From Candidatus Latescibacterota bacterium (lineage in GTDB: Bacteria > Latescibacterota > UBA2968 > UBA8231): 64,000 nucleotides of DNA. The stretch lies in contig CBDETK010000013.1 of NCBI GenBank assembly GCA_965242865.1, positions 2,112,001 through 2,176,000 on the forward strand. Reading direction: 5' to 3'. The notes beneath the pieces are model-generated. The model ran no database searches. It was given only the letters and a program-made list of their open reading frames with translations, and was not told the DNA's origin. This document shows positions 1 through 64,000 of the stretch, one piece after another. Every line of letters starts with the position of its first letter. Positions within the stretch are counted from its first letter, which is position 1. Both the position numbers and the translations under genes were made by a program.

Positions 1-1605
1 TCGGCCGCCGAGCTGCGCGATTTCGTCGTCCAGATGCCCCGGTCCTTGCGCCTCCAAGGACCGGGCGACCCCGCGCGACAGCACTACCTGCGCAGCATGC
101 TGGCCAAATACTTGCTCGTGCTGGAGGCCAAAGAGCGAGGATTGGATACCGCTCAGGTGGTACAGACGAAGGTGATGCACCACTGGCGTCAGCACTTGGT
201 CGCCACCTATCGCCAGCTCGCACTGGCACCCAAGGTGCAGGTTTCCGCGGAGGAGATCCGCGCCTATTTCGCCCACAGCGGCCTAGACCGCAAGCGCCAG
301 ATGGCGGGCATTCTGGTGGAAAAGGATAGCACCGCACAGCAAATACATGAGGAGCTCGAAGCGGGTGGGGATTTTGCCCAACTGGCCGCCGAATACACCA
401 TTGACGAACGGTCGGCGGCCCAAGGGGGGGTGCTGGGATTTATCGATCTGAAGCAGGCCCGCAGGTTGCAGATTCCAGACGAGGTGTTTCGCAGTCTGCC
501 GAGTGGACAGCCATCCCCGGTCCTGCCCATGGGCACGCGCTACCAAATCGTGCGCTTCCTCCAAGACCAGCCCGTTCCGCTAGCGGAAAAACGACCGCAG
601 ATTCGCGAGATACTCTACGAACGCAAGCGACTAGAGCAGGAGAACGCGGAGATCGCGACCCTCGTCCGCAAGCTAGATGTGCAGCTAGTGCCAGAGGGAT
701 TAGAGCTTCTACTGCATAAAGCGGCCCTCCACACCCGGGTGCGCCTCGCCCATCTGGCCGCCGAGGAGGTGGGCCAGCCCCTCTTTACCTATAAGGGGGG
801 GCAAATCTCGCTGGGCGATTACCTCAATGCCCTGTGGAAGGATCTGCGGGCCTTGTCCGGCTGGGGGGTACGGGACAGTGCCGAGGTGGTTGACACAGCG
901 AGGGAGCTAATTTTGATACCGGCTTTGTTGGCAGAGGCGGCGCAGCGGGCCGGGTTCGCGGAGATGGTAGATGGACGACAGCGCTTGCAGGAAATACGCA
1001 CGGAATTTCTGATTAAACAGTTGCGCGAGGAAGCGGTCATCGACCAATCCGAGGCGAGCCAAGAGGAAGCGAGGGATTTTTACGATAACAATGAAGAATT
1101 GTTCCGGGAACCGGCCCAATACATCGTCGTTGAAGTGCTGGTCGAGACCGAGGCGGAAGCCGCCGGTTTGCTGCGGGCCATAGAACGAGGGGCATCCTTG
1201 GGAACGCTTGCCCAAAAGCACACCATCCGCTCAGGTATGGAGCAAGAAGAGGGCTTGCTGCATCTAGGCGAGTACGAGCGTTTGACCCTGCCGCGGCTCT
1301 TCAAAGCAGTAAAGGCGGCCGAGCTCGGCAAAATCACCGGGCCAGAGCCTGTTGAAGGCGGGTACAGCATTTTCAGCGTTCTCAACCGCCAAGGGGGAGA
1401 AGTAGCCCCCTTTTTTCAAGTCGAGAACAAGGCGCGGGCTTTGGTGCGCGGACAGAAGCGAGAACAATTGTTTGAAGAACTGATAGACGACCTGCTAGAC
1501 AAGTACAAAGACCGGATCGCGGTGTCTGACAGCGCGTTGGCCGCGGCTCTACCCGATTCGTTCCTACAGCACCACGCAGGGGAAGCCCCAACCAAAGGCG
1601 AATAG
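1..1605 (+). CDS. Peptidyl-prolyl cis-trans isomerase, PpiC/SurA/PrsA-like, two rotamase domains (probably 5'-partial)
   Basis: Frame is open from base 1. Motifs GGDFAQLAAEYTID..GGVLGFI and LAQKHT..GKITGPEPVEGGYSIF are parvulin-type. Confidence 0.75.
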   Translation, partial: SAAELRDFVVQMPRSLRLQGPGDPARQHYLRSMLAKYLLVLEAKERGLDTAQVVQTKVMHHWRQHLVATYRQLALAPKVQVSAEEIRAYFAHSGLDRKRQMAGILVEKDSTAQQIHEELEAGGDFAQLAAEYTIDERSAAQGGVLGFIDLKQARRLQIPDEVFRSLPSGQPSPVLPMGTRYQIVRFLQDQPVPLAEKRPQIREILYERKRLEQENAEIATLVRKLDVQLVPEGLELLLHKAALHTRVRLAHLAAEEVGQPLFTYKGGQISLGDYLNALWKDLRALSGWGVRDSAEVVDTARELILIPALLAEAAQRAGFAEMVDGRQRLQEIRTEFLIKQLREEAVIDQSEASQEEARDFYDNNEELFREPAQYIVVEVLVETEAEAAGLLRAIERGASLGTLAQKHTIRSGMEQEEGLLHLGEYERLTLPRLFKAVKAAELGKITGPEPVEGGYSIFSVLNRQGGEVAPFFQVENKARALVRGQKREQLFEELIDDLLDKYKDRIAVSDSALAAALPDSFLQHHAGEAPTKGE

Positions 1606-1608
1606 GGT

Positions 1609-4281
1609 ATGAAACACCGCTTACCTGTGCAGCACTCGACAGACGCGAGGCGATCGGCGTTTTGTCTCCTCGCCCTTCTTCTCTTTACGGCTCTAAACGG
1701 GGTATCGGCCCAGTCAAGGGGGTACAGTGTGGGCGCGGATCGGGTCGAGGTGCGGACTCAGGCGCACTGGCAGGCTTGGGATTTTCCGGCAGATATGGTG
1801 ACCATAACGCCGTCTGGCTCGGTGCAGTCCAGATTCGTACAAGTGCCGCACAACGCCATATTAAATGCGGCCGACTTTAGCTATCCCATTGATGGCAGCC
1901 TGCGAGATCAGTACGCCAATTCGTTTCAAGACGAAAACAATACTCTGCTGGCCCGCGGCGGCATCAAAAGGGCGGGTTCAAATCCGCAGTTAGCGGAGCG
2001 GGTCCTTGACGCGGATCCAACGACCGCTTGGGAGCCGGACCCGGCCGATCCCCTGCGGGACTGGGTACTGGAGATCGACCTGGGCCGTCTGGTGTCGGCC
2101 ACCAAGGTCGTCGTGCGCTTTGCCGAAGCAGGGGATCCGTTCCTGCAATTCAGGGTGCATTCGGCCGGCGGGCAAAACCCCTTTGGCACGGCGGACCGCA
2201 GTGGCGCCCTGGACTACACCTTGGTCGGCAGCACCACTCAGCCCAATCGCGACCAGCGGGTCTTTGAGTTTGACCTCGCGCCCCTGGGCACCCATACAGA
2301 AGAGTGGAGCGGCCGCATTATGCAGTATCTGCGCATCGCGGTCACAGCCACCAATGGCGAGCGGGCCCAACAGCTCTCGGCCGAGGAGTATCAAGCGCTG
2401 GCCGCAGAGAACCAAGGCGCGGTGGAATACGTCTGGAAAATCGCCGGCGAAGAGCGGCTAGTACCGGCCGAGCGCTACGACCAGTTGTCAGTTGAGCAGC
2501 AGGGTGGGGTGCGCTATTATCGCCGCGAACGGCCGCAACTCGCCGAGGTGGAGGTCTGGACTGTGGGTGAGAACATTGCCTTGGGGATCATAGAGCGCGG
2601 CGGTAGCTTACACGATGTCAATCCCAATTCTTCGCCCGAACTTGCCGTCGATGGCAACGTGCGCACTGAGTGGCAGGGCATGGTCTATTTTCCCACCGGG
2701 GAGACCGCCGAGTGGGGGTTGTTGAACGTGGATCTGGGCTCCCACTTCTTAGTCCATGCGGTGCGCATCATTACCCGCGTTGGCGGCAGAAACCTGATTG
2801 GTTATCTATTGCGCGGTTCGGACGGTTTGCTGGCCCCCGATGGCAGTTTGATCTGGGAGGAATTGAGTGGTGAGACTCGGCAGTTAAACCAGAACACGCG
2901 GCTATTCGAGGATCACTTCGCACCGCGCCCGATGCGCTTTTTAGAATTCCGCAACCTAGATATTGCCCGCCGCACGAGGGCCCATGAAGGGCACCGGATC
3001 CTGAGCACAGTGACCGAAATCCAAGTCTTCGCCCATGGGCACTTGCCCATACTAAAGATGACTTCCGATCTCATCGATCTAGGGAGTTCCAAGACGCTAA
3101 CGACCATCGACTGGGAAGCGGACACTCCTCCGGGCACGGCCGTAGAAATCCGCACTCGCACGGGCAATGATCTGCGCGAAGTAAACCGCTATTTCAAAAA
3201 AGACGGTACGGAAGTAGCCAACAAAGAAGAATACGAGGAGCAGCCGTCTTTCTACCGGGGGGAGATCCTCACCGAGTTCCTGCCGGGACCGGGCTGGAGC
3301 AACTGGAGTCAAGTGTACGTCAAACCGGGCGAAGTCGTAAGTTCCCCCAATCCCCGGCGCTATCTGATGCTCCAGACGAGACTGCTCAGTGAAGACGCGG
3401 CGGTCGCCGCCAGCCTAGAGTCGATCCAGCTCCATTTCACAGCACCGCTGGTAGAGCACCTCGCTGGAGAAATAGAGCCCAAGCGGAATGTCCCCAGCGG
3501 CGAACTCACCGATTTCAACCTCTTCATCCGCCCCTCCTTTGCTGCTCAGAACCCAGGATTCGACCTCATTCGGTTCATCGCGCCTTCGCGGGCGAATATC
3601 GAACTGCGCCACGTGAGTTTGGGAGCCGAAAGCGAGTTTGCCGCCGGCGACGAGAAAATATTCGCCGAAGTGGCAAAGGGCCGTTTTGAGAATGGGGCCG
3701 GGGAGGAACTGGCGTTGACTAAGGTGGCAATTGACACGCTGCAACTGGGCCTGCCCAGGATACTGAGACGAGGCCGTGCGGATATTGTGCGGCTCTCTTT
3801 TTCGTCGCGTGTCTTCCTGAGCGGTGCCACTTTTGCCGCCGAAGTTGGGCTCTCGACGCAAGCGGACAACTGGCAGCGGGTGGATCCAGCGGATCCGGTA
3901 GGCGATGAATGGGCCGTTGGTGAGGGGTTGACAGTATTGACGACCGAGCACCCCGATCAGATTGGGATGATCGAGGTAAATCCTGCCACGTTTACCCCAA
4001 ATGGCGATGGCATTAACGACGCGGCGGTCTTTTCATTTGTCGTGCTCAAGGTCAATGTAGCCCGGCGAGTCGTGGTGTATTTATACGACTTGGCGGGCAG
4101 GGAAGTACGGCGTCTTTCTGAGAGGCGCGATATGGCGAATGGGCTGTATCGCGTTGTCTGGGACGGACGGGACGGACGGGAAAATTTAGTACCTCCGGGC
4201 CTGTACCTCGCCCGTATCGAGGTAGATGACGACGCGAGGGATGACAACTCGGCTGCCCGCCTAGTTGGGGTGGCGTATTGA
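1609..4281 (+). CDS. Large secreted protein with discoidin-like segments and C-terminal FlgD Ig-like domain
   Basis: Hydrophobic signal peptide; C-terminal FTPNGDGIND..LYDLAGREVRRL..WDGRD..VPPGLY motif. Confidence 0.7.
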   Translation: MKHRLPVQHSTDARRSAFCLLALLLFTALNGVSAQSRGYSVGADRVEVRTQAHWQAWDFPADMVTITPSGSVQSRFVQVPHNAILNAADFSYPIDGSLRDQYANSFQDENNTLLARGGIKRAGSNPQLAERVLDADPTTAWEPDPADPLRDWVLEIDLGRLVSATKVVVRFAEAGDPFLQFRVHSAGGQNPFGTADRSGALDYTLVGSTTQPNRDQRVFEFDLAPLGTHTEEWSGRIMQYLRIAVTATNGERAQQLSAEEYQALAAENQGAVEYVWKIAGEERLVPAERYDQLSVEQQGGVRYYRRERPQLAEVEVWTVGENIALGIIERGGSLHDVNPNSSPELAVDGNVRTEWQGMVYFPTGETAEWGLLNVDLGSHFLVHAVRIITRVGGRNLIGYLLRGSDGLLAPDGSLIWEELSGETRQLNQNTRLFEDHFAPRPMRFLEFRNLDIARRTRAHEGHRILSTVTEIQVFAHGHLPILKMTSDLIDLGSSKTLTTIDWEADTPPGTAVEIRTRTGNDLREVNRYFKKDGTEVANKEEYEEQPSFYRGEILTEFLPGPGWSNWSQVYVKPGEVVSSPNPRRYLMLQTRLLSEDAAVAASLESIQLHFTAPLVEHLAGEIEPKRNVPSGELTDFNLFIRPSFAAQNPGFDLIRFIAPSRANIELRHVSLGAESEFAAGDEKIFAEVAKGRFENGAGEELALTKVAIDTLQLGLPRILRRGRADIVRLSFSSRVFLSGATFAAEVGLSTQADNWQRVDPADPVGDEWAVGEGLTVLTTEHPDQIGMIEVNPATFTPNGDGINDAAVFSFVVLKVNVARRVVVYLYDLAGREVRRLSERRDMANGLYRVVWDGRDGRENLVPPGLYLARIEVDDDARDDNSAARLVGVAY

Positions 4282-4354
4282 CTGTCGCGTTGTGTCGGTA
4301 GTCGCTTTAAGGCGGCTTTTACTAGCTCAAAGAAGCCAATCTCCGGCAGGTAAC

Positions 4355-4394
4355 GCGGGAATCCAGGCTTGAATGATGTAGGATTGCTATATAG
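4355..4394 (+). repeat. MITE/REP-like end: GCGGGAATCCAG followed by an IS630-type terminal sequence
   Basis: 4355-4392 matches 11527-11564 at 35/38; 4372-4394 is identical (23 bp) to the IS630 end at 46044-46066. Confidence 0.7.
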
Positions 4395-4433
4395 CAGGGA
4401 AAGCAAACGACGCTGTTCAGCGAAAGGAACCCT

Positions 4434-4646
4434 ATGCCGGCGACACTCTACACAGACGATGGGGCGTATTTCATCCGCTTGGGCAATGGTTTGGTCCTCC
4501 GGTGGTGCCGCGAGGGCGAGGAATGGATCAAGGGGCGTTGCGAGCTGCCGAGCGGGGCTAGGCCGATCGGCTTTACAACCCTGCCGGAGGCCCTGCGCGA
4601 GGAAGTGCTGGCGGTGTTGGCCCGCGCGGCCGCCGTGTCGCGCTAG
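4434..4646 (+). CDS. Small hypothetical protein (70 aa)
   Basis: AAGGA RBS before ATG; protein-like composition; fills the gap convergent to addA. Confidence 0.55.
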   Translation: MPATLYTDDGAYFIRLGNGLVLRWCREGEEWIKGRCELPSGARPIGFTTLPEALREEVLAVLARAAAVSR

Positions 4647-7600
4647 TTTTTAGCCGCCATGAGCTGGGCGACGAGATCGTCGAGACGGGTGCGGACCGCG
4701 GCCAGCTCGGCCGGGGCAAAGCGCGTGCCGTGCTCCTCGTCTGAGTCGACAAAGTACAGGGTAGCGCGGTATTCGCCTTGGCCCGGGTAAAGGCCCTGTA
4801 AGCAGAGGGCGTACAGTTCCAATTGCAGTTGGTAGGATTGGACTGACTCGGCTCGATTCGCCCGGTGGCCGGTCTTGTAGTCGATCAATTCCCACCCCCC
4901 ATCGGCCCCGCGTCCCATGTAATCAACCACTCCGTGTACTAGCCCGTGCGCTAGCGGCAGCGCAAAGCGCACTTCGGTGTGAGCCTCCAGATGGGTGCGC
5001 CAGCGCGCGGCTAAGGGCGATTGGCGGCAGCGGCGCAACAGCCCGGCCAACTCGCGCTCAAACGAAGCGCGATAGGATGCTACGGGCAAAGGGGCGGCTG
5101 CGACGAGGTCCGCGGCGAGGGCGGTGGGATCGGCGTCTGGGCGGTTGTGCAGGGCTTCTAAGCCGGCGTGGGCGAGCTGGCCAAAGAGCATACCGCGGCG
5201 GCGAGGCGCATCCACTTGGCCGAGGGGCCACGCCGGCAGGCCCAGCCCATACTGGCGATGGTGCGCGGCCCGGTCTGCGGCGAAGAGGACCAGCTCGCTG
5301 ACTGCAAATTCGGGCCGGTCTTGGGGGTCGTCGAGCGGCGATAGATCCAACGGCGGCGCGGGGGCTTGCACCAGCGAGGCGTCGAGGGCGCGAAAGGCCG
5401 GCTCGGCCGCGGTCGTCGGCGCGGGAGCCGGAAACGCGCTGGGGTCGGTGTAGATGGGCAAGGGGGCCGGTACGCCGGCAACCTCCTTGGTGCCGCGGGC
5501 GAGGTCCGCCTCGGTCAAGGTCAAACTCCCACAAATCCAACTGAGGCAGTCCTTAGCCGCGCTGAGGTCGGCGGGGAGGTGCTCGTCGGCCAGCGCACCG
5601 CCGAGCAACAGGTGATCGCGGGCGCGGGTGCAAGCCACGTACAGCAGACGCTTCTCTTCGGCGCGCTGGCGGCGGATCGCGTCGCGGTTGACGAGGCTGC
5701 GGATATAGGACGGGGCCATTTTGTACCCCTGCTCGGGGTCGCGCGTACTCAAGCCGAGGCCCTTTTCCGCGTCGAGGAGGACCGGGTCGCTGCTTCCCAA
5801 GTTAAATCGCGCGGCCAAGTCGGGCACGACCGCGATGGGAAACTCCAAGCCCTTGGCCGCATGCACGGTTAGGATGTGCAAGGCGTCCGCTGCGAGGACC
5901 GCTTCGCCCTCTTGCTCTTCTTCGGTCGTCAGCAAGTCGAGCCGAACCACGAAATCGGCGAGGGGGCCGCGGAACTCGCGGGCGAGGTGGAGGAGCTTTT
6001 CGACGTTGGCCACGGCCTGCTCCCCGCGGTCCCCATAGCAGAGAAAACCCCAAGCCCCGGTGTCTTCGAGGATGGCGTGCAGCAGCTCAACGAGGGGTAC
6101 GCGGTCGCGCCGCTCCCTCCAGCGCTGGAGCCGGGCGACCGCGTCCGCCGCAGCCTCTCGATCCGCCGGGGCGAGATGTTGCCGCCGACCAGCGTCCTCG
6201 AGGTGCTCGGCGAGCCGCCCGCCGTGGGGCGCGGTCAGCGCATACAGGGCATTGTCCGAGAGACCGAAGTACGGCGAGCGCAACGCACCCAGCAAGGCGA
6301 TGCTGTCGCCGGGGTTGCACAGGACGCGGAGGATATTGGCGAGGTCGTAGATTTCTTGACGCTGGTAAAAGCCCCGGCCGCCCGCCACTTGGAACGGGAT
6401 GCCGCAGGCCCGCAGCGCGTCTTCGTACGCGGAAAGATTGCGGCGGCGACGCAGGAGCAAGGCGATGTCCCCGGGCACCGGCGGTCGCAAGCCCTCTCCA
6501 TCGGCGACCTGCAAGTCGCTACCTGTCAACAGGTGGCTCAAGCGGCGAGCCACGAGCTCGGCTTCGCACCGAGCCGCTTCGGTTGCATCGCGGCTGTCGT
6601 CGGGCGGCAAGAGCAAAAGCTCAACCGAACCCTCGCTTACCTCGGTGGAGCGGCACCCGACGAGCGGATCGTAGCCCACTTGAAACGGCTCGCCCGGGAC
6701 CGCCTGCATGAACTGGGGAAAGAGCGCGTTGACCAAGGCGACGGGCTGGGCGAGGGTGCGGAAATTTTCGCCCATGACGAGCTCCCCAAGCCGCTGGGCC
6801 GGCGAGGCGTCGAGGATTTCGCCGTCGTCGCAAAAGGGCTGGGCATCGCGCTCGTGCGCGGCATTGGCCTGTGCAATGGCCTCGCGAACGCGGGCAAAGA
6901 CCGCGACGTCGGCTGCGCGGAACGAGTAAATCGACTGCTTGGGGTCGCCGACGATGAAGAGTTTATCGCCGGCCATTGGCCCGTCTGGCGCCACCAGCGA
7001 GCGGATGATTTCCCACTGGACGGGATCGGTGTCTTGGAATTCGTCGATCAGGGCGAAGCGATAGTGTTGGGCCAAGCGGTGGCGGATAGCCGCGTCCGTG
7101 GCGATGAGCTGGCGGCTTTTCTCTAGCAGGTCGTCCATGTCCAGCATCCGGCCGTTGCCCTTGCTACCCTCGCAGCGCGCATCGGCTCGGAGGAAGAGGC
7201 GCGACAGAGCGGGCAGCACGGCCGCGGCGCGCTCGTCGTCGGCCCCGAGTTCGCGGCCGAGGAGATCGACGTGGGGCGCGAGGCAGTGCCCCAAGGCCGG
7301 CACGAGTTCGCGGATGCGGGCCAGCGCGTCCGCGTCCCAATTGGATTTACTGCCCAGTCGGCTGCCGCTCAAGGGTTTGCCACTGGTCAAAAGCCCCGCG
7401 GCGAGGCGCGGGAGGATGGCGACCCCCTCGGCGAGCGGGGGCCTTTGACTCAGCCAGCGCATGTCCTCGCGGAGGGGGTCTAGTCGCTTGACAGCCGAAT
7501 CGCGGGCCTCGGTTTGGGGCGCGATCTCGGCCAACTCCGCGAGCATCGCGGGGAAGTGGGGGTCGGCCAGCAGAGTGTGGTACGCAGGCTCGCAGGCCGC

Positions 7601-8239
7601 TTGCTGCATTTGGAGCCAATCGCTGAGGATTTGGTCGGGCGATTGCTCGGCGTAGCGGCGGCACCACGAGCGGGCGAGGTGCTTTTTTGCGAGGAGGAGT
7701 TGCAAGACCTGTTCGAGATAGGGCCGCGACCATTCGGCCAAGGTGTGCCGCAACGCCTCCTTATCCGGGCTGGAGTCGCGCGTCCGGGCTAGGGCCGCTA
7801 GGGTTTGGCGCACCGCTTGAGACCTAAGCTGGGCCGCATCCACTTCCTCCAAGACCGCAAAGGCCGGGTCCACATCCGCTTCAATGGGATACTCGCGCAA
7901 CAAGGCCGCACAGAAGGAGTGAATGGTGGAAATGCGGGCCGCAGGGAGTTCATCGCGGATTTGCCGCAGGCGTTGCCTTTCGGGTTCGGGCAGCACTTGG
8001 GAGAGTCCGTCGGACAGCCGTTGGGCGACGCGCTCGCGCATTTCGGCTGCGGCCTTTTGGGTAAACGTGATGGCCAGCACTTGGCGCACACCGATGTCGG
8101 GATGCTGGCGCAATAGCTCGATGTAGCGCTCGACGAGCGTGGCGGTCTTGCCGGCCCCGGCGCTGGCGGTGACCGCGATGTTGCGCTGGGGGTCGAGGGC
8201 CATGCGCTGGACCGGCGTCAGGGGAACGGCGCGCTTCAC
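4643..8239 (-). CDS. addA: ATP-dependent helicase/nuclease subunit A (UvrD-like helicase plus PD-(D/E)XK nuclease)
   Basis: ASAGAGKT Walker A, LIDEFQDT, VGDPKQSIYSFR, TVHAAKGLEF, YVACTRARD, C-terminal GVVD..IDYKTG. Confidence 0.88.
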   Translation of the reverse strand: MKRAVPLTPVQRMALDPQRNIAVTASAGAGKTATLVERYIELLRQHPDIGVRQVLAITFTQKAAAEMRERVAQRLSDGLSQVLPEPERQRLRQIRDELPAARISTIHSFCAALLREYPIEADVDPAFAVLEEVDAAQLRSQAVRQTLAALARTRDSSPDKEALRHTLAEWSRPYLEQVLQLLLAKKHLARSWCRRYAEQSPDQILSDWLQMQQAACEPAYHTLLADPHFPAMLAELAEIAPQTEARDSAVKRLDPLREDMRWLSQRPPLAEGVAILPRLAAGLLTSGKPLSGSRLGSKSNWDADALARIRELVPALGHCLAPHVDLLGRELGADDERAAAVLPALSRLFLRADARCEGSKGNGRMLDMDDLLEKSRQLIATDAAIRHRLAQHYRFALIDEFQDTDPVQWEIIRSLVAPDGPMAGDKLFIVGDPKQSIYSFRAADVAVFARVREAIAQANAAHERDAQPFCDDGEILDASPAQRLGELVMGENFRTLAQPVALVNALFPQFMQAVPGEPFQVGYDPLVGCRSTEVSEGSVELLLLPPDDSRDATEAARCEAELVARRLSHLLTGSDLQVADGEGLRPPVPGDIALLLRRRRNLSAYEDALRACGIPFQVAGGRGFYQRQEIYDLANILRVLCNPGDSIALLGALRSPYFGLSDNALYALTAPHGGRLAEHLEDAGRRQHLAPADREAAADAVARLQRWRERRDRVPLVELLHAILEDTGAWGFLCYGDRGEQAVANVEKLLHLAREFRGPLADFVVRLDLLTTEEEQEGEAVLAADALHILTVHAAKGLEFPIAVVPDLAARFNLGSSDPVLLDAEKGLGLSTRDPEQGYKMAPSYIRSLVNRDAIRRQRAEEKRLLYVACTRARDHLLLGGALADEHLPADLSAAKDCLSWICGSLTLTEADLARGTKEVAGVPAPLPIYTDPSAFPAPAPTTAAEPAFRALDASLVQAPAPPLDLSPLDDPQDRPEFAVSELVLFAADRAAHHRQYGLGLPAWPLGQVDAPRRRGMLFGQLAHAGLEALHNRPDADPTALAADLVAAAPLPVASYRASFERELAGLLRRCRQSPLAARWRTHLEAHTEVRFALPLAHGLVHGVVDYMGRGADGGWELIDYKTGHRANRAESVQSYQLQLELYALCLQGLYPGQGEYRATLYFVDSDEEHGTRFAPAELAAVRTRLDDLVAQLMAAKN

Positions 8240-11200
8240 GGCTGCAAGTCCCGCACGCGCTGAGGGTCGAGGCGGCAGCTTTGTTGGTAGGGGCAGTGCG
8301 GGCAGATTTTGGCCGGATCGTGGGCGGTGACGCGAAATTCCCCCCGGCGCATGGCGCGGGCGTACGAGAGGACAAAGCCGCGCACGGTGTCGAGCCGCTG
8401 GCGATATTCCTCGTGCTCGTACTGGCGGCTCCTAGCGACATAAGCTGCATTGCGGTGCGCGTCATCGGCGAACAGCCCCTTGCGGCCGCAGTCGTCTAGG
8501 TCGCGGAGCATCAGGTACGCCGCCCCGGCCCCTTGCCGCAGCCCGAGCTCCCCGAACAGGGATTCAGCCGCGAGCACATAGAGTGGAAGCTGGAGGGTGA
8601 GGCCGGTCTCCTTTTTAAGATCGTCCACAGCGGGCATGCGGCCGGTTTTGTAGTCGAAAACCATGAAGCGGCCGTCGGCCGTGCGGTCGATGCGGTCGAT
8701 CTTGCCGGACAGGCGCACCTCGTCTCCAGTCTCTGGGTCGCCGATGGCATAAGACGTGGTGGTCGATTGCCGGTCGCCATCCCCCATGCCGGGATAGCTG
8801 CCAAAGCTCAACTCAAAGTGGGTCGGCACGGCCGGGTCGGGCGCGTCCGCTTGCAGCCGGAGAAAGCGGGGCAAAATGCCCTCGCGCTCCCCATCGTCCG
8901 TGCCGAGCAGGCGCTCTAATTCTCGCTCCCAGAAAAAGCCGGTAAGCCGCATCTCCTCGGCGATTTGGCGACCGAGGCCGCGCAGGTCCGCGACGTTGGT
9001 CGGCAGGTTTTCCCGGCGTTCGGCCGCTTCGCCGTGGGCGGTATAAAAACGGTAGAGGATGCGGTGGACGAGGTTGCCGCGCTTGAGCGCGGAGTCGTCG
9101 GCTTCCGGGTCGCGCAGGGGCTGGAGCCCGAGCAGGTCTTGGGCGAAAAACCGGAAGGGACAGCGGCCGTACAGCTCCAGTTGGGTCGCGGAAAAAGAGT
9201 GGCCCGCGCCGAGGCGGGTACGCAGCGCGTCGAGCAGCGGCTCCTCGTCAAGGACGCCTTCGTACCGGCCAAACCCCTCGGGACTCGCGCGCCGGGCCGC
9301 GAGATGCAGGCCGCGCACGAGCTGGGCGGTGGCGGGGCTGTCGAGCTGGGCGGCCGCGCCGTACAGGGCGAGGGCATCGCGCCCGAGGTCGGATTCACGC
9401 GCCTCACACAGGCCCCGGCCCAAGGTGCGGTGCAGCTCGCCTGGGGTGCTCGGGGGCCGATCGGCATCGTCCGCCGCCGGCTGCGGCCCGAGTAGCTCGT
9501 CGAGTTCGGTGATAAAGGGCGAGGGGGCGAGCACCTCGCGGCCCGCCTGCTGGGGATAGAAGATGGCGAGGCCGCGGCGAGGCGCACCCACGGCGCGGTA
9601 AAACAGCAAACGCTCGGCCTCAGTGGTGGCGTCCTCGTCCAAGTTCAGGGCGCGCCGCTGCGTTTCTTCGAGGAAAATATCGGCCGGTGGTACGCGGGGA
9701 AATTCGCCTTGCACCAGCCCGCCTAAGAAGAGGTAATCGCAGGGCGCACTGCCCGCCGCGGCGAGGTCGGTCACTTGAATGCCAGCCTGCGTCGTGGCCG
9801 GGATGTGTGCTTGGGCGACGGCGTCGCGCAGCAGGTCGGCGAACTCGCTCGGGGTGCGGGCCTGCTCGGCGGACACCGGCGCACACAGTTCGTCGAGCAG
9901 ATCCAAAAAGCGCGTCAGGGCGTGGCCGTCTGCGGCCGCCCCATCCTCTACGCCCAACGCGCCGAGGGCGTGGAGCAGGTTGTGGCGGAAGGAGGGTAGG
10001 GTTTGGCGGCGATCCAAGGGCTGGAGCAGGTCAAAGAGCGCGGTGAGGCCGGCGCGCAGAGGCTGGAGAGCCACCGACTCGGCGCGCAGGGACTCGCGCC
10101 AAGCGGTGAGATCGCCGATTTCCTCGGAGACGGGTTCGCCTTCGCGGCCGAGTTCGCGCTCTATGTACGCGAGGGTGTCGTCAATGGCGGCGAGCCACGC
10201 ACCGCGCCCGGTGGAGGGGGGAACGTTGCGGGTCCACGCGGCAAAGTCCGCCGCCGAAAGCGCGTTGGTCTGCTCCGCAAAGGCGTAGCGCAGGCACACC
10301 GAGGGCAAGCTGAGCAGGCGGAAGAGCGCGGCGCGGCTGTAGCGCTCTAACACCGCGTCGAGGAGCGCGAAGACCGCGTTCATGGCGGGTGCTGTGGCAA
10401 GGGGCCGCCCGCGGGCGAGGTAAAAAGGCAGGCCGTGGCGCGGCAGCACTTCTGCCACGAGCTCGGCGTAGAGGTCAAGGGTGCGAAAGCCCATGCGAAT
10501 TTGGCCGAGCGCGACCCCTTGCTCGCGGTGCAACTGGCGGATGCGGCGGGCCATGGCCGCGACTTCGCCGACTCGGTCTGGGCAGGCGACCCGCTCTACG
10601 GGCGCGGCGCAATGGGCGCGACTGGGCGCGAAGAGGCGGTTGGCAAACGCGGCGACCGGATGCGGCTCGGCGGCACTGAATTTGACGCGGGCGGCACGGG
10701 CGCGGACCCACTCGTACAGCGGGCGCGTACGATCAAAAAAACCCGGCCCTTCCGGGTCGTAGTCGAGCACGGCGATGGATTCTGGCACCAGGGGGAGCAG
10801 CTTTTCCAGCACGGGCAGAAAAGGCGCGGGCACTTCCACAAAGCCGCAGAGCACGAGCAACTTGAGGCCCGGGAAACGCTGGGCGAGCAGCGAGCGGTCG
10901 AGGTGGGTATGCACCGCGGCAAAACGCTCGCGGCTCCCGCTCCAGCCCGCCGCGAGCCGCGCTAGATACGCCGCATACAGGGCCTGTAATTCCGCGCTGC
11001 GCTGCGTGGTCCCCCCTAGATCGCTCGGCTCGACGCCCAATTCCTCCAGCCGGCCGAACAATTGAGCCAGCCCTCGGATCAGCCGCTCCGGGCGGCGGCT
11101 GTAATAGGGTGCGCTGGCCGCGCTGGCCGCGAGTGCGTCTTCGACTAAGAGCACCTGCGCGCTGAGGGGCAGGGCCGCTCGCCGGCCGGGACAGAGGCTG

Positions 11201-11469
11201 TAGAGGAGGTCGATGAACGCGTTTAGGTCGAGGGCCAAGGGGCCGGTGAGTACGCGGGGGGGGGCTGGATTCCCGCGTTCGCGGGAATGACAAGAGGGGC
11301 GGAAGAGCTGCCGCCGCATGAGTTGGGCTTGGAAGTGCGAGGGGAAGAGCCAGAGAAAAGCGCGGCTGTCGCCCGCGTCGAGGTGCGTTGAGCAGCGCGC
11401 GGACGCAAGCGATGCCTTGTCGGGATGGGCCGGGCCGTAGATGAGGGTCAGTTCGCCCATGAGCAGCAT
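8236..11469 (-). CDS. addB: ATP-dependent helicase/nuclease subunit B (PD-(D/E)XK nuclease with Fe-S cysteines)
   Basis: FSATQLELYGRCPFRFF, GKIDRID..FDYKTG, CPHCPYQQSC; 4-bp overlap with addA. Confidence 0.82.
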   Translation of the reverse strand: MLLMGELTLIYGPAHPDKASLASARCSTHLDAGDSRAFLWLFPSHFQAQLMRRQLFRPSCHSRERGNPAPPRVLTGPLALDLNAFIDLLYSLCPGRRAALPLSAQVLLVEDALAASAASAPYYSRRPERLIRGLAQLFGRLEELGVEPSDLGGTTQRSAELQALYAAYLARLAAGWSGSRERFAAVHTHLDRSLLAQRFPGLKLLVLCGFVEVPAPFLPVLEKLLPLVPESIAVLDYDPEGPGFFDRTRPLYEWVRARAARVKFSAAEPHPVAAFANRLFAPSRAHCAAPVERVACPDRVGEVAAMARRIRQLHREQGVALGQIRMGFRTLDLYAELVAEVLPRHGLPFYLARGRPLATAPAMNAVFALLDAVLERYSRAALFRLLSLPSVCLRYAFAEQTNALSAADFAAWTRNVPPSTGRGAWLAAIDDTLAYIERELGREGEPVSEEIGDLTAWRESLRAESVALQPLRAGLTALFDLLQPLDRRQTLPSFRHNLLHALGALGVEDGAAADGHALTRFLDLLDELCAPVSAEQARTPSEFADLLRDAVAQAHIPATTQAGIQVTDLAAAGSAPCDYLFLGGLVQGEFPRVPPADIFLEETQRRALNLDEDATTEAERLLFYRAVGAPRRGLAIFYPQQAGREVLAPSPFITELDELLGPQPAADDADRPPSTPGELHRTLGRGLCEARESDLGRDALALYGAAAQLDSPATAQLVRGLHLAARRASPEGFGRYEGVLDEEPLLDALRTRLGAGHSFSATQLELYGRCPFRFFAQDLLGLQPLRDPEADDSALKRGNLVHRILYRFYTAHGEAAERRENLPTNVADLRGLGRQIAEEMRLTGFFWERELERLLGTDDGEREGILPRFLRLQADAPDPAVPTHFELSFGSYPGMGDGDRQSTTTSYAIGDPETGDEVRLSGKIDRIDRTADGRFMVFDYKTGRMPAVDDLKKETGLTLQLPLYVLAAESLFGELGLRQGAGAAYLMLRDLDDCGRKGLFADDAHRNAAYVARSRQYEHEEYRQRLDTVRGFVLSYARAMRRGEFRVTAHDPAKICPHCPYQQSCRLDPQRVRDLQP
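11265..11291. repeat. Palindromic REP-like element inside the addB coding sequence
   Basis: ctggATTCCCGCGttCGCGGGAATgac hairpin; translated as CHSRERGNP in AddB. Confidence 0.75.
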
Positions 11470-11483
11470 TTACCTATGGAGGC

Positions 11484-11564
11484 GTCATTCCCACAAAAGA
11501 ACGTCACCCCGTGCTTCCGACACGGGGCGGGAATCCAGTCTTGAAGGATGTAGAATTGCTATAT
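11484..11564 (+). repeat. Composite REP-like element (ATTCCC..GGGAATCCAG with nested CCCCGTG..CACGGGG hairpin) plus IS630-type end
   Basis: Near-identical inverted copy at ~38366-38415; 3' part matches 4355-4392. Confidence 0.7.
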
Positions 11565-11728
11565 CTCAAAGGATGAGGTTGGGAGCGGCATGAAGGGGTG
11601 CGCTGCCAACGTATTGCCGAAGAAAAACACTGTCAAGACGCGCCCCGCGCCGTGCGTTGACATAGAACGGGGCAGGTCGCTTTTTATGCCCCGCGGCCTA
11701 GCCGCGCTTTTCTCGGATGAAATTCGCA

Positions 11729-12739
11729 ATGAAAAAATGGACTGTTGCCTTGCTTTTGTGGTGGAGTTGCGCCCCTCTGACTTCGCCGGCCGGTGGCCCG
11801 GCGGAATGGCAAAAACCCGAGCCGCCGCCCCCGCCGCCGAGCGCGTTAGAACAATACTTAAAGACGCGCCAGCACTATGGCCTCGGCCCTCGGCCCGACT
11901 TTGTGGCCGTGGTGCCCTTTGTCGATGAATCCGGGTTTCGCGAGGGCGTGTGGAACCTCGAATACGAGCTGGCGAACTTGGTCAGCGCGGAGCTAGCGGC
12001 CGTGCGCGACTGGGAGGTCGTCCCGTTTGACGCGGTGGCCGAGTTGGCCTTGGAGTGGGGGTTTGCCGACTCAGAGAAAGCCCTCGCAATCGGGCGCAAG
12101 CTAGAGGCCGATTTCGTCATCATGGGCCTTTTGCAGGACTACGACATGCGCCGCCTGTCGGTCGGCGATCCCTTGTTGGGCGGCTACAAATCCTATTCGG
12201 CCACAGCCCAGATGCGCGTGGAGATCGCGCGGGTTGACGACGGCAGCCCGATGGGTCATGCCGAGGCCCAACGCGCCCTCACCGACCGCGACTTGGGCCT
12301 CGACCTGTTGGGCAAGCCGCGCGAGCAGGACTTGCAGTTTGCCGGCTTAAAGGAGCTCGCGTTTGGCTCGGAGACTTTTCGCCAGACCCTGTTGGGGCAG
12401 GCGACGGTGGAGGCCGTCGGCGAGTTGGTACACAAGGTGGCTACCGTGTTTGAGCCGGAGGGCTTGGTGTTTGAGGGCGATGCACCCGAGGTCATCGCCG
12501 TGTACAGCGAGGACCTGTACGCCAATATCGGCAGTGCCCACGGCGTGCGGCCGCGCTTGCGCTTTTTCGTCTATCCGAGCACCGGCCGGATAGAGGCCGA
12601 AGGGCTGGCCCCGGAAGAGTCGGTCGCCCTCGTCGAAGTCGCCGAAATCATCAGCGCTCGGCTCGCCAGCTTGCGGGTGCTCCGCGCCAGCGGGACGATC
12701 AAGCCCGGCGACCGCCTCGAATTAGCGGAAGGAGAATAG
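11729..12739 (+). CDS. Putative lipoprotein, CsgG/FlgT-like
   Basis: MKKWTVALLLWWSC lipoprotein-like signal; VAVVPF..ALAIGRKLEADFVIMG alpha/beta motif. Alternative start at 11717. Confidence 0.6.
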   Translation: MKKWTVALLLWWSCAPLTSPAGGPAEWQKPEPPPPPPSALEQYLKTRQHYGLGPRPDFVAVVPFVDESGFREGVWNLEYELANLVSAELAAVRDWEVVPFDAVAELALEWGFADSEKALAIGRKLEADFVIMGLLQDYDMRRLSVGDPLLGGYKSYSATAQMRVEIARVDDGSPMGHAEAQRALTDRDLGLDLLGKPREQDLQFAGLKELAFGSETFRQTLLGQATVEAVGELVHKVATVFEPEGLVFEGDAPEVIAVYSEDLYANIGSAHGVRPRLRFFVYPSTGRIEAEGLAPEESVALVEVAEIISARLASLRVLRASGTIKPGDRLELAEGE

Positions 12740-12741
12740 CG

Positions 12742-13776
12742 ATGCAGGGAGTGGTCAAATACCAGCGGGGCGACGGATTCGTCGAGCTGCGCGCCCTAGG
12801 GGACGCGCCGCCCGGCCCCAAGCAAGTGAAGGTGGCGGTGCAAGCCACCGGGATTTGCGGATCGGACCTCCACGTGTACCGCGACACCATCAACTACAAC
12901 ATCCAGACCCCGGTCGTCATGGGACACGAGTTCAGCGGCGTGGTGGTGGAAAAAGGCGCGGCCGTCGGCGACCATATCCAAGTGGGCGACCGCGTGACGG
13001 GCGAGCCGAGCGTGCATATCTGCGGCGGCTGCGACTATTGCTTGAGCGAGCACTACAACCTCTGTCCCGACCGCAAGGTCATGGGCTACTGGCACCACGG
13101 CTGCTTTGCCCCTTACTGCAATGCGACCTTCGTCCACAAGCTGCCCGCGGGCGTGGGGTTTGAAGCCGGTGCCCTCACCGAGTTGTTGGCCTGCTGCGTG
13201 CATTCGGTCATTGAGCAGGCCGGCGTGACCGCCGGAGACTTCGTCGCGATCACCGGGCCGGGGCCGGTGGGATTGTTCTCGGCGCTGGTCGCGCTGGCCG
13301 AGGGGGGGACGGTGATTCTCTGCGGCACGGAGCGAGATACCGAGCGGCTGCAACTAGCCGAGGAGTTGGGCGTCCAGCACACGGTCGATATTGCGGCCCA
13401 CGATCCGGTGGCGCGGGTGCGCGAGTTGACCGGCGGCTATGGGGCCGATGTGGTGGTCGAGTGCGCGGGGGTGGCCCCAGCAATGCAGTTGGCCTTGGAG
13501 CTCGTCCGCAAGCGGGGACGCTACTCCCAGATGGGCCTGCCGGGTGCGCCCGTAGAAATCGATTTCGAGAAAATCGCGTACAACGAACTCCAAGTCTCCG
13601 GCGGCATTGGCCAGCGGCGACCGGCGTGGCAGCGGGCGTTGCGGCTGATGGAGCGGGATTTTATTCCCAGCGAAAAGCTGATCACCCACCACTTTGCCCT
13701 GCGCCAATGGCAGCGGGCCTTTGACATGGCCGAGGGACAGGAGGGGATCAAGCTCATGTTCATGCCGCAGGACTGA
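12742..13776 (+). CDS. Zinc-dependent alcohol/polyol dehydrogenase (MDR family)
   Basis: GICGSDLH, GHEFSG, CGGCDYC..C zinc motif, GPGPVG NAD-binding motif. Confidence 0.9.
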   Translation: MQGVVKYQRGDGFVELRALGDAPPGPKQVKVAVQATGICGSDLHVYRDTINYNIQTPVVMGHEFSGVVVEKGAAVGDHIQVGDRVTGEPSVHICGGCDYCLSEHYNLCPDRKVMGYWHHGCFAPYCNATFVHKLPAGVGFEAGALTELLACCVHSVIEQAGVTAGDFVAITGPGPVGLFSALVALAEGGTVILCGTERDTERLQLAEELGVQHTVDIAAHDPVARVRELTGGYGADVVVECAGVAPAMQLALELVRKRGRYSQMGLPGAPVEIDFEKIAYNELQVSGGIGQRRPAWQRALRLMERDFIPSEKLITHHFALRQWQRAFDMAEGQEGIKLMFMPQD

Positions 13777-13841
13777 GCGAAACCCGCGCTTGCGGCTTTG
13801 GCGAAAATTGGCGATTATCATAAAAAAGTGATAAACTGGGT

Positions 13842-14207
13842 ATGTGGGACTTCCGCGAATATCAGAGCGCGACCGGAAAGCGTCCTGTATCGGAATGGTA
13901 TGGAGCGTTGTCGGCGAAAAACAGAGCAAGAGCCGATCGGTTTTTGGGCATCGCCCGGAAGCTCAACCGGCTCGAACCGCCGCATTTCAAGAAGTTTCGC
14001 GAGTTATGGGAAGCGCGTTGGCGGGGCGAAAATAGGGTTCCGCATCGGATATTTTGTTACGTCCCTGCCGATAGACAGTTGACCCTGCTCTGTGGCTGCA
14101 TCCACAAGGACGCTCGATACAAACCTACGGAAGCCTACAACACGGCGGTACAGCGCCGCAACGAAATAGAAAACGAGGAGGCAAGCACTCATGCGTTCGA
14201 TTTTTAA
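13842..14207 (+). CDS. RelE/HigB-family type II toxin
   Basis: Basic 121-aa protein, GKRPVSEW..LWEARW..HRIFC; lies upstream of an HTH gene. Confidence 0.7.
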   Translation: MWDFREYQSATGKRPVSEWYGALSAKNRARADRFLGIARKLNRLEPPHFKKFRELWEARWRGENRVPHRIFCYVPADRQLTLLCGCIHKDARYKPTEAYNTAVQRRNEIENEEASTHAFDF

Positions 14208-14646
14208 GCTCTGGCGTAAACTGCGCGACAAAGCGTACCGAGACGGGTACACGGAATCTCAGCTTTCCATTGAGGTCCCTTTTCAGATCCGAGCCATCCG
14301 CAAAGCACGCGGCTGGACGCAAGCCCAGCTCGCCGAGCGGAGCGGCATTCCGCAAGCGCGGATATCCCACATTGAACAGGCCGGCCGGGATCCGCTGTCG
14401 TTGCGGACATTGTACCGATTGGCAGCCGCCTTTGACGTCGGCTTGCAGGTACAGTTTGTCCCGTTCAGCGAGTTGGTACGGCGGGAAGCGGCTTTTGATC
14501 CGGAGACGTTTCGCGTCCCTAGCTTTGCAGAGGACCATGTAGAGAAGGCCGTACCGACTAGCGATATGTCGGTGTCAACGGAGCCTTACGCGACCAACTC
14601 CAAGCGTACGCCCAAGGTACACGGCAGGGTGGCCCAACCTGAATGA
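14191..14646 (+). CDS. XRE-HTH antitoxin (HigA-like)
   Basis: IRAIRKARGWTQAQLAERSGIPQARISHIE HTH; overlaps the toxin gene. Confidence 0.75.
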   Translation: MRSIFKLWRKLRDKAYRDGYTESQLSIEVPFQIRAIRKARGWTQAQLAERSGIPQARISHIEQAGRDPLSLRTLYRLAAAFDVGLQVQFVPFSELVRREAAFDPETFRVPSFAEDHVEKAVPTSDMSVSTEPYATNSKRTPKVHGRVAQPE

Positions 14647-14716
14647 AATAGCCCGGAACCCGGCGTTTGGCCCAAGGCAACGCAGCATCAGAGTACTGGC
14701 CCCTTGAGAATGCGCC

Positions 14717-17700
14717 TTGACTGAATTCTTTGAACAGCCCGTCCTCAACTCGCCGTATGAGCGTCCGAGGCGGCATTGGGAACTAGATGAGAGCGGGCAG
14801 CCGACCCAGCAGATCGTCGAAAGCCGCCGGGCAGCCGAGTTCATCACCCCGATCCCGCAGCCCAAGAAGCGCGAGGGAGCAGCCGCGCAACAGGCCGCGC
14901 TGGTGTTTGACGCGGCCGCGCAACAGCTCGAAGCCGCCGGCCAGCAATACGACCTGACGGCCATCATCAATGGGGTTCGCCAGCAGGTTGACCGCTGGCG
15001 CGATCTACCAAACCCCAGCCAATGGCAGGTGACGCCTGAGACGGCCCGCCTGCTCCAGCACTGGCGGCACCACCGCTTCAGCGGCATTCGGCCCTTCTTC
15101 TGCCAAGTCGAAGCGGTCGAGACCGCGATATGGCTCACCGAAGTCGCGCCGCGCATGGGGCGACGCGGCCAGCGCTTCCTCAACCATCTGGCGCAGGCCA
15201 GCCCAGACCTGCCGCGGCTGGCGCTCAAGCTGGCAACCGGCACCGGCAAGACCACGGTCATGGCGATGGTGATCGCTTGGCAAACCGTCAACGCGGTGCG
15301 CCGGCCCCAAAGTCGCCGCTTCACGCGCGGCTTCTTGGTCGTCACGCCCGGCATCACCATCAAGGACCGCCTGCGCGTACTCCAGCCCAACGACCCGGAC
15401 AGCTACTACCAGAGCCGCGAGTTGGTTCCCAGCGACATGCTCCCGGACTTGGAAAAGGCCAAGATCGTCATCACCAACTACCACGCCTTCAAGCGGCGCG
15501 AACGCTTGGAGCTTTCCAAGGGCGGGCGTTCTTTGCTACAGGGACGGGGCGAGACGCTCGCGACCTTGGAGACCGAAGGGCAAATGCTGCAACGGGTCAT
15601 GCCCGAACTCATGGGCGTCAAGAACGTCTTGATCCTCAACGATGAAGCGCACCACTGCTACCGCGAAAACCCGGGCGAGGGCGAGGAAGGTGCGCTCCGG
15701 GGCGACGACCGCAAGGAAGCCGAAAAAAACGCGGAAGCGGCGCGGCTGTGGATTTCGGGGCTGGAAACCGTCGGCCAAAAACTCGGCGTCAACCGGGTGC
15801 TCGACCTGTCGGCCACGCCGTTCTTTTTGCGCGGGTCCGGGTACGCCGAAGGCACGTTGTTCCCTTGGACGATGTGCGACTTCTCGCTCATGGACGCGAT
15901 TGAATGCGGCATCGTCAAGCTGCCCCGGGTGCCGGTGGCCGACAACATCCCCGGCGGCGACATGCCCAAGTTCCGCAACCTCTGGGACCACATCCGCCCC
16001 AACATGCCCAAGAAGGGACGCGGCAAGGGCGAGGAACTCGATCCGCTCAATCTGCCGGTGGAGTTACAGACCGCGTTGGCCGCCCTGTACGGACACTACG
16101 AGAAAACCTTTGAGCTGATGGAAGCGGCGAGCATTGGTGTCCCGCCGTGTTTTATCGTGGTCTGCAACAATACCGCGACTTCCAAGCTGGTACACGACTA
16201 CATCGCGGGCTTTTACCGCGGCACCACGCTGGTACATGGTCGCCTAAAGCTATTTCGCAACTTTGACGAGCAGGGCAACCCATACCTCCCGCCGCGCACA
16301 CTGCTGATCGACAGCGAACAACTCGAGTCCGGCGACGCGCTGGACAAAAACTTCCGCGCCGTGGCTGCCGACGAGATCGACCGCTTTCGGCGAGAAATCA
16401 TCGAGCGCACCGGCGACCGTCGTCAGGCCGACAACATCAGCGATGCAGCACTGCTCCGCGAGGTGATGAACACCGTGGGCAAACCGGGCCGGCTGGGGGC
16501 TTCGATTCGCTGCGTGGTGTCCGTGTCCATGCTGACCGAAGGGTGGGATGCCAATACCGTCAGCCACGTGCTCGGTGTGCGCGCTTTTGGGACGCAACTG
16601 CTGTGCGAGCAGGTCGTTGGCCGAGCGCTGCGCCGGCAGTCGTACGATCTCAACGAGGACGGCCTGTTCGATGTGGAGTACGCGGATGTCTTGGGCATCC
16701 CGTTTGACTTTACGGCCAAGCCCGTGGTGGCGCCGCCCAAGCCACCGCGCGAGACCGTGCAGGTGCGGGCCGTGCGACCGGCGCGCGACGCGCTGGAAAT
16801 CCGTTTCCCGCGGGTGGCCGGGTATCGAGTGGAATTGCCGGCCGACCGGCTCGCCGCCGAGTTCAACGAGGACTCGGTGCTGGAGCTGACGCCCGATCTG
16901 GTCGGCCCGTCGAGTACGCGGAACGAGGGGATCATCGGCGAGGGCGTGGACCTCGATCTGGTGCATACCAACGACCTGCGGACCGCAACCCTGCTTTTTC
17001 ACCTGACCCAGCGGCTGCTCTATGAAAAGTTCCGCGATCCGGGCGAAGAGCCTAAGCTCTACCTCTTCGGCCAGCTCAAGCGCATCACCAGCGAGTGGCT
17101 CGACACCTGTCTCGTCTGCAAGGGCGGCACCTATCCGGCCCAACTCATGTATCAAGCACTGGCGGACACGGCCTGCGAGCGCATCTTTGCCGCCATCACG
17201 CGCAAGGGCATTGACCATCGGCCAGTCAAAGCCGTGCTCGATCCGTACCATCCCATCGGTTCGACCGCCCACGTCCATTTCAACACGACCCAAACCCGCC
17301 GCTGGCAGACCGACGCCCGCCGGTGCCACCTCAACTACGTCGTCCTCGACAGCGACTGGGAAGCGGAGTTTTGTCGCGTCGTCGAAGCCCATCCGCGCGT
17401 CAAAGCCTACGTCAAGAACCACAATTTAGGCTTGGAGGTGCCCTACCGCTCTGGCTCGCAGCCGCGGACGTACCGGCCGGACTTTATCGTGCTGATCGAC
17501 GATGGCAACGGCGACGACCTGCTGCACCTAATCGTCGAGATCAAGGGGTATCGGGGGGAAGACGCCAAGGACAAGAAGGCGGCTATGGACACCTATTGGG
17601 TGCCTGGGGTGAATCAGCACGGGGACTGCGGCCGCTGGGCTTTTGCCGAGTTTGCGGATGTGTACGAGGTGGAAGCCGCGTTTAACGAGATGATCAAACA

Positions 17701-17731
17701 ACGCGCCGTTGGCCCGGTTTCGACCGAGTAA
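14717..17731 (+). CDS. res: Type III restriction enzyme Res subunit
   Basis: LATGTGKT, NDEAHHCY, LSATP, LTEGWD, EQVVGRALR helicase motifs; C-terminal YRPDFIV..VEIKG nuclease. Confidence 0.88.
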   Translation: MTEFFEQPVLNSPYERPRRHWELDESGQPTQQIVESRRAAEFITPIPQPKKREGAAAQQAALVFDAAAQQLEAAGQQYDLTAIINGVRQQVDRWRDLPNPSQWQVTPETARLLQHWRHHRFSGIRPFFCQVEAVETAIWLTEVAPRMGRRGQRFLNHLAQASPDLPRLALKLATGTGKTTVMAMVIAWQTVNAVRRPQSRRFTRGFLVVTPGITIKDRLRVLQPNDPDSYYQSRELVPSDMLPDLEKAKIVITNYHAFKRRERLELSKGGRSLLQGRGETLATLETEGQMLQRVMPELMGVKNVLILNDEAHHCYRENPGEGEEGALRGDDRKEAEKNAEAARLWISGLETVGQKLGVNRVLDLSATPFFLRGSGYAEGTLFPWTMCDFSLMDAIECGIVKLPRVPVADNIPGGDMPKFRNLWDHIRPNMPKKGRGKGEELDPLNLPVELQTALAALYGHYEKTFELMEAASIGVPPCFIVVCNNTATSKLVHDYIAGFYRGTTLVHGRLKLFRNFDEQGNPYLPPRTLLIDSEQLESGDALDKNFRAVAADEIDRFRREIIERTGDRRQADNISDAALLREVMNTVGKPGRLGASIRCVVSVSMLTEGWDANTVSHVLGVRAFGTQLLCEQVVGRALRRQSYDLNEDGLFDVEYADVLGIPFDFTAKPVVAPPKPPRETVQVRAVRPARDALEIRFPRVAGYRVELPADRLAAEFNEDSVLELTPDLVGPSSTRNEGIIGEGVDLDLVHTNDLRTATLLFHLTQRLLYEKFRDPGEEPKLYLFGQLKRITSEWLDTCLVCKGGTYPAQLMYQALADTACERIFAAITRKGIDHRPVKAVLDPYHPIGSTAHVHFNTTQTRRWQTDARRCHLNYVVLDSDWEAEFCRVVEAHPRVKAYVKNHNLGLEVPYRSGSQPRTYRPDFIVLIDDGNGDDLLHLIVEIKGYRGEDAKDKKAAMDTYWVPGVNQHGDCGRWAFAEFADVYEVEAAFNEMIKQRAVGPVSTE

Positions 17732-17866
17732 CTGGAGTTTGCCGCGATAGGGGTTGCTCACTTATTACACGACAGCAGCCGCCCGTCCGCCAAGGAAGGA
17801 GGGCATGATGCGTTCATGGATTCCCGCTGTTGCGAGAATGACCGAACCAGCGGCCCGCCTGCCGAA

Positions 17867-17914
17867 GGATCGAGGGCATCTTGCCCTCGTCGAGGGCGGG
17901 ACGCCCTCGATCCC
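17867..17914. repeat. REP doublet (REPIN-like)
   Basis: GGATCGAGGGCatcttGCCCTC..GAGGGCgggacGCCCTCGATCC: two short hairpins inside a longer inverted repeat. Confidence 0.6.
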
Positions 17915-17939
17915 GGATGTGTACTTAGGAGGAATGGGA

Positions 17940-19415
17940 ATGCTTTGGGATAGTGATCGCTTGTTGTTGCAACTTGAACTCGGTGAGGACAGCCGCGTTG
18001 AGTTCAAGGAAGCTGTGTTTAGCGGCAACCGCGTCCGCGCACCGCATCGGGACGCCATCGCCGACGAGTTGGCCGCTTTTGGCAACACCATCGGCGGCAC
18101 CTTGATCTTCAGCGTGTCCGACGACGGTGCAGTGCGGTTGATGAGCCGACAACAGCTGGACGCGCTCGAAGCCTTCGTCGGCGAGCTTTGCTCGGATAGC
18201 ATCCGTCCCCCGTTGGCGTTTGTCACCCAACGGCTCGCGCTGCCCGATGGTTCGTTTGTGCTAGTCGTCGCCGTCGAACAGAGCGCGTTGGTCCACAAGA
18301 GTCCCGGGGGCTACCTGTCCCGCCAAGGTAGTTCCAAGCGAGAGCTGTCACCGGAGGCATTGAACCGTTTGTTTCAGCAGCGGGCGCGTTCTGGCTTGCT
18401 CGGGCCGGACGAAGGGATCGTCGCTGGCACCGGGGTCAACACGTTAGACGCGACCCTAGCGGATCGTTTCCTGAGTTCGCGCGCGACCGAGCCTACAACG
18501 GTCCAACTCACAAAGCTGGGGCTGGTGCGGGAGGACGACAGCGGCGTGCTCCGCGCCACGGTGGCCGGGGTGCTGCTTTGCACGACGCGCCCGGATGAGT
18601 ATATACGCGGCGCACTGATCGAGGCGGTGCGCTATCGCGGCACAGTGTCGGGCCGTGCGAGCCAGCTCGATGCCGCGTCCATCACCGGCCCGTTGGACCA
18701 GCAGATCCGCGATGCCGTCCACTTCGCTCGGCTCAATACGCGGGTCGCGGCGCGCAAGGCCCCTGGACGCGTAGAGACTCCGCAGTTTAGTCCGCGCACC
18801 CTGTTTGAGGCCATCGTCAACGCCGTGGTCCACCGCGACTACTCGGAAAAGGCGAAGATACGGCTCTTCATTTTTGACGACCGCTTCGAGTTGTACTCGC
18901 CGGGTGCTTTGCCCAACACCCTGCCTATTGAGGCCATGCGCAATCGACAAGCCACTCGCAACGAAACGCTCGCGTCCATTCTCCGCATGCTCGCGGTCGG
19001 GGATATTGCCGGGGCCGGGGATCGGCAGTATTTCTTGGAGCAACGCGGCGAAGGGGTTCCGGTCATTTACGAGCAGACCCGGGCGCTGACCGGGCGCGAG
19101 CCAGAGTATGAACTGCTTGGCGGCCCAGAACTGCGGCTGACGATACCGTCCGCTCGTCCGCCGGTATCGGGCATCCAAGGGGAAGTGTCGGTATCTGCGG
19201 GCGGTCAGCCGCTTGCCGGCGCACAGGTCGTTGTGCTGTATCCCAACAAGACTTGGATGGAGGAAGCAACCGATACGTTTGGCCGGGTCGCTTTTGGGTT
19301 CCATTCGGAACTTCCCATCACTGTTTTTTGCGCGGCCTCAGGGTATGGTGCTCACGTGGAGCGGGATTGGCACCCGCCGGAACCGCTCGCCGTGCCGCGT
19401 CTTGGGCGTAGATGA
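17940..19415 (+). CDS. Schlafen/AlbA2 DNA-binding domain plus RecG-C/HATPase-like protein; C-terminus probably cut by a deletion
   Basis: GEDSRVEFKE, LAAFGNTIGGTLIFSV, EAIVNAVVHRDYS, SPGALP; AGGAGG RBS at 17927-17932. Confidence 0.78.
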   Translation: MLWDSDRLLLQLELGEDSRVEFKEAVFSGNRVRAPHRDAIADELAAFGNTIGGTLIFSVSDDGAVRLMSRQQLDALEAFVGELCSDSIRPPLAFVTQRLALPDGSFVLVVAVEQSALVHKSPGGYLSRQGSSKRELSPEALNRLFQQRARSGLLGPDEGIVAGTGVNTLDATLADRFLSSRATEPTTVQLTKLGLVREDDSGVLRATVAGVLLCTTRPDEYIRGALIEAVRYRGTVSGRASQLDAASITGPLDQQIRDAVHFARLNTRVAARKAPGRVETPQFSPRTLFEAIVNAVVHRDYSEKAKIRLFIFDDRFELYSPGALPNTLPIEAMRNRQATRNETLASILRMLAVGDIAGAGDRQYFLEQRGEGVPVIYEQTRALTGREPEYELLGGPELRLTIPSARPPVSGIQGEVSVSAGGQPLAGAQVVVLYPNKTWMEEATDTFGRVAFGFHSELPITVFCAASGYGAHVERDWHPPEPLAVPRLGRR

Positions 19416-20247
19416 AAACGACGAACTCATCGACACCGCAGCCGAAGCCAAGCTCGGCTACGGCGAAAAACAGGACTTCGCCGCCATGATCTTGGACAAC
19501 CTCAAAACCTCCGGCGTCCAGCAGGCGCACAAAGAGGACAAAATCGCCTTCTCCGGCATCAAACCTTGGCCCGGCGACCTCGTCTGCGCCGAAGGAACCT
19601 ACACCGAAGGCGACGCGGACGCCGGCGCGGAGAAACGCGCTGGCATCTTCGTCGGCCCGGAATTTGGCACTGTCTCCCGCCCGGATCTCGTACTCGCCGT
19701 GCGCGAGGCCGCCGACGCCAACTTCGACGTCCTCATCACCTGCGCCTTCAACTACGACGCCCACGCCTCCGAGTTCAACAAACTCGGCCGCGTCCCCGTG
19801 CTCAAGGCCCGCATGAACGCCGATCTACACATGGCCGACGACCTCAAAAACACCGGCAAGGGCAACCTGTTCGTCATCTTCGGCGAGCCAGACATCGACA
19901 TCCTCGACGCACCGGACGATCAAATCCAAGTCAAGGTCAACGGCGTAGATGTGTTCCATCCCAACACCGGCGAAATCCGCAGCGACGACGCCGACGGCAT
20001 TGCCTGCTGGTTCATCGACACCGACTACAACGAGGAGAGCTTCTTCGTCCGCCACGCCTACTTCCTCGGCGCCAACGACCCGTACAAAGCACTGCGAACG
20101 ACGCTCAAAGCCGAGATCAACCCAGAAGCCTGGGAAACCCTCCACAACGACACCTCTCGCCCGTTCGCCAAGCCAGCGTCCGGCCGCATTGCGGTAAAGG
20201 TGATCAATCATCTGGGCGACGAGGTGATGAAGGTGTTTCGGGTGTGA
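19395..20247 (+). pseudogene. mod: C-terminal fragment of type III RM Mod methyltransferase (catalytic N-terminal part missing)
   Basis: GPEFGTV, CWFIDTDYNEESFFVRHAYF, GRIAVKVINHLGDEVMKVFRV are typical of Mod C-termini paired with this Res type. No DPPY or FxGxG motif and no start codon at the junction. Confidence 0.75.
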
Positions 20248-20255
20248 GGGGGAGT
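20212..20255 (+). repeat. Direct repeat copy 1 (3' end of mod)
   Basis: GTGATGAAGGTGTTTCGGGTGTGAGGGGGAGT at 20224-20255. Confidence 0.9.
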
Positions 20256-20264
20256 TGATAATCC

Positions 20265-23200
20265 ATGTCTATCCCTGACCAAAGTCATATCAACCGAGTC
20301 CGCGACGCCCTTTGGCAACGTTCGGGCGGCGGTGCGTCCGTCATGGTTGGGAGCGGATTCAGTAGAAATGCTCTCAAAACCCGCCCCGACGCAAACGACC
20401 CGCCGACATGGCGCGAGGTGGCAGAAGCGGTATATGACAAGCTATATAGAGACCGCGATGCGATTGCGGAAGCCTCGCAAACGAGCGACTTCTTGAGGTT
20501 GGCCCAAGAGTATGAAGTTGCGTTTGGACGTGGGGATCTGCACCGCTTCATCCGAAACCTGATCCGGGACGACGATTTCAAGCCCGGCGATCTACATACG
20601 CGGTTGCTACGGCTTCCTTGGCGCGATGTCTTCACAACCAATTGGGATACCCTTTTGGAACGGGCGCGTATTTCCGTGGCTGGTCGCGCTTACAGCGTCG
20701 TCCGAAATATGGACGAAATTCCGCAGGCGAACCGGCCGCGGATCGTCAAACTGCACGGATCACTCCCTGCTCATTTTCCGCTGATCTTTACGGAAGAAGA
20801 TTACCGAACTTATCCGAGGAAATTTGCTCCTTTCGTGAACACCGCTCAGCAAGCAATGATGGAAACCGTGTTCTGCCTGATTGGTTTCTCAGGGGACGAT
20901 CCGAACTTCTTGGAGTGGTCGGGATGGGTACGCGACAATCTGGGGAAAGCGGCACCGAAGATATATCTAGCCGGGTGGTTAAACCTGTCGTCTCACAGGC
21001 GCCGAATGCTTGAAGATCGCAAGGTCGTCCCTATCGATCTTGCACTTCATCCGAAAGCTAGCGAGTGGCCGGAGTCCCTTCGTCACCAATACGCAACCGA
21101 GTGGCTTCTGTACACGCTGGAACGTGGAAAACCCTATGATGTGACGGCTTGGCCTTCGACAATCGATCAAGAACCTGTGGAGGTGCCAACACACCTTGAT
21201 CCAATTGAAGTGGTCACATCCGTTACTCCCAAAAAGGAGCCATACTCCCCTTCTGAATTGAGTGAATCTGAGAACGTCTCGGATTCGGTCCGGCAACTAC
21301 TTGAAATTTGGCAGCACAACCGGAAAATCTATCCCGGCTGGTTGGCCGTTCCGAGCAGCGAACGAACATTCCTGAGCCTATCTACAGATGAATGGGAACC
21401 GACGATTCTACAGGTGCTCCCTGACTTTGCGCCGATAGACCGGCTGAATGCCATCCGCGAATTAGTGTGGCGCAAGGAAATTCTGCTGGAGCCAATCTCA
21501 CCTCAGCTTGAATCTGCGGCGGAAGAAGCCCTAAAGCCGATAGATTGCCACCGCCGTACTATAGACGGTGTCGTCGATTCGACGATTGAATGGGCCGCTG
21601 TTAGAGAGGCTTGGCGCACGGTCGCGCTCGCGCTTGTGACGATTGCACGATTTCGCTTTGATGAAGATGCCTTTGAGAAGCGGATCGCGGCACTATCACC
21701 TTTCCGTAACGATCATCCCGACGTCGCTCAGCGAATACATCATGAGCGTTGTCTATGGGCAATTTACGCGCTTGACTTCGAGAGATTGGAAGACTTGGTC
21801 AAGGATTGGCAGACTGAAAATTGCGATCCGGCCTGGATGGTACGGAAAGCCGCCATCCTTTCCGAAATGGATCGAAAGGACGACGCAATTGAATTGCTCA
21901 ATAACGCGCTTTCGGCTATTCGTGATAACCCCGGAGATGAGCACAGTTTAGCCGGTCCTTCCCGCGAGGGTTGGGCACTGTTGCAGGCACAGGCGTTTGA
22001 AAGAGAATTTAGTGGACAAGTAAAAAACCAGATCGACGCCCCTCTAGCCTTTACGAGATGGCGGGAGTTGGCATCTCTGAAATGCGATGCGTTCACAGAG
22101 AAGCACTGGTACGCCGAAGCAATCAAGGGCAGTGACAAAAAGGATGAAAAACTGCCCTTCGATCTCGGCCATCAGCAAGGAGATACAATTCATTTTTCCA
22201 ATGCCGAATATGCCCGACAAATCGCAGCTTACCGAGCGATCCGACTCTCCGAAGTGGCCGGACTACCTCCAGTCGTAGCCTCGGATATATTAAAACTTGC
22301 TGCGGGTAAATTGTCCATGACGAATCCAGAGATGGCCGTACGTCTAGTTCTCCGAGTTTCGGACTACGAAGACCCCATGCTTACCCAGGTTTTTTCGCGC
22401 ACTCGGGTGGCCACCCTTTCAGCAGATTCAGCGAAGACACTGGCGGAGATCTGTAATAGCTTGATCGAGTATGCGCTACCCCGGATGGTTAGCACGGCTG
22501 CACGTGGACTCCGCCCTATATTCTGGATTGAGCGAATGGGTGTCGCAATGGAGGCACTATCACGGCTGGTCCTTCGTCTAGACCCCGATACGGCAGAAGC
22601 CATCTTCAACAAGGCACTGGAGCATTATCGAAACCAGCAAGTTGCACAATATCTACAGATGGCAGCCCCTGTCCGAGACCTGTTGAAACGCTCGGGGGAA
22701 ACTCTGCCGGAAGATCGCCGAACTGCTCGTGCTCTCGATTTGTTGAGTTCGCCTATCATCGGAATGGACAACTTTACGGCGAAATCCGCTATCCGCTATC
22801 CAGATCCTGGAGAGTTGCTACAAGACGATGAACTTTTTTCGCTGCCCCGGACTGCCGACAATGAGCACCGCTGGCAGGAAGTCGTCAGTTTATTGGTGCG
22901 TGGCCTACATGCTGGAGGTGAAGCACACAAGCGAGCGTCCCTTAGAATAGTGCCTGTGGGGTTTTGGGGCCGACTGACAGAAGCTGAATCGTCGCAAGTT
23001 GCTCAAGCTCTTTGGAGCGAAAAGTACACTGGTCCCAACGATCTGCCCGGCGAAACTGATCTCTTGGACTGGGTATTTATCTTGCTCCCCGAACCTGAGC
23101 TTGGTTTGGCGGAACAGCGATTCCGTCGCAAATGGCTCACCGCCGGCAATGCGCCACAAGGAGATGCGCCTAGTCACGACGATATTCTCTGGCAAGTCGG

Positions 23201-24056
23201 GAACGCCATATCTTGTCTGAAAAATCACCAGCGTCCACTGGAGCTATCGGAAGACGAACGGGCCTACCTGATTAAGGTAGTTGAGCAGTGGTCAGATACT
23301 CCAGTGCCAAGTCATTTCTTCGGTCCTATTGAGAGGCAACTCCGCGAACCTACCCGGCGTGCGATCATCGGCCTGCGCATGGTCATTTCTGAAATCCAAA
23401 TTCCTATGCCTATCGGTGAAAAGCTCTACAAAAAAATTCAAGCCTTAAAAGGTTCCGACACGCCAGGACTAGAGCTTATCGCCGGCATCGTTAGGGCATT
23501 GCCTGATCATCTTGATAAAATCGCTTTATTGGTGAGGATGGAATTGACATCTGATGATAGCACCTCGGCCAAGAACGCAGCATGGGGATTGCTCTTTTGG
23601 TTGGTCGAGTCCGCCTCAACACCTGAACTCTGTCCTCCGTCGGACGATTTGATTCGTGAAATCGGCATCATAATCGCTACCCGTAGGAAAGTGGTTCTCG
23701 CACAGGCATTGCAGACCGCTAAGTGGGTGTTTGCGGAGGGGAGCGAAGCTCAGCGAGAAGTCATTGGGCAATTGGCGATACAGGGTCTCGGTTATCTGGC
23801 CGAGGAGTTACGCTACGACAGGGAACACGATCAGGGCGATGACTTCGACGTACCGCTTCTGCGTTGGGGCTGTGCCCACCTTGCCTTGGCAATGGCGGAG
23901 CGTGGCTTTAGCGACGACCCGACAGTTACTCGCTGGTTGGAGATTTCCAAAGAAGACCCCCTCCCCGAGGTGCGACACGCAAAGCATCCCTCTCTCGCTC
24001 GTCAGCGTAAGGAAGCGGAGGGCACTGACGACGCACCAACTTCTCAGGCCGAGTAG
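20265..24056 (+). CDS. SIR2-domain anti-phage protein, Dsr1-like
   Basis: VMVGSGFSRNA, FTTNWDTLLE, VKLHGS, LIGFSGDDPNF SIR2 motifs; long helical C-terminus; 1263 aa. Confidence 0.8.
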   Translation: MSIPDQSHINRVRDALWQRSGGGASVMVGSGFSRNALKTRPDANDPPTWREVAEAVYDKLYRDRDAIAEASQTSDFLRLAQEYEVAFGRGDLHRFIRNLIRDDDFKPGDLHTRLLRLPWRDVFTTNWDTLLERARISVAGRAYSVVRNMDEIPQANRPRIVKLHGSLPAHFPLIFTEEDYRTYPRKFAPFVNTAQQAMMETVFCLIGFSGDDPNFLEWSGWVRDNLGKAAPKIYLAGWLNLSSHRRRMLEDRKVVPIDLALHPKASEWPESLRHQYATEWLLYTLERGKPYDVTAWPSTIDQEPVEVPTHLDPIEVVTSVTPKKEPYSPSELSESENVSDSVRQLLEIWQHNRKIYPGWLAVPSSERTFLSLSTDEWEPTILQVLPDFAPIDRLNAIRELVWRKEILLEPISPQLESAAEEALKPIDCHRRTIDGVVDSTIEWAAVREAWRTVALALVTIARFRFDEDAFEKRIAALSPFRNDHPDVAQRIHHERCLWAIYALDFERLEDLVKDWQTENCDPAWMVRKAAILSEMDRKDDAIELLNNALSAIRDNPGDEHSLAGPSREGWALLQAQAFEREFSGQVKNQIDAPLAFTRWRELASLKCDAFTEKHWYAEAIKGSDKKDEKLPFDLGHQQGDTIHFSNAEYARQIAAYRAIRLSEVAGLPPVVASDILKLAAGKLSMTNPEMAVRLVLRVSDYEDPMLTQVFSRTRVATLSADSAKTLAEICNSLIEYALPRMVSTAARGLRPIFWIERMGVAMEALSRLVLRLDPDTAEAIFNKALEHYRNQQVAQYLQMAAPVRDLLKRSGETLPEDRRTARALDLLSSPIIGMDNFTAKSAIRYPDPGELLQDDELFSLPRTADNEHRWQEVVSLLVRGLHAGGEAHKRASLRIVPVGFWGRLTEAESSQVAQALWSEKYTGPNDLPGETDLLDWVFILLPEPELGLAEQRFRRKWLTAGNAPQGDAPSHDDILWQVGNAISCLKNHQRPLELSEDERAYLIKVVEQWSDTPVPSHFFGPIERQLREPTRRAIIGLRMVISEIQIPMPIGEKLYKKIQALKGSDTPGLELIAGIVRALPDHLDKIALLVRMELTSDDSTSAKNAAWGLLFWLVESASTPELCPPSDDLIREIGIIIATRRKVVLAQALQTAKWVFAEGSEAQREVIGQLAIQGLGYLAEELRYDREHDQGDDFDVPLLRWGCAHLALAMAERGFSDDPTVTRWLEISKEDPLPEVRHAKHPSLARQRKEAEGTDDAPTSQAE

Positions 24057-24074
24057 CTTATTGACCCCCCAAAA

Positions 24075-24115
24075 GTGATGAAGGTGTTTCGGGTGTGAGG
24101 GGGAGTGCTACACTT
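24075..24115 (+). repeat. Direct repeat copy 2 (duplicate of mod 3' end)
   Basis: 24075-24106 is identical to 20224-20255 (32/32); followed by GCTACACTTA, shared with copy 3. Confidence 0.9.
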
Positions 24116-24150
24116 ACTGACCGGGTAAACGATCAGAGAAAGCTGAGAAA

Positions 24151-24462
24151 ATGAAAAACATAACGCTGAGTGCTGACGAGCAGCTAATCGAAGCGGCGTA
24201 TCAACGCGCCGCAGAAGAGCACACTACGCTGAACGAGCAGTTTCGGCTGTGGCTCAAACACTACGTTCAATCCGAGCGGCAATCGTCAGCGGCACAAGGA
24301 ACATTGGCGGACTTTCTCCAAGGGCATATCGGCATCCTGCACAGCAGTGAATACGTGCCCGGCGGTGCTCGTATGTCGGTAGATAGCGGCAAAAAGGTGC
24401 TTGGGGCCAGTGAACTGAGACCGGCTGGGCAGAGTAGGCCAAAAACAGGAGACTCGCAATGA
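24151..24462 (+). CDS. Small antitoxin-like protein (RHH-like N-terminus), possibly chimeric
   Basis: MKNITLSADEQLIEAAYQRAAEEHTTLNEQFRLWL beta-helix-helix pattern; no cognate toxin follows. Confidence 0.5.
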   Translation: MKNITLSADEQLIEAAYQRAAEEHTTLNEQFRLWLKHYVQSERQSSAAQGTLADFLQGHIGILHSSEYVPGGARMSVDSGKKVLGASELRPAGQSRPKTGDSQ

Positions 24463-25877
24463 ACGAACTTGGGAACTCCACAGGCGCGACCCATCCCGAT
24501 GTTCGGATTTCGGCAACAAATTTCGGCCCCATCGCGAGCAGCACCGTCGATCTGCGCCCATTGACCGTATTCGTCGGTCCGAGCAATACCGGCAAGACTT
24601 ATTTCGCCACTTTGATTTACGCCTTGCACCGGATTCTGGGTGGATTTCCACGGCTTCCTAGTATGCGCCGCTATCGTCATCCCTTTTTTCAAGGGCTACC
24701 TTATGGACTGGCCACGGATGCTGAGGCACAGCAAGAGCTCCAAGACTTTCTCAAGAAGTTAGATGTCAAGGGGCGGACATTCAGGTTCTCCGACCTGCCC
24801 AGAAGTGTGCGCGATGCAGCACAGGCGGCTGTCAGTGATCCCGATTTTCTGGGCGAGTTTCTACAGACAGAACTCAGACGCTGTTTCGCTCTGGAGTCGG
24901 TTTCCGGTCTAGTTCGATTCTCCGGTCAATCCAACAGGATGGAGGTTGCGCTGGCTATCAGTGAACAAGAGCAAGACCTCTGGCGTTTCCGCATGGAGAT
25001 CGCCGAATCGGGTGCCATCACGGATGGACGAATCGCGGACCGTTTCCATGGCGACCCCTCGCACTGGATCGACTCTGTTCGCGAACGCGAGACGCATTAC
25101 TTGCCGGCCGCCCGCAGCGGTACCATGCAGAGCCATCGCCTCATCGCCAGTGCTCTCGTGGCGCGTTCCCCCCACGTGAGAATGGAACATTTTCCCGAGC
25201 TTCCGACGCTTTCAGGTGTAATGGCCGATTTCATGCAGCATCTCATCCTTTACGAAGAGCACCGATCAACCAACCCGTCAGTGAACGCACTAGCGGAAGT
25301 AGCGGAAGTACTGGAACGCGAGGTGCTGGCCGGACAGATTAGGACTAGGCGGTCCCTATCGGGAGGGTTCCCAGAATTTGTGTACCGACCGTATGCAACC
25401 GAAGAGGAGGTTCGCCTGACCCGCGTTTCATCCATGGTGTCCGAACTCGCTCCCGTTGTGCTGTTTCTCCGCGGTGCTATCGGACGTGGCGACACGGTCA
25501 TCATTGAGGAGCCCGAAGCGCATCTTCATCCCGCCGCCCAGACCCAGATGGCGGAGACCCTAGGGCGCATGATCTGCACAGGGATCCGAGCGGTGGTCAC
25601 GACGCACAGCGACTGGTTGCTCAAGGAACTCGGCAACCTGATGCGGGAGGGGGAACTAAAAGAGAAAACAGGGGAACCCCTTTCGGGTTCGCTCCGGCCA
25701 AGCGAGGTGGGAATCTGGTTATTCCGCAAGGATGGAACGTCGGGTTCGACCGTGGAGGAAATCCCGTTTGACCGCAGCGAAGGCGTGGAGCCTAATGAGT
25801 ACGAAGGCGTCGCTGAAGAACTTTACAACCGCTCAGCGAACCTACAAAACCAACTCGAGGAACGCGAGCATGAATGA
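24459..25877 (+). CDS. ABC-type (AAA_15/AAA_21-like) ATPase
   Basis: NFGPI, GPSNTGKT Walker A, IIEEPEAHLHP Walker B/D-loop, VTTHS H-loop. Confidence 0.85.
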   Translation: MNELGNSTGATHPDVRISATNFGPIASSTVDLRPLTVFVGPSNTGKTYFATLIYALHRILGGFPRLPSMRRYRHPFFQGLPYGLATDAEAQQELQDFLKKLDVKGRTFRFSDLPRSVRDAAQAAVSDPDFLGEFLQTELRRCFALESVSGLVRFSGQSNRMEVALAISEQEQDLWRFRMEIAESGAITDGRIADRFHGDPSHWIDSVRERETHYLPAARSGTMQSHRLIASALVARSPHVRMEHFPELPTLSGVMADFMQHLILYEEHRSTNPSVNALAEVAEVLEREVLAGQIRTRRSLSGGFPEFVYRPYATEEEVRLTRVSSMVSELAPVVLFLRGAIGRGDTVIIEEPEAHLHPAAQTQMAETLGRMICTGIRAVVTTHSDWLLKELGNLMREGELKEKTGEPLSGSLRPSEVGIWLFRKDGTSGSTVEEIPFDRSEGVEPNEYEGVAEELYNRSANLQNQLEEREHE

Positions 25878-26376
25878 GGTTCTCGACGAAATTCAGTCAC
25901 AAGTGGGCACCGACAACCTCAGCAATTCGTGCAGCCGCGATGGATGCCGGGTGTCCATGGAGGATGTTCCATCTCGTCGAGTCGTGATCGACGCGGATCG
26001 GGCGTTCCCGGCTCACTAGATGGAAGAAGGTAAACAATGCGATTATATCCTCTTTTTTACTAATGCAGGCCAAGACATTCTCTTCACGGTTCCGATGGAG
26101 CTCAAAAGCGGCGGTGTTGACGCATCGGCGGTGTCCGAGCAATTGCAACGGGGCGCGGAGTTCGCCGCTCGCTTCGTGCCGACAGCTTTCAGGACTATAT
26201 GCCACCCGGTCCTATTCCATGGCAAGAGCATTCACCCCAAGCAACGCAAGACGCTTAACCGCGCCAAGGTTCTCTTTCGCGGCCGCCAGTTGACTATCAA
26301 GACGGCACGCTGCAATCAACCCAAGAATCTGGCGCGTGTGCTAGGGGACGAGGTGATGAAGGCGTTTCGGGTGTGA
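25870..26376 (+). pseudogene. Small PD-(D/E)XK-like nuclease partner of the ATPase, interrupted by an in-frame TAG at 26017-26019
   Basis: ATG at 25870 overlaps the ATPase end; 25870-26016 and 26020-26376 are in the same frame; CDY..ELK motif. Confidence 0.6.
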
Positions 26377-26391
26377 GGAGTGCTGCACTTA
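26341..26391 (+). repeat. Direct repeat copy 3 (duplicate of mod 3' end)
   Basis: 26341-26378 matches 20212-20249 at 35/38 and encodes LGDEVMKAFRV*. Confidence 0.88.
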
Positions 26392-26413
26392 TGACTACTA
26401 AAAAGAGGTTCCT

Positions 26414-26644
26414 ATGAAAAAACAAACCATCCAATACACTTCGCCCATTGACGCGCTCATTGCCGTGACCAAGCGGTTGAGTACCTATGAAAATCAGCAA
26501 CAGATGGATTCGGGAGAGTTCTTTGACCAGTACAGCCGGGGGCAACTAGCCGACGACGCACAATTCGTCGATTGGGCCAACGATTACCGCCACTATTTGC
26601 AACTATTACAAAGTACCCTCAAAACACCGCCCGATGCCGCTTGA
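26414..26644 (+). CDS. Small antitoxin-like protein (TumA-like), no toxin partner
   Basis: AGAGG RBS; YENQQQMDSGEFFDQYSRGQLADDAQFVDWA pattern; overlaps the convergent gene by 39 bp. Confidence 0.55.
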   Translation: MKKQTIQYTSPIDALIAVTKRLSTYENQQQMDSGEFFDQYSRGQLADDAQFVDWANDYRHYLQLLQSTLKTPPDAA

Positions 26645-27496
26645 ATAATTCTCATTAAATTGATTAGAGGGGGCATAAACAAGCCCGATTTTCTGCCTTT
26701 GTCTTTGGATTTTGTACAACGTTATGGCTGTGGGCTTTGGCCCTAAGGAACTCATGATTATGTTGTAAGAAGAGCCAAGTTGCTCCAAGACATCTTGGAT
26801 TGCGGACATTCCTCGATCTTCAGCGAAAGCATCTAACTCAAATCTCTCGCAGTCGTATTCTTTTTTGTATTTATCGATTATTTCATTATAAGTCTTCACA
26901 GCGTTCTCGTTCTGCGGAAAAGGCGATGGATGTTGAACGCCAAGCATTAGCTTTGCCGGCTCATACCAACTGATGGGCCTCTCTGCTCTTGAGGGATCAA
27001 AGCCCACAGTTACCAAAAGTGCTGTCTTAGCTGACGGGGCCGCAATCCCTGAGAGTTTATATACAAGCCGTGGAGCTCGGGGATCTCTGCTTAACCACTC
27101 GCTTCCATAGTTACTAGGACGGTGATACACGTACCGTGCTAGTATTGAATTTTGCTCAACTTGCCACAATACATACCAAATTATTTCGCGTGGCATAGTC
27201 GAGATATCAATTAAGGTCCCTCGACATTCTGCAATAACCCGTTCAATAGAGTCCAGTACTTTCCGCCAATTATCTGCGGGTTCGTCAATGTCAAGTTCTA
27301 CTGGAATATACTCAATACACCCAGCTTTGCATGTCTTTTCAACCTCATCTCGATTCGCTTGCGTTCGGTTCGCATAACTGCTGAAATAAAACACTAGCAC
27401 TTTCTGAAGGCCGATCTTCTCCAAATTACGCTCGAATCCTATTCTGAAGCGATCTTCCCAGCTCGCGAAAGTGACGAGTAAATTACTGTTGTTCAT
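26606..27496 (-). CDS. Hypothetical protein, possible tandem CARF-like Rossmann domains
   Basis: Two alpha/beta halves with LIDISTMPRE and IIMSSLGPKP motifs; last gene of the low-GC operon. Confidence 0.55.
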   Translation of the reverse strand: MNNSNLLVTFASWEDRFRIGFERNLEKIGLQKVLVFYFSSYANRTQANRDEVEKTCKAGCIEYIPVELDIDEPADNWRKVLDSIERVIAECRGTLIDISTMPREIIWYVLWQVEQNSILARYVYHRPSNYGSEWLSRDPRAPRLVYKLSGIAAPSAKTALLVTVGFDPSRAERPISWYEPAKLMLGVQHPSPFPQNENAVKTYNEIIDKYKKEYDCERFELDAFAEDRGMSAIQDVLEQLGSSYNIIMSSLGPKPTAITLYKIQRQRQKIGLVYAPSNQFNENYSSGIGRCFEGTL

Positions 27497-29249
27497 CCCA
27501 TAACTCCATCTGGTTATCATCTTGGTGATTCAACCCTATATCAAGCGTTCCGCTTTCCGTCGCCTTCCAAAGAGCAGCGGCTGGTATCGAGACCCTTGCA
27601 TGCTGGCCATGTGGATCAAGACCGCGAATTGGCCAGAGGATTTTGTTTGGCATATAATGAGTTTCTCTTCTGCCTTCATCCTTAGCCGAACCACTTCGTA
27701 TGTATAATAGCTGTGCCTTCCGCAGTAATTCAATTAAGCGATTCAAATTGACCATTATATCTTGGTCCCGGCCAGAAATAGTAAATGACAGGGCACACGG
27801 CTCCGATGGATGGTGTAGAAGTCGATCGCGGAAATGGACAGCAAGGGCATCAAGCAGATTAAATATCCGTCGGCCATCTTCCATAGAACAGTCCTCAATA
27901 TCCTGCGCGACTCTGTCCTTTACCCACTCCCAAGTACGTTCGCTCCGTTCCAAAATAACCTTGGTTTGTATTTCTGAGGGTATATTGGAAATTCTCTCCA
28001 AGCCTCCTTCTCTTTCCGTTTCTTTCATCTTAGAAACTACGCTATCGAACATCCAAAAACACGGTTCGAGAAGATTTCGGATCACGCCGGTTGATATAAA
28101 CACTAGTGTTTCAAAACCGGAGTATGGTGGCCTATTCGCTTTTGATGGACGGTTCTTAAAATAATGCGCCCTTTTATGTTTATACACATAATCATTTATA
28201 GGCTTTCTGTTTTCTTCTCCAAATTTACGAACAGCCTCCTCTCGAACTATTTTCTCTGATTTTTCTAAGTCCCTTTCCATAGTAGCACTCACTGGAAAGA
28301 ATTCTTTGGGAGTGGCGGAAATAGATGCCTTCTTCAGCCGTCGCTCAATTAGACTGCAAGCGAGTTTGTAGAAATTGGTATTCTTGTTATGCAAAGGTGC
28401 TTCCAAGTCAATTTGTGTGTAGTCATGCCCTTCAAGAATCGATCCACCAGATGACGTGATTTTTGTTTGAGTACCAACTTTAGCGACCGCTACCTTAAAG
28501 CTAAAAAGAGAATGATCGCGATACGCTATCCAAGAGTTCAATGCGCGGACTTGATGTTCATTCAGCGCATGTGCATCATCAAGCAAAAGAAGAAAATGAG
28601 AATTTTTAAGCCGCGGAATTTTATTAGAACACATATTTAGAATTGGAACAAGTACAGATGCAAACGAAAACGTATTCTCATAGAACGTTTCCTCGTTTCC
28701 GCTATTGATCGTTCTTTGAGTGACCAATAACTCTCTCTGAAGGAACTGCTTAACGGCTTCAAAGAAACTTACACTTTCTGGCAACTCTCCTCCCATTACA
28801 AAATTCGTCTCACTATGTAGATGTGATTCGTCAGAACCTTCAAGTACATCAGGTATTTCTGCAAGAGTTTCAGCCAAGCCGTATGCGATTGACAATACGA
28901 GAAAATGCTCCGATAGCACAGACCCTTGAAAGTCGTTGAGCAGTTGATATTCTGTTTTGTGAGTTAGCGGCGTATTGCAGGGTATATACACACCGATTGC
29001 CGAGAACGATGGCTCTTTTCCTTCCCTCTCTGCGAGAAGTTTCTGAAGCCGCCACCTGTTAAATAGCAAGGCCATGGTTTTACCACTGCCACGTTCACCA
29101 ACCAAAAAGACATTGCGTTTGGATTGAATGAATCGAGAATAATTGAAGTCGTCAATGTAGTAGTCCACTATCATCTCATCAGTGAGGTTATTTGCGGCCT
29201 CGTACTCAAACGGATTATTGTTATTCATAATGGCTATCTCCGCGGGCAT
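27483..29249 (-). CDS. P-loop NTPase, ORC/CDC6- or STAND-like
   Basis: NPFEYEAA N-terminus, GERGSGKT Walker A, LLLLDDA Walker B, STGVIRNLLE sensor-like motif. Confidence 0.72.
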   Translation of the reverse strand: MPAEIAIMNNNNPFEYEAANNLTDEMIVDYYIDDFNYSRFIQSKRNVFLVGERGSGKTMALLFNRWRLQKLLAEREGKEPSFSAIGVYIPCNTPLTHKTEYQLLNDFQGSVLSEHFLVLSIAYGLAETLAEIPDVLEGSDESHLHSETNFVMGGELPESVSFFEAVKQFLQRELLVTQRTINSGNEETFYENTFSFASVLVPILNMCSNKIPRLKNSHFLLLLDDAHALNEHQVRALNSWIAYRDHSLFSFKVAVAKVGTQTKITSSGGSILEGHDYTQIDLEAPLHNKNTNFYKLACSLIERRLKKASISATPKEFFPVSATMERDLEKSEKIVREEAVRKFGEENRKPINDYVYKHKRAHYFKNRPSKANRPPYSGFETLVFISTGVIRNLLEPCFWMFDSVVSKMKETEREGGLERISNIPSEIQTKVILERSERTWEWVKDRVAQDIEDCSMEDGRRIFNLLDALAVHFRDRLLHHPSEPCALSFTISGRDQDIMVNLNRLIELLRKAQLLYIRSGSAKDEGRRETHYMPNKILWPIRGLDPHGQHARVSIPAAALWKATESGTLDIGLNHQDDNQMELWDEQQ

Positions 29250-30232
29250 TTAGAAAGTAGGTCAGCAACAAGGGCATCAATTGAGTAAGCCGAATTTATG
29301 TCTGCAATCTCCTTTGTTTGGTCCCCAGGAATTACTATATCAGTCAATTTGAGCGGCATAAGATCAATATCGAGTATATCACTACCACAGTGAAAGTTAA
29401 AGGTAACTTGAGTGAACTTAAACGGTTCGAGAAGAGGACTATAATAGCGAGCGTACTGCCGTTCTTGATTGAGTTTTTGAATTCTCTGATAAGTACGGTT
29501 TAAGTGGTCTGAAAGATGTTTCTCACGGATCTCGTCGGTACTATCCACATCTATATCTATCTCGTACGTTAAAACAATTCGGTTGTTCTGACGGTCAATT
29601 AGAATGTTCGTACTAGACGCATAATCATGAAATTGTTGTGACTCTGGTTCATAAAGACCTTCCTTTTGCATAAAATCCGACGTTCGTTGAGGACCTTCCG
29701 CTAGTTCATCGGCAAAGCGAAGAATAGCTGCTAATTCGCGCAACCGTACACGGCTTCCTTCCAATTGATCGACTTCGCCAACTTCTTTGAGTGTATCCTG
29801 TGAACCGTCTTGTGCAGTTCCCGTATGGGCACGTGTGGATCGAACGATTAGCGTCTTTTCACGGCGGAGCGATGCATCCGTTCCGCGAATGCGATCAAAA
29901 ATGTTGGAGACATTCTTGTGATGATCGTTTCGTCCATAAACATTACCTGCATCATGGAAGATGATAAACATTCCGAGGCAATACATTTCGATACCTGATA
30001 GATCTTTGATCATGTCGTCGTCTGCGAGAAGACGAATGACGTTCTGCTTCACATTTGACACATGCGTTGCACCGTGATCGGAGAGACTTGGTTCAGCACC
30101 TTGAATGTTCGGGTACACTTCCCTTTCGAGCTTTGACTGGGCTTGCTCGTAGGCACTGGCGAGTTCTCTTCCCTTACTTCCTTCAAATTGTTCCAGAATT
30201 TTGTCGCGCAGTTGCTCGTCAAAAGTTGGCAC
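29234..30232 (-). CDS. HD-superfamily phosphohydrolase
   Basis: DHGATH, FHDAGN, RAHTG, LRFADEL give the H..HD..H..D metal-binding pattern. Confidence 0.78.
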   Translation of the reverse strand: MPTFDEQLRDKILEQFEGSKGRELASAYEQAQSKLEREVYPNIQGAEPSLSDHGATHVSNVKQNVIRLLADDDMIKDLSGIEMYCLGMFIIFHDAGNVYGRNDHHKNVSNIFDRIRGTDASLRREKTLIVRSTRAHTGTAQDGSQDTLKEVGEVDQLEGSRVRLRELAAILRFADELAEGPQRTSDFMQKEGLYEPESQQFHDYASSTNILIDRQNNRIVLTYEIDIDVDSTDEIREKHLSDHLNRTYQRIQKLNQERQYARYYSPLLEPFKFTQVTFNFHCGSDILDIDLMPLKLTDIVIPGDQTKEIADINSAYSIDALVADLLSKCPRR

Positions 30233-30256
30233 CTTTTTACTCCCTATATTGTTCTC

Positions 30257-31318
30257 TCAAACACAACTGTCTTGAAGTTGTCTAAACACAGCCTTCGCAA
30301 GCAGTGGGGGTACAGCGTTGCCGACCTGCTGCTGCTGAAATCCAATGGATCCAGCGAACTCGTATGAATCGGGGAACGATTGTATCCGAGCGGCTTCACG
30401 AACCGAAAGACCTCGATCTTGTGATGGATGGATGAGCATATTCTTTCGGTAATTTCCAATGACAATAGACGGACGGTCGTAACGGAGTCTATGGTAAATA
30501 CCCGTGTGGCATCGGTGCCGGTCTTTGTAATTTTTCATCATCTTCAGAGGAATGTCCTCCCAATTACCTCCCGGGGGAACAAATCGGTATCGACGTATTA
30601 CTTCATCATTATTCTTAGTAACCAAATGGCTGGAGCACCCAGCTAATCCTTGGCGAATCTCCTCGGCGTATGTAGATGGCGGGATATTACCATAAGGCAA
30701 CCATGACTCAGTGGTGCCATTTACGAGATGAGGCAGATCGGCAATAGCATCCTCAACTGTCGTCGGTAGCGATACTGTTGGTCGGGGTAGTTCAATCTCT
30801 TTATTGATTCGTGAACCTATTAAAAAAAATCGGTTACGTCTTTGTGGCACACCGAAGTCAAGAGCATTTAATATGCCACAATTTATCGTATAACCCAATA
30901 GTTTGAATCGATCAATGATGATGTCGAGAATAATTCCCTTATCCGTATCGACAATTCCTCGGACATTTTCAAATACGACGAAATCAGGTTGCCAGATTTT
31001 AACCACACGGACGAAATCATCGAACAACCAGTTATTTTTATTTTTTATCCCACGGGTGCGTGTATTGGAATACGAAAAACCCTGACAAGGAGGTCCCCCA
31101 AAGACAACAGTACCATCCGAACCGCGAGGTATCTGCCTAATTTTTTTTGAAGGTAATCGGCGAATGTCGTCAACAAAAATCTCGCAATGCGGATGATTGT
31201 TGCGATATGCACAGGCAGCGTATTGATCGGACTCAACAGCGAATTTCACATCAATTCCGGCTTGGGCAGCACCTGTGCTCATCCCACCGACGCCGGCGAA
31301 TAAATCTATGGCTATCAT
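30257..31318 (-). CDS. DNA (cytosine-5)-methyltransferase
   Basis: DLFAGVGG, GGPPCQGFS, FENV, QRRNR, REAARIQSFPD, QVGNAVPP. Confidence 0.93.
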   Translation of the reverse strand: MIAIDLFAGVGGMSTGAAQAGIDVKFAVESDQYAACAYRNNHPHCEIFVDDIRRLPSKKIRQIPRGSDGTVVFGGPPCQGFSYSNTRTRGIKNKNNWLFDDFVRVVKIWQPDFVVFENVRGIVDTDKGIILDIIIDRFKLLGYTINCGILNALDFGVPQRRNRFFLIGSRINKEIELPRPTVSLPTTVEDAIADLPHLVNGTTESWLPYGNIPPSTYAEEIRQGLAGCSSHLVTKNNDEVIRRYRFVPPGGNWEDIPLKMMKNYKDRHRCHTGIYHRLRYDRPSIVIGNYRKNMLIHPSQDRGLSVREAARIQSFPDSYEFAGSIGFQQQQVGNAVPPLLAKAVFRQLQDSCV

Positions 31319-31377
31319 TGTAATCGAGTTCTATATAAACTCGCTCATGGTGTTAAGAATCTGACTTCCGCTGGGGA

Positions 31378-31421
31378 CGCCGTGTCTCGCCTAAAACTCG
31401 GATGTATGGCGAGACACGGCG
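31378..31421. other. Perfect 14-bp inverted repeat upstream of the methyltransferase operon
   Basis: CGCCGTGTCTCGCC-N16-GGCGAGACACGGCG. Confidence 0.6.
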
Positions 31422-31490
31422 ACCTCTCCTTGGAAGCAATATACAAGAATAGGAAAAAGAGCAAAAGACCTAATGCCCTTCGCAAGTTAT

Positions 31491-31520
31491 GAGACCGCTT
31501 GCTTCTAAGAAGCGGTCTGA
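31491..31520. terminator. Hairpin downstream of dnaK (possible terminator, built from MITE-like ends)
   Basis: AGACCGCTT..AAGCGGTCT stem just past the dnaK stop; the same motif occurs at 37981. Confidence 0.45.
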
Positions 31521-31527
31521 AACCCCC

Positions 31528-33447
31528 CTACTTCTTGTCGTCATCTACCACCTTGAAGTCCGCATCCACCGCCCCCGAGTCTCCGCCCCCTTTCGGCTGA
31601 CCGGCGGCACCCTCCGGGGTTGGCCTGTCCTGCGCCTGTTGGGCTTGGGCGTCCTTGTAGATCTCCTCGGCCAGCTTGTGCGACGCCTGTTGCAGCGCGG
31701 TCATGGCCAGCTTGATGGCCTCGTCGTCCGTGCCTTCGAGGGCTTCCTTTAGCGCGGCCACCGCGTCCTCAACGCCTTTCTTGTCGGCGTCGGTTAGCTT
31801 GTCGCCGTGCTCGGCAACGGACTTTTCGGTCGCGTAGATGAGTTGGTCGGCCTCGTTGCGGCGATCGACGGCTTCGCGGCGCTTTTTGTCCTCATCCGCG
31901 TGGGCCTCGGCGTCCTTTTGCATGGTGTCAATCTCGTCTTGGCTCAGGCCCGAGGACGCCTCAATGCGGATGGATTGCTCCTTGTTGGTGCCCTTGTCCT
32001 TGGCCGCGACGTTGAGGATGCCGTTGGCGTCGATGTCGAAGGTCACCTCGATTTGGGGCATGCCGCGCGGGGCCGCGGGAATGCCGTCGAGGTGGAAGCG
32101 GCCGAGGGTGCGGTTGTCGTTGGCAAACTCGCGCTCGCCTTGCAACACGTGGACTTCCACCGAGGGCTGGTTGTCCGAGGCCGTGGAAAAAATCTGGCTC
32201 TTCTTGGTGGGGATGGTGGTGTTGCGGTCGATCAGCTTCGTCATTACCCCGCCCATGGTTTCGATCCCCAGCGCGAGCGGCGTGACGTCGAGCAGCAGGA
32301 CGTCGTCGACGTCGCCCGCTAACACGCCGGCCTGAATGGCCGCGCCCAAGGCGACCACCTCGTCGGGGTTGACGCCCCGATGCGGCTCCTTGCCAAAGAG
32401 CGCTTGCACCACTTCTTGGATTTTCGGGATGCGCGTTGAGCCGCCGACCAAAATCACTTGGTCGATGTCGCTGGCTTGCAACTCGGCGTCGGCGAGGGCC
32501 TGCTGGCAAGGGGCCTTGGTGCGCTCGACTAGGTCGTCGACCAAGCGCTCGAACTGGGCGCGCGACAGGCTGGTTTGCAGGTGCTTGGGGCCGGTCTGAT
32601 CGGCGGTGATAAAGGGCAGGTTGATATCGGTCGCCGTGGAGGAGGACAACTCGATTTTGGCTTTTTCGCCTGCTTCTTTGAGCCGTTGCAGGGCCATCGG
32701 GTCTCGGCGCAGGTCAATGCCCTCACTCTTTTGAAATTCCTCGGCGAGCCAGTCGATGATCTTCTGGTCGAAATCGTCGCCGCCGAGGTGGGTGTCGCCG
32801 TTGGTGGATTTGACCTCAAAGACGCCGTCGCCGAGCTCGAGGATGGAAATGTCGAAGGTGCCGCCGCCGAGGTCGTACACGGCGATCTGCTCGCTGGAGC
32901 CGCCCTTGTCCAAGCCGTAGGCCAGCGCCGCGGCGGTCGGCTCATTGACGATGCGCAAGACCTCCAAGCCGGCGATGGTGCCCGCGTCCTTGGTGGCTTG
33001 GCGTTGGGAGTCGTTGAAGTACGCCGGCACGGTGACGACAGCTTGTTGCACTTCCACGCCCAGATAGTCTTCGGCCGTCTGCTTCATCTTTTGCAAGATC
33101 ATGGCCGAGATTTCCGGGGGCGTGTGTTCCTTGCCGTCAATTTTGGCCACGGCTAAGTCGCGGCTGCCTGGGGCCACTTCGTAGGGCACTTCGCTTATTT
33201 CGTTGGCGACTTCGCCGTAGCGGCGGCCCATGAAGCGCTTGATCGAGTAGATCGTGTTTTGCGGATTGGTGACGGCTTGGCGTTTGGCGGTCTGGCCGAC
33301 GAGACGCTCGCCCTCTTTGGTGAAGGCGACCATGGAAGGCGTGGTGCGGCCTCCTTCGGAGTTGGCGATGATCTCTGCGTCTTGGCCTTCGATGACGGCG
33401 ACGCACGAATTGGTGGTGCCTAAGTCAATGCCGATGACTTTAGCCAT
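31528..33447 (-). CDS. dnaK: Chaperone DnaK (Hsp70)
   Basis: [37 protein letters not shown]; AAGGAGG RBS. Confidence 0.98.
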
Positions 33448-33511
33448 TGTTTTCCTCCTTTTGAGAAATTGAATTGGTGGTTTGAGTGAAACTACGGATG
33501 CGAGTCAGACC

Positions 33512-33724
33512 TCATGCTGCGACTTCAACGTAAGCGGACTTCGTAGAGGGCTGCGGCACGGGGAATCCTTCCTGCTTCAGGCCCTCAACGTGAAACGCGA
33601 TTGCTTCCTTCATATTCGCTTCGGTTTCTTCTTCGGTCGCGCCCGTCGCTACACAACCTAAAAGGTCCGGTGAGTACGCGGAGAATCCGGTCTCGGTCTT
33701 TTCCACGACGATTAGGTATTTCAT
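33512..33724 (-). CDS. HicB-family antitoxin (short form)
   Basis: FSAYSPDLLGCVATGATEEETEANMKEAIAFH. Confidence 0.82.
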   Translation of the reverse strand: MKYLIVVEKTETGFSAYSPDLLGCVATGATEEETEANMKEAIAFHVEGLKQEGFPVPQPSTKSAYVEVAA

Positions 33725-33984
33725 AACGCGATTGCGCTCGATTGCGCGGTGAAAACGTTGCGCGGTTCGATTTCCACGCGGACTACATCAAAGCCTGCTT
33801 TGCTGACATCTGCCAGCGCAGAACCGATGGCGTCCTCCAACGACGGGGCTTCGCGGTGAAAGTGGATCTGCGGCACACCAGCCATCGTGACAATCGTACC
33901 GTCATTGAAGACGCTGTAGAGTCGATCTGCTGCTGCTTCGTTGGGGTCGGCTGTTAAAATGACCGTGAATTCATGCACTTTCAT
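33721..33984 (-). CDS. Small hypothetical protein (87 aa), HicB-like fold possible
   Basis: IHFHREAPSLEDAIGSALADV; overlaps both neighbours, suggesting translational coupling. Confidence 0.55.
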   Translation of the reverse strand: MKVHEFTVILTADPNEAAADRLYSVFNDGTIVTMAGVPQIHFHREAPSLEDAIGSALADVSKAGFDVVRVEIEPRNVFTAQSSAIAL

Positions 33985-34858
33985 TAGACGCTTCCGAAAT
34001 TTCCCTCCACATATCGATAGCAGAGGGAGTTCGAGCAGTGACATGCCGCCGCAATGCCCGAGCAATGGCAGGCGCATATCTCGATTCTAGCCCTTCGGCG
34101 CACTTTCTTGGATGACCGTCAATAATTTCATGTGGTGTAAACTCTAGTGTTTGGTTCAGCAGGAGACTCAGCAGCAGCAAGCCTACGTGATAAATGTCAA
34201 CATGCTTTCCTGTAAAACCAAACCTACGGTCTAGGGCCTCGGGAGGTAACATCCATTGGGGGAGGGTAGTATTGGGGCTTATATCTTTTTCGAGGCGGCT
34301 GATCCCTAGGTCGCCGATCTTGAATCTCCAAACAGGGTCCTGGTCCGGGAACATTGGATCTTTCTGGAGAGAGACAAAAACATTTCCTGCGTGCAAGTCT
34401 TTGTGAACATATCCATGGTCGTGGATATAATGGAGCCCGTTGAGAATGTCGCGGCTGACATACGGCAACCAAAATTCGCCGGCAGTACTATCAGCACTAG
34501 CACGGATCAAATCCTTAAGTGTGAATTCACACTTCTCAACAATGAGGTAGAAAGTATTTTCACATTCAAATGCTTGATGGATAAAAGTAACTTGTGGATG
34601 CCTAAGCTGTTGGAGATTTTGAAACTCACGGAGCCAACTGCCTCGTATTGCCTCGTACGACTGACCCCGCGGCACAAGTACTTTGGCAACCAGTTCGTTC
34701 CCCCATTCGTCGAGACAATCGAAAATATCACCGAACGCTCCGCGGCCGATTCTCTTACCGATGAAGTACTTAATACCTTTGCATTCTATCTCCTTACCAT
34801 CACTCGGAGGCACAAATTTACGAGGAACGATCCGTTGGATTCTTTGGCTATGTATCAT
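33971..34858 (-). CDS. Hanks-type Ser/Thr protein kinase (kinase domain only)
   Basis: IGRGAFG, VAKVL, HKDLHAGNV, KIGDLG, PPE, DIYHVG; no transmembrane segment. Confidence 0.85.
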   Translation of the reverse strand: MIHSQRIQRIVPRKFVPPSDGKEIECKGIKYFIGKRIGRGAFGDIFDCLDEWGNELVAKVLVPRGQSYEAIRGSWLREFQNLQQLRHPQVTFIHQAFECENTFYLIVEKCEFTLKDLIRASADSTAGEFWLPYVSRDILNGLHYIHDHGYVHKDLHAGNVFVSLQKDPMFPDQDPVWRFKIGDLGISRLEKDISPNTTLPQWMLPPEALDRRFGFTGKHVDIYHVGLLLLSLLLNQTLEFTPHEIIDGHPRKCAEGLESRYAPAIARALRRHVTARTPSAIDMWREISEASNESA

Positions 34859-34942
34859 TCTACTAACCGCCTTTCGGTTACCGGCCGGCCACCGCTGTCT
34901 GGTCTCTCGAGCCTGCGGCGTCCAAGAGACTGTTTTAGAATA

Positions 34943-34957
34943 GCAAGTATCGTGCCA
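34943..34957 (-). promoter_or_regulatory. Sigma-54 (-24/-12) promoter facing kinase-hicB-dnaK
   Basis: Minus strand reads TGGCAC-GATAC-TTGC, an exact consensus match. Confidence 0.7.
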
Positions 34958-35040
34958 CACGTCGCTTTAATATGCCAAAAAATCTATAACTCCTTGTTTC
35001 TAAAGAGATAAATGCAAATCAGCGTAAATTTGCAAATCGT

Positions 35041-35089
35041 CTCTTGGCGACACGATGGCAGCAAATCGGTGTTATCGTGTCACCAAGAG
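35041..35089. promoter_or_regulatory. 16-bp inverted repeat, candidate enhancer or operator
   Basis: CTCTTGGCGACACGAT-N17-ATCGTGTCACCAAGAG (15/16). Confidence 0.45.
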
Positions 35090-35150
35090 CTGAGGACGCA
35101 TTGACAGAGCACTGCCACTCGGCTAGATTGGCCGCCCACGAGGAGGGTTC

Positions 35151-37145
<1,995 letters not shown>

Positions 37146-37233
37146 AGGTCGCGCCGCCAAATTTGACCGGCCCTGCGGTCCATTTTAGATTGATCCCCCT
37201 TTGAGCAGCAATACCCACTAGCAGGAGTGCGTT

Positions 37234-37983
37234 ATGTTAAATGGCCGCGATGTGATCGTCGATGTCCAAGAAGTCAAGATGGTTTACAATGCCAAAAACC
37301 GCGACGAATCAACGCATGTTCACGCGCTGCGCGGTTTGAGCCTGAAGGTGTACGAAAACGAATTTTTCGCCATTATGGGGCCTTCGGGGTCGGGCAAGAG
37401 CACGCTGTTCAACATGATCGGCGCCCTGCAGACGCCCACCGACGGCGAGGTGCTCATCGAGGGCGTCAATCTGGCGACGCTCAACGCGCAGCAACTCGCG
37501 GCCGTGCGCTGCTTTGAGCTGGGGTACATTTTCCAGACCTACAACCTCTTGCCGGTGATGAGCGCGCTGATGAACGTGTCGCTGCCCACAGTGTTTGCCG
37601 GCATGACCACGGCCGAGGGCGAAAGGCGGGCGATGGAGTGTTTGAAGATCGTCGGCCTAGACGATAGGGCGCACCACATTCCCTCCGAGCTGTCAGGGGG
37701 GCAGCAGCAGCGCGTAGCCATTGCCCGCGCCTTCGTCAACAAGCCGCGCATCATCCTCGCGGACGAGCCGACCGGCAACCTCGACAGCAACACCGGGCAG
37801 GAAATCATCAACTACATGAAAAGCCTGCAACAGGAGATGGGGACGACGATCATTACCGTGACCCACGACGACAAAATGCTTACCGCAGCCGACCGCATGG
37901 CTTGGATCCGCGATGGCCAGCTAGAGCGGGTGGCCAACCGCGAGGACATCGAGATCCAGATGGGCAGCATCAAAGAGCACTAA
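37234..37983 (+). CDS. ABC transporter ATP-binding protein (LolD/MacB-like)
   Basis: [36 protein letters not shown]. Confidence 0.9.
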
Positions 37984-38073
37984 GAAGCGGTCTTAGAATT
38001 GTAGAAGTAAGCAAGGTTGCGGCTTCTGTGTTTAGGCTTTTATTTATTTAACGATGGCAAAGAACCTACAATC

Positions 38074-38137
38074 AGGGGCGGCCCCCCGTGCCTACCCGTT
38101 AGAATTTCGTTGGGGCAGGCCCCCGTGCCTGCCCGTT
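38074..38137 (+). repeat. Two tandem REP-like palindromes
   Basis: GGGGCGGCCCCCCGTGCCTACCCGTT and GGGGCAGGCCCCCGTGCCTGCCCGTT. Confidence 0.65.
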
Positions 38138-38160
38138 ACAGCGGCAAAATTGGCACGATC

Positions 38161-38344
38161 GGTTGACGAATGAACGAGACGATGGTTAAGCATTTCGTAT
38201 CAGGCAGGGGTCTTGCTGTGGGGCAAAACCCTGTTGGGTGCTTGGAATCGTCGTCAAATTTAATGTGTCGTAAGTCCTTGAAAAACAACGACTTACCCCC
38301 CCTCCCCACCGAAAATTCTCCGCTAGCACCACACTCTCTACTTC
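38161..38344 (+). repeat. ~185-bp intergenic direct repeat, copy 1
   Basis: Closely similar to 40158-40348. Confidence 0.85.
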
Positions 38345-38529
38345 GCGCTTGGCTACGACATCCAAATTCCCGCCCCGTGTCAGAGCACGGGGTGACGTTC
38401 TTTCGCGGGAACGACGCCGCTGGCCGGCGTAGCGGTGCTTTCTCGTAGTCGCAATTCCTTCTGAGACCGGTTCTATTCAGTGCAAGTGCTACCCCGCCTC
38501 CCGTTGTTCGTGAGCTACCCCGCCTCCCG

Positions 38530-39957
38530 TTGTTCGTGAGCCGCCACCTCCCGTTGTCTGTGAACCACCACCGAAATAGTTGGCTGCTCAGCCTGTATCT
38601 GGGCTTGGCACCGGTCTATCACTTGATTGGCGACAAGTACCTGCACCTGTTCAAGGCCGTGCTCGCGGTAGCGGCGGTAGCGGTTGTGTTGATCCCACCG
38701 CTGCTGTCGGGCAAGCTCCGGCTGCCGGCGCGGGCCCTGGGGCCGCTGGGGTTTTTGGCCCTGATCCTCCTGTCGGCCCCCGGGGTGGTCCAAGCCCCAG
38801 CGGTGGTCCTAAACGTCATGTTCGTCATGGACATCGGGTACGCCGCCGGGCTAATGTGGTGCTTCTTCTATCTGGCGCGTCAGGGCGAAAACATCTCCGT
38901 CATCCTCACCCGCGCCCTAGTGATAATTTTGCCCTTGGCCGCATTTGCGCTGGTGAGTGCGCTCGCCAAGATACCGAATTGGACGAATCCCTGCGACCAG
39001 TTTTGGCGGCCGGCGTACAGCATAGGGTTCGGCTCGAGCCCAACGCAATGGTCAATCAGCCTGATTCTCTTATTGCCCTGCATAGGCTTGCTGATGGGCG
39101 AGGGGACGCATTGGAGACTAAAGCAAGAGCACCGGGCTATGCTGGGGGCCGCGTTGGCGAGCATCCTCTTTGTCAGCCAATTTATGACCGGCGGACGCAC
39201 TGGTTTTTTAATCTCAGCGGTTTCAATCGCCATATTGGCCTTCCCGCGGCAGTCGAGATGGTTGGCCTACTCAGGTATTCTCACCGGAATAGTGATCGGT
39301 GGGATCATCGTCTCTAGCCAAAACCCAGCATGCTCCAGCCACGTAGGGCTGGACCGCCTCTTGGCCCTAGTCGATATAGACAGACTTAGATCGACCGACC
39401 CAGACACACACAAGCCAGCCGCCGTAGATAAGCCCAGACCCGCTGACGTGGATAGACCTAGACCCGTCCATATAGAGACAGACAGACCCAGACCGACCGA
39501 CACAGACCGCCCCAAGCCCGCCGCCGTAGAGCGACCCAGACCCTCCGTACTGCCCCGTTTCTTAGCCAACTTGGACACTCTCGGCACCACGCGGTTTGAG
39601 GGGTACAAAATCGGCCTCGGACGGATTGCCGAGCGGCCCTTTCTTGGATATGGATTCGAGCAGGTGTTGCTCAGGGGACATCGCAAGCCCGAAATCGAGA
39701 TTCACAACCTGTGGATCAAGTGGACGACATACTGCGGAGTCCTCGCCCCGATTTGGTTTACGATTATGGCAGGACTCATCCTGCTCATCGCTTTTAGGCT
39801 GGTCGCAAACCGCGACGACCCCTCGGAAAACCGATTTGTTGCTGCCCTGTTGGGACTCGTCGTACTATCGGGCCTTACGGCTGCGATGTTGGAACCCAAT
39901 GCCCTCATCGGGTCTTTTCAGTACACCGCTATTTGGTGGGCGGCCCCATCGGCTTGA
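38530..39957 (+). CDS. O-antigen ligase/polymerase-family membrane protein (start uncertain)
   Basis: Many TM helices, TGGRTG, ERPFLGYG, IHNLWI..G; Pro/Asp/Arg repeat insert. Confidence 0.72.
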   Translation: MFVSRHLPLSVNHHRNSWLLSLYLGLAPVYHLIGDKYLHLFKAVLAVAAVAVVLIPPLLSGKLRLPARALGPLGFLALILLSAPGVVQAPAVVLNVMFVMDIGYAAGLMWCFFYLARQGENISVILTRALVIILPLAAFALVSALAKIPNWTNPCDQFWRPAYSIGFGSSPTQWSISLILLLPCIGLLMGEGTHWRLKQEHRAMLGAALASILFVSQFMTGGRTGFLISAVSIAILAFPRQSRWLAYSGILTGIVIGGIIVSSQNPACSSHVGLDRLLALVDIDRLRSTDPDTHKPAAVDKPRPADVDRPRPVHIETDRPRPTDTDRPKPAAVERPRPSVLPRFLANLDTLGTTRFEGYKIGLGRIAERPFLGYGFEQVLLRGHRKPEIEIHNLWIKWTTYCGVLAPIWFTIMAGLILLIAFRLVANRDDPSENRFVAALLGLVVLSGLTAAMLEPNALIGSFQYTAIWWAAPSA

Positions 39958-40157
39958 TCCGCGGATGCACTTTACCCGACCAACTTTGCGTATAGGTACA
40001 GCCACAGCCCCGGCACCGATACCGTTGCTTGCCTTGCCGCCGGCCGTTCTTGACGGTATTTTTATGATTACAGCGTGGACAGGGTATCATGAGCAGAATA
40101 GCAACGTCCGGCTGTTTTGTGGTGGCCTTGTAAACCGCATTTTGGCGGCGAATTTGG

Positions 40158-40348
40158 GGTTGACGTAATGAACGAGACGATGGTTAAGCATTTCATATCA
40201 GGCAGGGGTCTTGCTGTGGGGCAAAACCCTGTTGGGTGCTTGGATTCATCGTTGGATTTAATGTGTCGTAAGTTATTGAAAAACAATGACTTATCCCCAT
40301 CTCCCCCGAAAATTCTCCGCTAGCACCAAGCACCACACTCTCTACTTC
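40158..40348 (+). repeat. ~185-bp intergenic direct repeat, copy 2
   Basis: Closely similar to 38161-38344. Confidence 0.85.
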
Positions 40349-40447
40349 TCAGCATCGGCCGCCGGATCGTGTGCGGCCATTGGGCGTCGCGTCGGTCTGG
40401 CCGCACGACCCCAAGCGCACGCTGCCGTGCGGCCTTTATGCTGATCC

Positions 40448-41434
40448 ATGTTTCCTGCACCACCCCCGCAACCCGTCTGCCAAGGACCGAGGGCGGAATC
40501 CCCTCGCCAAACCGAAGCCGAGGCCGATAGCACACAGGCCGAAGCTGACGCTGACGCCGATAGCACCCAATCAACCGCCGTTGAGTTCGCCGACGCCAAT
40601 CTGGAGCGGGCGGTGCGGGAGGCGTTGGATCGCCCGTCAGGGCCTCTGACCCCGGCGGACTTGGCATCCCTGACCGAACTCGACGCGATCTATAAAGACA
40701 TTGAGAGCGTGGCCGGCCTCGAACACGCGACGGCCCTGACAACGCTGTATCTGCGGGGCAACGCGATTACCGACGTGAGTCCGTTGGCGAGCCTAACCAA
40801 TCTGCACACGCTGTCGCTGTGGGGGAACAAGGTGGCGGATGCGAGGCCGCTGGCCAGCCTGATCAGCTTGCGCACGCTGGATATGTGGGGCAACGAGATT
40901 ACGGATGTGCAGCCGTTAGCTCGCCTAACCAACCTGCAATGGCTCCAGCTAGGCGACAACGCGATTGCGGATATAAGTCCCTTGGCCAGCCTGACCAACC
41001 TGCAATGGCTGGGCGTGATGGAAAACGCCCTCAGCCAGCACGCGGCCAACCAACAACTCGCCGCCGCGATAACAAGCGGCCTCCGCGTCGAAGCGGTGAT
41101 CGAAAAATACCCCCGCGTCGAAACCGTCCAAGTCTATCCAGAAGAACCGGAACCGACGGAGCCGGAACCAGTGCCCGCCCTATACTGGACGGAATATGGC
41201 ACGAATGCGGATAGGATTCAGCGTGCCAACCTCGATGGCACAATGGTCGAAAACCTCATCACCTCGGGATTGCATACGCCATTGAGCATCGCGCTGGATT
41301 TGGTGAACAGAAAGATGTACTGGGGGATCTTTGGCGAGGGTGAGATTCAGTGTGCCAACCTCGATGGCTCAATGGTCGATGACCTCATCACGGGATTGAG
41401 TACGCCATCGGGCATCGCGCTGGGTACTCGGTAG
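40448..41434 (+). CDS. Internalin-type leucine-rich-repeat protein with partial YWTD (LDL-receptor class B) repeats
   Basis: FADANLERAVR cap; 22-aa LxxLTNLxxLxLxxNxIxDxxPL repeats; LYWTE..IQRANLDG twice. Confidence 0.75.
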   Translation: MFPAPPPQPVCQGPRAESPRQTEAEADSTQAEADADADSTQSTAVEFADANLERAVREALDRPSGPLTPADLASLTELDAIYKDIESVAGLEHATALTTLYLRGNAITDVSPLASLTNLHTLSLWGNKVADARPLASLISLRTLDMWGNEITDVQPLARLTNLQWLQLGDNAIADISPLASLTNLQWLGVMENALSQHAANQQLAAAITSGLRVEAVIEKYPRVETVQVYPEEPEPTEPEPVPALYWTEYGTNADRIQRANLDGTMVENLITSGLHTPLSIALDLVNRKMYWGIFGEGEIQCANLDGSMVDDLITGLSTPSGIALGTR

Positions 41435-41558
41435 GCATGGAGGATCACCTGCCCGGCTTGCATGGGTTGAGGCGACGAGACTTACACTCTGAGCCGCCGC
41501 CGTGGCACGATTTTTGCCTGTTGCGGATACCACCTCACCCGCAACCAAGGCAGAACCC

Positions 41559-42482
41559 ATGGCCGAATTCGACACCATCGCCAAGCATCTCATCCACACT
41601 TACCCAACGGACTTCGCCCGATTCGCCCTCCAACAAGACGACATCCAAGTCCACGGCGTCGTCGAGACCGAGCAAACCACCGTCGAAACCCATCGCACCG
41701 ATAGCCTCATTCGCGTCCACGTCGATGGCGTGGAGGCGTTGGTCCATCACGAGTTTCAAACCACCGACAGCAAACCGCCCATGCCCCTCCGCATGGTCGG
41801 CTATATCGGACGCAGCATCGAGCAGCATAAGTGCCCGATCTACTCCAACGTCATCTATCTGCGTCCAGACGCCGGCCGGAGCGATCCGGGGTATTATCTC
41901 CAAGAGCGGCACGGCTACCGGGTGTTGGTGCAATACAAGGTGAGTCGGCTGATTGAGCTCGATGGCCAACGCATACTCGAGGAGGGGCCTTCGGGCTTGC
42001 TGCCGTTTGCGCCGTTGATGCAGCCGCCCGCCGGACTGGATGCCGAGGGGTGGTTGCGCCAGTGTGTCAACCGGGCACAGCAGGTGCCGCTGGACGAATC
42101 CCGCCAGGCCAATTACTTGGCCAATCTTGCGGTATTGAGCGGGTTGGTGTATAACTTAGACACGATTACGACCATCATCGCGGAGGAGACCATGTACGAG
42201 TCGTCGGTAGTGCAGTATTTCACGGAAAAGGGCATTGAGCAGGGTATCAAGCAGGGCATTGAGCAGGGCATTGAGCAGGGCATTGAGCAAGGCGACCGAG
42301 AACGCGCCATTGAAGATCTACTCGAGGTGCTAGCGATTCGCTTTGGGCTAGCGGCGTCGGATCCGTTGGCCGCCCGCATTGGGGCCATCGACGATGTGCA
42401 GCACCTCAAGCGATTGTTTCGGGCGGCCATACAGGTCCCCAGCCTTGAAGCCTTTAGACCCCTGTTAGACCAAGCCGAGTAG
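41559..42482 (+). CDS. Rpn/YhgA-like (recombination-promoting nuclease / putative transposase) PD-(D/E)XK protein
   Basis: RTDSL..HHEFQT, MPLRM..Y, VIYL, LLPFAPL; C-terminal (GIEQ)n encoded by 12-bp tandem repeats at ~42231-42290. Confidence 0.72.
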   Translation: MAEFDTIAKHLIHTYPTDFARFALQQDDIQVHGVVETEQTTVETHRTDSLIRVHVDGVEALVHHEFQTTDSKPPMPLRMVGYIGRSIEQHKCPIYSNVIYLRPDAGRSDPGYYLQERHGYRVLVQYKVSRLIELDGQRILEEGPSGLLPFAPLMQPPAGLDAEGWLRQCVNRAQQVPLDESRQANYLANLAVLSGLVYNLDTITTIIAEETMYESSVVQYFTEKGIEQGIKQGIEQGIEQGIEQGDRERAIEDLLEVLAIRFGLAASDPLAARIGAIDDVQHLKRLFRAAIQVPSLEAFRPLLDQAE

Positions 42483-42596
42483 GGCACCGCGTAGTTTCAG
42501 GTATATCCTAACCTGTTCAATCCTTCCACCATCCTTCCCTATCAACTGCCAGCGACGGGCTATGGGCGGCTAGAATACTGTCGTGTACTTCTTCAG

Positions 42597-44870
42597 TTAA
42601 TGTCGGTGCTCGGCCCGTTTTGAAGGTTCGCGCTTGAACTCAAAAGAGGGCAACGCCAAAACCTCCAGTTGGTCGCGGCCCTCAACGACCCGGACGATCG
42701 CGTTCGACGGCACCTCGTCAAACGCCTGCGCTAGGCCGCTTTTCGGCCAAAAAACCGCTAGCTGCGCCACCCGTTCGGCCGAACCCAACCCCACGTACTG
42801 ACGTAGCGGATTGCCGCCAAAACTGCCGCCGCTGCCCACCCATCGGTATAGGGACCGCCGTTGGCCGCCCTCCACCACATCGACCCGTAGCTGCGTCCCG
42901 ATCCCCGACCGATTCGATTCCACCCCGACGACCTCAATGGCGAGCCAGCCGCGCCCAAACCCCGGGTTCTCATACAGCACATCGGCGAACCCATCGCCGC
43001 GATAGGCCCCGCCCATCTGCTCAAATAGGTCTAAGTCGCCGTCGTGGTCCACATCGGCAAACGAGACCCCATGCCCCTTTTGCAGATGCCCCAATCCGCT
43101 GGCAAAAGTCACATCGACAAAGCGCTGACCCGCTTGGTTCCAATACAGCACATTGGGCATCAACTCGGCGTAATCGGTATCGCCGGTGCCCAAGTAGAAA
43201 TCCAAAAACCCGTCGCTATCTACATCGCCGAAATTGGCCCCCATCGGTTTGGTCGGCTGCGCGAGGTGGCGGCCTTGGGGCACGTCTGCAAAGCCGCCTT
43301 GGCCATCGCCGCGATACAGCCGCGCCTTCTCCACGGACGCTGGCTGGCCCATGTACGCGGCGGCAATGTCGGCGACGGTGCCGGCGTAGGCGGCCACGAA
43401 CAGGTCGAGGTGCCCGTCGTTGTCGAAGTCCCAAAACCAAGCTGGGAAGCTAGCGCGAGGAGTGACGACGCCAGCGTTGGGGGCCACATCCACGAAGGTC
43501 CCGTCGCCTTGATTGCGGTAGAGTCGATTGGGCTGCCCGAGGTTGGACACGTACAGGTCGGGCCAGCGATCCCCGTCGTAGTCGCCCCAGACGACAGCCT
43601 TGGCGTGGGCGTATTGGTCAACGCCGGCGGCCGGGGCCACATCTACAAAGGTCCCGTCGCCTTGGTTTTGCCAGAGTTGGCCGGGGGCTACAAAGGTGTC
43701 GGTGGTTTCGTTGCCGATGTAGAGGTCGAGGTCGCCATCGAGGTCGTAGTCGCCCCAGGCGGCGGTTTGGGTTGGGTAGTGGTCTTGCCCTAAGCCGGCC
43801 GCAAAGGTCGCGTCGAGGAACGTGCCATCGCCCGCATTCCGCAACAGGGAATTGGGGTGCTGGCCGTGCTCGCCGAACCAAGCCCCGCGCAAGACGAGCA
43901 GGTCGAGGTGGTCGTCGTTGTCGTAGTCGGCTTGCACCAAGTTGAGTCCCCCTAACAGCCCGTTGAGGTTGGCGGCCTCGGTCCGGTCCTCAAAAGTGCC
44001 GTCCCCCCCATTGCGAAAAAGGCGCAGTTGGCCACCCAAGTCCGAGGTTGAGACAAAGAAATCGAGGTATCCGTCGCCGTCAAAGTCGTCGGCCACGGCC
44101 CCACCAGAGAGGCTGAAGGTGTCCAGCCCAAGCGCAGGCGCCACATTGACCCAGCGCGGAAACGCCGCTGGGGACTCAAAGGCTTGGGGGGGAAGCCGCT
44201 GAGCGGGCGGCACCGCTTCGGGATACTGCCCCAAGGTCATATAGGCGATGTTGAGCAGCCAGCGGGCACTCAGGCGTAGGCGTTCCTCGGCGGCATGGTC
44301 GAGCACGGCTTGGAAATAGGGGATGGCTTGGCGCGACCCTTCGGGGAGGGAGTGGACGCCGCCGGGACGAATGGGCAGGATGCAATGATCGGCGTTGGGG
44401 TTGAGGACGCAGTTTTGGGTTTCCCCCAAGCGCAGCCACGCCAGCCCGAGGCGAAAGTGGATCTCGTTGACGACCTGAGCCGGGACCGAGTGTTGTCCGG
44501 CGAGCAAGGCTTCGGCCGCAGCGAGATGGTCTAGGGCGCGGCGTTCCCGTCCCAAGAAAAGTTCGGCTAGCCCAAGGCGAAAACGGAGGCGAATTCGCTC
44601 TTGGATAGGGGCTGCATCGGGCAGTGCCTGTAGTTGGTTTTCTAACCGTCGTAGCGGCCCCTCGCCCTGATAGGGGTTGTCGAGGTTTTGCGTACGAACC
44701 TCCGCCAAGAGAGCCACCATTTGCCGATGGCTTTCCTGCGGCGACAGCGCGGCGGCGCAGCTAGCCGAGATCGCAAATAAAACGAGCCATAAATAAGACG
44801 CGAATGGCTGCAAGCCGCCCGCGTTCCGAGGCCCCTCGCCCTCGGGTTGTGATAGGGATTCTAAGTCCAT
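42597..44870 (-). CDS. CRTAC1-like secreted protein with TPR, FG-GAP/VCBS repeats and ASPIC/UnbV domain
   Basis: Repeated DxDxDGxLD motifs, NRSGIG..V, SGGSFGG..YVGLG; hydrophobic N-terminal segment. Confidence 0.82.
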   Translation of the reverse strand: MDLESLSQPEGEGPRNAGGLQPFASYLWLVLFAISASCAAALSPQESHRQMVALLAEVRTQNLDNPYQGEGPLRRLENQLQALPDAAPIQERIRLRFRLGLAELFLGRERRALDHLAAAEALLAGQHSVPAQVVNEIHFRLGLAWLRLGETQNCVLNPNADHCILPIRPGGVHSLPEGSRQAIPYFQAVLDHAAEERLRLSARWLLNIAYMTLGQYPEAVPPAQRLPPQAFESPAAFPRWVNVAPALGLDTFSLSGGAVADDFDGDGYLDFFVSTSDLGGQLRLFRNGGDGTFEDRTEAANLNGLLGGLNLVQADYDNDDHLDLLVLRGAWFGEHGQHPNSLLRNAGDGTFLDATFAAGLGQDHYPTQTAAWGDYDLDGDLDLYIGNETTDTFVAPGQLWQNQGDGTFVDVAPAAGVDQYAHAKAVVWGDYDGDRWPDLYVSNLGQPNRLYRNQGDGTFVDVAPNAGVVTPRASFPAWFWDFDNDGHLDLFVAAYAGTVADIAAAYMGQPASVEKARLYRGDGQGGFADVPQGRHLAQPTKPMGANFGDVDSDGFLDFYLGTGDTDYAELMPNVLYWNQAGQRFVDVTFASGLGHLQKGHGVSFADVDHDGDLDLFEQMGGAYRGDGFADVLYENPGFGRGWLAIEVVGVESNRSGIGTQLRVDVVEGGQRRSLYRWVGSGGSFGGNPLRQYVGLGSAERVAQLAVFWPKSGLAQAFDEVPSNAIVRVVEGRDQLEVLALPSFEFKREPSKRAEHRH

Positions 44871-44995
44871 TGCATCCCTCCTTGAGCTGTTTTCTCACAA
44901 TAATACGACGAATGTACTCTCTTTGAAAGAGCCAAGTAGTTTTTTATATTGTTCATACCGCTGGTAGATTTCTCGGATGAGATAAGGAGTCGAGG

Positions 44996-45285
44996 ATGTC
45001 AATAATTGACAATGAATTGAAGCGGGTTTGGGATCAGTTGCGGGGAGACAAACCGCATCGGCAAACATTTCTGGAAGAGATTACTATCCGAAATATGCGA
45101 GGTATCACCGACTTGCGGGTTCCGCTGGAATTTCCGGTTACGGTGCTGGCTGGTGAAAACGCCTGTGGTAAGTCCACTGTGTTATTTGGTTGCGCTTGTG
45201 CATATAAAGTGCCCGGCGCAAGCAATAAAGAGTACGTACCGACGACGTTATTTCCCAATTTCACGATAGGAAAGTTAGCCGGCCA
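44996..45285 (+). pseudogene. N-terminal fragment of an ABC/AAA ATPase, fused in frame to an IS630 remnant
   Basis: AAGGAG RBS; IRNMRGI..VLAGENACGKST Walker A; no Walker B. Confidence 0.7.
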
Positions 45286-46064
45286 ATCGCAGCCCTCGGT
45301 GGCGTCGTTCGCTTCCTATATCCAAACGCAGTTTGGCGTGGTATATCGCTCCTCTCAGAGTTATTATGCTCTGCTTTCGCAGGCGGGCTATAGCTGGAAA
45401 AAGACCCAAGCCCGTTCACCCAAAGCCGACCCGCGTCCGGGGATCGCACGGCGAGCCGAGATAAAAAAACTAGCCGTGTATAAGGAGGCACTCCAAGGGG
45501 GGCACCTCAGTGCCTTTTTCGTCGACGAGTCGCACCTACACTGGGGTGATGCTTGTGGATATGCTTGGGGACGACGCGGTCAACGGCGTAGGGTATGTAT
45601 TGAAAACGAACGCCAACGCCAAACCTATTATGGGGCTTTGGATGTGATTAAAGGCACCTTCCTCATGCAAAGCTATCCGCAGGCTAATTCGCAGCATACG
45701 GTGGACTTTATACGCTCTATACAACAGCGTCGTCCCGGTCAACGGTTATTGATTTTTTGGGATGGGGCTTCCTATCATCGTCAACAGGCCATGCGCACCG
45801 TTCTCGAAACGATACAAGCGAACCGACCACCGGAGCAATGGAAGGTATGCTGTATGCGATTGGCCCCTTATACACCGCAAGAAAATCCCGTTGAAGATAT
45901 TTGGTTAAAAGGGAAGACTTTTGTGCGTACCCATGCCTCGTGGACCACAAGCTTTGAACCGATCAAAGACCTGTTTGTCAAGGGAATTCGGCGAAAAAAA
46001 TACTTCCATTTCCCTAAGTTACAGCAATATACAGTATCTCTTAAATGATGTAGGATTGCTATAT
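45286..46064 (+). mobile_element. IS630-family element remnant (transposase C-terminal part plus right end)
   Basis: YSWKK, FVDES, IFWDGASYH, PQENPVEDIW DDE triad; ends in GATGTAGGATTGCTA-TA; left end absent. Left boundary approximate. Confidence 0.8.
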
Positions 46065-48126
46065 AGACCAGCAGACCTTGGGCTGGCCTGAGCAACCGGC
46101 AGCCGCGCTCGTAGAAAAGCTGGTAGATGTCGCCAGTGCGGGCGAAGGTTTTGTAGCCAGCGTCCTTGTAGAGCCGCCCCAGTTCGCCGCCGTTTTTCTG
46201 CAACTGAATGTACGGCGGGTTGCCGATCACCACGTCAAACCCGTCGGCAATGCCGAACATATACTCCGCGTCGAACCAATCGGCGTCAGCGTTCTGGTCG
46301 TACGGATCCCATTGCGCGACTTGGTTCGCGGCGGCAGCACTCAGGCTGTGCTGCAACTCGGCGGCCAATTCTTTACGTAGCCGAGCGTCCTGTCGGCGAT
46401 ACGCCAACTTTTGCTTGCGCGTGGTGGCGTGAAAGTGCCGCTCGCGGTTTTCGTTCAGTTCCTGCTCCAGCCGATTCACCGCCCCCGTTTGCCCGAGGGC
46501 CATTTGGGTTGGCTTGTCAAGACTCAACAACGTGTTCGCCGCGACAAAGCGCGTCTCCAAATTCGGCAGCGGCTTGATGCCAAAGTTGTCGGCGGTCTCG
46601 TCGGCCTGCTGCTCTATCGCCAGCGAAATGAAAAAGCGCAGCTTGGCGATCTGACAGGCAATAGGCTGAATATCCACGCCGAAGATGCTGTTCTGAATGA
46701 GATACAACTTGCGCCCAAAGTCGCCCGAATACCGCTCAAAGGTTTCGCTAATTTCCAACAGTTCGGCATCGCGTTCCTGTTGGTCCTTGGTCTCAAAGGC
46801 CGCATCCGCCCTTGCGCTGGCGCGTTCCTTTTGCAGGGCTTGCCAACGCTGGTTGCCGGGATCAATCCGCTGCAACGCCAAGGTCAACTTGTGTAGTACG
46901 CCCATGGGAAACGCGCCGGAACCAACCGCCGGGTCTAGCACCTTGATTTCCGCGATCGCCCACACCACGCCTTCGGCTTCGGTTTCCTCAAAAAGTTCAT
47001 TGGCATCGTCGAAGGCATCTTCGTAATCGAGCAAATAACGCAAACGCGCTTGCCAGTACGCTACGTCGCCATCTTCAGGCTGCGCTTTTTCGGCCAGCGT
47101 CGCGACCAACGCCTCATCTACCATGTAGTCCACCACGGCGCGGGGCGTGTAGTAGGAGCCGGTTTGCTTGCGCGCCGTCTCGCGTGTCTCTGGGTTGTAG
47201 GCCGCCAGTAAGTTTTCAAAAACCTTGCCGAGCAACTCCGGGTCTAGCGCGACCTCCTGCTCTATGGGCGTGTTTTCCTCGACTGTGAACTTGTAGTGAT
47301 TGAACAGCGTGATCAGCCCGTCATCGCCAAAGAACAGGCGGTTGGGGATACTCAACTTTTTGTAATGCACATCGGAGAAGCAGTCGATACGCTAGCCACC
47401 GGAGTCGGTGGCCTCCTCGCTGTCCAAGCAGTCGAACAGGCCGTCGTTGATAAACGGCGTTTGGGCGAACAAGGCCAAGAGTGAGTTGGGATCGCTGATT
47501 TCCCGTTGGTAGCGATAGCGCGAAAAATTGCGGTGCGTAGGTTGCGCTACTTGGCTAAAACCGCGTTGGTCGATCTCGGTGTTCAGGGTGGCGAAAAACA
47601 GGTTTTGTAGCACCGCACGATAATTAGGAATCGCCGCCGTCTGGGTCGTAGTTTTTCAACAGGCCGGCGACTTGCTCCTCGACGAACAGGGCGCCGGCGA
47701 TCAGCCCCTTCTCCTTCATAAACCAGACGAATAACAAGCGGGTAATGAGGCGGATGATGTGCTCTTCGGCCGGCAGGGTTCTAACCTGATCGGTGGGAAA
47801 CTTGGCCTCGCGAACGGCGCGGTAGAACCAAGCGAACAACTCGCGGTAGAACCGCCGATTGAGTCCTTCGGTGTCCAGTTGGTCCAACCAAGCGGCCAGC
47901 AGGCCATCGAAATTGTGCGGCTTATCGTGGGCGTCCATCCACGCCAGCAGATTGGGCAAGGCCAATTCGTCGAGGATGTCCAAGTGTGCGCGGTGCGGAT
48001 CGTCTGCCCGAGCAAGGTGCGCTCGCTCTGATAACCGAGAACGGCCAGCAAGTCTTGTGCGGCCTTGGCGAAATCGCCCTGGGGCATGGCCGCAAGCGCG
48101 GCGCGGACTTCCTCTTTTACGCTCAT
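46064..48126 (-). pseudogene. Type IIG (Eco57I-like) restriction-modification enzyme pseudogene
   Basis: RLITRLLFVWF, TGSYYTPR, VLDPAVGSGAF, VIGNPPY. Lesions: deletion plus frameshift ~48003, frameshift ~47624, TAG 47392-47394, IS630 at ~46064. Confidence 0.85.
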
Positions 48127-48134
48127 AGTGGTGC

Positions 48135-49130
48135 TCATCGCCCAACGGTCCTTTGTGCGATCTTCTTCGCCAAATCCCTAAAATCCCGGCGGGCGTCTTT
48201 GGCAGCGGCCGCATGGCTGCCAATCGCACCGTCGGCTGGGGTGAGGTGAAAGATGGGCTTGCGCGCTTCCTGAGCCATCGGCACCAAGCTCCGATAGTGC
48301 TTGACGGTGGCGAGAGCGTGTTCTTCATCCTGCGCTGGCGTCACTGGGTACGGTCCCTTGTTATCGCCGCACAAATTGCGGGCGTATTCTTCCGGCATTC
48401 GATTGACCCACTTGTCATACGCTTTTACAGGCCGCCCCAAGCGTACACCGTGCTGTTGCACCACATAGCCAACGGGCTGCATGGTTCCATCCGGCAATGG
48501 AAAATCCGGTTGCGCCCAGTTATCCTTTCGCCGCTTCCAGTCTTGCCGCCACCGACCCAGCGTCGGCCCGAGGTTGCGCAGCCCTTGGAGCGAAAACAGG
48601 TCGGCACCTAGCGGGACGATGATGTAATCGGTGGCAATCAGCGCGGAGCGGTTAATCGCACCCAGATTGGGGCCGACGTCAGCCAAGATGATCGAGGCAT
48701 TCATCTGTGCGGCCCCGGACTGCACGACGGTCGAGAAGGCCGTCAAAATGCGGAAGGGGCGGTATAGCGTGCTAGAACCCAATGCGTTAGGCCACTCAGA
48801 CGACAGCGTGTCTTCAAATCCGGCCAATGCTAAGTCGCCCGGAATTAGGCACAAGGTAGGGGTAATTTTCGCGAGCGTCGGCTCTTTGATGTCGCCAACT
48901 TGCGTCAGCGGCCGGACGCATTGCAGGATGGTCTTGGTGTCGTCTTCATCCCACAGTTTTTCCAGTTGATCTTCATTTAGAAATGCAGCGGTGAGATTCG
49001 CCTGCGGGTCGAGGTCGCAAGCCAACACCCGATACCCCATGTCGGACAGCATCCACGCCAGATGATAGACGAGCGAGGTCTTACCGACACCGCCCTTGTT
49101 GTTGAAAAAAGTTAAGACGGGAACGGTCAT
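48135..49130 (-). CDS. ParA/Soj-family ATPase
   Basis: NNKGGVGKTS, DLDPQANLT, DVGPNLG. Confidence 0.88.
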   Translation of the reverse strand: MTVPVLTFFNNKGGVGKTSLVYHLAWMLSDMGYRVLACDLDPQANLTAAFLNEDQLEKLWDEDDTKTILQCVRPLTQVGDIKEPTLAKITPTLCLIPGDLALAGFEDTLSSEWPNALGSSTLYRPFRILTAFSTVVQSGAAQMNASIILADVGPNLGAINRSALIATDYIIVPLGADLFSLQGLRNLGPTLGRWRQDWKRRKDNWAQPDFPLPDGTMQPVGYVVQQHGVRLGRPVKAYDKWVNRMPEEYARNLCGDNKGPYPVTPAQDEEHALATVKHYRSLVPMAQEARKPIFHLTPADGAIGSHAAAAKDARRDFRDLAKKIAQRTVGR

Positions 49131-50344
49131 CTTTGCGCTCCCCTCGCCTTTACGGTCACCCGCACAAAGTTATCGGAAATATCAAATTCAGGTTCTGGAT
49201 GTCCCGCGGCTTCTAGCTGTCGTTTGGCTATGGGTATTCCTACGCCAAAACGCTGGACAAACCCGAGGGTTTTCATCGCGTCCGCCAGATTTGGATTGCG
49301 ATAGTCAACTAACCCCGGCTTACCAAAGCTGTCGATTGTCACCGACCCAAATGCGCCGCCCGGGCTCAAAACCTCAATGCGGTCATTGAACCAACGGACG
49401 TGAACGGGCGCGTTGGTTCCTTCATAAGTCCTGTGCATCACGGCGTTGCGCGTGATTTGGTGCAATGCGGCCATGGGGTACAGCTCGATTCGCTGTTCGA
49501 GGTAGCTCGTTGTGACATCCACGGCAATGCGATTGTGGGCCGTCAGTTTTTCCTCAAGCTGGCGCAGAAGTTCCGAAATGGCACCGCGCATCTCTTGGGC
49601 ATCGATTATCTCATCTGCGTATTCGCTGCCATTGATTCTGAGGAATTGCACGTAAGCACCCGGCAGAAAATCCTGCGGGTTTTTACCGATTGCGAGGATA
49701 CCCAGCACCGTTGCGGTGGGCTGGTCCGCGGCGACGATCATTTTTGTCGCGGCCAATTGCTCATTCAGGCTGCGGTCGTTCGTCGCTAGTACCTCCTCCG
49801 AAAACGCTTCGGTTAAGTATTCGTTTGCAAACTGAGTCAGGTTGAGGTCGGACAAACCAGCCGTCGGAATCGGCTGGAGGTCGAAAGGTCGGTCGCCGTG
49901 TCGCCGCTTTTCGTTGAGAATCCGCTCGTCTTGGGCTGTGGCGATGCCGCGGCGCGGGCCGGTGCGGATGTGAATAGCACCCTTGAAGCGAACCGGCGGC
50001 GAGTTGGAAGGGTGCACCGCGATCACCGCGACTTCCCTACCTTGCAGCGTGTATTTCGCCACCGTCAGCGAGGGCGGCGGCACGATGTTGCCGTCGGTTT
50101 TCATGTCGGCCAACTGCTGGAGCAACCGATCCGTAACCGCTAGATTGCCTATGGTTCTATCGTCCTTCACCCCTACCAAGACGAGGCCGGGTTTTTCGTG
50201 GCCGGCCAAATCGTTGGCAAAGGCGCAGATCGCTTCCCTAATCCTCGTGGGGGCGTCGCCAGCCAAAGACTCCTTGAACTCGACGCGGTCTGCTTCGCCG
50301 CCGGCGATGATTTGCAGCAGTTCTTCTTCTGTAAAATCTGACAT
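49127..50344 (-). CDS. Schlafen/AlbA2 domain plus RecG-C/HATPase-like protein
   Basis: GEADRVEFKES, ICAFAND, NAVMHRTY, SPGG, YRNPNLA. Confidence 0.8.
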   Translation of the reverse strand: MSDFTEEELLQIIAGGEADRVEFKESLAGDAPTRIREAICAFANDLAGHEKPGLVLVGVKDDRTIGNLAVTDRLLQQLADMKTDGNIVPPPSLTVAKYTLQGREVAVIAVHPSNSPPVRFKGAIHIRTGPRRGIATAQDERILNEKRRHGDRPFDLQPIPTAGLSDLNLTQFANEYLTEAFSEEVLATNDRSLNEQLAATKMIVAADQPTATVLGILAIGKNPQDFLPGAYVQFLRINGSEYADEIIDAQEMRGAISELLRQLEEKLTAHNRIAVDVTTSYLEQRIELYPMAALHQITRNAVMHRTYEGTNAPVHVRWFNDRIEVLSPGGAFGSVTIDSFGKPGLVDYRNPNLADAMKTLGFVQRFGVGIPIAKRQLEAAGHPEPEFDISDNFVRVTVKARGAQR

Positions 50345-50531
50345 TGCGATTGCTCCACTCAGTCGGTGCGTTTGCTCACAACCAGCCAAGTTCCCAATTC
50401 AAAATCGCCGTTGTTCGTAGCCGGCAGCCTGAAGTCGCGCTGGTCATGAGTGCCCGGTTGATGGAGTTGAGCGACTCGGTCCGTCCCGCCAACATGGATA
50501 ACTACGGCGTTCAACGGTTGGTCGCAACAGG

Positions 50532-52160
50532 CTACATAGTAAGTGTCTTTAGCTCTTGGTAACGCGCCCGATGGCGCAGTTTGCCGAGTGCCCGATTTTT
50601 GAGTTGGCGGATACGCTCGCGTGTTAGATTCATCATGTTGCCAATTTCCTCGAGCGTCAGGGCCTCGTTGCCGTCAAGGCCGAAATAGAGCCGAATAATG
50701 TGCGATTCGCGCTCATCAAGAGTTTTCAAAGCCGTCTCAAGCTGATCCCGTGCCGATTCGCGCAAGATGTTGGCATCAGGAGGATCCGTCGCCTCATCAG
50801 CCAAGGTGTCGAGCAGGCTGCATTCGTCGTTGGTGAAGGACTCGTCAAGCGAACACACGGTACGGGCACTGTGGATAGTCTCTAGAACCTCTTTAACCGG
50901 AACTTCAAGTTCGGCGGCGATTCTCTCTAATCTCTCTTCGGCCAGATTTTCAAACTCTGTGGCGATTTCCTCTATATTATCTGGTTCACTTGCCCGGTCC
51001 TGATCCAGTTTGCGCGAGGCTTTAGCAATATCTCTGAGCAAGCTGACTTTGTTGAGGGGTAAGCGCACGAGGCGCACATGCTCGGCGAGGGTTTGGAGAA
51101 TGGACTGGCGAATCCACCAAACCGCATAGGTAATCAATTTGTGCCCCCTCGCCCCATCGAAGCGGCTAGCCGCGGTAATCAGCCCGAGATTGCCGGCACT
51201 AATCAAGTCAGAGAGGGATAGCCCGAGATTTTGGTATTTCTTGGCCTCGTTAATGACAAAGCGCAAATTCGCCTCGATCATTTCGTCACGTGCATACATG
51301 TCGCCATTTTTGATGCGGTCGGCCAGGTCTGCTTCGCGCTCCCTCGAAAGGGGTGTGGACTCGGCGATATCGTAGAAGTAAAGTCGTAAAGTTTTCTCCT
51401 CCCCTTCTGGGAATTTCTCCTCAAATACCGCCTGTTCAAACCAGTCGAACGTATATCGATAGAACTGCCGGTTGCGCTCTGTGGTATTCAGCTTGGCAAG
51501 CCAAGCGGCCAGCAAACTTTCGCAGTTGTACGGCTTGGCATTGGCATCCATCCACTTGGCGCACTCGGATAGCGACAGATCAGACAGAACGTTAATATGG
51601 GCACGGCGCGGATTCTCCAGAGGAATATTCTTGCTCAACGACGTGACGTGTTCCAGCATGTCACGACTACCGTCGAGTTTGTGAGGACGGCGACCAATAA
51701 CAGCGACGGTCAAGCGTACTCCAGCGCGAAAAAAGACCACAGTTGGCACGATTAGCCGTTTGTCTATCTCCCGCGTAAATTCATCATATACTCCCTGGTC
51801 GTAGTTGTCCTCCTTCAGTTCCACCGCAAAGAAGATAACGCTCTGCTGTCGTCCTTCCTCAAATGAAGCAACCTCAAGCCCAAACGTCTGCTGATTGGTT
51901 GAGACGATTTCATCAATTGTTAGCTGAAAGACGATCCGCACGGATTGGACGTGCTCTCGGAATACCTGTTCAGTCTTGGTATTTGGTTTTTGGGCGGGAA
52001 ACCCGTGGATAAAGTCATCTACGCCACCCGAAAGCTCCAAGGTGCGGTTACTCCGATAGCCGAGGACTTCCAGTAGATCTTTAGTCGCCGCCAGAAAATC
52101 GCTGACAGGTATAGCCGCTAAAGCGGCTTGAATGTCCTCTCTAAGGTCGGCCCTGTTCAT
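50532..52160 (-). CDS. Fusion: type IIG RM N-terminal domain (~250 aa) plus RpoD/RpoS-type sigma-70 factor
   Basis: Sigma regions TLRLYF, ANLRFVI..AKKY, AGNLGLI, TYAVWWIRQ, LTLEEIG..LTRERIRQL. N-terminus aligns with the adjacent IIG pseudogene N-terminus. ATGA overlap with the helicase stop. Confidence 0.8.
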   Translation of the reverse strand: MNRADLREDIQAALAAIPVSDFLAATKDLLEVLGYRSNRTLELSGGVDDFIHGFPAQKPNTKTEQVFREHVQSVRIVFQLTIDEIVSTNQQTFGLEVASFEEGRQQSVIFFAVELKEDNYDQGVYDEFTREIDKRLIVPTVVFFRAGVRLTVAVIGRRPHKLDGSRDMLEHVTSLSKNIPLENPRRAHINVLSDLSLSECAKWMDANAKPYNCESLLAAWLAKLNTTERNRQFYRYTFDWFEQAVFEEKFPEGEEKTLRLYFYDIAESTPLSREREADLADRIKNGDMYARDEMIEANLRFVINEAKKYQNLGLSLSDLISAGNLGLITAASRFDGARGHKLITYAVWWIRQSILQTLAEHVRLVRLPLNKVSLLRDIAKASRKLDQDRASEPDNIEEIATEFENLAEERLERIAAELEVPVKEVLETIHSARTVCSLDESFTNDECSLLDTLADEATDPPDANILRESARDQLETALKTLDERESHIIRLYFGLDGNEALTLEEIGNMMNLTRERIRQLKNRALGKLRHRARYQELKTLTM

Positions 52161-55100
52161 GTCTTTGCGATAATCAGCCAAGTTATTAGCTCAAAATCAA
52201 CATGGCTCGGTTTTACAGATTTAGTCGGCAACCTGAAGTCTCTCGGGCCGCCAAGGCCCAGTTGCCGTATCTGCGTAGCTTTGTTCGCCCCGCCGATATG
52301 GGCCATCACGGCGTTCAGTAGTTGGTCGTAACGGGCCATGTCTTGGCCGTTTTGGGTTTCGCGGTCAAACTGGTCACACAGATTTCTCAGGGGCTCGGTC
52401 TTGCCGAGAGCCGCCGCTTCAAACAACTCTAGCACTTGTCGGGCATTGGCACAACCGTAGCGAATGTCGCCGTTGTCGCGGATGTACACCGCATAGTACG
52501 GATGAATCGGGCTGGCCCGTTTTTCTCTTTTGTCCGTGCCGGCCCTGCGCTGGCGCAGGAAAAATATCGCGCCCGGCCGACCGGTGTCGCCCGCCTCGTC
52601 GGTTACGGCATAGGCCCCGTAGGGCATTGCTTCCAGTTCCGCCTTATTTTTTTCCAAGTACCGAAACAATTGGACAAAAAAGTAATCGAGCGTAAAGTCG
52701 CTCATGACGACGCCATCGGACAACTCGTCCAAGTCCAGCACCTCTTCGCGTATTTTCTTTAGTTGCTCGTCGCGGAAGTTCAGCTCCATCTGGATCGGCT
52801 CAGACGAATCGTCGTTCAACGGGTCGTCGTCGCCGCTGGCCGTGGCGTCTGCCAAGGCCATGCGCGCTTGTACGCGGCTTTGTAGACGCAAATAGACCTC
52901 CATGTCCTCGGTGGGCCAAAAGTTAATCATCCGCACCGACGGGTTGCGGCTGCCGATGCGGTCAATGCGCCCGAAGTGCTGGATGATACGCACCGGATTC
53001 CAGTGGATGTCGTAGTTGAGTACGGTATCGCAATCCTGAAGGTTCTGCCCCTCTGAGATGCAATCGGTGGCAATCAGCAGGTCGATTTCGTCCGAGCTGG
53101 GGGGCCGCCCGTGTGCCCGCGGCGCGAAATGGGTCAGGATGACGTTGAAGTGGTTGGCGCCGGACGTGGTGCGCGTTGCGTTGCCAGAGACCATTGCCAT
53201 GTTCAACCCTAGTTCGTTTGCCAAGTCCGCTAGGTTTTCGTAGAGGTACTCGGCCGTGTCCTTGAAGGTGGTGAACACCAGCACCTTGCGGTTAGTCCGG
53301 CCGTCCTTGTCGGTCGTCGGGTGTTGTGCTTTGTCTCGAATGTGCTCTTTGATCGCTTGCAGCTTGCCGTCCCGCTCCGGCTCGATAATGCCGACCTGTT
53401 TATAGACCGCTTCCAAGGTCTTCTCGTCCTTCAGCAAGTCCTTTTTCCAGCGAGACAAGTCCAACTCGCGCAGATGGTAGGGAGTGCGCGCCCGATTGAT
53501 TAGAAATTCCTCGTCGTCGTCATCATCATCTGGGAGGATGTCCGCTTGTGCATCCGACAGCAGGTTTTGCTCGTAGCGATCTATCTTTGCCAGCAGGTCT
53601 CTAATTTTGCCGATAGTGCGCCCGAGCGTTTCCGTTAGAGAATGGGCCGAACTCTCGAGGCGTTTGAGAAAGTTGACCCGTATCATGCCGATGAGGAAGT
53701 GCTCGCGATCGGCCTGATTAAATCGCAGTTGCTTCTTTTCGTCTGCCAACCGTTTCTTAGCCTCCGCGCTAGTAACGTAGCTCGATGGCCGGTAGATGGA
53801 TAGGGCGAACTGCTCGATTTGTTCGGATAACTTTTTGTATGAAAGTTCGTCCTCTAAATCCGTCAACGGATAGCGATTTTTCGGCTGTTGCCGGGTGGGG
53901 AATTGGCCGATTCGGTCCATTTCCTCGGCGTAGAATCGCTTGATCTGCCGCCGCGAGCGAGCAATGGAAACGCCGCTCAGCAGCAGAAAAAAATCAGCAC
54001 CCAACGTCTCTAGTAACGTTGCCTTGTCTTTCTTGCCGCTCTTTTCAGCTTTGGTCTCCCATGCCTTAAACTCCTTTTGTGCCTGTCTCAGCAGCGTACC
54101 GATATGGCCAATTCCCAAACTTTCCCGGAACATGTCCTCGCGCTTTTCGGTCATCAGGTAAATCTGGTTACGGAGGTCAATAAGCGAGGTGTTGACCGGC
54201 GTGGCCGAAAGCATCAGCACCTTGGTTTGGGTCCCGGCTTTGATGACTTCTTCCAACAACCGCGAGTAGCGGCTGTGGCGAATCTCACCGCCTTTGTCGG
54301 CACGGGGCTTGGAGTCATTGCGGAAATTGTGCGATTCGTCGATGACCACCAGGTCAAAATTACGCCAGTTGAAATGGGCGAGATCAACGGTGCCGGCCTG
54401 CCCACTGCGGCGGGACAAGTCCGTGTGCGATAGCAAGGTGTAGCCAAAGCGGTCTTCGAGGAAGGGATTGCCCGTTTGGGCGATATAGGCTGGATACAAC
54501 GCCCAGTTTTCGCGCAACTTTTTGGGGCACAACACCAGGACCCGCTCGTTGCGCAATTCAAAGAACTTGATCACCGCTAACGCGGTATAGGTCTTTCCCA
54601 AGCCGACAGCGTCGGCCAAAATACAGCCGTTGTGCCGCAACAGGCGGGCGATCGCGCTCTTAGCTCCGTCTTTTTGGAAGTTGTACAGCGCGTTCCAGAT
54701 TGCGGTGTCGTATAGGTGCGTATCTTTTAGGTGGCTTTCGCCGGCTTTTCTCGCTTCGATGTCCTCCCGGAACAACTCGTAGAGCGTTTTGTAGTAAATC
54801 AACTCAGGCGCGTAGTCTCGGCCTATCCGCGCCAGCGCGGCTAGCACCTCTTTTTTAACATCCTTGGTCAACGCTTCGTCCGCCCATAGGTCGTCAAACC
54901 ATTGTTGCAGCTCGGCGCAAATCGCTGCGTTATGGGTTGCCAAGTTGATTTCCACATTGGCACTCGTTCCGCAGCCCAAGCCGCTACGGGTGAAGTTGGA
55001 GCTGCCAACCACTGCTGTGCCGACGTCGGCTGCTTGGGTGAGATACATTTTGCCGTGCAGAAAGTTGGATTGGCCGATGGAGCGAATTTTAACGCCTTTG

Positions 55101-55414
55101 CCGCGCACCCATGCCGCGCATTGCCGAGCGAGGTATTTCTGTTGCAAGGTGTATTGCGGGGATAGCCCCTCTTCGGTCAAGTCGAAGGCTTTTTGCGCTT
55201 TCGCGCCGGGGTCCAATTCGCCAACCGATGCCGGGTCGCCAAAAAGAAAGCGCACGTCCTCAACACCGCGCAATTCACCTTGCAGGGCCTCGTACCCATA
55301 AATGGTGAAATACGCCGAAACGAGGCGAAATACCTCGGCGGCGGACAGGTGCGGGCGCAGATAATCGACGACCTTGCGGGCGCGGTTATCTAAAATATGC
55401 TCGTATTGGGTCAT
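52157..55414 (-). CDS. SF2 (SNF2-like) helicase with N-terminal phospholipase-D nuclease domain
   Basis: LHGKMY..GSSNFT, DAVGLGKT, IDESHNFRN, LSATP, SEGQNLQ, GRIDRIGS. Confidence 0.85.
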   Translation of the reverse strand: MTQYEHILDNRARKVVDYLRPHLSAAEVFRLVSAYFTIYGYEALQGELRGVEDVRFLFGDPASVGELDPGAKAQKAFDLTEEGLSPQYTLQQKYLARQCAAWVRGKGVKIRSIGQSNFLHGKMYLTQAADVGTAVVGSSNFTRSGLGCGTSANVEINLATHNAAICAELQQWFDDLWADEALTKDVKKEVLAALARIGRDYAPELIYYKTLYELFREDIEARKAGESHLKDTHLYDTAIWNALYNFQKDGAKSAIARLLRHNGCILADAVGLGKTYTALAVIKFFELRNERVLVLCPKKLRENWALYPAYIAQTGNPFLEDRFGYTLLSHTDLSRRSGQAGTVDLAHFNWRNFDLVVIDESHNFRNDSKPRADKGGEIRHSRYSRLLEEVIKAGTQTKVLMLSATPVNTSLIDLRNQIYLMTEKREDMFRESLGIGHIGTLLRQAQKEFKAWETKAEKSGKKDKATLLETLGADFFLLLSGVSIARSRRQIKRFYAEEMDRIGQFPTRQQPKNRYPLTDLEDELSYKKLSEQIEQFALSIYRPSSYVTSAEAKKRLADEKKQLRFNQADREHFLIGMIRVNFLKRLESSAHSLTETLGRTIGKIRDLLAKIDRYEQNLLSDAQADILPDDDDDDEEFLINRARTPYHLRELDLSRWKKDLLKDEKTLEAVYKQVGIIEPERDGKLQAIKEHIRDKAQHPTTDKDGRTNRKVLVFTTFKDTAEYLYENLADLANELGLNMAMVSGNATRTTSGANHFNVILTHFAPRAHGRPPSSDEIDLLIATDCISEGQNLQDCDTVLNYDIHWNPVRIIQHFGRIDRIGSRNPSVRMINFWPTEDMEVYLRLQSRVQARMALADATASGDDDPLNDDSSEPIQMELNFRDEQLKKIREEVLDLDELSDGVVMSDFTLDYFFVQLFRYLEKNKAELEAMPYGAYAVTDEAGDTGRPGAIFFLRQRRAGTDKREKRASPIHPYYAVYIRDNGDIRYGCANARQVLELFEAAALGKTEPLRNLCDQFDRETQNGQDMARYDQLLNAVMAHIGGANKATQIRQLGLGGPRDFRLPTKSVKPSHVDFELITWLIIAKT

Positions 55415-55445
55415 TTTTAATCGCTTCCATTAAGACCTTCATCGG

Positions 55446-57116
55446 CTAGGGGTCGCCGAGCATTTCCAGTAGGTCGCCGCGCCTGAAGGTCGCCGACAAC
55501 TGCTGGAGCGAAACATCTCGGTCGCCGTAGCAAGCCGTTAGCGCGTTTTTCAGTGCTTGGGTGGCATTCGCATGGTATTGGGCTTGATTGTCCTCAAGCA
55601 CCGTTAAGAGTTCCTGAATGTTTTGATGGGAAACCTGATCGAGGAGGATACCCTTATCCTTTAGGAGCTTGCGCCCAATCAACATGGCGATGCAGTGGGA
55701 CGAATAGGGTAGAAAGTCCGGCGGCGTTGCCGTTGTCGGGCGTTTCCTTTCGTTCTCGACCGCCCTGAAAATCAAGACCGCAAGCAATGCCTGAGCCGCG
55801 TTGAGTTGTGCAAAGATATCCTCGTACAGTTTGCCAAAATGCTCTTTGCGGCGAAATTTGGCTTGGTGCGGTCTTTCGCGCCAGATCGCCAGCACGGCTT
55901 CTGCCACAATCCAGCTAGTGATAACCGACGCTCCACCTCCCCTTTCCTCCCGCTGGCGTTTGTACGTATAGCCCAGCCCAGCCAAGCCCAACTCCAACTG
56001 CTTCTGCATCTCATCGGTGGATCGCAAGTCCCTGAGATCCACGGGGTTTTGACTGTTGGTGGCATAGGTGATGTCTTGGACGAGCTCTTTATGTGTATCG
56101 GCCAACTGGTAAATGCGAATCAACAGATACGCTGATTTGCCGCACAGATTGGGCAAACTTCCGTTTAGTGCTTCTTGAATCGTCTTGCAGGTCTGCCCCC
56201 CGTTAATCACCTGTATATTCTTGAGTTGTACTTGATAGTCTGATTGCTGAAAAGCGTTGTAATCAAACCGGTCGCAGACTGCGGTAATGCCGTTGTTGTA
56301 GAAGTAGAATTTGTCCGATTTGTTTGGATCGCAAAGCGTCTCGTGAATTGCGGTGTTGACGCGGTTGGCGTGAAGCCCAAGGTAACGGCGGATGTTGCGC
56401 TCTAGCAGGCTGTCGCCGTGATCGTTAAACAGTCGTTGGATCTCTTGCACGGAAACGCGCCCGACCAAAACGCGCATGTAGTTCATATCTTCTACAATGG
56501 CTTTCCCACTAAGCGTCAGGGTGGTATCCACCTGTTTGCTGCGCTGTAAGATACTGACGACGGCATCGTGGTTGAAGTGGAGGAACTTCACTTTGTCGCC
56601 GAACTGCTTTCCTGCGTCAGCTACCCAACTATCCGCTTGCGACGTCCACTGGTCTCCGTTATTGCAAAGGATTACCCGAACATTGGGAATATACGCATCT
56701 CGGATCAGCGAGCGAATTTCCTCAATTTTAGGGGCTATTTTTTCATTCAGCTCGACATTCCGATTGGGATCAAACAGTATCCGCACGGTATCTACCGCTT
56801 TTTGTACCCCATTTTCCGGGAAGTTTGCTGTGCCGCTTAGGTCCTTGACTTTGTACTTGCCTTGGAAAATTGTGACGAGAAAATCGCCGTCTTCAATCTC
56901 GCCAATGTGAAGCCCATCAACGCCGGCATCGTTGCCGCCTTCAGTAAGTAACTCGGCGCTGTCTTCAAGCGTCATTTCAAGGCACGTTGACATGCACAGG
57001 AGCACAAATGCCGCCGACTTCTTTTGGTTGATGTCGTTCCCTTGCGGCAGCCATTCGGGGTGCTCTTCAACAATACCCGAAACCCTCTGATCGATAATAC
57101 TGGCATTGATGTTCAT
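55446..57116 (-). CDS. AIPR-family protein (abortive infection, RM-associated)
   Basis: NDAGVDG..FQGKY, NIRRYLG, FYFYNNGIT, QVINGGQT, TNSQN; GAGGAG RBS. Confidence 0.85.
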   Translation of the reverse strand: MNINASIIDQRVSGIVEEHPEWLPQGNDINQKKSAAFVLLCMSTCLEMTLEDSAELLTEGGNDAGVDGLHIGEIEDGDFLVTIFQGKYKVKDLSGTANFPENGVQKAVDTVRILFDPNRNVELNEKIAPKIEEIRSLIRDAYIPNVRVILCNNGDQWTSQADSWVADAGKQFGDKVKFLHFNHDAVVSILQRSKQVDTTLTLSGKAIVEDMNYMRVLVGRVSVQEIQRLFNDHGDSLLERNIRRYLGLHANRVNTAIHETLCDPNKSDKFYFYNNGITAVCDRFDYNAFQQSDYQVQLKNIQVINGGQTCKTIQEALNGSLPNLCGKSAYLLIRIYQLADTHKELVQDITYATNSQNPVDLRDLRSTDEMQKQLELGLAGLGYTYKRQREERGGGASVITSWIVAEAVLAIWRERPHQAKFRRKEHFGKLYEDIFAQLNAAQALLAVLIFRAVENERKRPTTATPPDFLPYSSHCIAMLIGRKLLKDKGILLDQVSHQNIQELLTVLEDNQAQYHANATQALKNALTACYGDRDVSLQQLSATFRRGDLLEMLGDP

Positions 57117-57165
57117 GGATTTCTCCTCATCGGACAGTTTGGCTAGTGCCGAGACCTCTCGCCCG

Positions 57166-58053
57166 TCAAAAGCGCAGCAATTCCCCCTCGCCAAAGACGA
57201 GTAGATCGGCCCAGATCGCGGCAAAATAGAGCAGGCTGACCGCGCTGTTGACCGTCATAAAGGCCGTGCTCAAGCGGGACAGATCGTCGGCCCGCACCAG
57301 CCGGTGCTCATGCACCAGCAAGCCGGCGACCACTGCGACCCCCAACCAATACAACAGGCTCAAGCCGGCCGTGTACCCCACGAGCACGAGCAACACTGCG
57401 AACAAGAGGTGCAAGGCGCGGGCAATGTACAGGGCGCGGGCAATGCCAAAGCGGACCGGGATGGAATGGAGGCCGGCCCGGACGTCAAAGGCGCGGTCTT
57501 GGCAAGCGTAGATGATGTCAAAGCCGGCCACCCAAACCAGCACCGCCGCGCAGAGCAGCAGCGGGATCAGGTCAAAACTACCGGCGACCGCAATCCAAGC
57601 ACCCAGCGGCGCCCCGCCCAAACTCAGCCCCAAAACCAAGTGGGAGGCCCAAGTGAAGCGCTTGGTCAGCGAATAGAACAAGAGCACGGCCAAAATTAGC
57701 GGCGACAGGTAAAAGCACAGCGAGTTGAGTTGGTACGCGGCTAAGGCCAAGGCCAAGGCCGATAAAATCACGAACAACCCCACGGCCTGCGGCGAGACCG
57801 CCCCTTGCGGCAGTTCGCGGTTTTGGGTGCGGGGATTGGCCGCGTCGAGCTGGCGGTCGACGAGGCGATTGAAGCCCATGGCCGCGCTGCGGGCCCCCAC
57901 CATCGCCAGCGCGATCCAGCCGAGCTGGGCCGGGGTGATGCCCGTGGGCGGCGCGGCCAGCAAGGCACCGCTAAAGGCAAAGGGCAGCGCAAAGACGCTG
58001 TGGGAGAACTTGATCATGCGGCCGTACACCGCAATCGCCGGCAAGAAAGCCAT
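57166..58053 (-). CDS. UbiA-like polyprenyltransferase (futalosine pathway, MqnP-like)
   Basis: IKFSHSVFALPF, NRLVDRQLDAANPRT, FDIIYACQD. Confidence 0.88.
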   Translation of the reverse strand: MAFLPAIAVYGRMIKFSHSVFALPFAFSGALLAAPPTGITPAQLGWIALAMVGARSAAMGFNRLVDRQLDAANPRTQNRELPQGAVSPQAVGLFVILSALALALAAYQLNSLCFYLSPLILAVLLFYSLTKRFTWASHLVLGLSLGGAPLGAWIAVAGSFDLIPLLLCAAVLVWVAGFDIIYACQDRAFDVRAGLHSIPVRFGIARALYIARALHLLFAVLLVLVGYTAGLSLLYWLGVAVVAGLLVHEHRLVRADDLSRLSTAFMTVNSAVSLLYFAAIWADLLVFGEGELLRF

Positions 58054-58069
58054 CGCGCCTCTCCCTTCG

Positions 58070-58864
58070 TCAGGCCGCAGGATAAAAGCGCAGCCGAGGG
58101 ACCGCGCCGATCAGGCCGTGGCGGTGAGCCAACTGGTAAAACAGCCGCAACCCGGCTTGGGCGGCCTCGTCCAAATCAAAGCGGATGTGGTGGGTCAGAT
58201 AGTGCTCGTAGAACGCGGGCGAGCCGCCGCATTCTCGGCTGTACGCTACGGCGATAGACGGCACTTGGCACAGCCCCTGACCTTTGGCCCCCTGCAACTG
58301 TTGGACTTGGGCGGGGCTGAGTGCCTGCGGCCGGCCAGCCCAAAAGGCAAAGACAAACGGCAGCTCGGTCATGGCCGTCCATTCCTGCCCCAAGTCCAAG
58401 CTCGCCAAGTCCCGGTCCAAGTGCGGGAAGACCCGATCGCCGATGAGCAGGGCCGCGTCCGCACGCGCCAGCATGGCCTCTAGATCGGGCGGCGTTTCGA
58501 TCAGTTGCGGCGTGAGAGCGAATTTTTCGCGCAGTAGAATGGACAACAAAGCGACCGAAGTGCGGGAACAGGTGGCCAAGGCGATGCGCTTGATCTGCGG
58601 CACTGGACGCTGGCAAAAGAGGCGCACCGTCAGCACCGGCCCCTGCGAACCAATGGCTATATCGGGGACGATCCAGTAGGGGCGCACGCTGCGGGCGTAT
58701 TCGATCGCGGGAATGATGCCTACGTCGATGGCGCCAGCCGCCAAGGCACGGGCGCAGTGCGAGGGCACCGAATAACTCAGGGCGAACGGCGCGGGATCGC
58801 GCTCGAGGGCAACGACGAGGGGCCGCGTGTTGAGGTACGGGACCGCGCCCAAGCGCGGCTTCAT
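58070..58864 (-). CDS. mqnA: Chorismate dehydratase
   Basis: GAVPYLNTRPL, SRTSVAL, ALLIGD, DLGQEW..TELPFVFAFW; mqn gene context. Confidence 0.85.
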   Translation of the reverse strand: MKPRLGAVPYLNTRPLVVALERDPAPFALSYSVPSHCARALAAGAIDVGIIPAIEYARSVRPYWIVPDIAIGSQGPVLTVRLFCQRPVPQIKRIALATCSRTSVALLSILLREKFALTPQLIETPPDLEAMLARADAALLIGDRVFPHLDRDLASLDLGQEWTAMTELPFVFAFWAGRPQALSPAQVQQLQGAKGQGLCQVPSIAVAYSRECGGSPAFYEHYLTHHIRFDLDEAAQAGLRLFYQLAHRHGLIGAVPRLRFYPAA

Positions 58865-59988
58865 GGCAGAGCGTGGCTCCGACAGGGCGAAGCCACTGGC
58901 GCGTAGCGCGTGTTGCGTCGGCGCGGTGCAAAGCCCGCGTCGCGGATGAGCCGCTGCATGGCATCCAAGCCCATCTCGTTGGTGTGGCTAGTGCCGGCCG
59001 CACTGACGACGTTTTCTTCGAGCATGGTGCTGCCGAAGTCGTTGACGCCGTAGCGCAAGCTGACTTGGGCGATTTTAGGCCCTTGGGTGACCCACGAGGC
59101 CTGTAGGCTGGGGATGTTGTCGAGGAAAAGCCGCGCTACGGCCACCGTGCGCAGGTGGTCGTACCCGGTCGCTTTGACGCCGTTCCAGCGGGCCGCGTCC
59201 GCCCCCAAATCCGTGTGGTCGGGCTGGAAGTTCCAAGCAATAAAGGCGGTGAAGCCGCCGCGTTCGTCTTGGAGCTGCCGCAGGCGGTCTAGGTGCTCTA
59301 GGCGGTGTTCGACCGTCTCCACATGGCCGTACATCATCGTGGCCGTCGTGGGCATTCCCAGCGCGTGCGCCACGCGATGCACTTCCAGCCACTCCGCGGT
59401 GCGATCCTTGCGAAAGCCGATCGCGTCGCGCACCTCGTCGTTGAGGATCTCAGCCCCGGCGCCGGGGATCGAATCCAGCCCGGCGTCGCGCAGGCGGCGA
59501 ATGGTCGCGTCGAGCGGTAGCCGCGACAGGTGCGCGATGTAAATGATTTCCGTGGCCGAAAGACAGTGTAGCTGCACTTGGGGATAGCGGTCTCGGATCG
59601 CCGAGAGCAACTGTTCGTAGTAATCGAGGCGCAGCTTGGGGTTGAGACCGCCCTGCATGAGGATCTCGCAGGACTTGGGCTCGTCGCCGCCAAAGGCCAC
59701 CAGCTCGTCGATTTTGGCAAATATCTGCTCGTCGGGCAGGACGTAGCCCTCGCTAGACTTAGGCGACCGGTAGAAGGCGCAAAAGTCGCACTTGACCCAG
59801 CAGACATTGGTGTAGTTGATGTTGCGCCCGACGTTGTACGTGACCACCGGCTCGGGGTGTTTTTGCCGACGCACCCAGTGCGCCAGCATCCCCAGCTCGG
59901 CGAGGTTGTGGTGCGCGAACAGGCGGCGGGCATCCGCGAGCGCGAGGCGCTTTCCGGCATAGACCTTTTCGGCAATATCGGCGATCAC
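58861..59988 (-). CDS. mqnC: Cyclic dehypoxanthinyl futalosine synthase (radical SAM)
   Basis: NINYTNVCWVKCDFCAF, LMQGG, QASWVTQG, NDFGSTMLEENVV. Confidence 0.88.
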   Translation of the reverse strand: MIADIAEKVYAGKRLALADARRLFAHHNLAELGMLAHWVRRQKHPEPVVTYNVGRNINYTNVCWVKCDFCAFYRSPKSSEGYVLPDEQIFAKIDELVAFGGDEPKSCEILMQGGLNPKLRLDYYEQLLSAIRDRYPQVQLHCLSATEIIYIAHLSRLPLDATIRRLRDAGLDSIPGAGAEILNDEVRDAIGFRKDRTAEWLEVHRVAHALGMPTTATMMYGHVETVEHRLEHLDRLRQLQDERGGFTAFIAWNFQPDHTDLGADAARWNGVKATGYDHLRTVAVARLFLDNIPSLQASWVTQGPKIAQVSLRYGVNDFGSTMLEENVVSAAGTSHTNEMGLDAMQRLIRDAGFAPRRRNTRYAPVASPCRSHALP

Positions 59989-59992
59989 GAGG

Positions 59993-61117
59993 CTATCCGG
60001 CCGCGGCCAGCAAGGCCGGGGTATCGGCGACGATGTTGTAGAGGGAGTCGCGCTCGATGGGCCGACGGCCGGCCTCGACGATGCGCTGCACGAGCTCGGC
60101 CTGCGTCAGCCGCTGCTCGGTGTGGGCGAAACTTTTGCGGGTGATTTCGTAGTCCATGACCGTGCCGTCGATATCGTCGGCCCCGTACCAGAGCGCGGCC
60201 TGCGAAATCTCAATGGTATTCATGATCCAGAAGGTCTTGACGTGGGGGAAGTTGTCGAGCATCAACCGCCCCACGGCGATTTCCTTGAGATCGAGGCACC
60301 CCGTAGGCCCGGGCAGGTGCTCCAACTCGGTGCGCTCGGGGTGAAAGGAGAGCGGGATGTAGCAGAGGAAGCCGCCGGTGTCGTCCTGCACTTCGCGCAG
60401 CCGCACGAGGTGATAGACCTTTTCCGCGGTGTTTTCGATGTGGCCATAGAGCATGGTGGCGTTGGAGGGCAGGCCGGCTCGGTGCGCCGCCTGCGCGATT
60501 TTCAGCCATTCCTCGGAATCCGCCTTGGTCCAGAAAAGGTCGCCTTGGACCCGATCGCTAAAGACTTCGGCCCCGCCGCCGGGCAGGGACTCCAGCCCGG
60601 CCTCCTTTAGGTCGGCAAAGATCGCTGCGAGCGGCTTTTTGGCGATGCGCTGAATCTGGGCGATCTCAATCATGGTGAAGGCCTTCAGATGCGCGGTTGG
60701 GCGGGCTTGCTTCATGGCCCGCAAGACGTCGAGATAGTATGAGTAGGGCAGCTTGGGATTGACGCCGCCGACCATGTGGAGCTCGGTGATCGGGGCCTGA
60801 TCGTACTCGGCGACCCGCGCCGCGACCTGCTCGGGCGTCAACACGTACCCGCGCTCGTCTTTGGGCTTGACGTAAAAGGAGCAGAACTTGCAGAGCTTGT
60901 TGCAGATGTTGGTGTAGTTGATGTGCTGGTTGCGCACGTAGTACGCAACATCGCCGCTGGCGCGCTCGCGGACGATATTGGCTAGATAGCCCAAGATGGG
61001 CAGGTCATCGCAGGCGTACAGGCGCAGGCCATCGTCTGCGCTCAAGCGCTGCCCGGCCAGCACCTTGCGGTGAATGTCGCCGAGGCCAGCGCGGCCAATA
61101 AGGTCGTCGTAAATCAC
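59993..61117 (-). CDS. mqnE: Aminofutalosine synthase (radical SAM)
   Basis: NICNKLCKFCSF, ELHMVGG, HLKAFT, NATMLYGHIE, HVKTFW. Confidence 0.85.
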   Translation of the reverse strand: MIYDDLIGRAGLGDIHRKVLAGQRLSADDGLRLYACDDLPILGYLANIVRERASGDVAYYVRNQHINYTNICNKLCKFCSFYVKPKDERGYVLTPEQVAARVAEYDQAPITELHMVGGVNPKLPYSYYLDVLRAMKQARPTAHLKAFTMIEIAQIQRIAKKPLAAIFADLKEAGLESLPGGGAEVFSDRVQGDLFWTKADSEEWLKIAQAAHRAGLPSNATMLYGHIENTAEKVYHLVRLREVQDDTGGFLCYIPLSFHPERTELEHLPGPTGCLDLKEIAVGRLMLDNFPHVKTFWIMNTIEISQAALWYGADDIDGTVMDYEITRKSFAHTEQRLTQAELVQRIVEAGRRPIERDSLYNIVADTPALLAAAG

Positions 61118-61159
61118 TTCGTTCTCCCGCGTTTAGTACATAAATACACCATAGCTATC

Positions 61160-61888
61160 CTATTCGTCAACCGGCCCTTTGACGCCTTGGTACACCGCGG
61201 CAATCCCCAAAGTCAGGGGCGTGTAGCGCGGCTTTTTGAAACCGGCCGCGCCGAGCAATTCGACAAAGGCCGGCCCCTGGGGAAAGGCCCCGACCGAGCG
61301 CGGCAGATAGGCGTAGGCCCGACGCTGGCCGGAAACGAGGCCGCCGATTAGGGGCAGCACTTTGTGGAAGTAAAACCCGTACAATTGCCGGAACAGCGGC
61401 GTCGTAGGCTCGCAGAAGTCGAGCACCAAGAGCTGACCGCCGGGCTTGAGGACGCGATGGGCCTCGGCCAAGCCGCTGGGAATGTGGCCGAAATTGCGCA
61501 CTCCAAAGGCCCCGGTCACCAGGTCGAAGGTGCTATGCTGAAACGGCAACTGCTCGGCGTCGCCAACCAGCAGCGTTACGCGGCCGGCCGGTCCCTTGGC
61601 CGCCACCTTGGCCGCCCCTAGCCGCAGCATCTCAACGGCCACGTCAATGCCGATGACCTGCTGCGGTCCTAAGCGGGCGGCCGCGAGGGCAAAATCGCCG
61701 GTGCCCGTCGCCAGATCCAAGACGCGCTGCGGGGCGGTCCGCGCGACGCCGTGGAGGGCGCGTCGCCGCCAGTACACATCTACGCCGCCGCTGAGGAGGT
61801 GGTTGAGCAGGTCGTAGTGCCGAGCAATGGCGTTGAACATGTCGCGGTTGCGCCTCTTGTGTTCGGCGACGGTTTGTTTATTCTCCAT
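61160..61888 (-). CDS. ubiE: Demethylmenaquinone methyltransferase (UbiE/MenG)
   Basis: MFNAIARHYDLLNHLLS, VLDLATGTGD, FGVRN, RVLKPGG. Confidence 0.9.
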   Translation of the reverse strand: MENKQTVAEHKRRNRDMFNAIARHYDLLNHLLSGGVDVYWRRRALHGVARTAPQRVLDLATGTGDFALAAARLGPQQVIGIDVAVEMLRLGAAKVAAKGPAGRVTLLVGDAEQLPFQHSTFDLVTGAFGVRNFGHIPSGLAEAHRVLKPGGQLLVLDFCEPTTPLFRQLYGFYFHKVLPLIGGLVSGQRRAYAYLPRSVGAFPQGPAFVELLGAAGFKKPRYTPLTLGIAAVYQGVKGPVDE

Positions 61889-61931
61889 GCAGAAAAGCTA
61901 GTCCCCTTGCCATCCCTGTCAACAAGCGCTT

Positions 61932-63296
61932 ATGCCCCAACTTCAGGCCAACATCCTCATCGCCGACCCAGCGCTCTTTATTCGCGAAGGGCTCCAAGAG
62001 GCCCTACAAAAACCCGGTTATGCCGTTGAAACGGCCGCGGATGGGGGCCAAGTGCGCCGGATGCTAAAAGCCGGTAATTTCCACTTGGCCATTCTCGACT
62101 TGCAGATGCCCGGCCCCGCTGGGATGCAGCTTTTGCAGGCGGTCGGCCAGCACCACCCCGACACCTTGTGCATCATACTCACGGCCCACGACAATGTTCA
62201 CACCGCGGTCGAAGCCATGCGCAAGGGCGCGTACGATGTGGTGACCAAACCCGTCGATCTAGACCACCTGCGCCTCGTCGTCTCCCGCGCCCTCGATCGC
62301 TTTGAGCTCGTCGTCGAAAACCGCAAGCTCCACAACCGCCTCGAAAAAGAAGCCCCGTTCCGCCGCCTCGTGCGCCGCAGCCCGGCCATGCAGGCGGCCG
62401 CGGCCACGATCAAACAAGTGGCCGAAGCGGATGTGCCGGTGCTTTTGCGCGGCGAGACCGGCGTCGGCAAGGATCTGGTAGCTCGCGCCATCCACGAGCG
62501 CAGCAAGCGCCGCGACGCGCCCTTTGTGGCCGTCAACTGCGGCGGCTTTACCGAGGAGCTTTTTACCAGCGAGCTGTTCGGCCACAAGCGCGGCGCCTTT
62601 ACCAGCGCTCACGCCGACCGGCCCGGCCGGTTCACCCTCGCCGAGCAGGGGACCCTCTTTCTCGACGAAATCGGCGAGGTCCCGCACAAAAATCAGGTCG
62701 AGCTCTTGCGCGTCCTAGAGTCGCACGAGTTCCAGCCGCTCGGGGATCCGCAGGTCCACCGCGCCGATGTGCGCATCATCGCCGCGACCAACCGCGACCT
62801 CGAAGACGCGGTCGCAACCGGCGGCTTCCGCCAAGACCTGTACTACCGTCTCAACGTGATCCCCATTGACATCCCCCCGCTGCGCCAACGGCGGGAAGAC
62901 ATCCCGGTCTTAGTTGAAATGTGCCTCGACGAAACCTGCCGCGCCCAGAACAAGCCGCCGAAAAAAATCAGCCCAGAAGCGATGGAGGGCCTCGTCGCCT
63001 ATGATTGGCCGGGCAATGTGCGCCAGTTGCGCAACCTGCTCCAGCGGCTCGTGGTCACCACCCCGGCGGCGGTCATTCTCCCCGAGCACCTGCCCGGTCC
63101 GCTCGGGGCACTGGCCGATGGCCCGGGGCAGTTTTCAATGGCCCTCGGCTCTTCTCTGCAAGAGGTCGAAGCCGAGCTCATCCGCCAGACCCTCCAACGC
63201 CTCACGGGCAATCGGCGCGAAGCGGCCGCCATTTTGGGCATTAGCGTCCGCGCCCTTCAGTACAAAATCAAGCGCTACAACATCGCGGCCAAGTAA
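61932..63296 (+). CDS. Sigma-54-dependent response regulator (NtrC family)
   Basis: Receiver domain, GETGVGKD, ELFGHKRGAFTSA, FLDEIGE, WPGNVRQL, Fis-type HTH. Confidence 0.92.
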   Translation: MPQLQANILIADPALFIREGLQEALQKPGYAVETAADGGQVRRMLKAGNFHLAILDLQMPGPAGMQLLQAVGQHHPDTLCIILTAHDNVHTAVEAMRKGAYDVVTKPVDLDHLRLVVSRALDRFELVVENRKLHNRLEKEAPFRRLVRRSPAMQAAAATIKQVAEADVPVLLRGETGVGKDLVARAIHERSKRRDAPFVAVNCGGFTEELFTSELFGHKRGAFTSAHADRPGRFTLAEQGTLFLDEIGEVPHKNQVELLRVLESHEFQPLGDPQVHRADVRIIAATNRDLEDAVATGGFRQDLYYRLNVIPIDIPPLRQRREDIPVLVEMCLDETCRAQNKPPKKISPEAMEGLVAYDWPGNVRQLRNLLQRLVVTTPAAVILPEHLPGPLGALADGPGQFSMALGSSLQEVEAELIRQTLQRLTGNRREAAAILGISVRALQYKIKRYNIAAK

Positions 63297-63426
63297 CCGG
63301 GGCCGACCGACTTCTGCATTTTTTGCACTTTTGCCCCTGTACGGCCTCTCGACGCGCTGCTCTCCCGGCAGAGCATTTTTCGTAAGTCAATAATTTACAA
63401 TGCGTTAATTAGCAGGCAATCCAAGG

Positions 63427-63441
63427 TGGCACTGGATTTGC
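63427..63441 (+). promoter_or_regulatory. Sigma-54 (-24/-12) promoter
   Basis: TGGCAC-TGGAT-TTGC exact consensus; AT-rich IHF-like tract at ~63383-63410. Confidence 0.7.
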
Positions 63442-63745
63442 TTATCTAATAAGCGAGGCGAGAAGAGCGTCGGTTGCCCTCCGCGCATCGGGGGGAGCTT
63501 CTCGACCTTAACTCTTTGTTAATGCAGAGCAAACAATTCCGTCAGACCGAGCACAGAGCAACGCGGGGACGCTTTGCAGTCCCGAACCAAAACGATAGGA
63601 ATGCAAATTTTGCACTTTACGCGAATAGAGCCTGACGCTTCTAACTCGCGCAATTTGAATACCTTGCAGCACCCGAGGCCAACATTGTTGCAATTGAGTG
63701 CAAAAATTTGCACCTGCTGACCCCATTACCCAAGGGAGGTTTCGC

Positions 63746-64000
63746 ATGGCTTACGCGATCCAAGAAGCCTTACATGACGAGGACAACACGCTGCGCCTCT
63801 ACTTCGACGACATCGCCGATTCTAGGCCGCTAAGCCGCCAGCGGGAAGTCGAGCTGTCGGCGCGGATCCAAGACGGCGACATGGCCGCCCGCGACGAGTT
63901 GGTTCAAGCCAACCTGCGCTTCGTCATCGATGTGGCCAAAAATTACCAAAACCGCGGTCTCTCGCTAGAGGACCTAATCAGCGCGGGCAACGTAGGTTTG
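63746..64000 (+). CDS. RpoD/RpoS-family sigma-70 factor (3'-partial)
   Basis: GGGAGG RBS; MAYAIQ..TLRLYFDDIA..ANLRFVIDVAKNYQNRGLSLEDLISAGNVGL; runs off the window end. Confidence 0.88.
   Translation, partial: MAYAIQEALHDEDNTLRLYFDDIADSRPLSRQREVELSARIQDGDMAARDELVQANLRFVIDVAKNYQNRGLSLEDLISAGNVGL

Follow-up and report, generated by a model that had tools for sequence, protein, structure and literature searches.

A horizontally acquired cassette of C5 methylase, HD phosphohydrolase, ORC/Cdc6-like ATPase and tandem-CARF protein: a candidate methylation-linked conflict system

Cassette layout and insertion site

What brings a DNA methylase, an HD enzyme, an AAA+ ATPase and a CARF protein together in one small AT-rich block of a Latescibacterota genome, and do the four genes act as a unit? 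The block lies within a 64,000-nucleotide stretch that we analysed as a whole (the window) and comprises four genes in about 4.7 kb, preceded by two candidate regulatory elements:

31461..31483, minus strand: terminator-like hairpin (9-pair stem and T-rich tail) from a consensus scan, in the gap that separates the dnaK stop (31528) from the start of the methylase
31375..31424, no strand assigned: inverted repeat upstream of the methylase (17-nt arms, 94% complementary, 16-nt spacer)
30257..31318, minus strand: C5 cytosine DNA methyltransferase, 353 aa, first gene of the operon
29234..30232, minus strand: HD-CE phosphohydrolase, 332 aa, GTG start, predicted effector
27483..29249, minus strand: ORC-CDC6-like AAA+ ATPase, 588 aa as longest ORF; the likely ATG at 29228 gives 581 aa
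26606..27520, minus strand: tandem-CARF protein of the CARF6 group, 304 aa as longest ORF; the likely ATG at 27496 gives 296 aa

All four reading frames are present and free of internal stops, as expected from the sequence-only reading, which had described four tightly packed, apparently intact genes. That reading also had the last three genes overlapping, which depends on the starts chosen. Taken as longest ORFs, the HD and ATPase genes overlap by 16 nt and the ATPase and CARF genes by 38 nt. The first residue of the homologues corresponds to Met8 of the ATPase and Met9 of the CARF protein, and a GGAG lies 6 to 9 nt 5' of both revised starts (ATG 29228 and ATG 27496, respectively). With these starts the ATPase/CARF overlap stands (14 nt), whereas the HD and ATPase genes are 5 nt apart. 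A gap of 24 nt that contains a GGGAG separates the methylase stop from the HD start. The low GC content that had been remarked on is borne out as well: the cassette has 44.0% GC overall, compared to 54.5% in the left flank, 58.1% in the right flank and 58.4% in the window, and 500-nt windows give 41-48% inside and 53-64% outside.

The cassette was acquired horizontally and is inserted downstream of dnaK, in a slot that varies among same-genus genomes and belongs to a defence island. Relative to the same-genus genome G130, the segment 26605..31524 (approximately 4.9 kb) is inserted: homology of G130 to the window stops at 26604, with dnaK about 120 nt further, and for most genomes of the genus, alignment to the window begins only at approximately 31524, the dnaK stop. 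In G130 nothing occupies the post-dnaK slot; G145 has Dsr2 there, and G139 a methylase relic. In the window, the neighbours of the cassette are Dsr2 (5e-174), an AriA/PD-T4-4-like ATPase and parts of a type III restriction-modification (R-M) system. No direct repeats or att-like sites were found at the insertion borders, and the window contains no tRNA. The terminator-like hairpin suggests that transcription of dnaK does not continue into the cassette, and the inverted repeat may serve as an operator or else as a second terminator. A sigma-70-like promoter was not found upstream of the methylase; matching sites are no commoner than in shuffled sequence, a result that says little for this host.

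Recurrence and sister cassettes

The complete four-gene set is present in 21 of 27 loci from many phyla that were fetched via the CARF gene alone, a recurrence that speaks against a chance arrangement. The order is methylase-HD-ATPase-CARF in 16 loci and HD-ATPase-CARF-methylase in 5; the remaining 6 comprise three truncated by contig ends and three decayed copies. An intact HD-ATPase-CARF trio without the C5 methylase does not occur among the 27, which answers the synteny survey with and without methylase that had been proposed as a check. Among 374 ORFs of 30 loci, the cassette's four genes alone recur, and in 17 of 20 loci the GC content of the cassette is below that of every available flank. 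Further copies include three deeply divergent ones and two on plasmids. Some copies are carried by conjugative plasmids, and the plasmid hosts include cultured bacteria, making the cassette directly testable.

Across 22 loci, identities to the window copy co-vary between HD and ATPase (0.87), HD and CARF (0.85), and ATPase and CARF (0.92), compared to 0.55-0.62 between the methylase and the other three genes. In the four most divergent cassettes (L062, L064, L068 and the plasmid-borne L077), the methylase is 53-66% identical to the window copy and the ATPase approximately 25%. Given this looser tracking, the methylase may be coupled to the other three genes in a way that differs from the one we propose below.

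Related cassettes keep the ATPase and CARF6 components and vary the effector and the type of methylase. Among 11 other annotated loci of the same phylum with an ATPase of Pfam family PF24389, 10 have a CARF6 protein that adjoins the ATPase or is fused to it. The effector in this set is either PRTase-CE or else a TIR or kinase domain joined to the ATPase in one protein. In 8 of the 11 loci a DNA methylase gene or genes for type I R-M lie adjacent, and in one DruA takes their place. The genome that contains the window itself carries a TIR-ORC-like ATPase and CARF6 pair, flanked by the hsdS and hsdR genes of a type I R-M system.

Folds, conserved motifs and the ATPase-CARF6 model

The methylase matches PF00145 (5.5e-66) and TIGR00675 (7e-61), with MTase_II PDLC03234 as its top PADLOC model (1.6e-110). 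The C5-methylase motifs FAGVGG, PPCQGFS, ENV, QRRNR and GNAVPP are visible in its sequence. Across the 27 cassette methylases, the target-recognition region is conserved equally to the catalytic core. As had been noted, the enzyme has no restriction endonuclease or Vsr partner: neither family was found in the cassette or in the small ORF 26020-26376, which together made up the scan.

The second protein is an HD-CE member (PF24391; 74.7 bits, cut-off 27) and belongs to the HD superfamily by profile match, H...HD...D metal ligands and HD fold. The fold neighbours of its model are small-molecule phosphohydrolases, with no HD nuclease among the top 50. Foldseek with the same model gave no match at E <= 0.001, and sequence search with the HD profile found no solved-structure relatives. 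The HD, ATPase and CARF proteins match no nuclease family in Pfam, NCBIfam or PADLOC. Aligning six N-termini made no common N-terminal docking segment visible between HD-CE and PRTase-CE effectors.

The ATPase matches PF24389 with 336.5 bits (cut-off 27; 4.6e-100). The Walker A residues G44, R46, G47, G49, K50 and T51 and the Walker B residues D217 and D218 are invariant in 30 homologues; the window protein reads GERGSGKT, and its arginine is among the invariant positions. The protein is an ORC/Cdc6-like AAA+ ATPase, so that the CDC6 half of the earlier CDC6/STAND-like assignment holds; it is not a STAND protein proper. Sequence search found no solved-structure relative, and the C-terminal residues 340-581 have no usable match in the ESM Atlas. 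A viral-contig pattern scan and tblastn against phage records, both limited in sensitivity, found no ATPase relatives in phages.

For the fourth protein, PDLC01917 (the CARF6--CARF_CARF_CARF model) matches residues 9-300 with 2.6e-34, and seven further CARF6 models match as well. The CARF6 label reportedly stems from the Makarova 2020 CARF classification. CARF-type models of Pfam and NCBIfam stay below cut-off (Csa3_N 17.1 bits, cut-off 27; TIGR01884 15.3 bits, cut-off 60.2), and the sequence alone is too divergent for both. The Rossmann-like CARF fold is nevertheless present and duplicated in tandem, in agreement with the two Rossmann-like, CARF-like halves perceived earlier. The top fold matches with VIA-align are the cA4-binding CARF proteins Csa3 and Can1, the latter with two CARF domains per chain. 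Foldseek returned mainly spurious global matches (KaiC, KCC C-terminal domain) and one local CARF match, Cam1, so that VIA-align was needed to recognise the fold; sequence search with the CARF profile found no solved-structure relatives. The polar motif that follows strand 4 in CARF domains is [DN]x[ST]xxx[RK]. The DISTMPR and SSLGPKP motifs that had drawn attention to this protein both fall in invariant columns: DISTMPR belongs to the first CARF domain and S-L-G-P-K to the second, and D97, M101, P102, R103, S250, L251, G252, P253 and K254 (296-aa numbering) are invariant in 42 sequences. At E <= 0.001, the CARF profile retrieves 1059 clusters at 50% identity.

A predicted complex of ATPase and CARF6 protein reached an ipSAE of 0.80, the model's own confidence computed from alignments that we built, compared to 0.00 for the highest-scoring of 3 controls; solved complexes attain the former mark in 116 of 157 cases, mismatched pairs in 2 of 215. 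Agreement between runs is 88% of contacts or more, the partner pLDDT does not fall below 83, and the predicted interface is formed by invariant residues (82-96 and 163-177 of the ATPase, and the inter-domain linker 143-158 of the CARF protein). The models therefore point to binding of CARF6 by the ATPase. Separately, the domain order of effector-ATPase and ATPase-CARF fusions mirrors that of the genes, an argument for physical interaction.

Proposed mechanism, alternatives and known systems

We propose, with a probability of roughly 60% that includes the mechanism, that the four genes form one horizontally mobile unit of a methylation-linked conflict system, most likely directed against phages. 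The C5 methylase would mark the host's own DNA, and the ORC/Cdc6-like ATPase and the tandem-CARF protein would form a stable sensor or regulator complex. This complex may integrate two inputs: a signal from DNA, in which the ATPase would probably recognise incoming molecules as unmethylated, and a small ligand of nucleotide type that occupies the pseudo-dimeric pocket of the CARF protein. Once triggered, it would activate the HD enzyme, which would hydrolyse a nucleotide-type small molecule and not DNA, and would thereby starve invader replication and possibly that of the cell too. The sequence-only reading had likewise suggested a nucleotide-signalling or nucleotide-depleting anti-phage system coupled to methylation; the co-occurrence of the genes, the CARF fold and the lack of a named match support this, and a choice between signalling and depletion is one that we can only infer. 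A more specific version, which we put forward as speculation, dispenses with a dedicated cyclase: the ATPase/CARF6 pair would combine two readings, how the DNA that enters the cell is methylated and the presence of a metabolite from pyrimidine-deoxynucleotide or methylation pathways, and unleash an HD-driven collapse of a nucleotide pool. It would amount to a new class of immunity, with an R-M-like distinction of self from non-self tied to abortive infection, and to the first ligand-gated CARF pathway outside CRISPR. A recurrent thyX accessory hints at such a metabolite as the CARF cue.

Several features also fit a strict R-M system, in which the HD protein would be a DNA nuclease, the ATPase a motor or recognition subunit, CARF an allosteric regulator and the methylase the protector of host sites. 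Every intact copy has its methylase, as expected of R-M, the target-recognition region is conserved across the family as if a partner read one fixed motif, the cassette is located among R-M genes, and HD domains can work as nucleases, as in Cas3. We nevertheless consider this unlikely, since the effector slot of sister cassettes is taken by PRTase, TIR or kinase domains, none of which is a known nuclease family, while ATPase, CARF6 and methylase stay; the phosphohydrolase-like neighbourhood of the HD model and the missing nuclease matches of the partners count against it as well. Nearly all understanding of CARF domains concerns their role as receivers of type III CRISPR cyclic oligoadenylates (cOA). 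The cassette might be an accessory in trans, its tandem CARF sensing cOA from a type III CRISPR or CBASS system encoded at another place in the genome and releasing HD, with the methylase as a passenger. The cA4-binding nature of the best fold matches is in keeping with this, and the window's own genome encodes Csm1 (1.5e-160) and contains a further Cas10-like ORF as well as three SMODS genes, so that for this host a trans-acting cyclase is conceivable. Cas10-like matches occur in 4 of the first 5 (complete) carrier genomes and then in 2 of 19, a second set searched with a single Cas10 model; for SMODS the counts are 2 of 5 and 2 of 19. However, 17 of the 24 carriers, many of them metagenome-assembled genomes of uncertain completeness, have neither match, which makes CRISPR or CBASS an improbable source of the CARF ligand. 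Moreover, Csm1 (C13:4.78 Mb) lies 2.6 Mb from the cassette (2.14 Mb), no cas families are found among the flanking genes or in the annotated related loci, and all 21 complete copies keep the methylase, unlike a passenger. We rate this accessory role as slightly less probable still than strict R-M.

The lowest standing goes to a selfish addiction or guard module, in which the methylase or its product would silence a toxic HD/ATPase/CARF trio until cassette loss or phage anti-restriction frees the toxin, analogous to post-segregational killing by R-M systems and to PrrC guarding type I R-M. The TIR-ORC-like ATPase and CARF6 pair of the window's own genome occupies the position of PrrC, between hsdS and hsdR; conjugative plasmids carry copies; and the decayed copies L004, L027 and G139 keep methylase fragments. 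Against this, the decay of those copies shows cassette loss to be possible, and most copies are chromosomal, within defence islands. A guard function and the methylation-linked conflict system are compatible and do not exclude each other.

The cassette family is catalogued in its parts, in Pfam and PADLOC, yet unnamed as a system. PADLOC 2.0.0 has no model for the HD protein or the ATPase, RefSeq labels the three partners 'hypothetical protein', and our literature search found no description of a methylase/HD/ORC-like ATPase/CARF cassette, which does not establish its absence from print; the failure of the sequence-only reading to recognise a described system thus agrees with all three sources. 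ORC-CDC6-like PF24389, HD-CE PF24391 and PRTase-CE PF24390 are entries of a domain catalogue rather than a described system, and we found no literature that explains them. The sole literature match, PMC13712802, uses 'PRTase-CE' as a Pfam label beside type III-A retrons. The methylase resembles those of Druantia type II (DruM, 2.8e-79) and DISARM class 2 (DrmMII, 2.1e-58), while the HD, ATPase and CARF proteins have no PADLOC match to DruE/F/G or DrmA/B/C.

If the cassette defends, it would wire methylation self-marking to an abortive or metabolic response rather than to DNA cutting, and would offer a tractable four-gene handle on non-CRISPR CARF sensing. Its tandem CARF is tied to an ATPase, a methylase and a swappable, probably non-nuclease effector, in host genomes mostly lacking a detectable Cas10 or SMODS cyclase. 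Within the CARF6 group (PADLOC-DB PDLC01910-01925), sister loci carry the fused CARF6--CARF_STK_AAA, and fused kinase-AAA+-CARF proteins are described by Makarova et al. 2014 (PMC4012209); compared to the latter, CARF is here a separate gene, the effector is HD and not a kinase, and a C5 methylase belongs to the unit. Can1 (PDB 6sce) and other type III CARF effectors (PMC9704534) differ in that the cassette CARF has no fused nuclease or cas link and, according to the complex model, binds to an AAA+ ATPase. BREX shares the logic of a methylase, an ORC/Cdc6-clade ATPase (BrxC or DUF499) and a phosphoesterase (PglZ) without a classical nuclease (PMC12839542), and one sister locus carries a DUF1156 methylase. 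The HD, ATPase and CARF proteins have no match to the PADLOC BREX models (BrxC, PglZ, PglX), and compared to BREX the cassette has a small C5 enzyme and a CARF sensor, in four compact genes.

A low-GC cassette in a variable slot beside dnaK

The four-gene operon at 26606-31318 lies on the minus strand within a defence island, and the genes of the island and of the cassette are listed here (CARF6 is the PADLOC group label for the product of the fourth gene).

14717-17731: type III res-like gene (restriction subunit), left of the cassette
17754-19415: Schlafen/AlbA2 ATPase, between the res-like gene and a mod-like ORF
19213-20247, plus strand: type III methyltransferase match covering the last ~300 of 983 model positions (3.2e-143)
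20265-24056, plus strand: full-length Dsr2 homologue with SIR2 and TPR (PADLOC, 5.4e-174)
24151-25877, plus strand: AAA_15/AAA_21 ATPase matching the PD-T4-4_A, NsnB and AriA models, its start overlapped by a 103-aa ORF that comes after Dsr2
26606-27520, minus strand: CARF6 protein (PADLOC PDLC01917 'CARF6--CARF_CARF_CARF', 2.6e-34, nearly whole length)
27483-29249, minus strand: ORC-CDC6-like ATPase (Pfam PF24389, 4.6e-100)
29234-30232, minus strand: HD-CE protein (Pfam PF24391, 74.7 bits, cut-off 27)
30257-31318, minus strand: C5 cytosine DNA methyltransferase (PF00145, 5.5e-66; TIGR00675, 7e-61)

To the right follow dnaK, a HicB-like gene, a kinase and uvrB. The partial methyltransferase match at 19213-20247 suggests that the mod gene there is truncated or interrupted. 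As the sequence-only reading had it, the four cassette genes are intact ORFs arranged head to tail in an AT-rich block, with 44.0% GC versus 54.5% and 58.1% in the flanks. Its statement that the last three genes overlap holds in part: with starts placed from homologues and ribosome-binding sites (29228 for the ATPase, 27496 for the CARF protein), the ATPase and CARF genes overlap by 14 nt, whereas HD and ATPase are separated by 5 nt, and methylase and HD by 24 nt. Directly upstream of the cassette, a terminator-like hairpin follows the 3' end of dnaK; between this hairpin and the methylase start lies an inverted repeat (31375-31424; 17-nt arms, 94% complementary, 16-nt spacer) that could serve as an operator.

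Comparison with genomes of the same genus shows how the cassette is placed. In one of them (G130), homology to the window ends at 26604 and dnaK follows ~120 nt further, leaving the slot empty and indicating that the cassette is an insertion of ~4.9 kb. A second genome (G145) has Dsr2 in the same slot. In a third (G139), dnaK and the spacer beside it are kept together with ~550 nt from the 5' end of the methylase (88% identity to 31662-30769); unrelated DNA follows, and the fragment is a deletion relic. Within the genus, the slot directly downstream of dnaK (window 26341-26604 and 31524-31530; comparison loci L087-L089) is a defence hotspot of variable content. GC content of the cassette is below that of all available flanks in 17 of 20 related loci. 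Neither flanking repeats nor a tRNA were found at the insertion, and phage collections yielded no copy.

Conservation of the unit and its sister cassettes

The genes do occur together elsewhere. We gathered 27 loci from species-representative genomes by the CARF protein alone, spanning Binatia, Gemmatimonadota, Gammaproteobacteria, Poribacteria, Planctomycetota, Acidobacteriota, Desulfovibrio and Bacteroidota, and tblastn with the four window proteins found all four genes in 21 of them. Contig ends cut three loci (L013, L023 and L025) and three are decayed. The window's gene order recurs in 16 of the 27, and in 5, all Acidobacteriota, the methylase sits at the far end. An intact HD-ATPase-CARF trio lacking a C5 methylase was found in none of the 27 loci, and clustering of 374 flanking ORFs from 30 loci returned only the cassette's own four genes as widely recurring. 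The window's phylum holds three further copies with the same genes in the same order, at identities of ~26% (ATPase) and ~20% (CARF). Plasmids of two cultured bacteria, Agrobacterium and Yoonia, hold two more copies, in which RefSeq names the three partners 'hypothetical protein'.

Decay takes a different form in each of the three loci: in L004 the methylase is inverted, and HD and half of the ATPase are gone; in L027 the 5' part of a methylase runs directly into the 3' part of a CARF gene; and in L024 the CARF gene is not preceded by an ATPase. In a further decaying copy (L011) the HD match consists of two overlapping pieces, a likely frameshift.

Across 22 loci, the identities of HD, ATPase and CARF to the window proteins are strongly correlated (Spearman 0.85-0.92). 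Correlation with the methylase is weaker (0.55-0.62) because this protein still shows 53-66% identity where the cassettes have diverged most. Across 27 cassette methylases the target-recognition region is conserved equally with the catalytic core, while an unrelated Dcm in L027 aligns only over the C-terminal 131 residues (33%). This pattern suggests one dedicated methylase lineage across cassettes, perhaps with a single target motif.

PF24389 is carried by 19 of 168 genomes of the phylum, and we annotated 11 non-HD loci. CARF6 is present in 10 of these, directly after the ATPase in 8 and fused to its C-terminus in 2, the fusions matching CARF6--CARF_STK_AAA. PRTase-CE (PF24390) fills the effector slot in three loci; in two others the ATPase carries a fused TIR at its N-terminus, and at least three have a protein kinase in that N-terminal position. 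DNA methylase genes (N6_N4, small-MTase type, DUF1156) or type I R-M genes adjoin 8 of the 11, and at L071 (G048:C32, genes 6694-11611) a kinase-ATPase plus CARF6 cassette has DruA in the methylase place and an adjoining GmrSD gene. The constant core is thus the ORC-like ATPase with CARF6; the effector is a swappable module, and DNA modification is the usual companion.

The window's own genome has a second ORC-CDC6-like system outside the window (L066, G000:C13:5295560-5313227). There, a type I R-M operon harbours a TIR-ATPase fusion (761 aa) together with a CARF6 protein (318 aa), in the order hsdM-hsdS-[TIR-ATPase]-[CARF6]-hsdR. The PrrC anticodon nuclease occupies the corresponding position in its R-M system.

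Folds and the predicted ATPase-CARF6 complex

Each enzyme keeps its conserved motifs intact: the HD metal ligands, Walker A and B of the ATPase, and those of the methylase. No solved-structure relative was detectable by sequence for the HD, ATPase or CARF protein, and no Pfam family exceeds its cut-off for the last (Csa3_N reaches only 17.1 bits). The AlphaFold2 model of the CARF6 protein (42-sequence alignment; pLDDT 91.1, pTM 0.91) contains the two Rossmann-like halves that had been proposed from sequence. The DISTMPR and SSLGPKP motifs, singled out in the same reading, fall in the invariant columns of the family and fit the polar motif that follows strand 4 in CARF domains.

Prediction of the ATPase and CARF6 together gave an ipSAE of 0.80, compared to 0.00 for the best of three controls; among solved complexes 116 of 157 attain this mark, among mismatched pairs 2 of 215. 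Runs agreed in at least 88% of contacts, with partner pLDDT of at least 83. These figures express the confidence of the model and are not measurements. The modelled contacts involve invariant residues: on the ATPase the long segment inserted after strand 2 and before Walker B (82-96, 112-120 and 163-177), an N-terminal motif and D218, and on CARF6 chiefly the inter-domain linker (143-158). The model supports binding of the ATPase to CARF6, and the effector-ATPase-CARF order of the natural fusions, identical to the cassette gene order, provides a Rosetta-stone argument for the same complex.

Proposed function and known systems

A role in defence is, in our view, very probable. For the mechanism we favour, at a probability of roughly 0.6, a methylation-linked immune system in which the C5 methylase would mark self DNA, the ATPase-CARF6 complex would act as sensor of a putative ligand, and HD would hydrolyse a presumed nucleotide-type substrate. 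A further clue comes from the accessory gene thyX (PF02511, flavin-dependent thymidylate synthase). It is absent from the window cassette and adjoins the cassette at seven loci (L006, L008, L010, L011, L017, L019 and L064), at the Agrobacterium plasmid copy (L077) and at a PRTase-type locus (L059). Among 31 genomes of the window's genus only two have thyX (G134 and G146); these are exactly the two with a PRTase-type cassette, and thyX directly adjoins it. In each of the five genomes tested, thyA lies elsewhere. This distribution implies that thyX travels with some cassettes. Considered alongside PRTase and TIR as alternative effectors and an HD fold of small-molecule type, it points to nucleotide metabolism as the site of conflict.

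A true R-M system with HD as the nuclease seems unlikely, since sister cassettes fill the effector slot with PRTase, TIR or kinase domains, none of which is a known nuclease family. Slightly less credible still is a trans-acting module responsive to cOA, the ligand class tied to type III CRISPR. The cassette encodes no cyclase. Of the complete carrier genomes, 4 of 5 have a match to Cas10 models, which in the window's own genome lies 2.6 Mb away from the cassette; a single Cas10 model matched 2 of 19 further carriers, and SMODS matches occur in 2 of 5 and 2 of 19, respectively. Of the 24 carriers, many of them MAGs, 17 match neither, so a CRISPR- or CBASS-derived signal is unlikely to be required, though it may act in the window's own host. 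The obligatory methylase likewise weakens this reading. An addiction or guard module, although compatible with the methylation-linked immune system, is the one to which we give the least weight.

The components are already catalogued (Pfam PF24389 and PF24391, PADLOC CARF6). The operon had not been recognised as an experimentally described system, and our literature search, of partial coverage, agrees in having found no experimental or descriptive paper. The window locus is intact and typical of its kind, which is known but untested; that kind is an attractive open problem. Fused kinase-AAA+-CARF proteins and a P-loop arginine were already noted by Makarova et al. 2014 (PMC4012209), and the window ATPase likewise has this arginine, in GERGSGKT.
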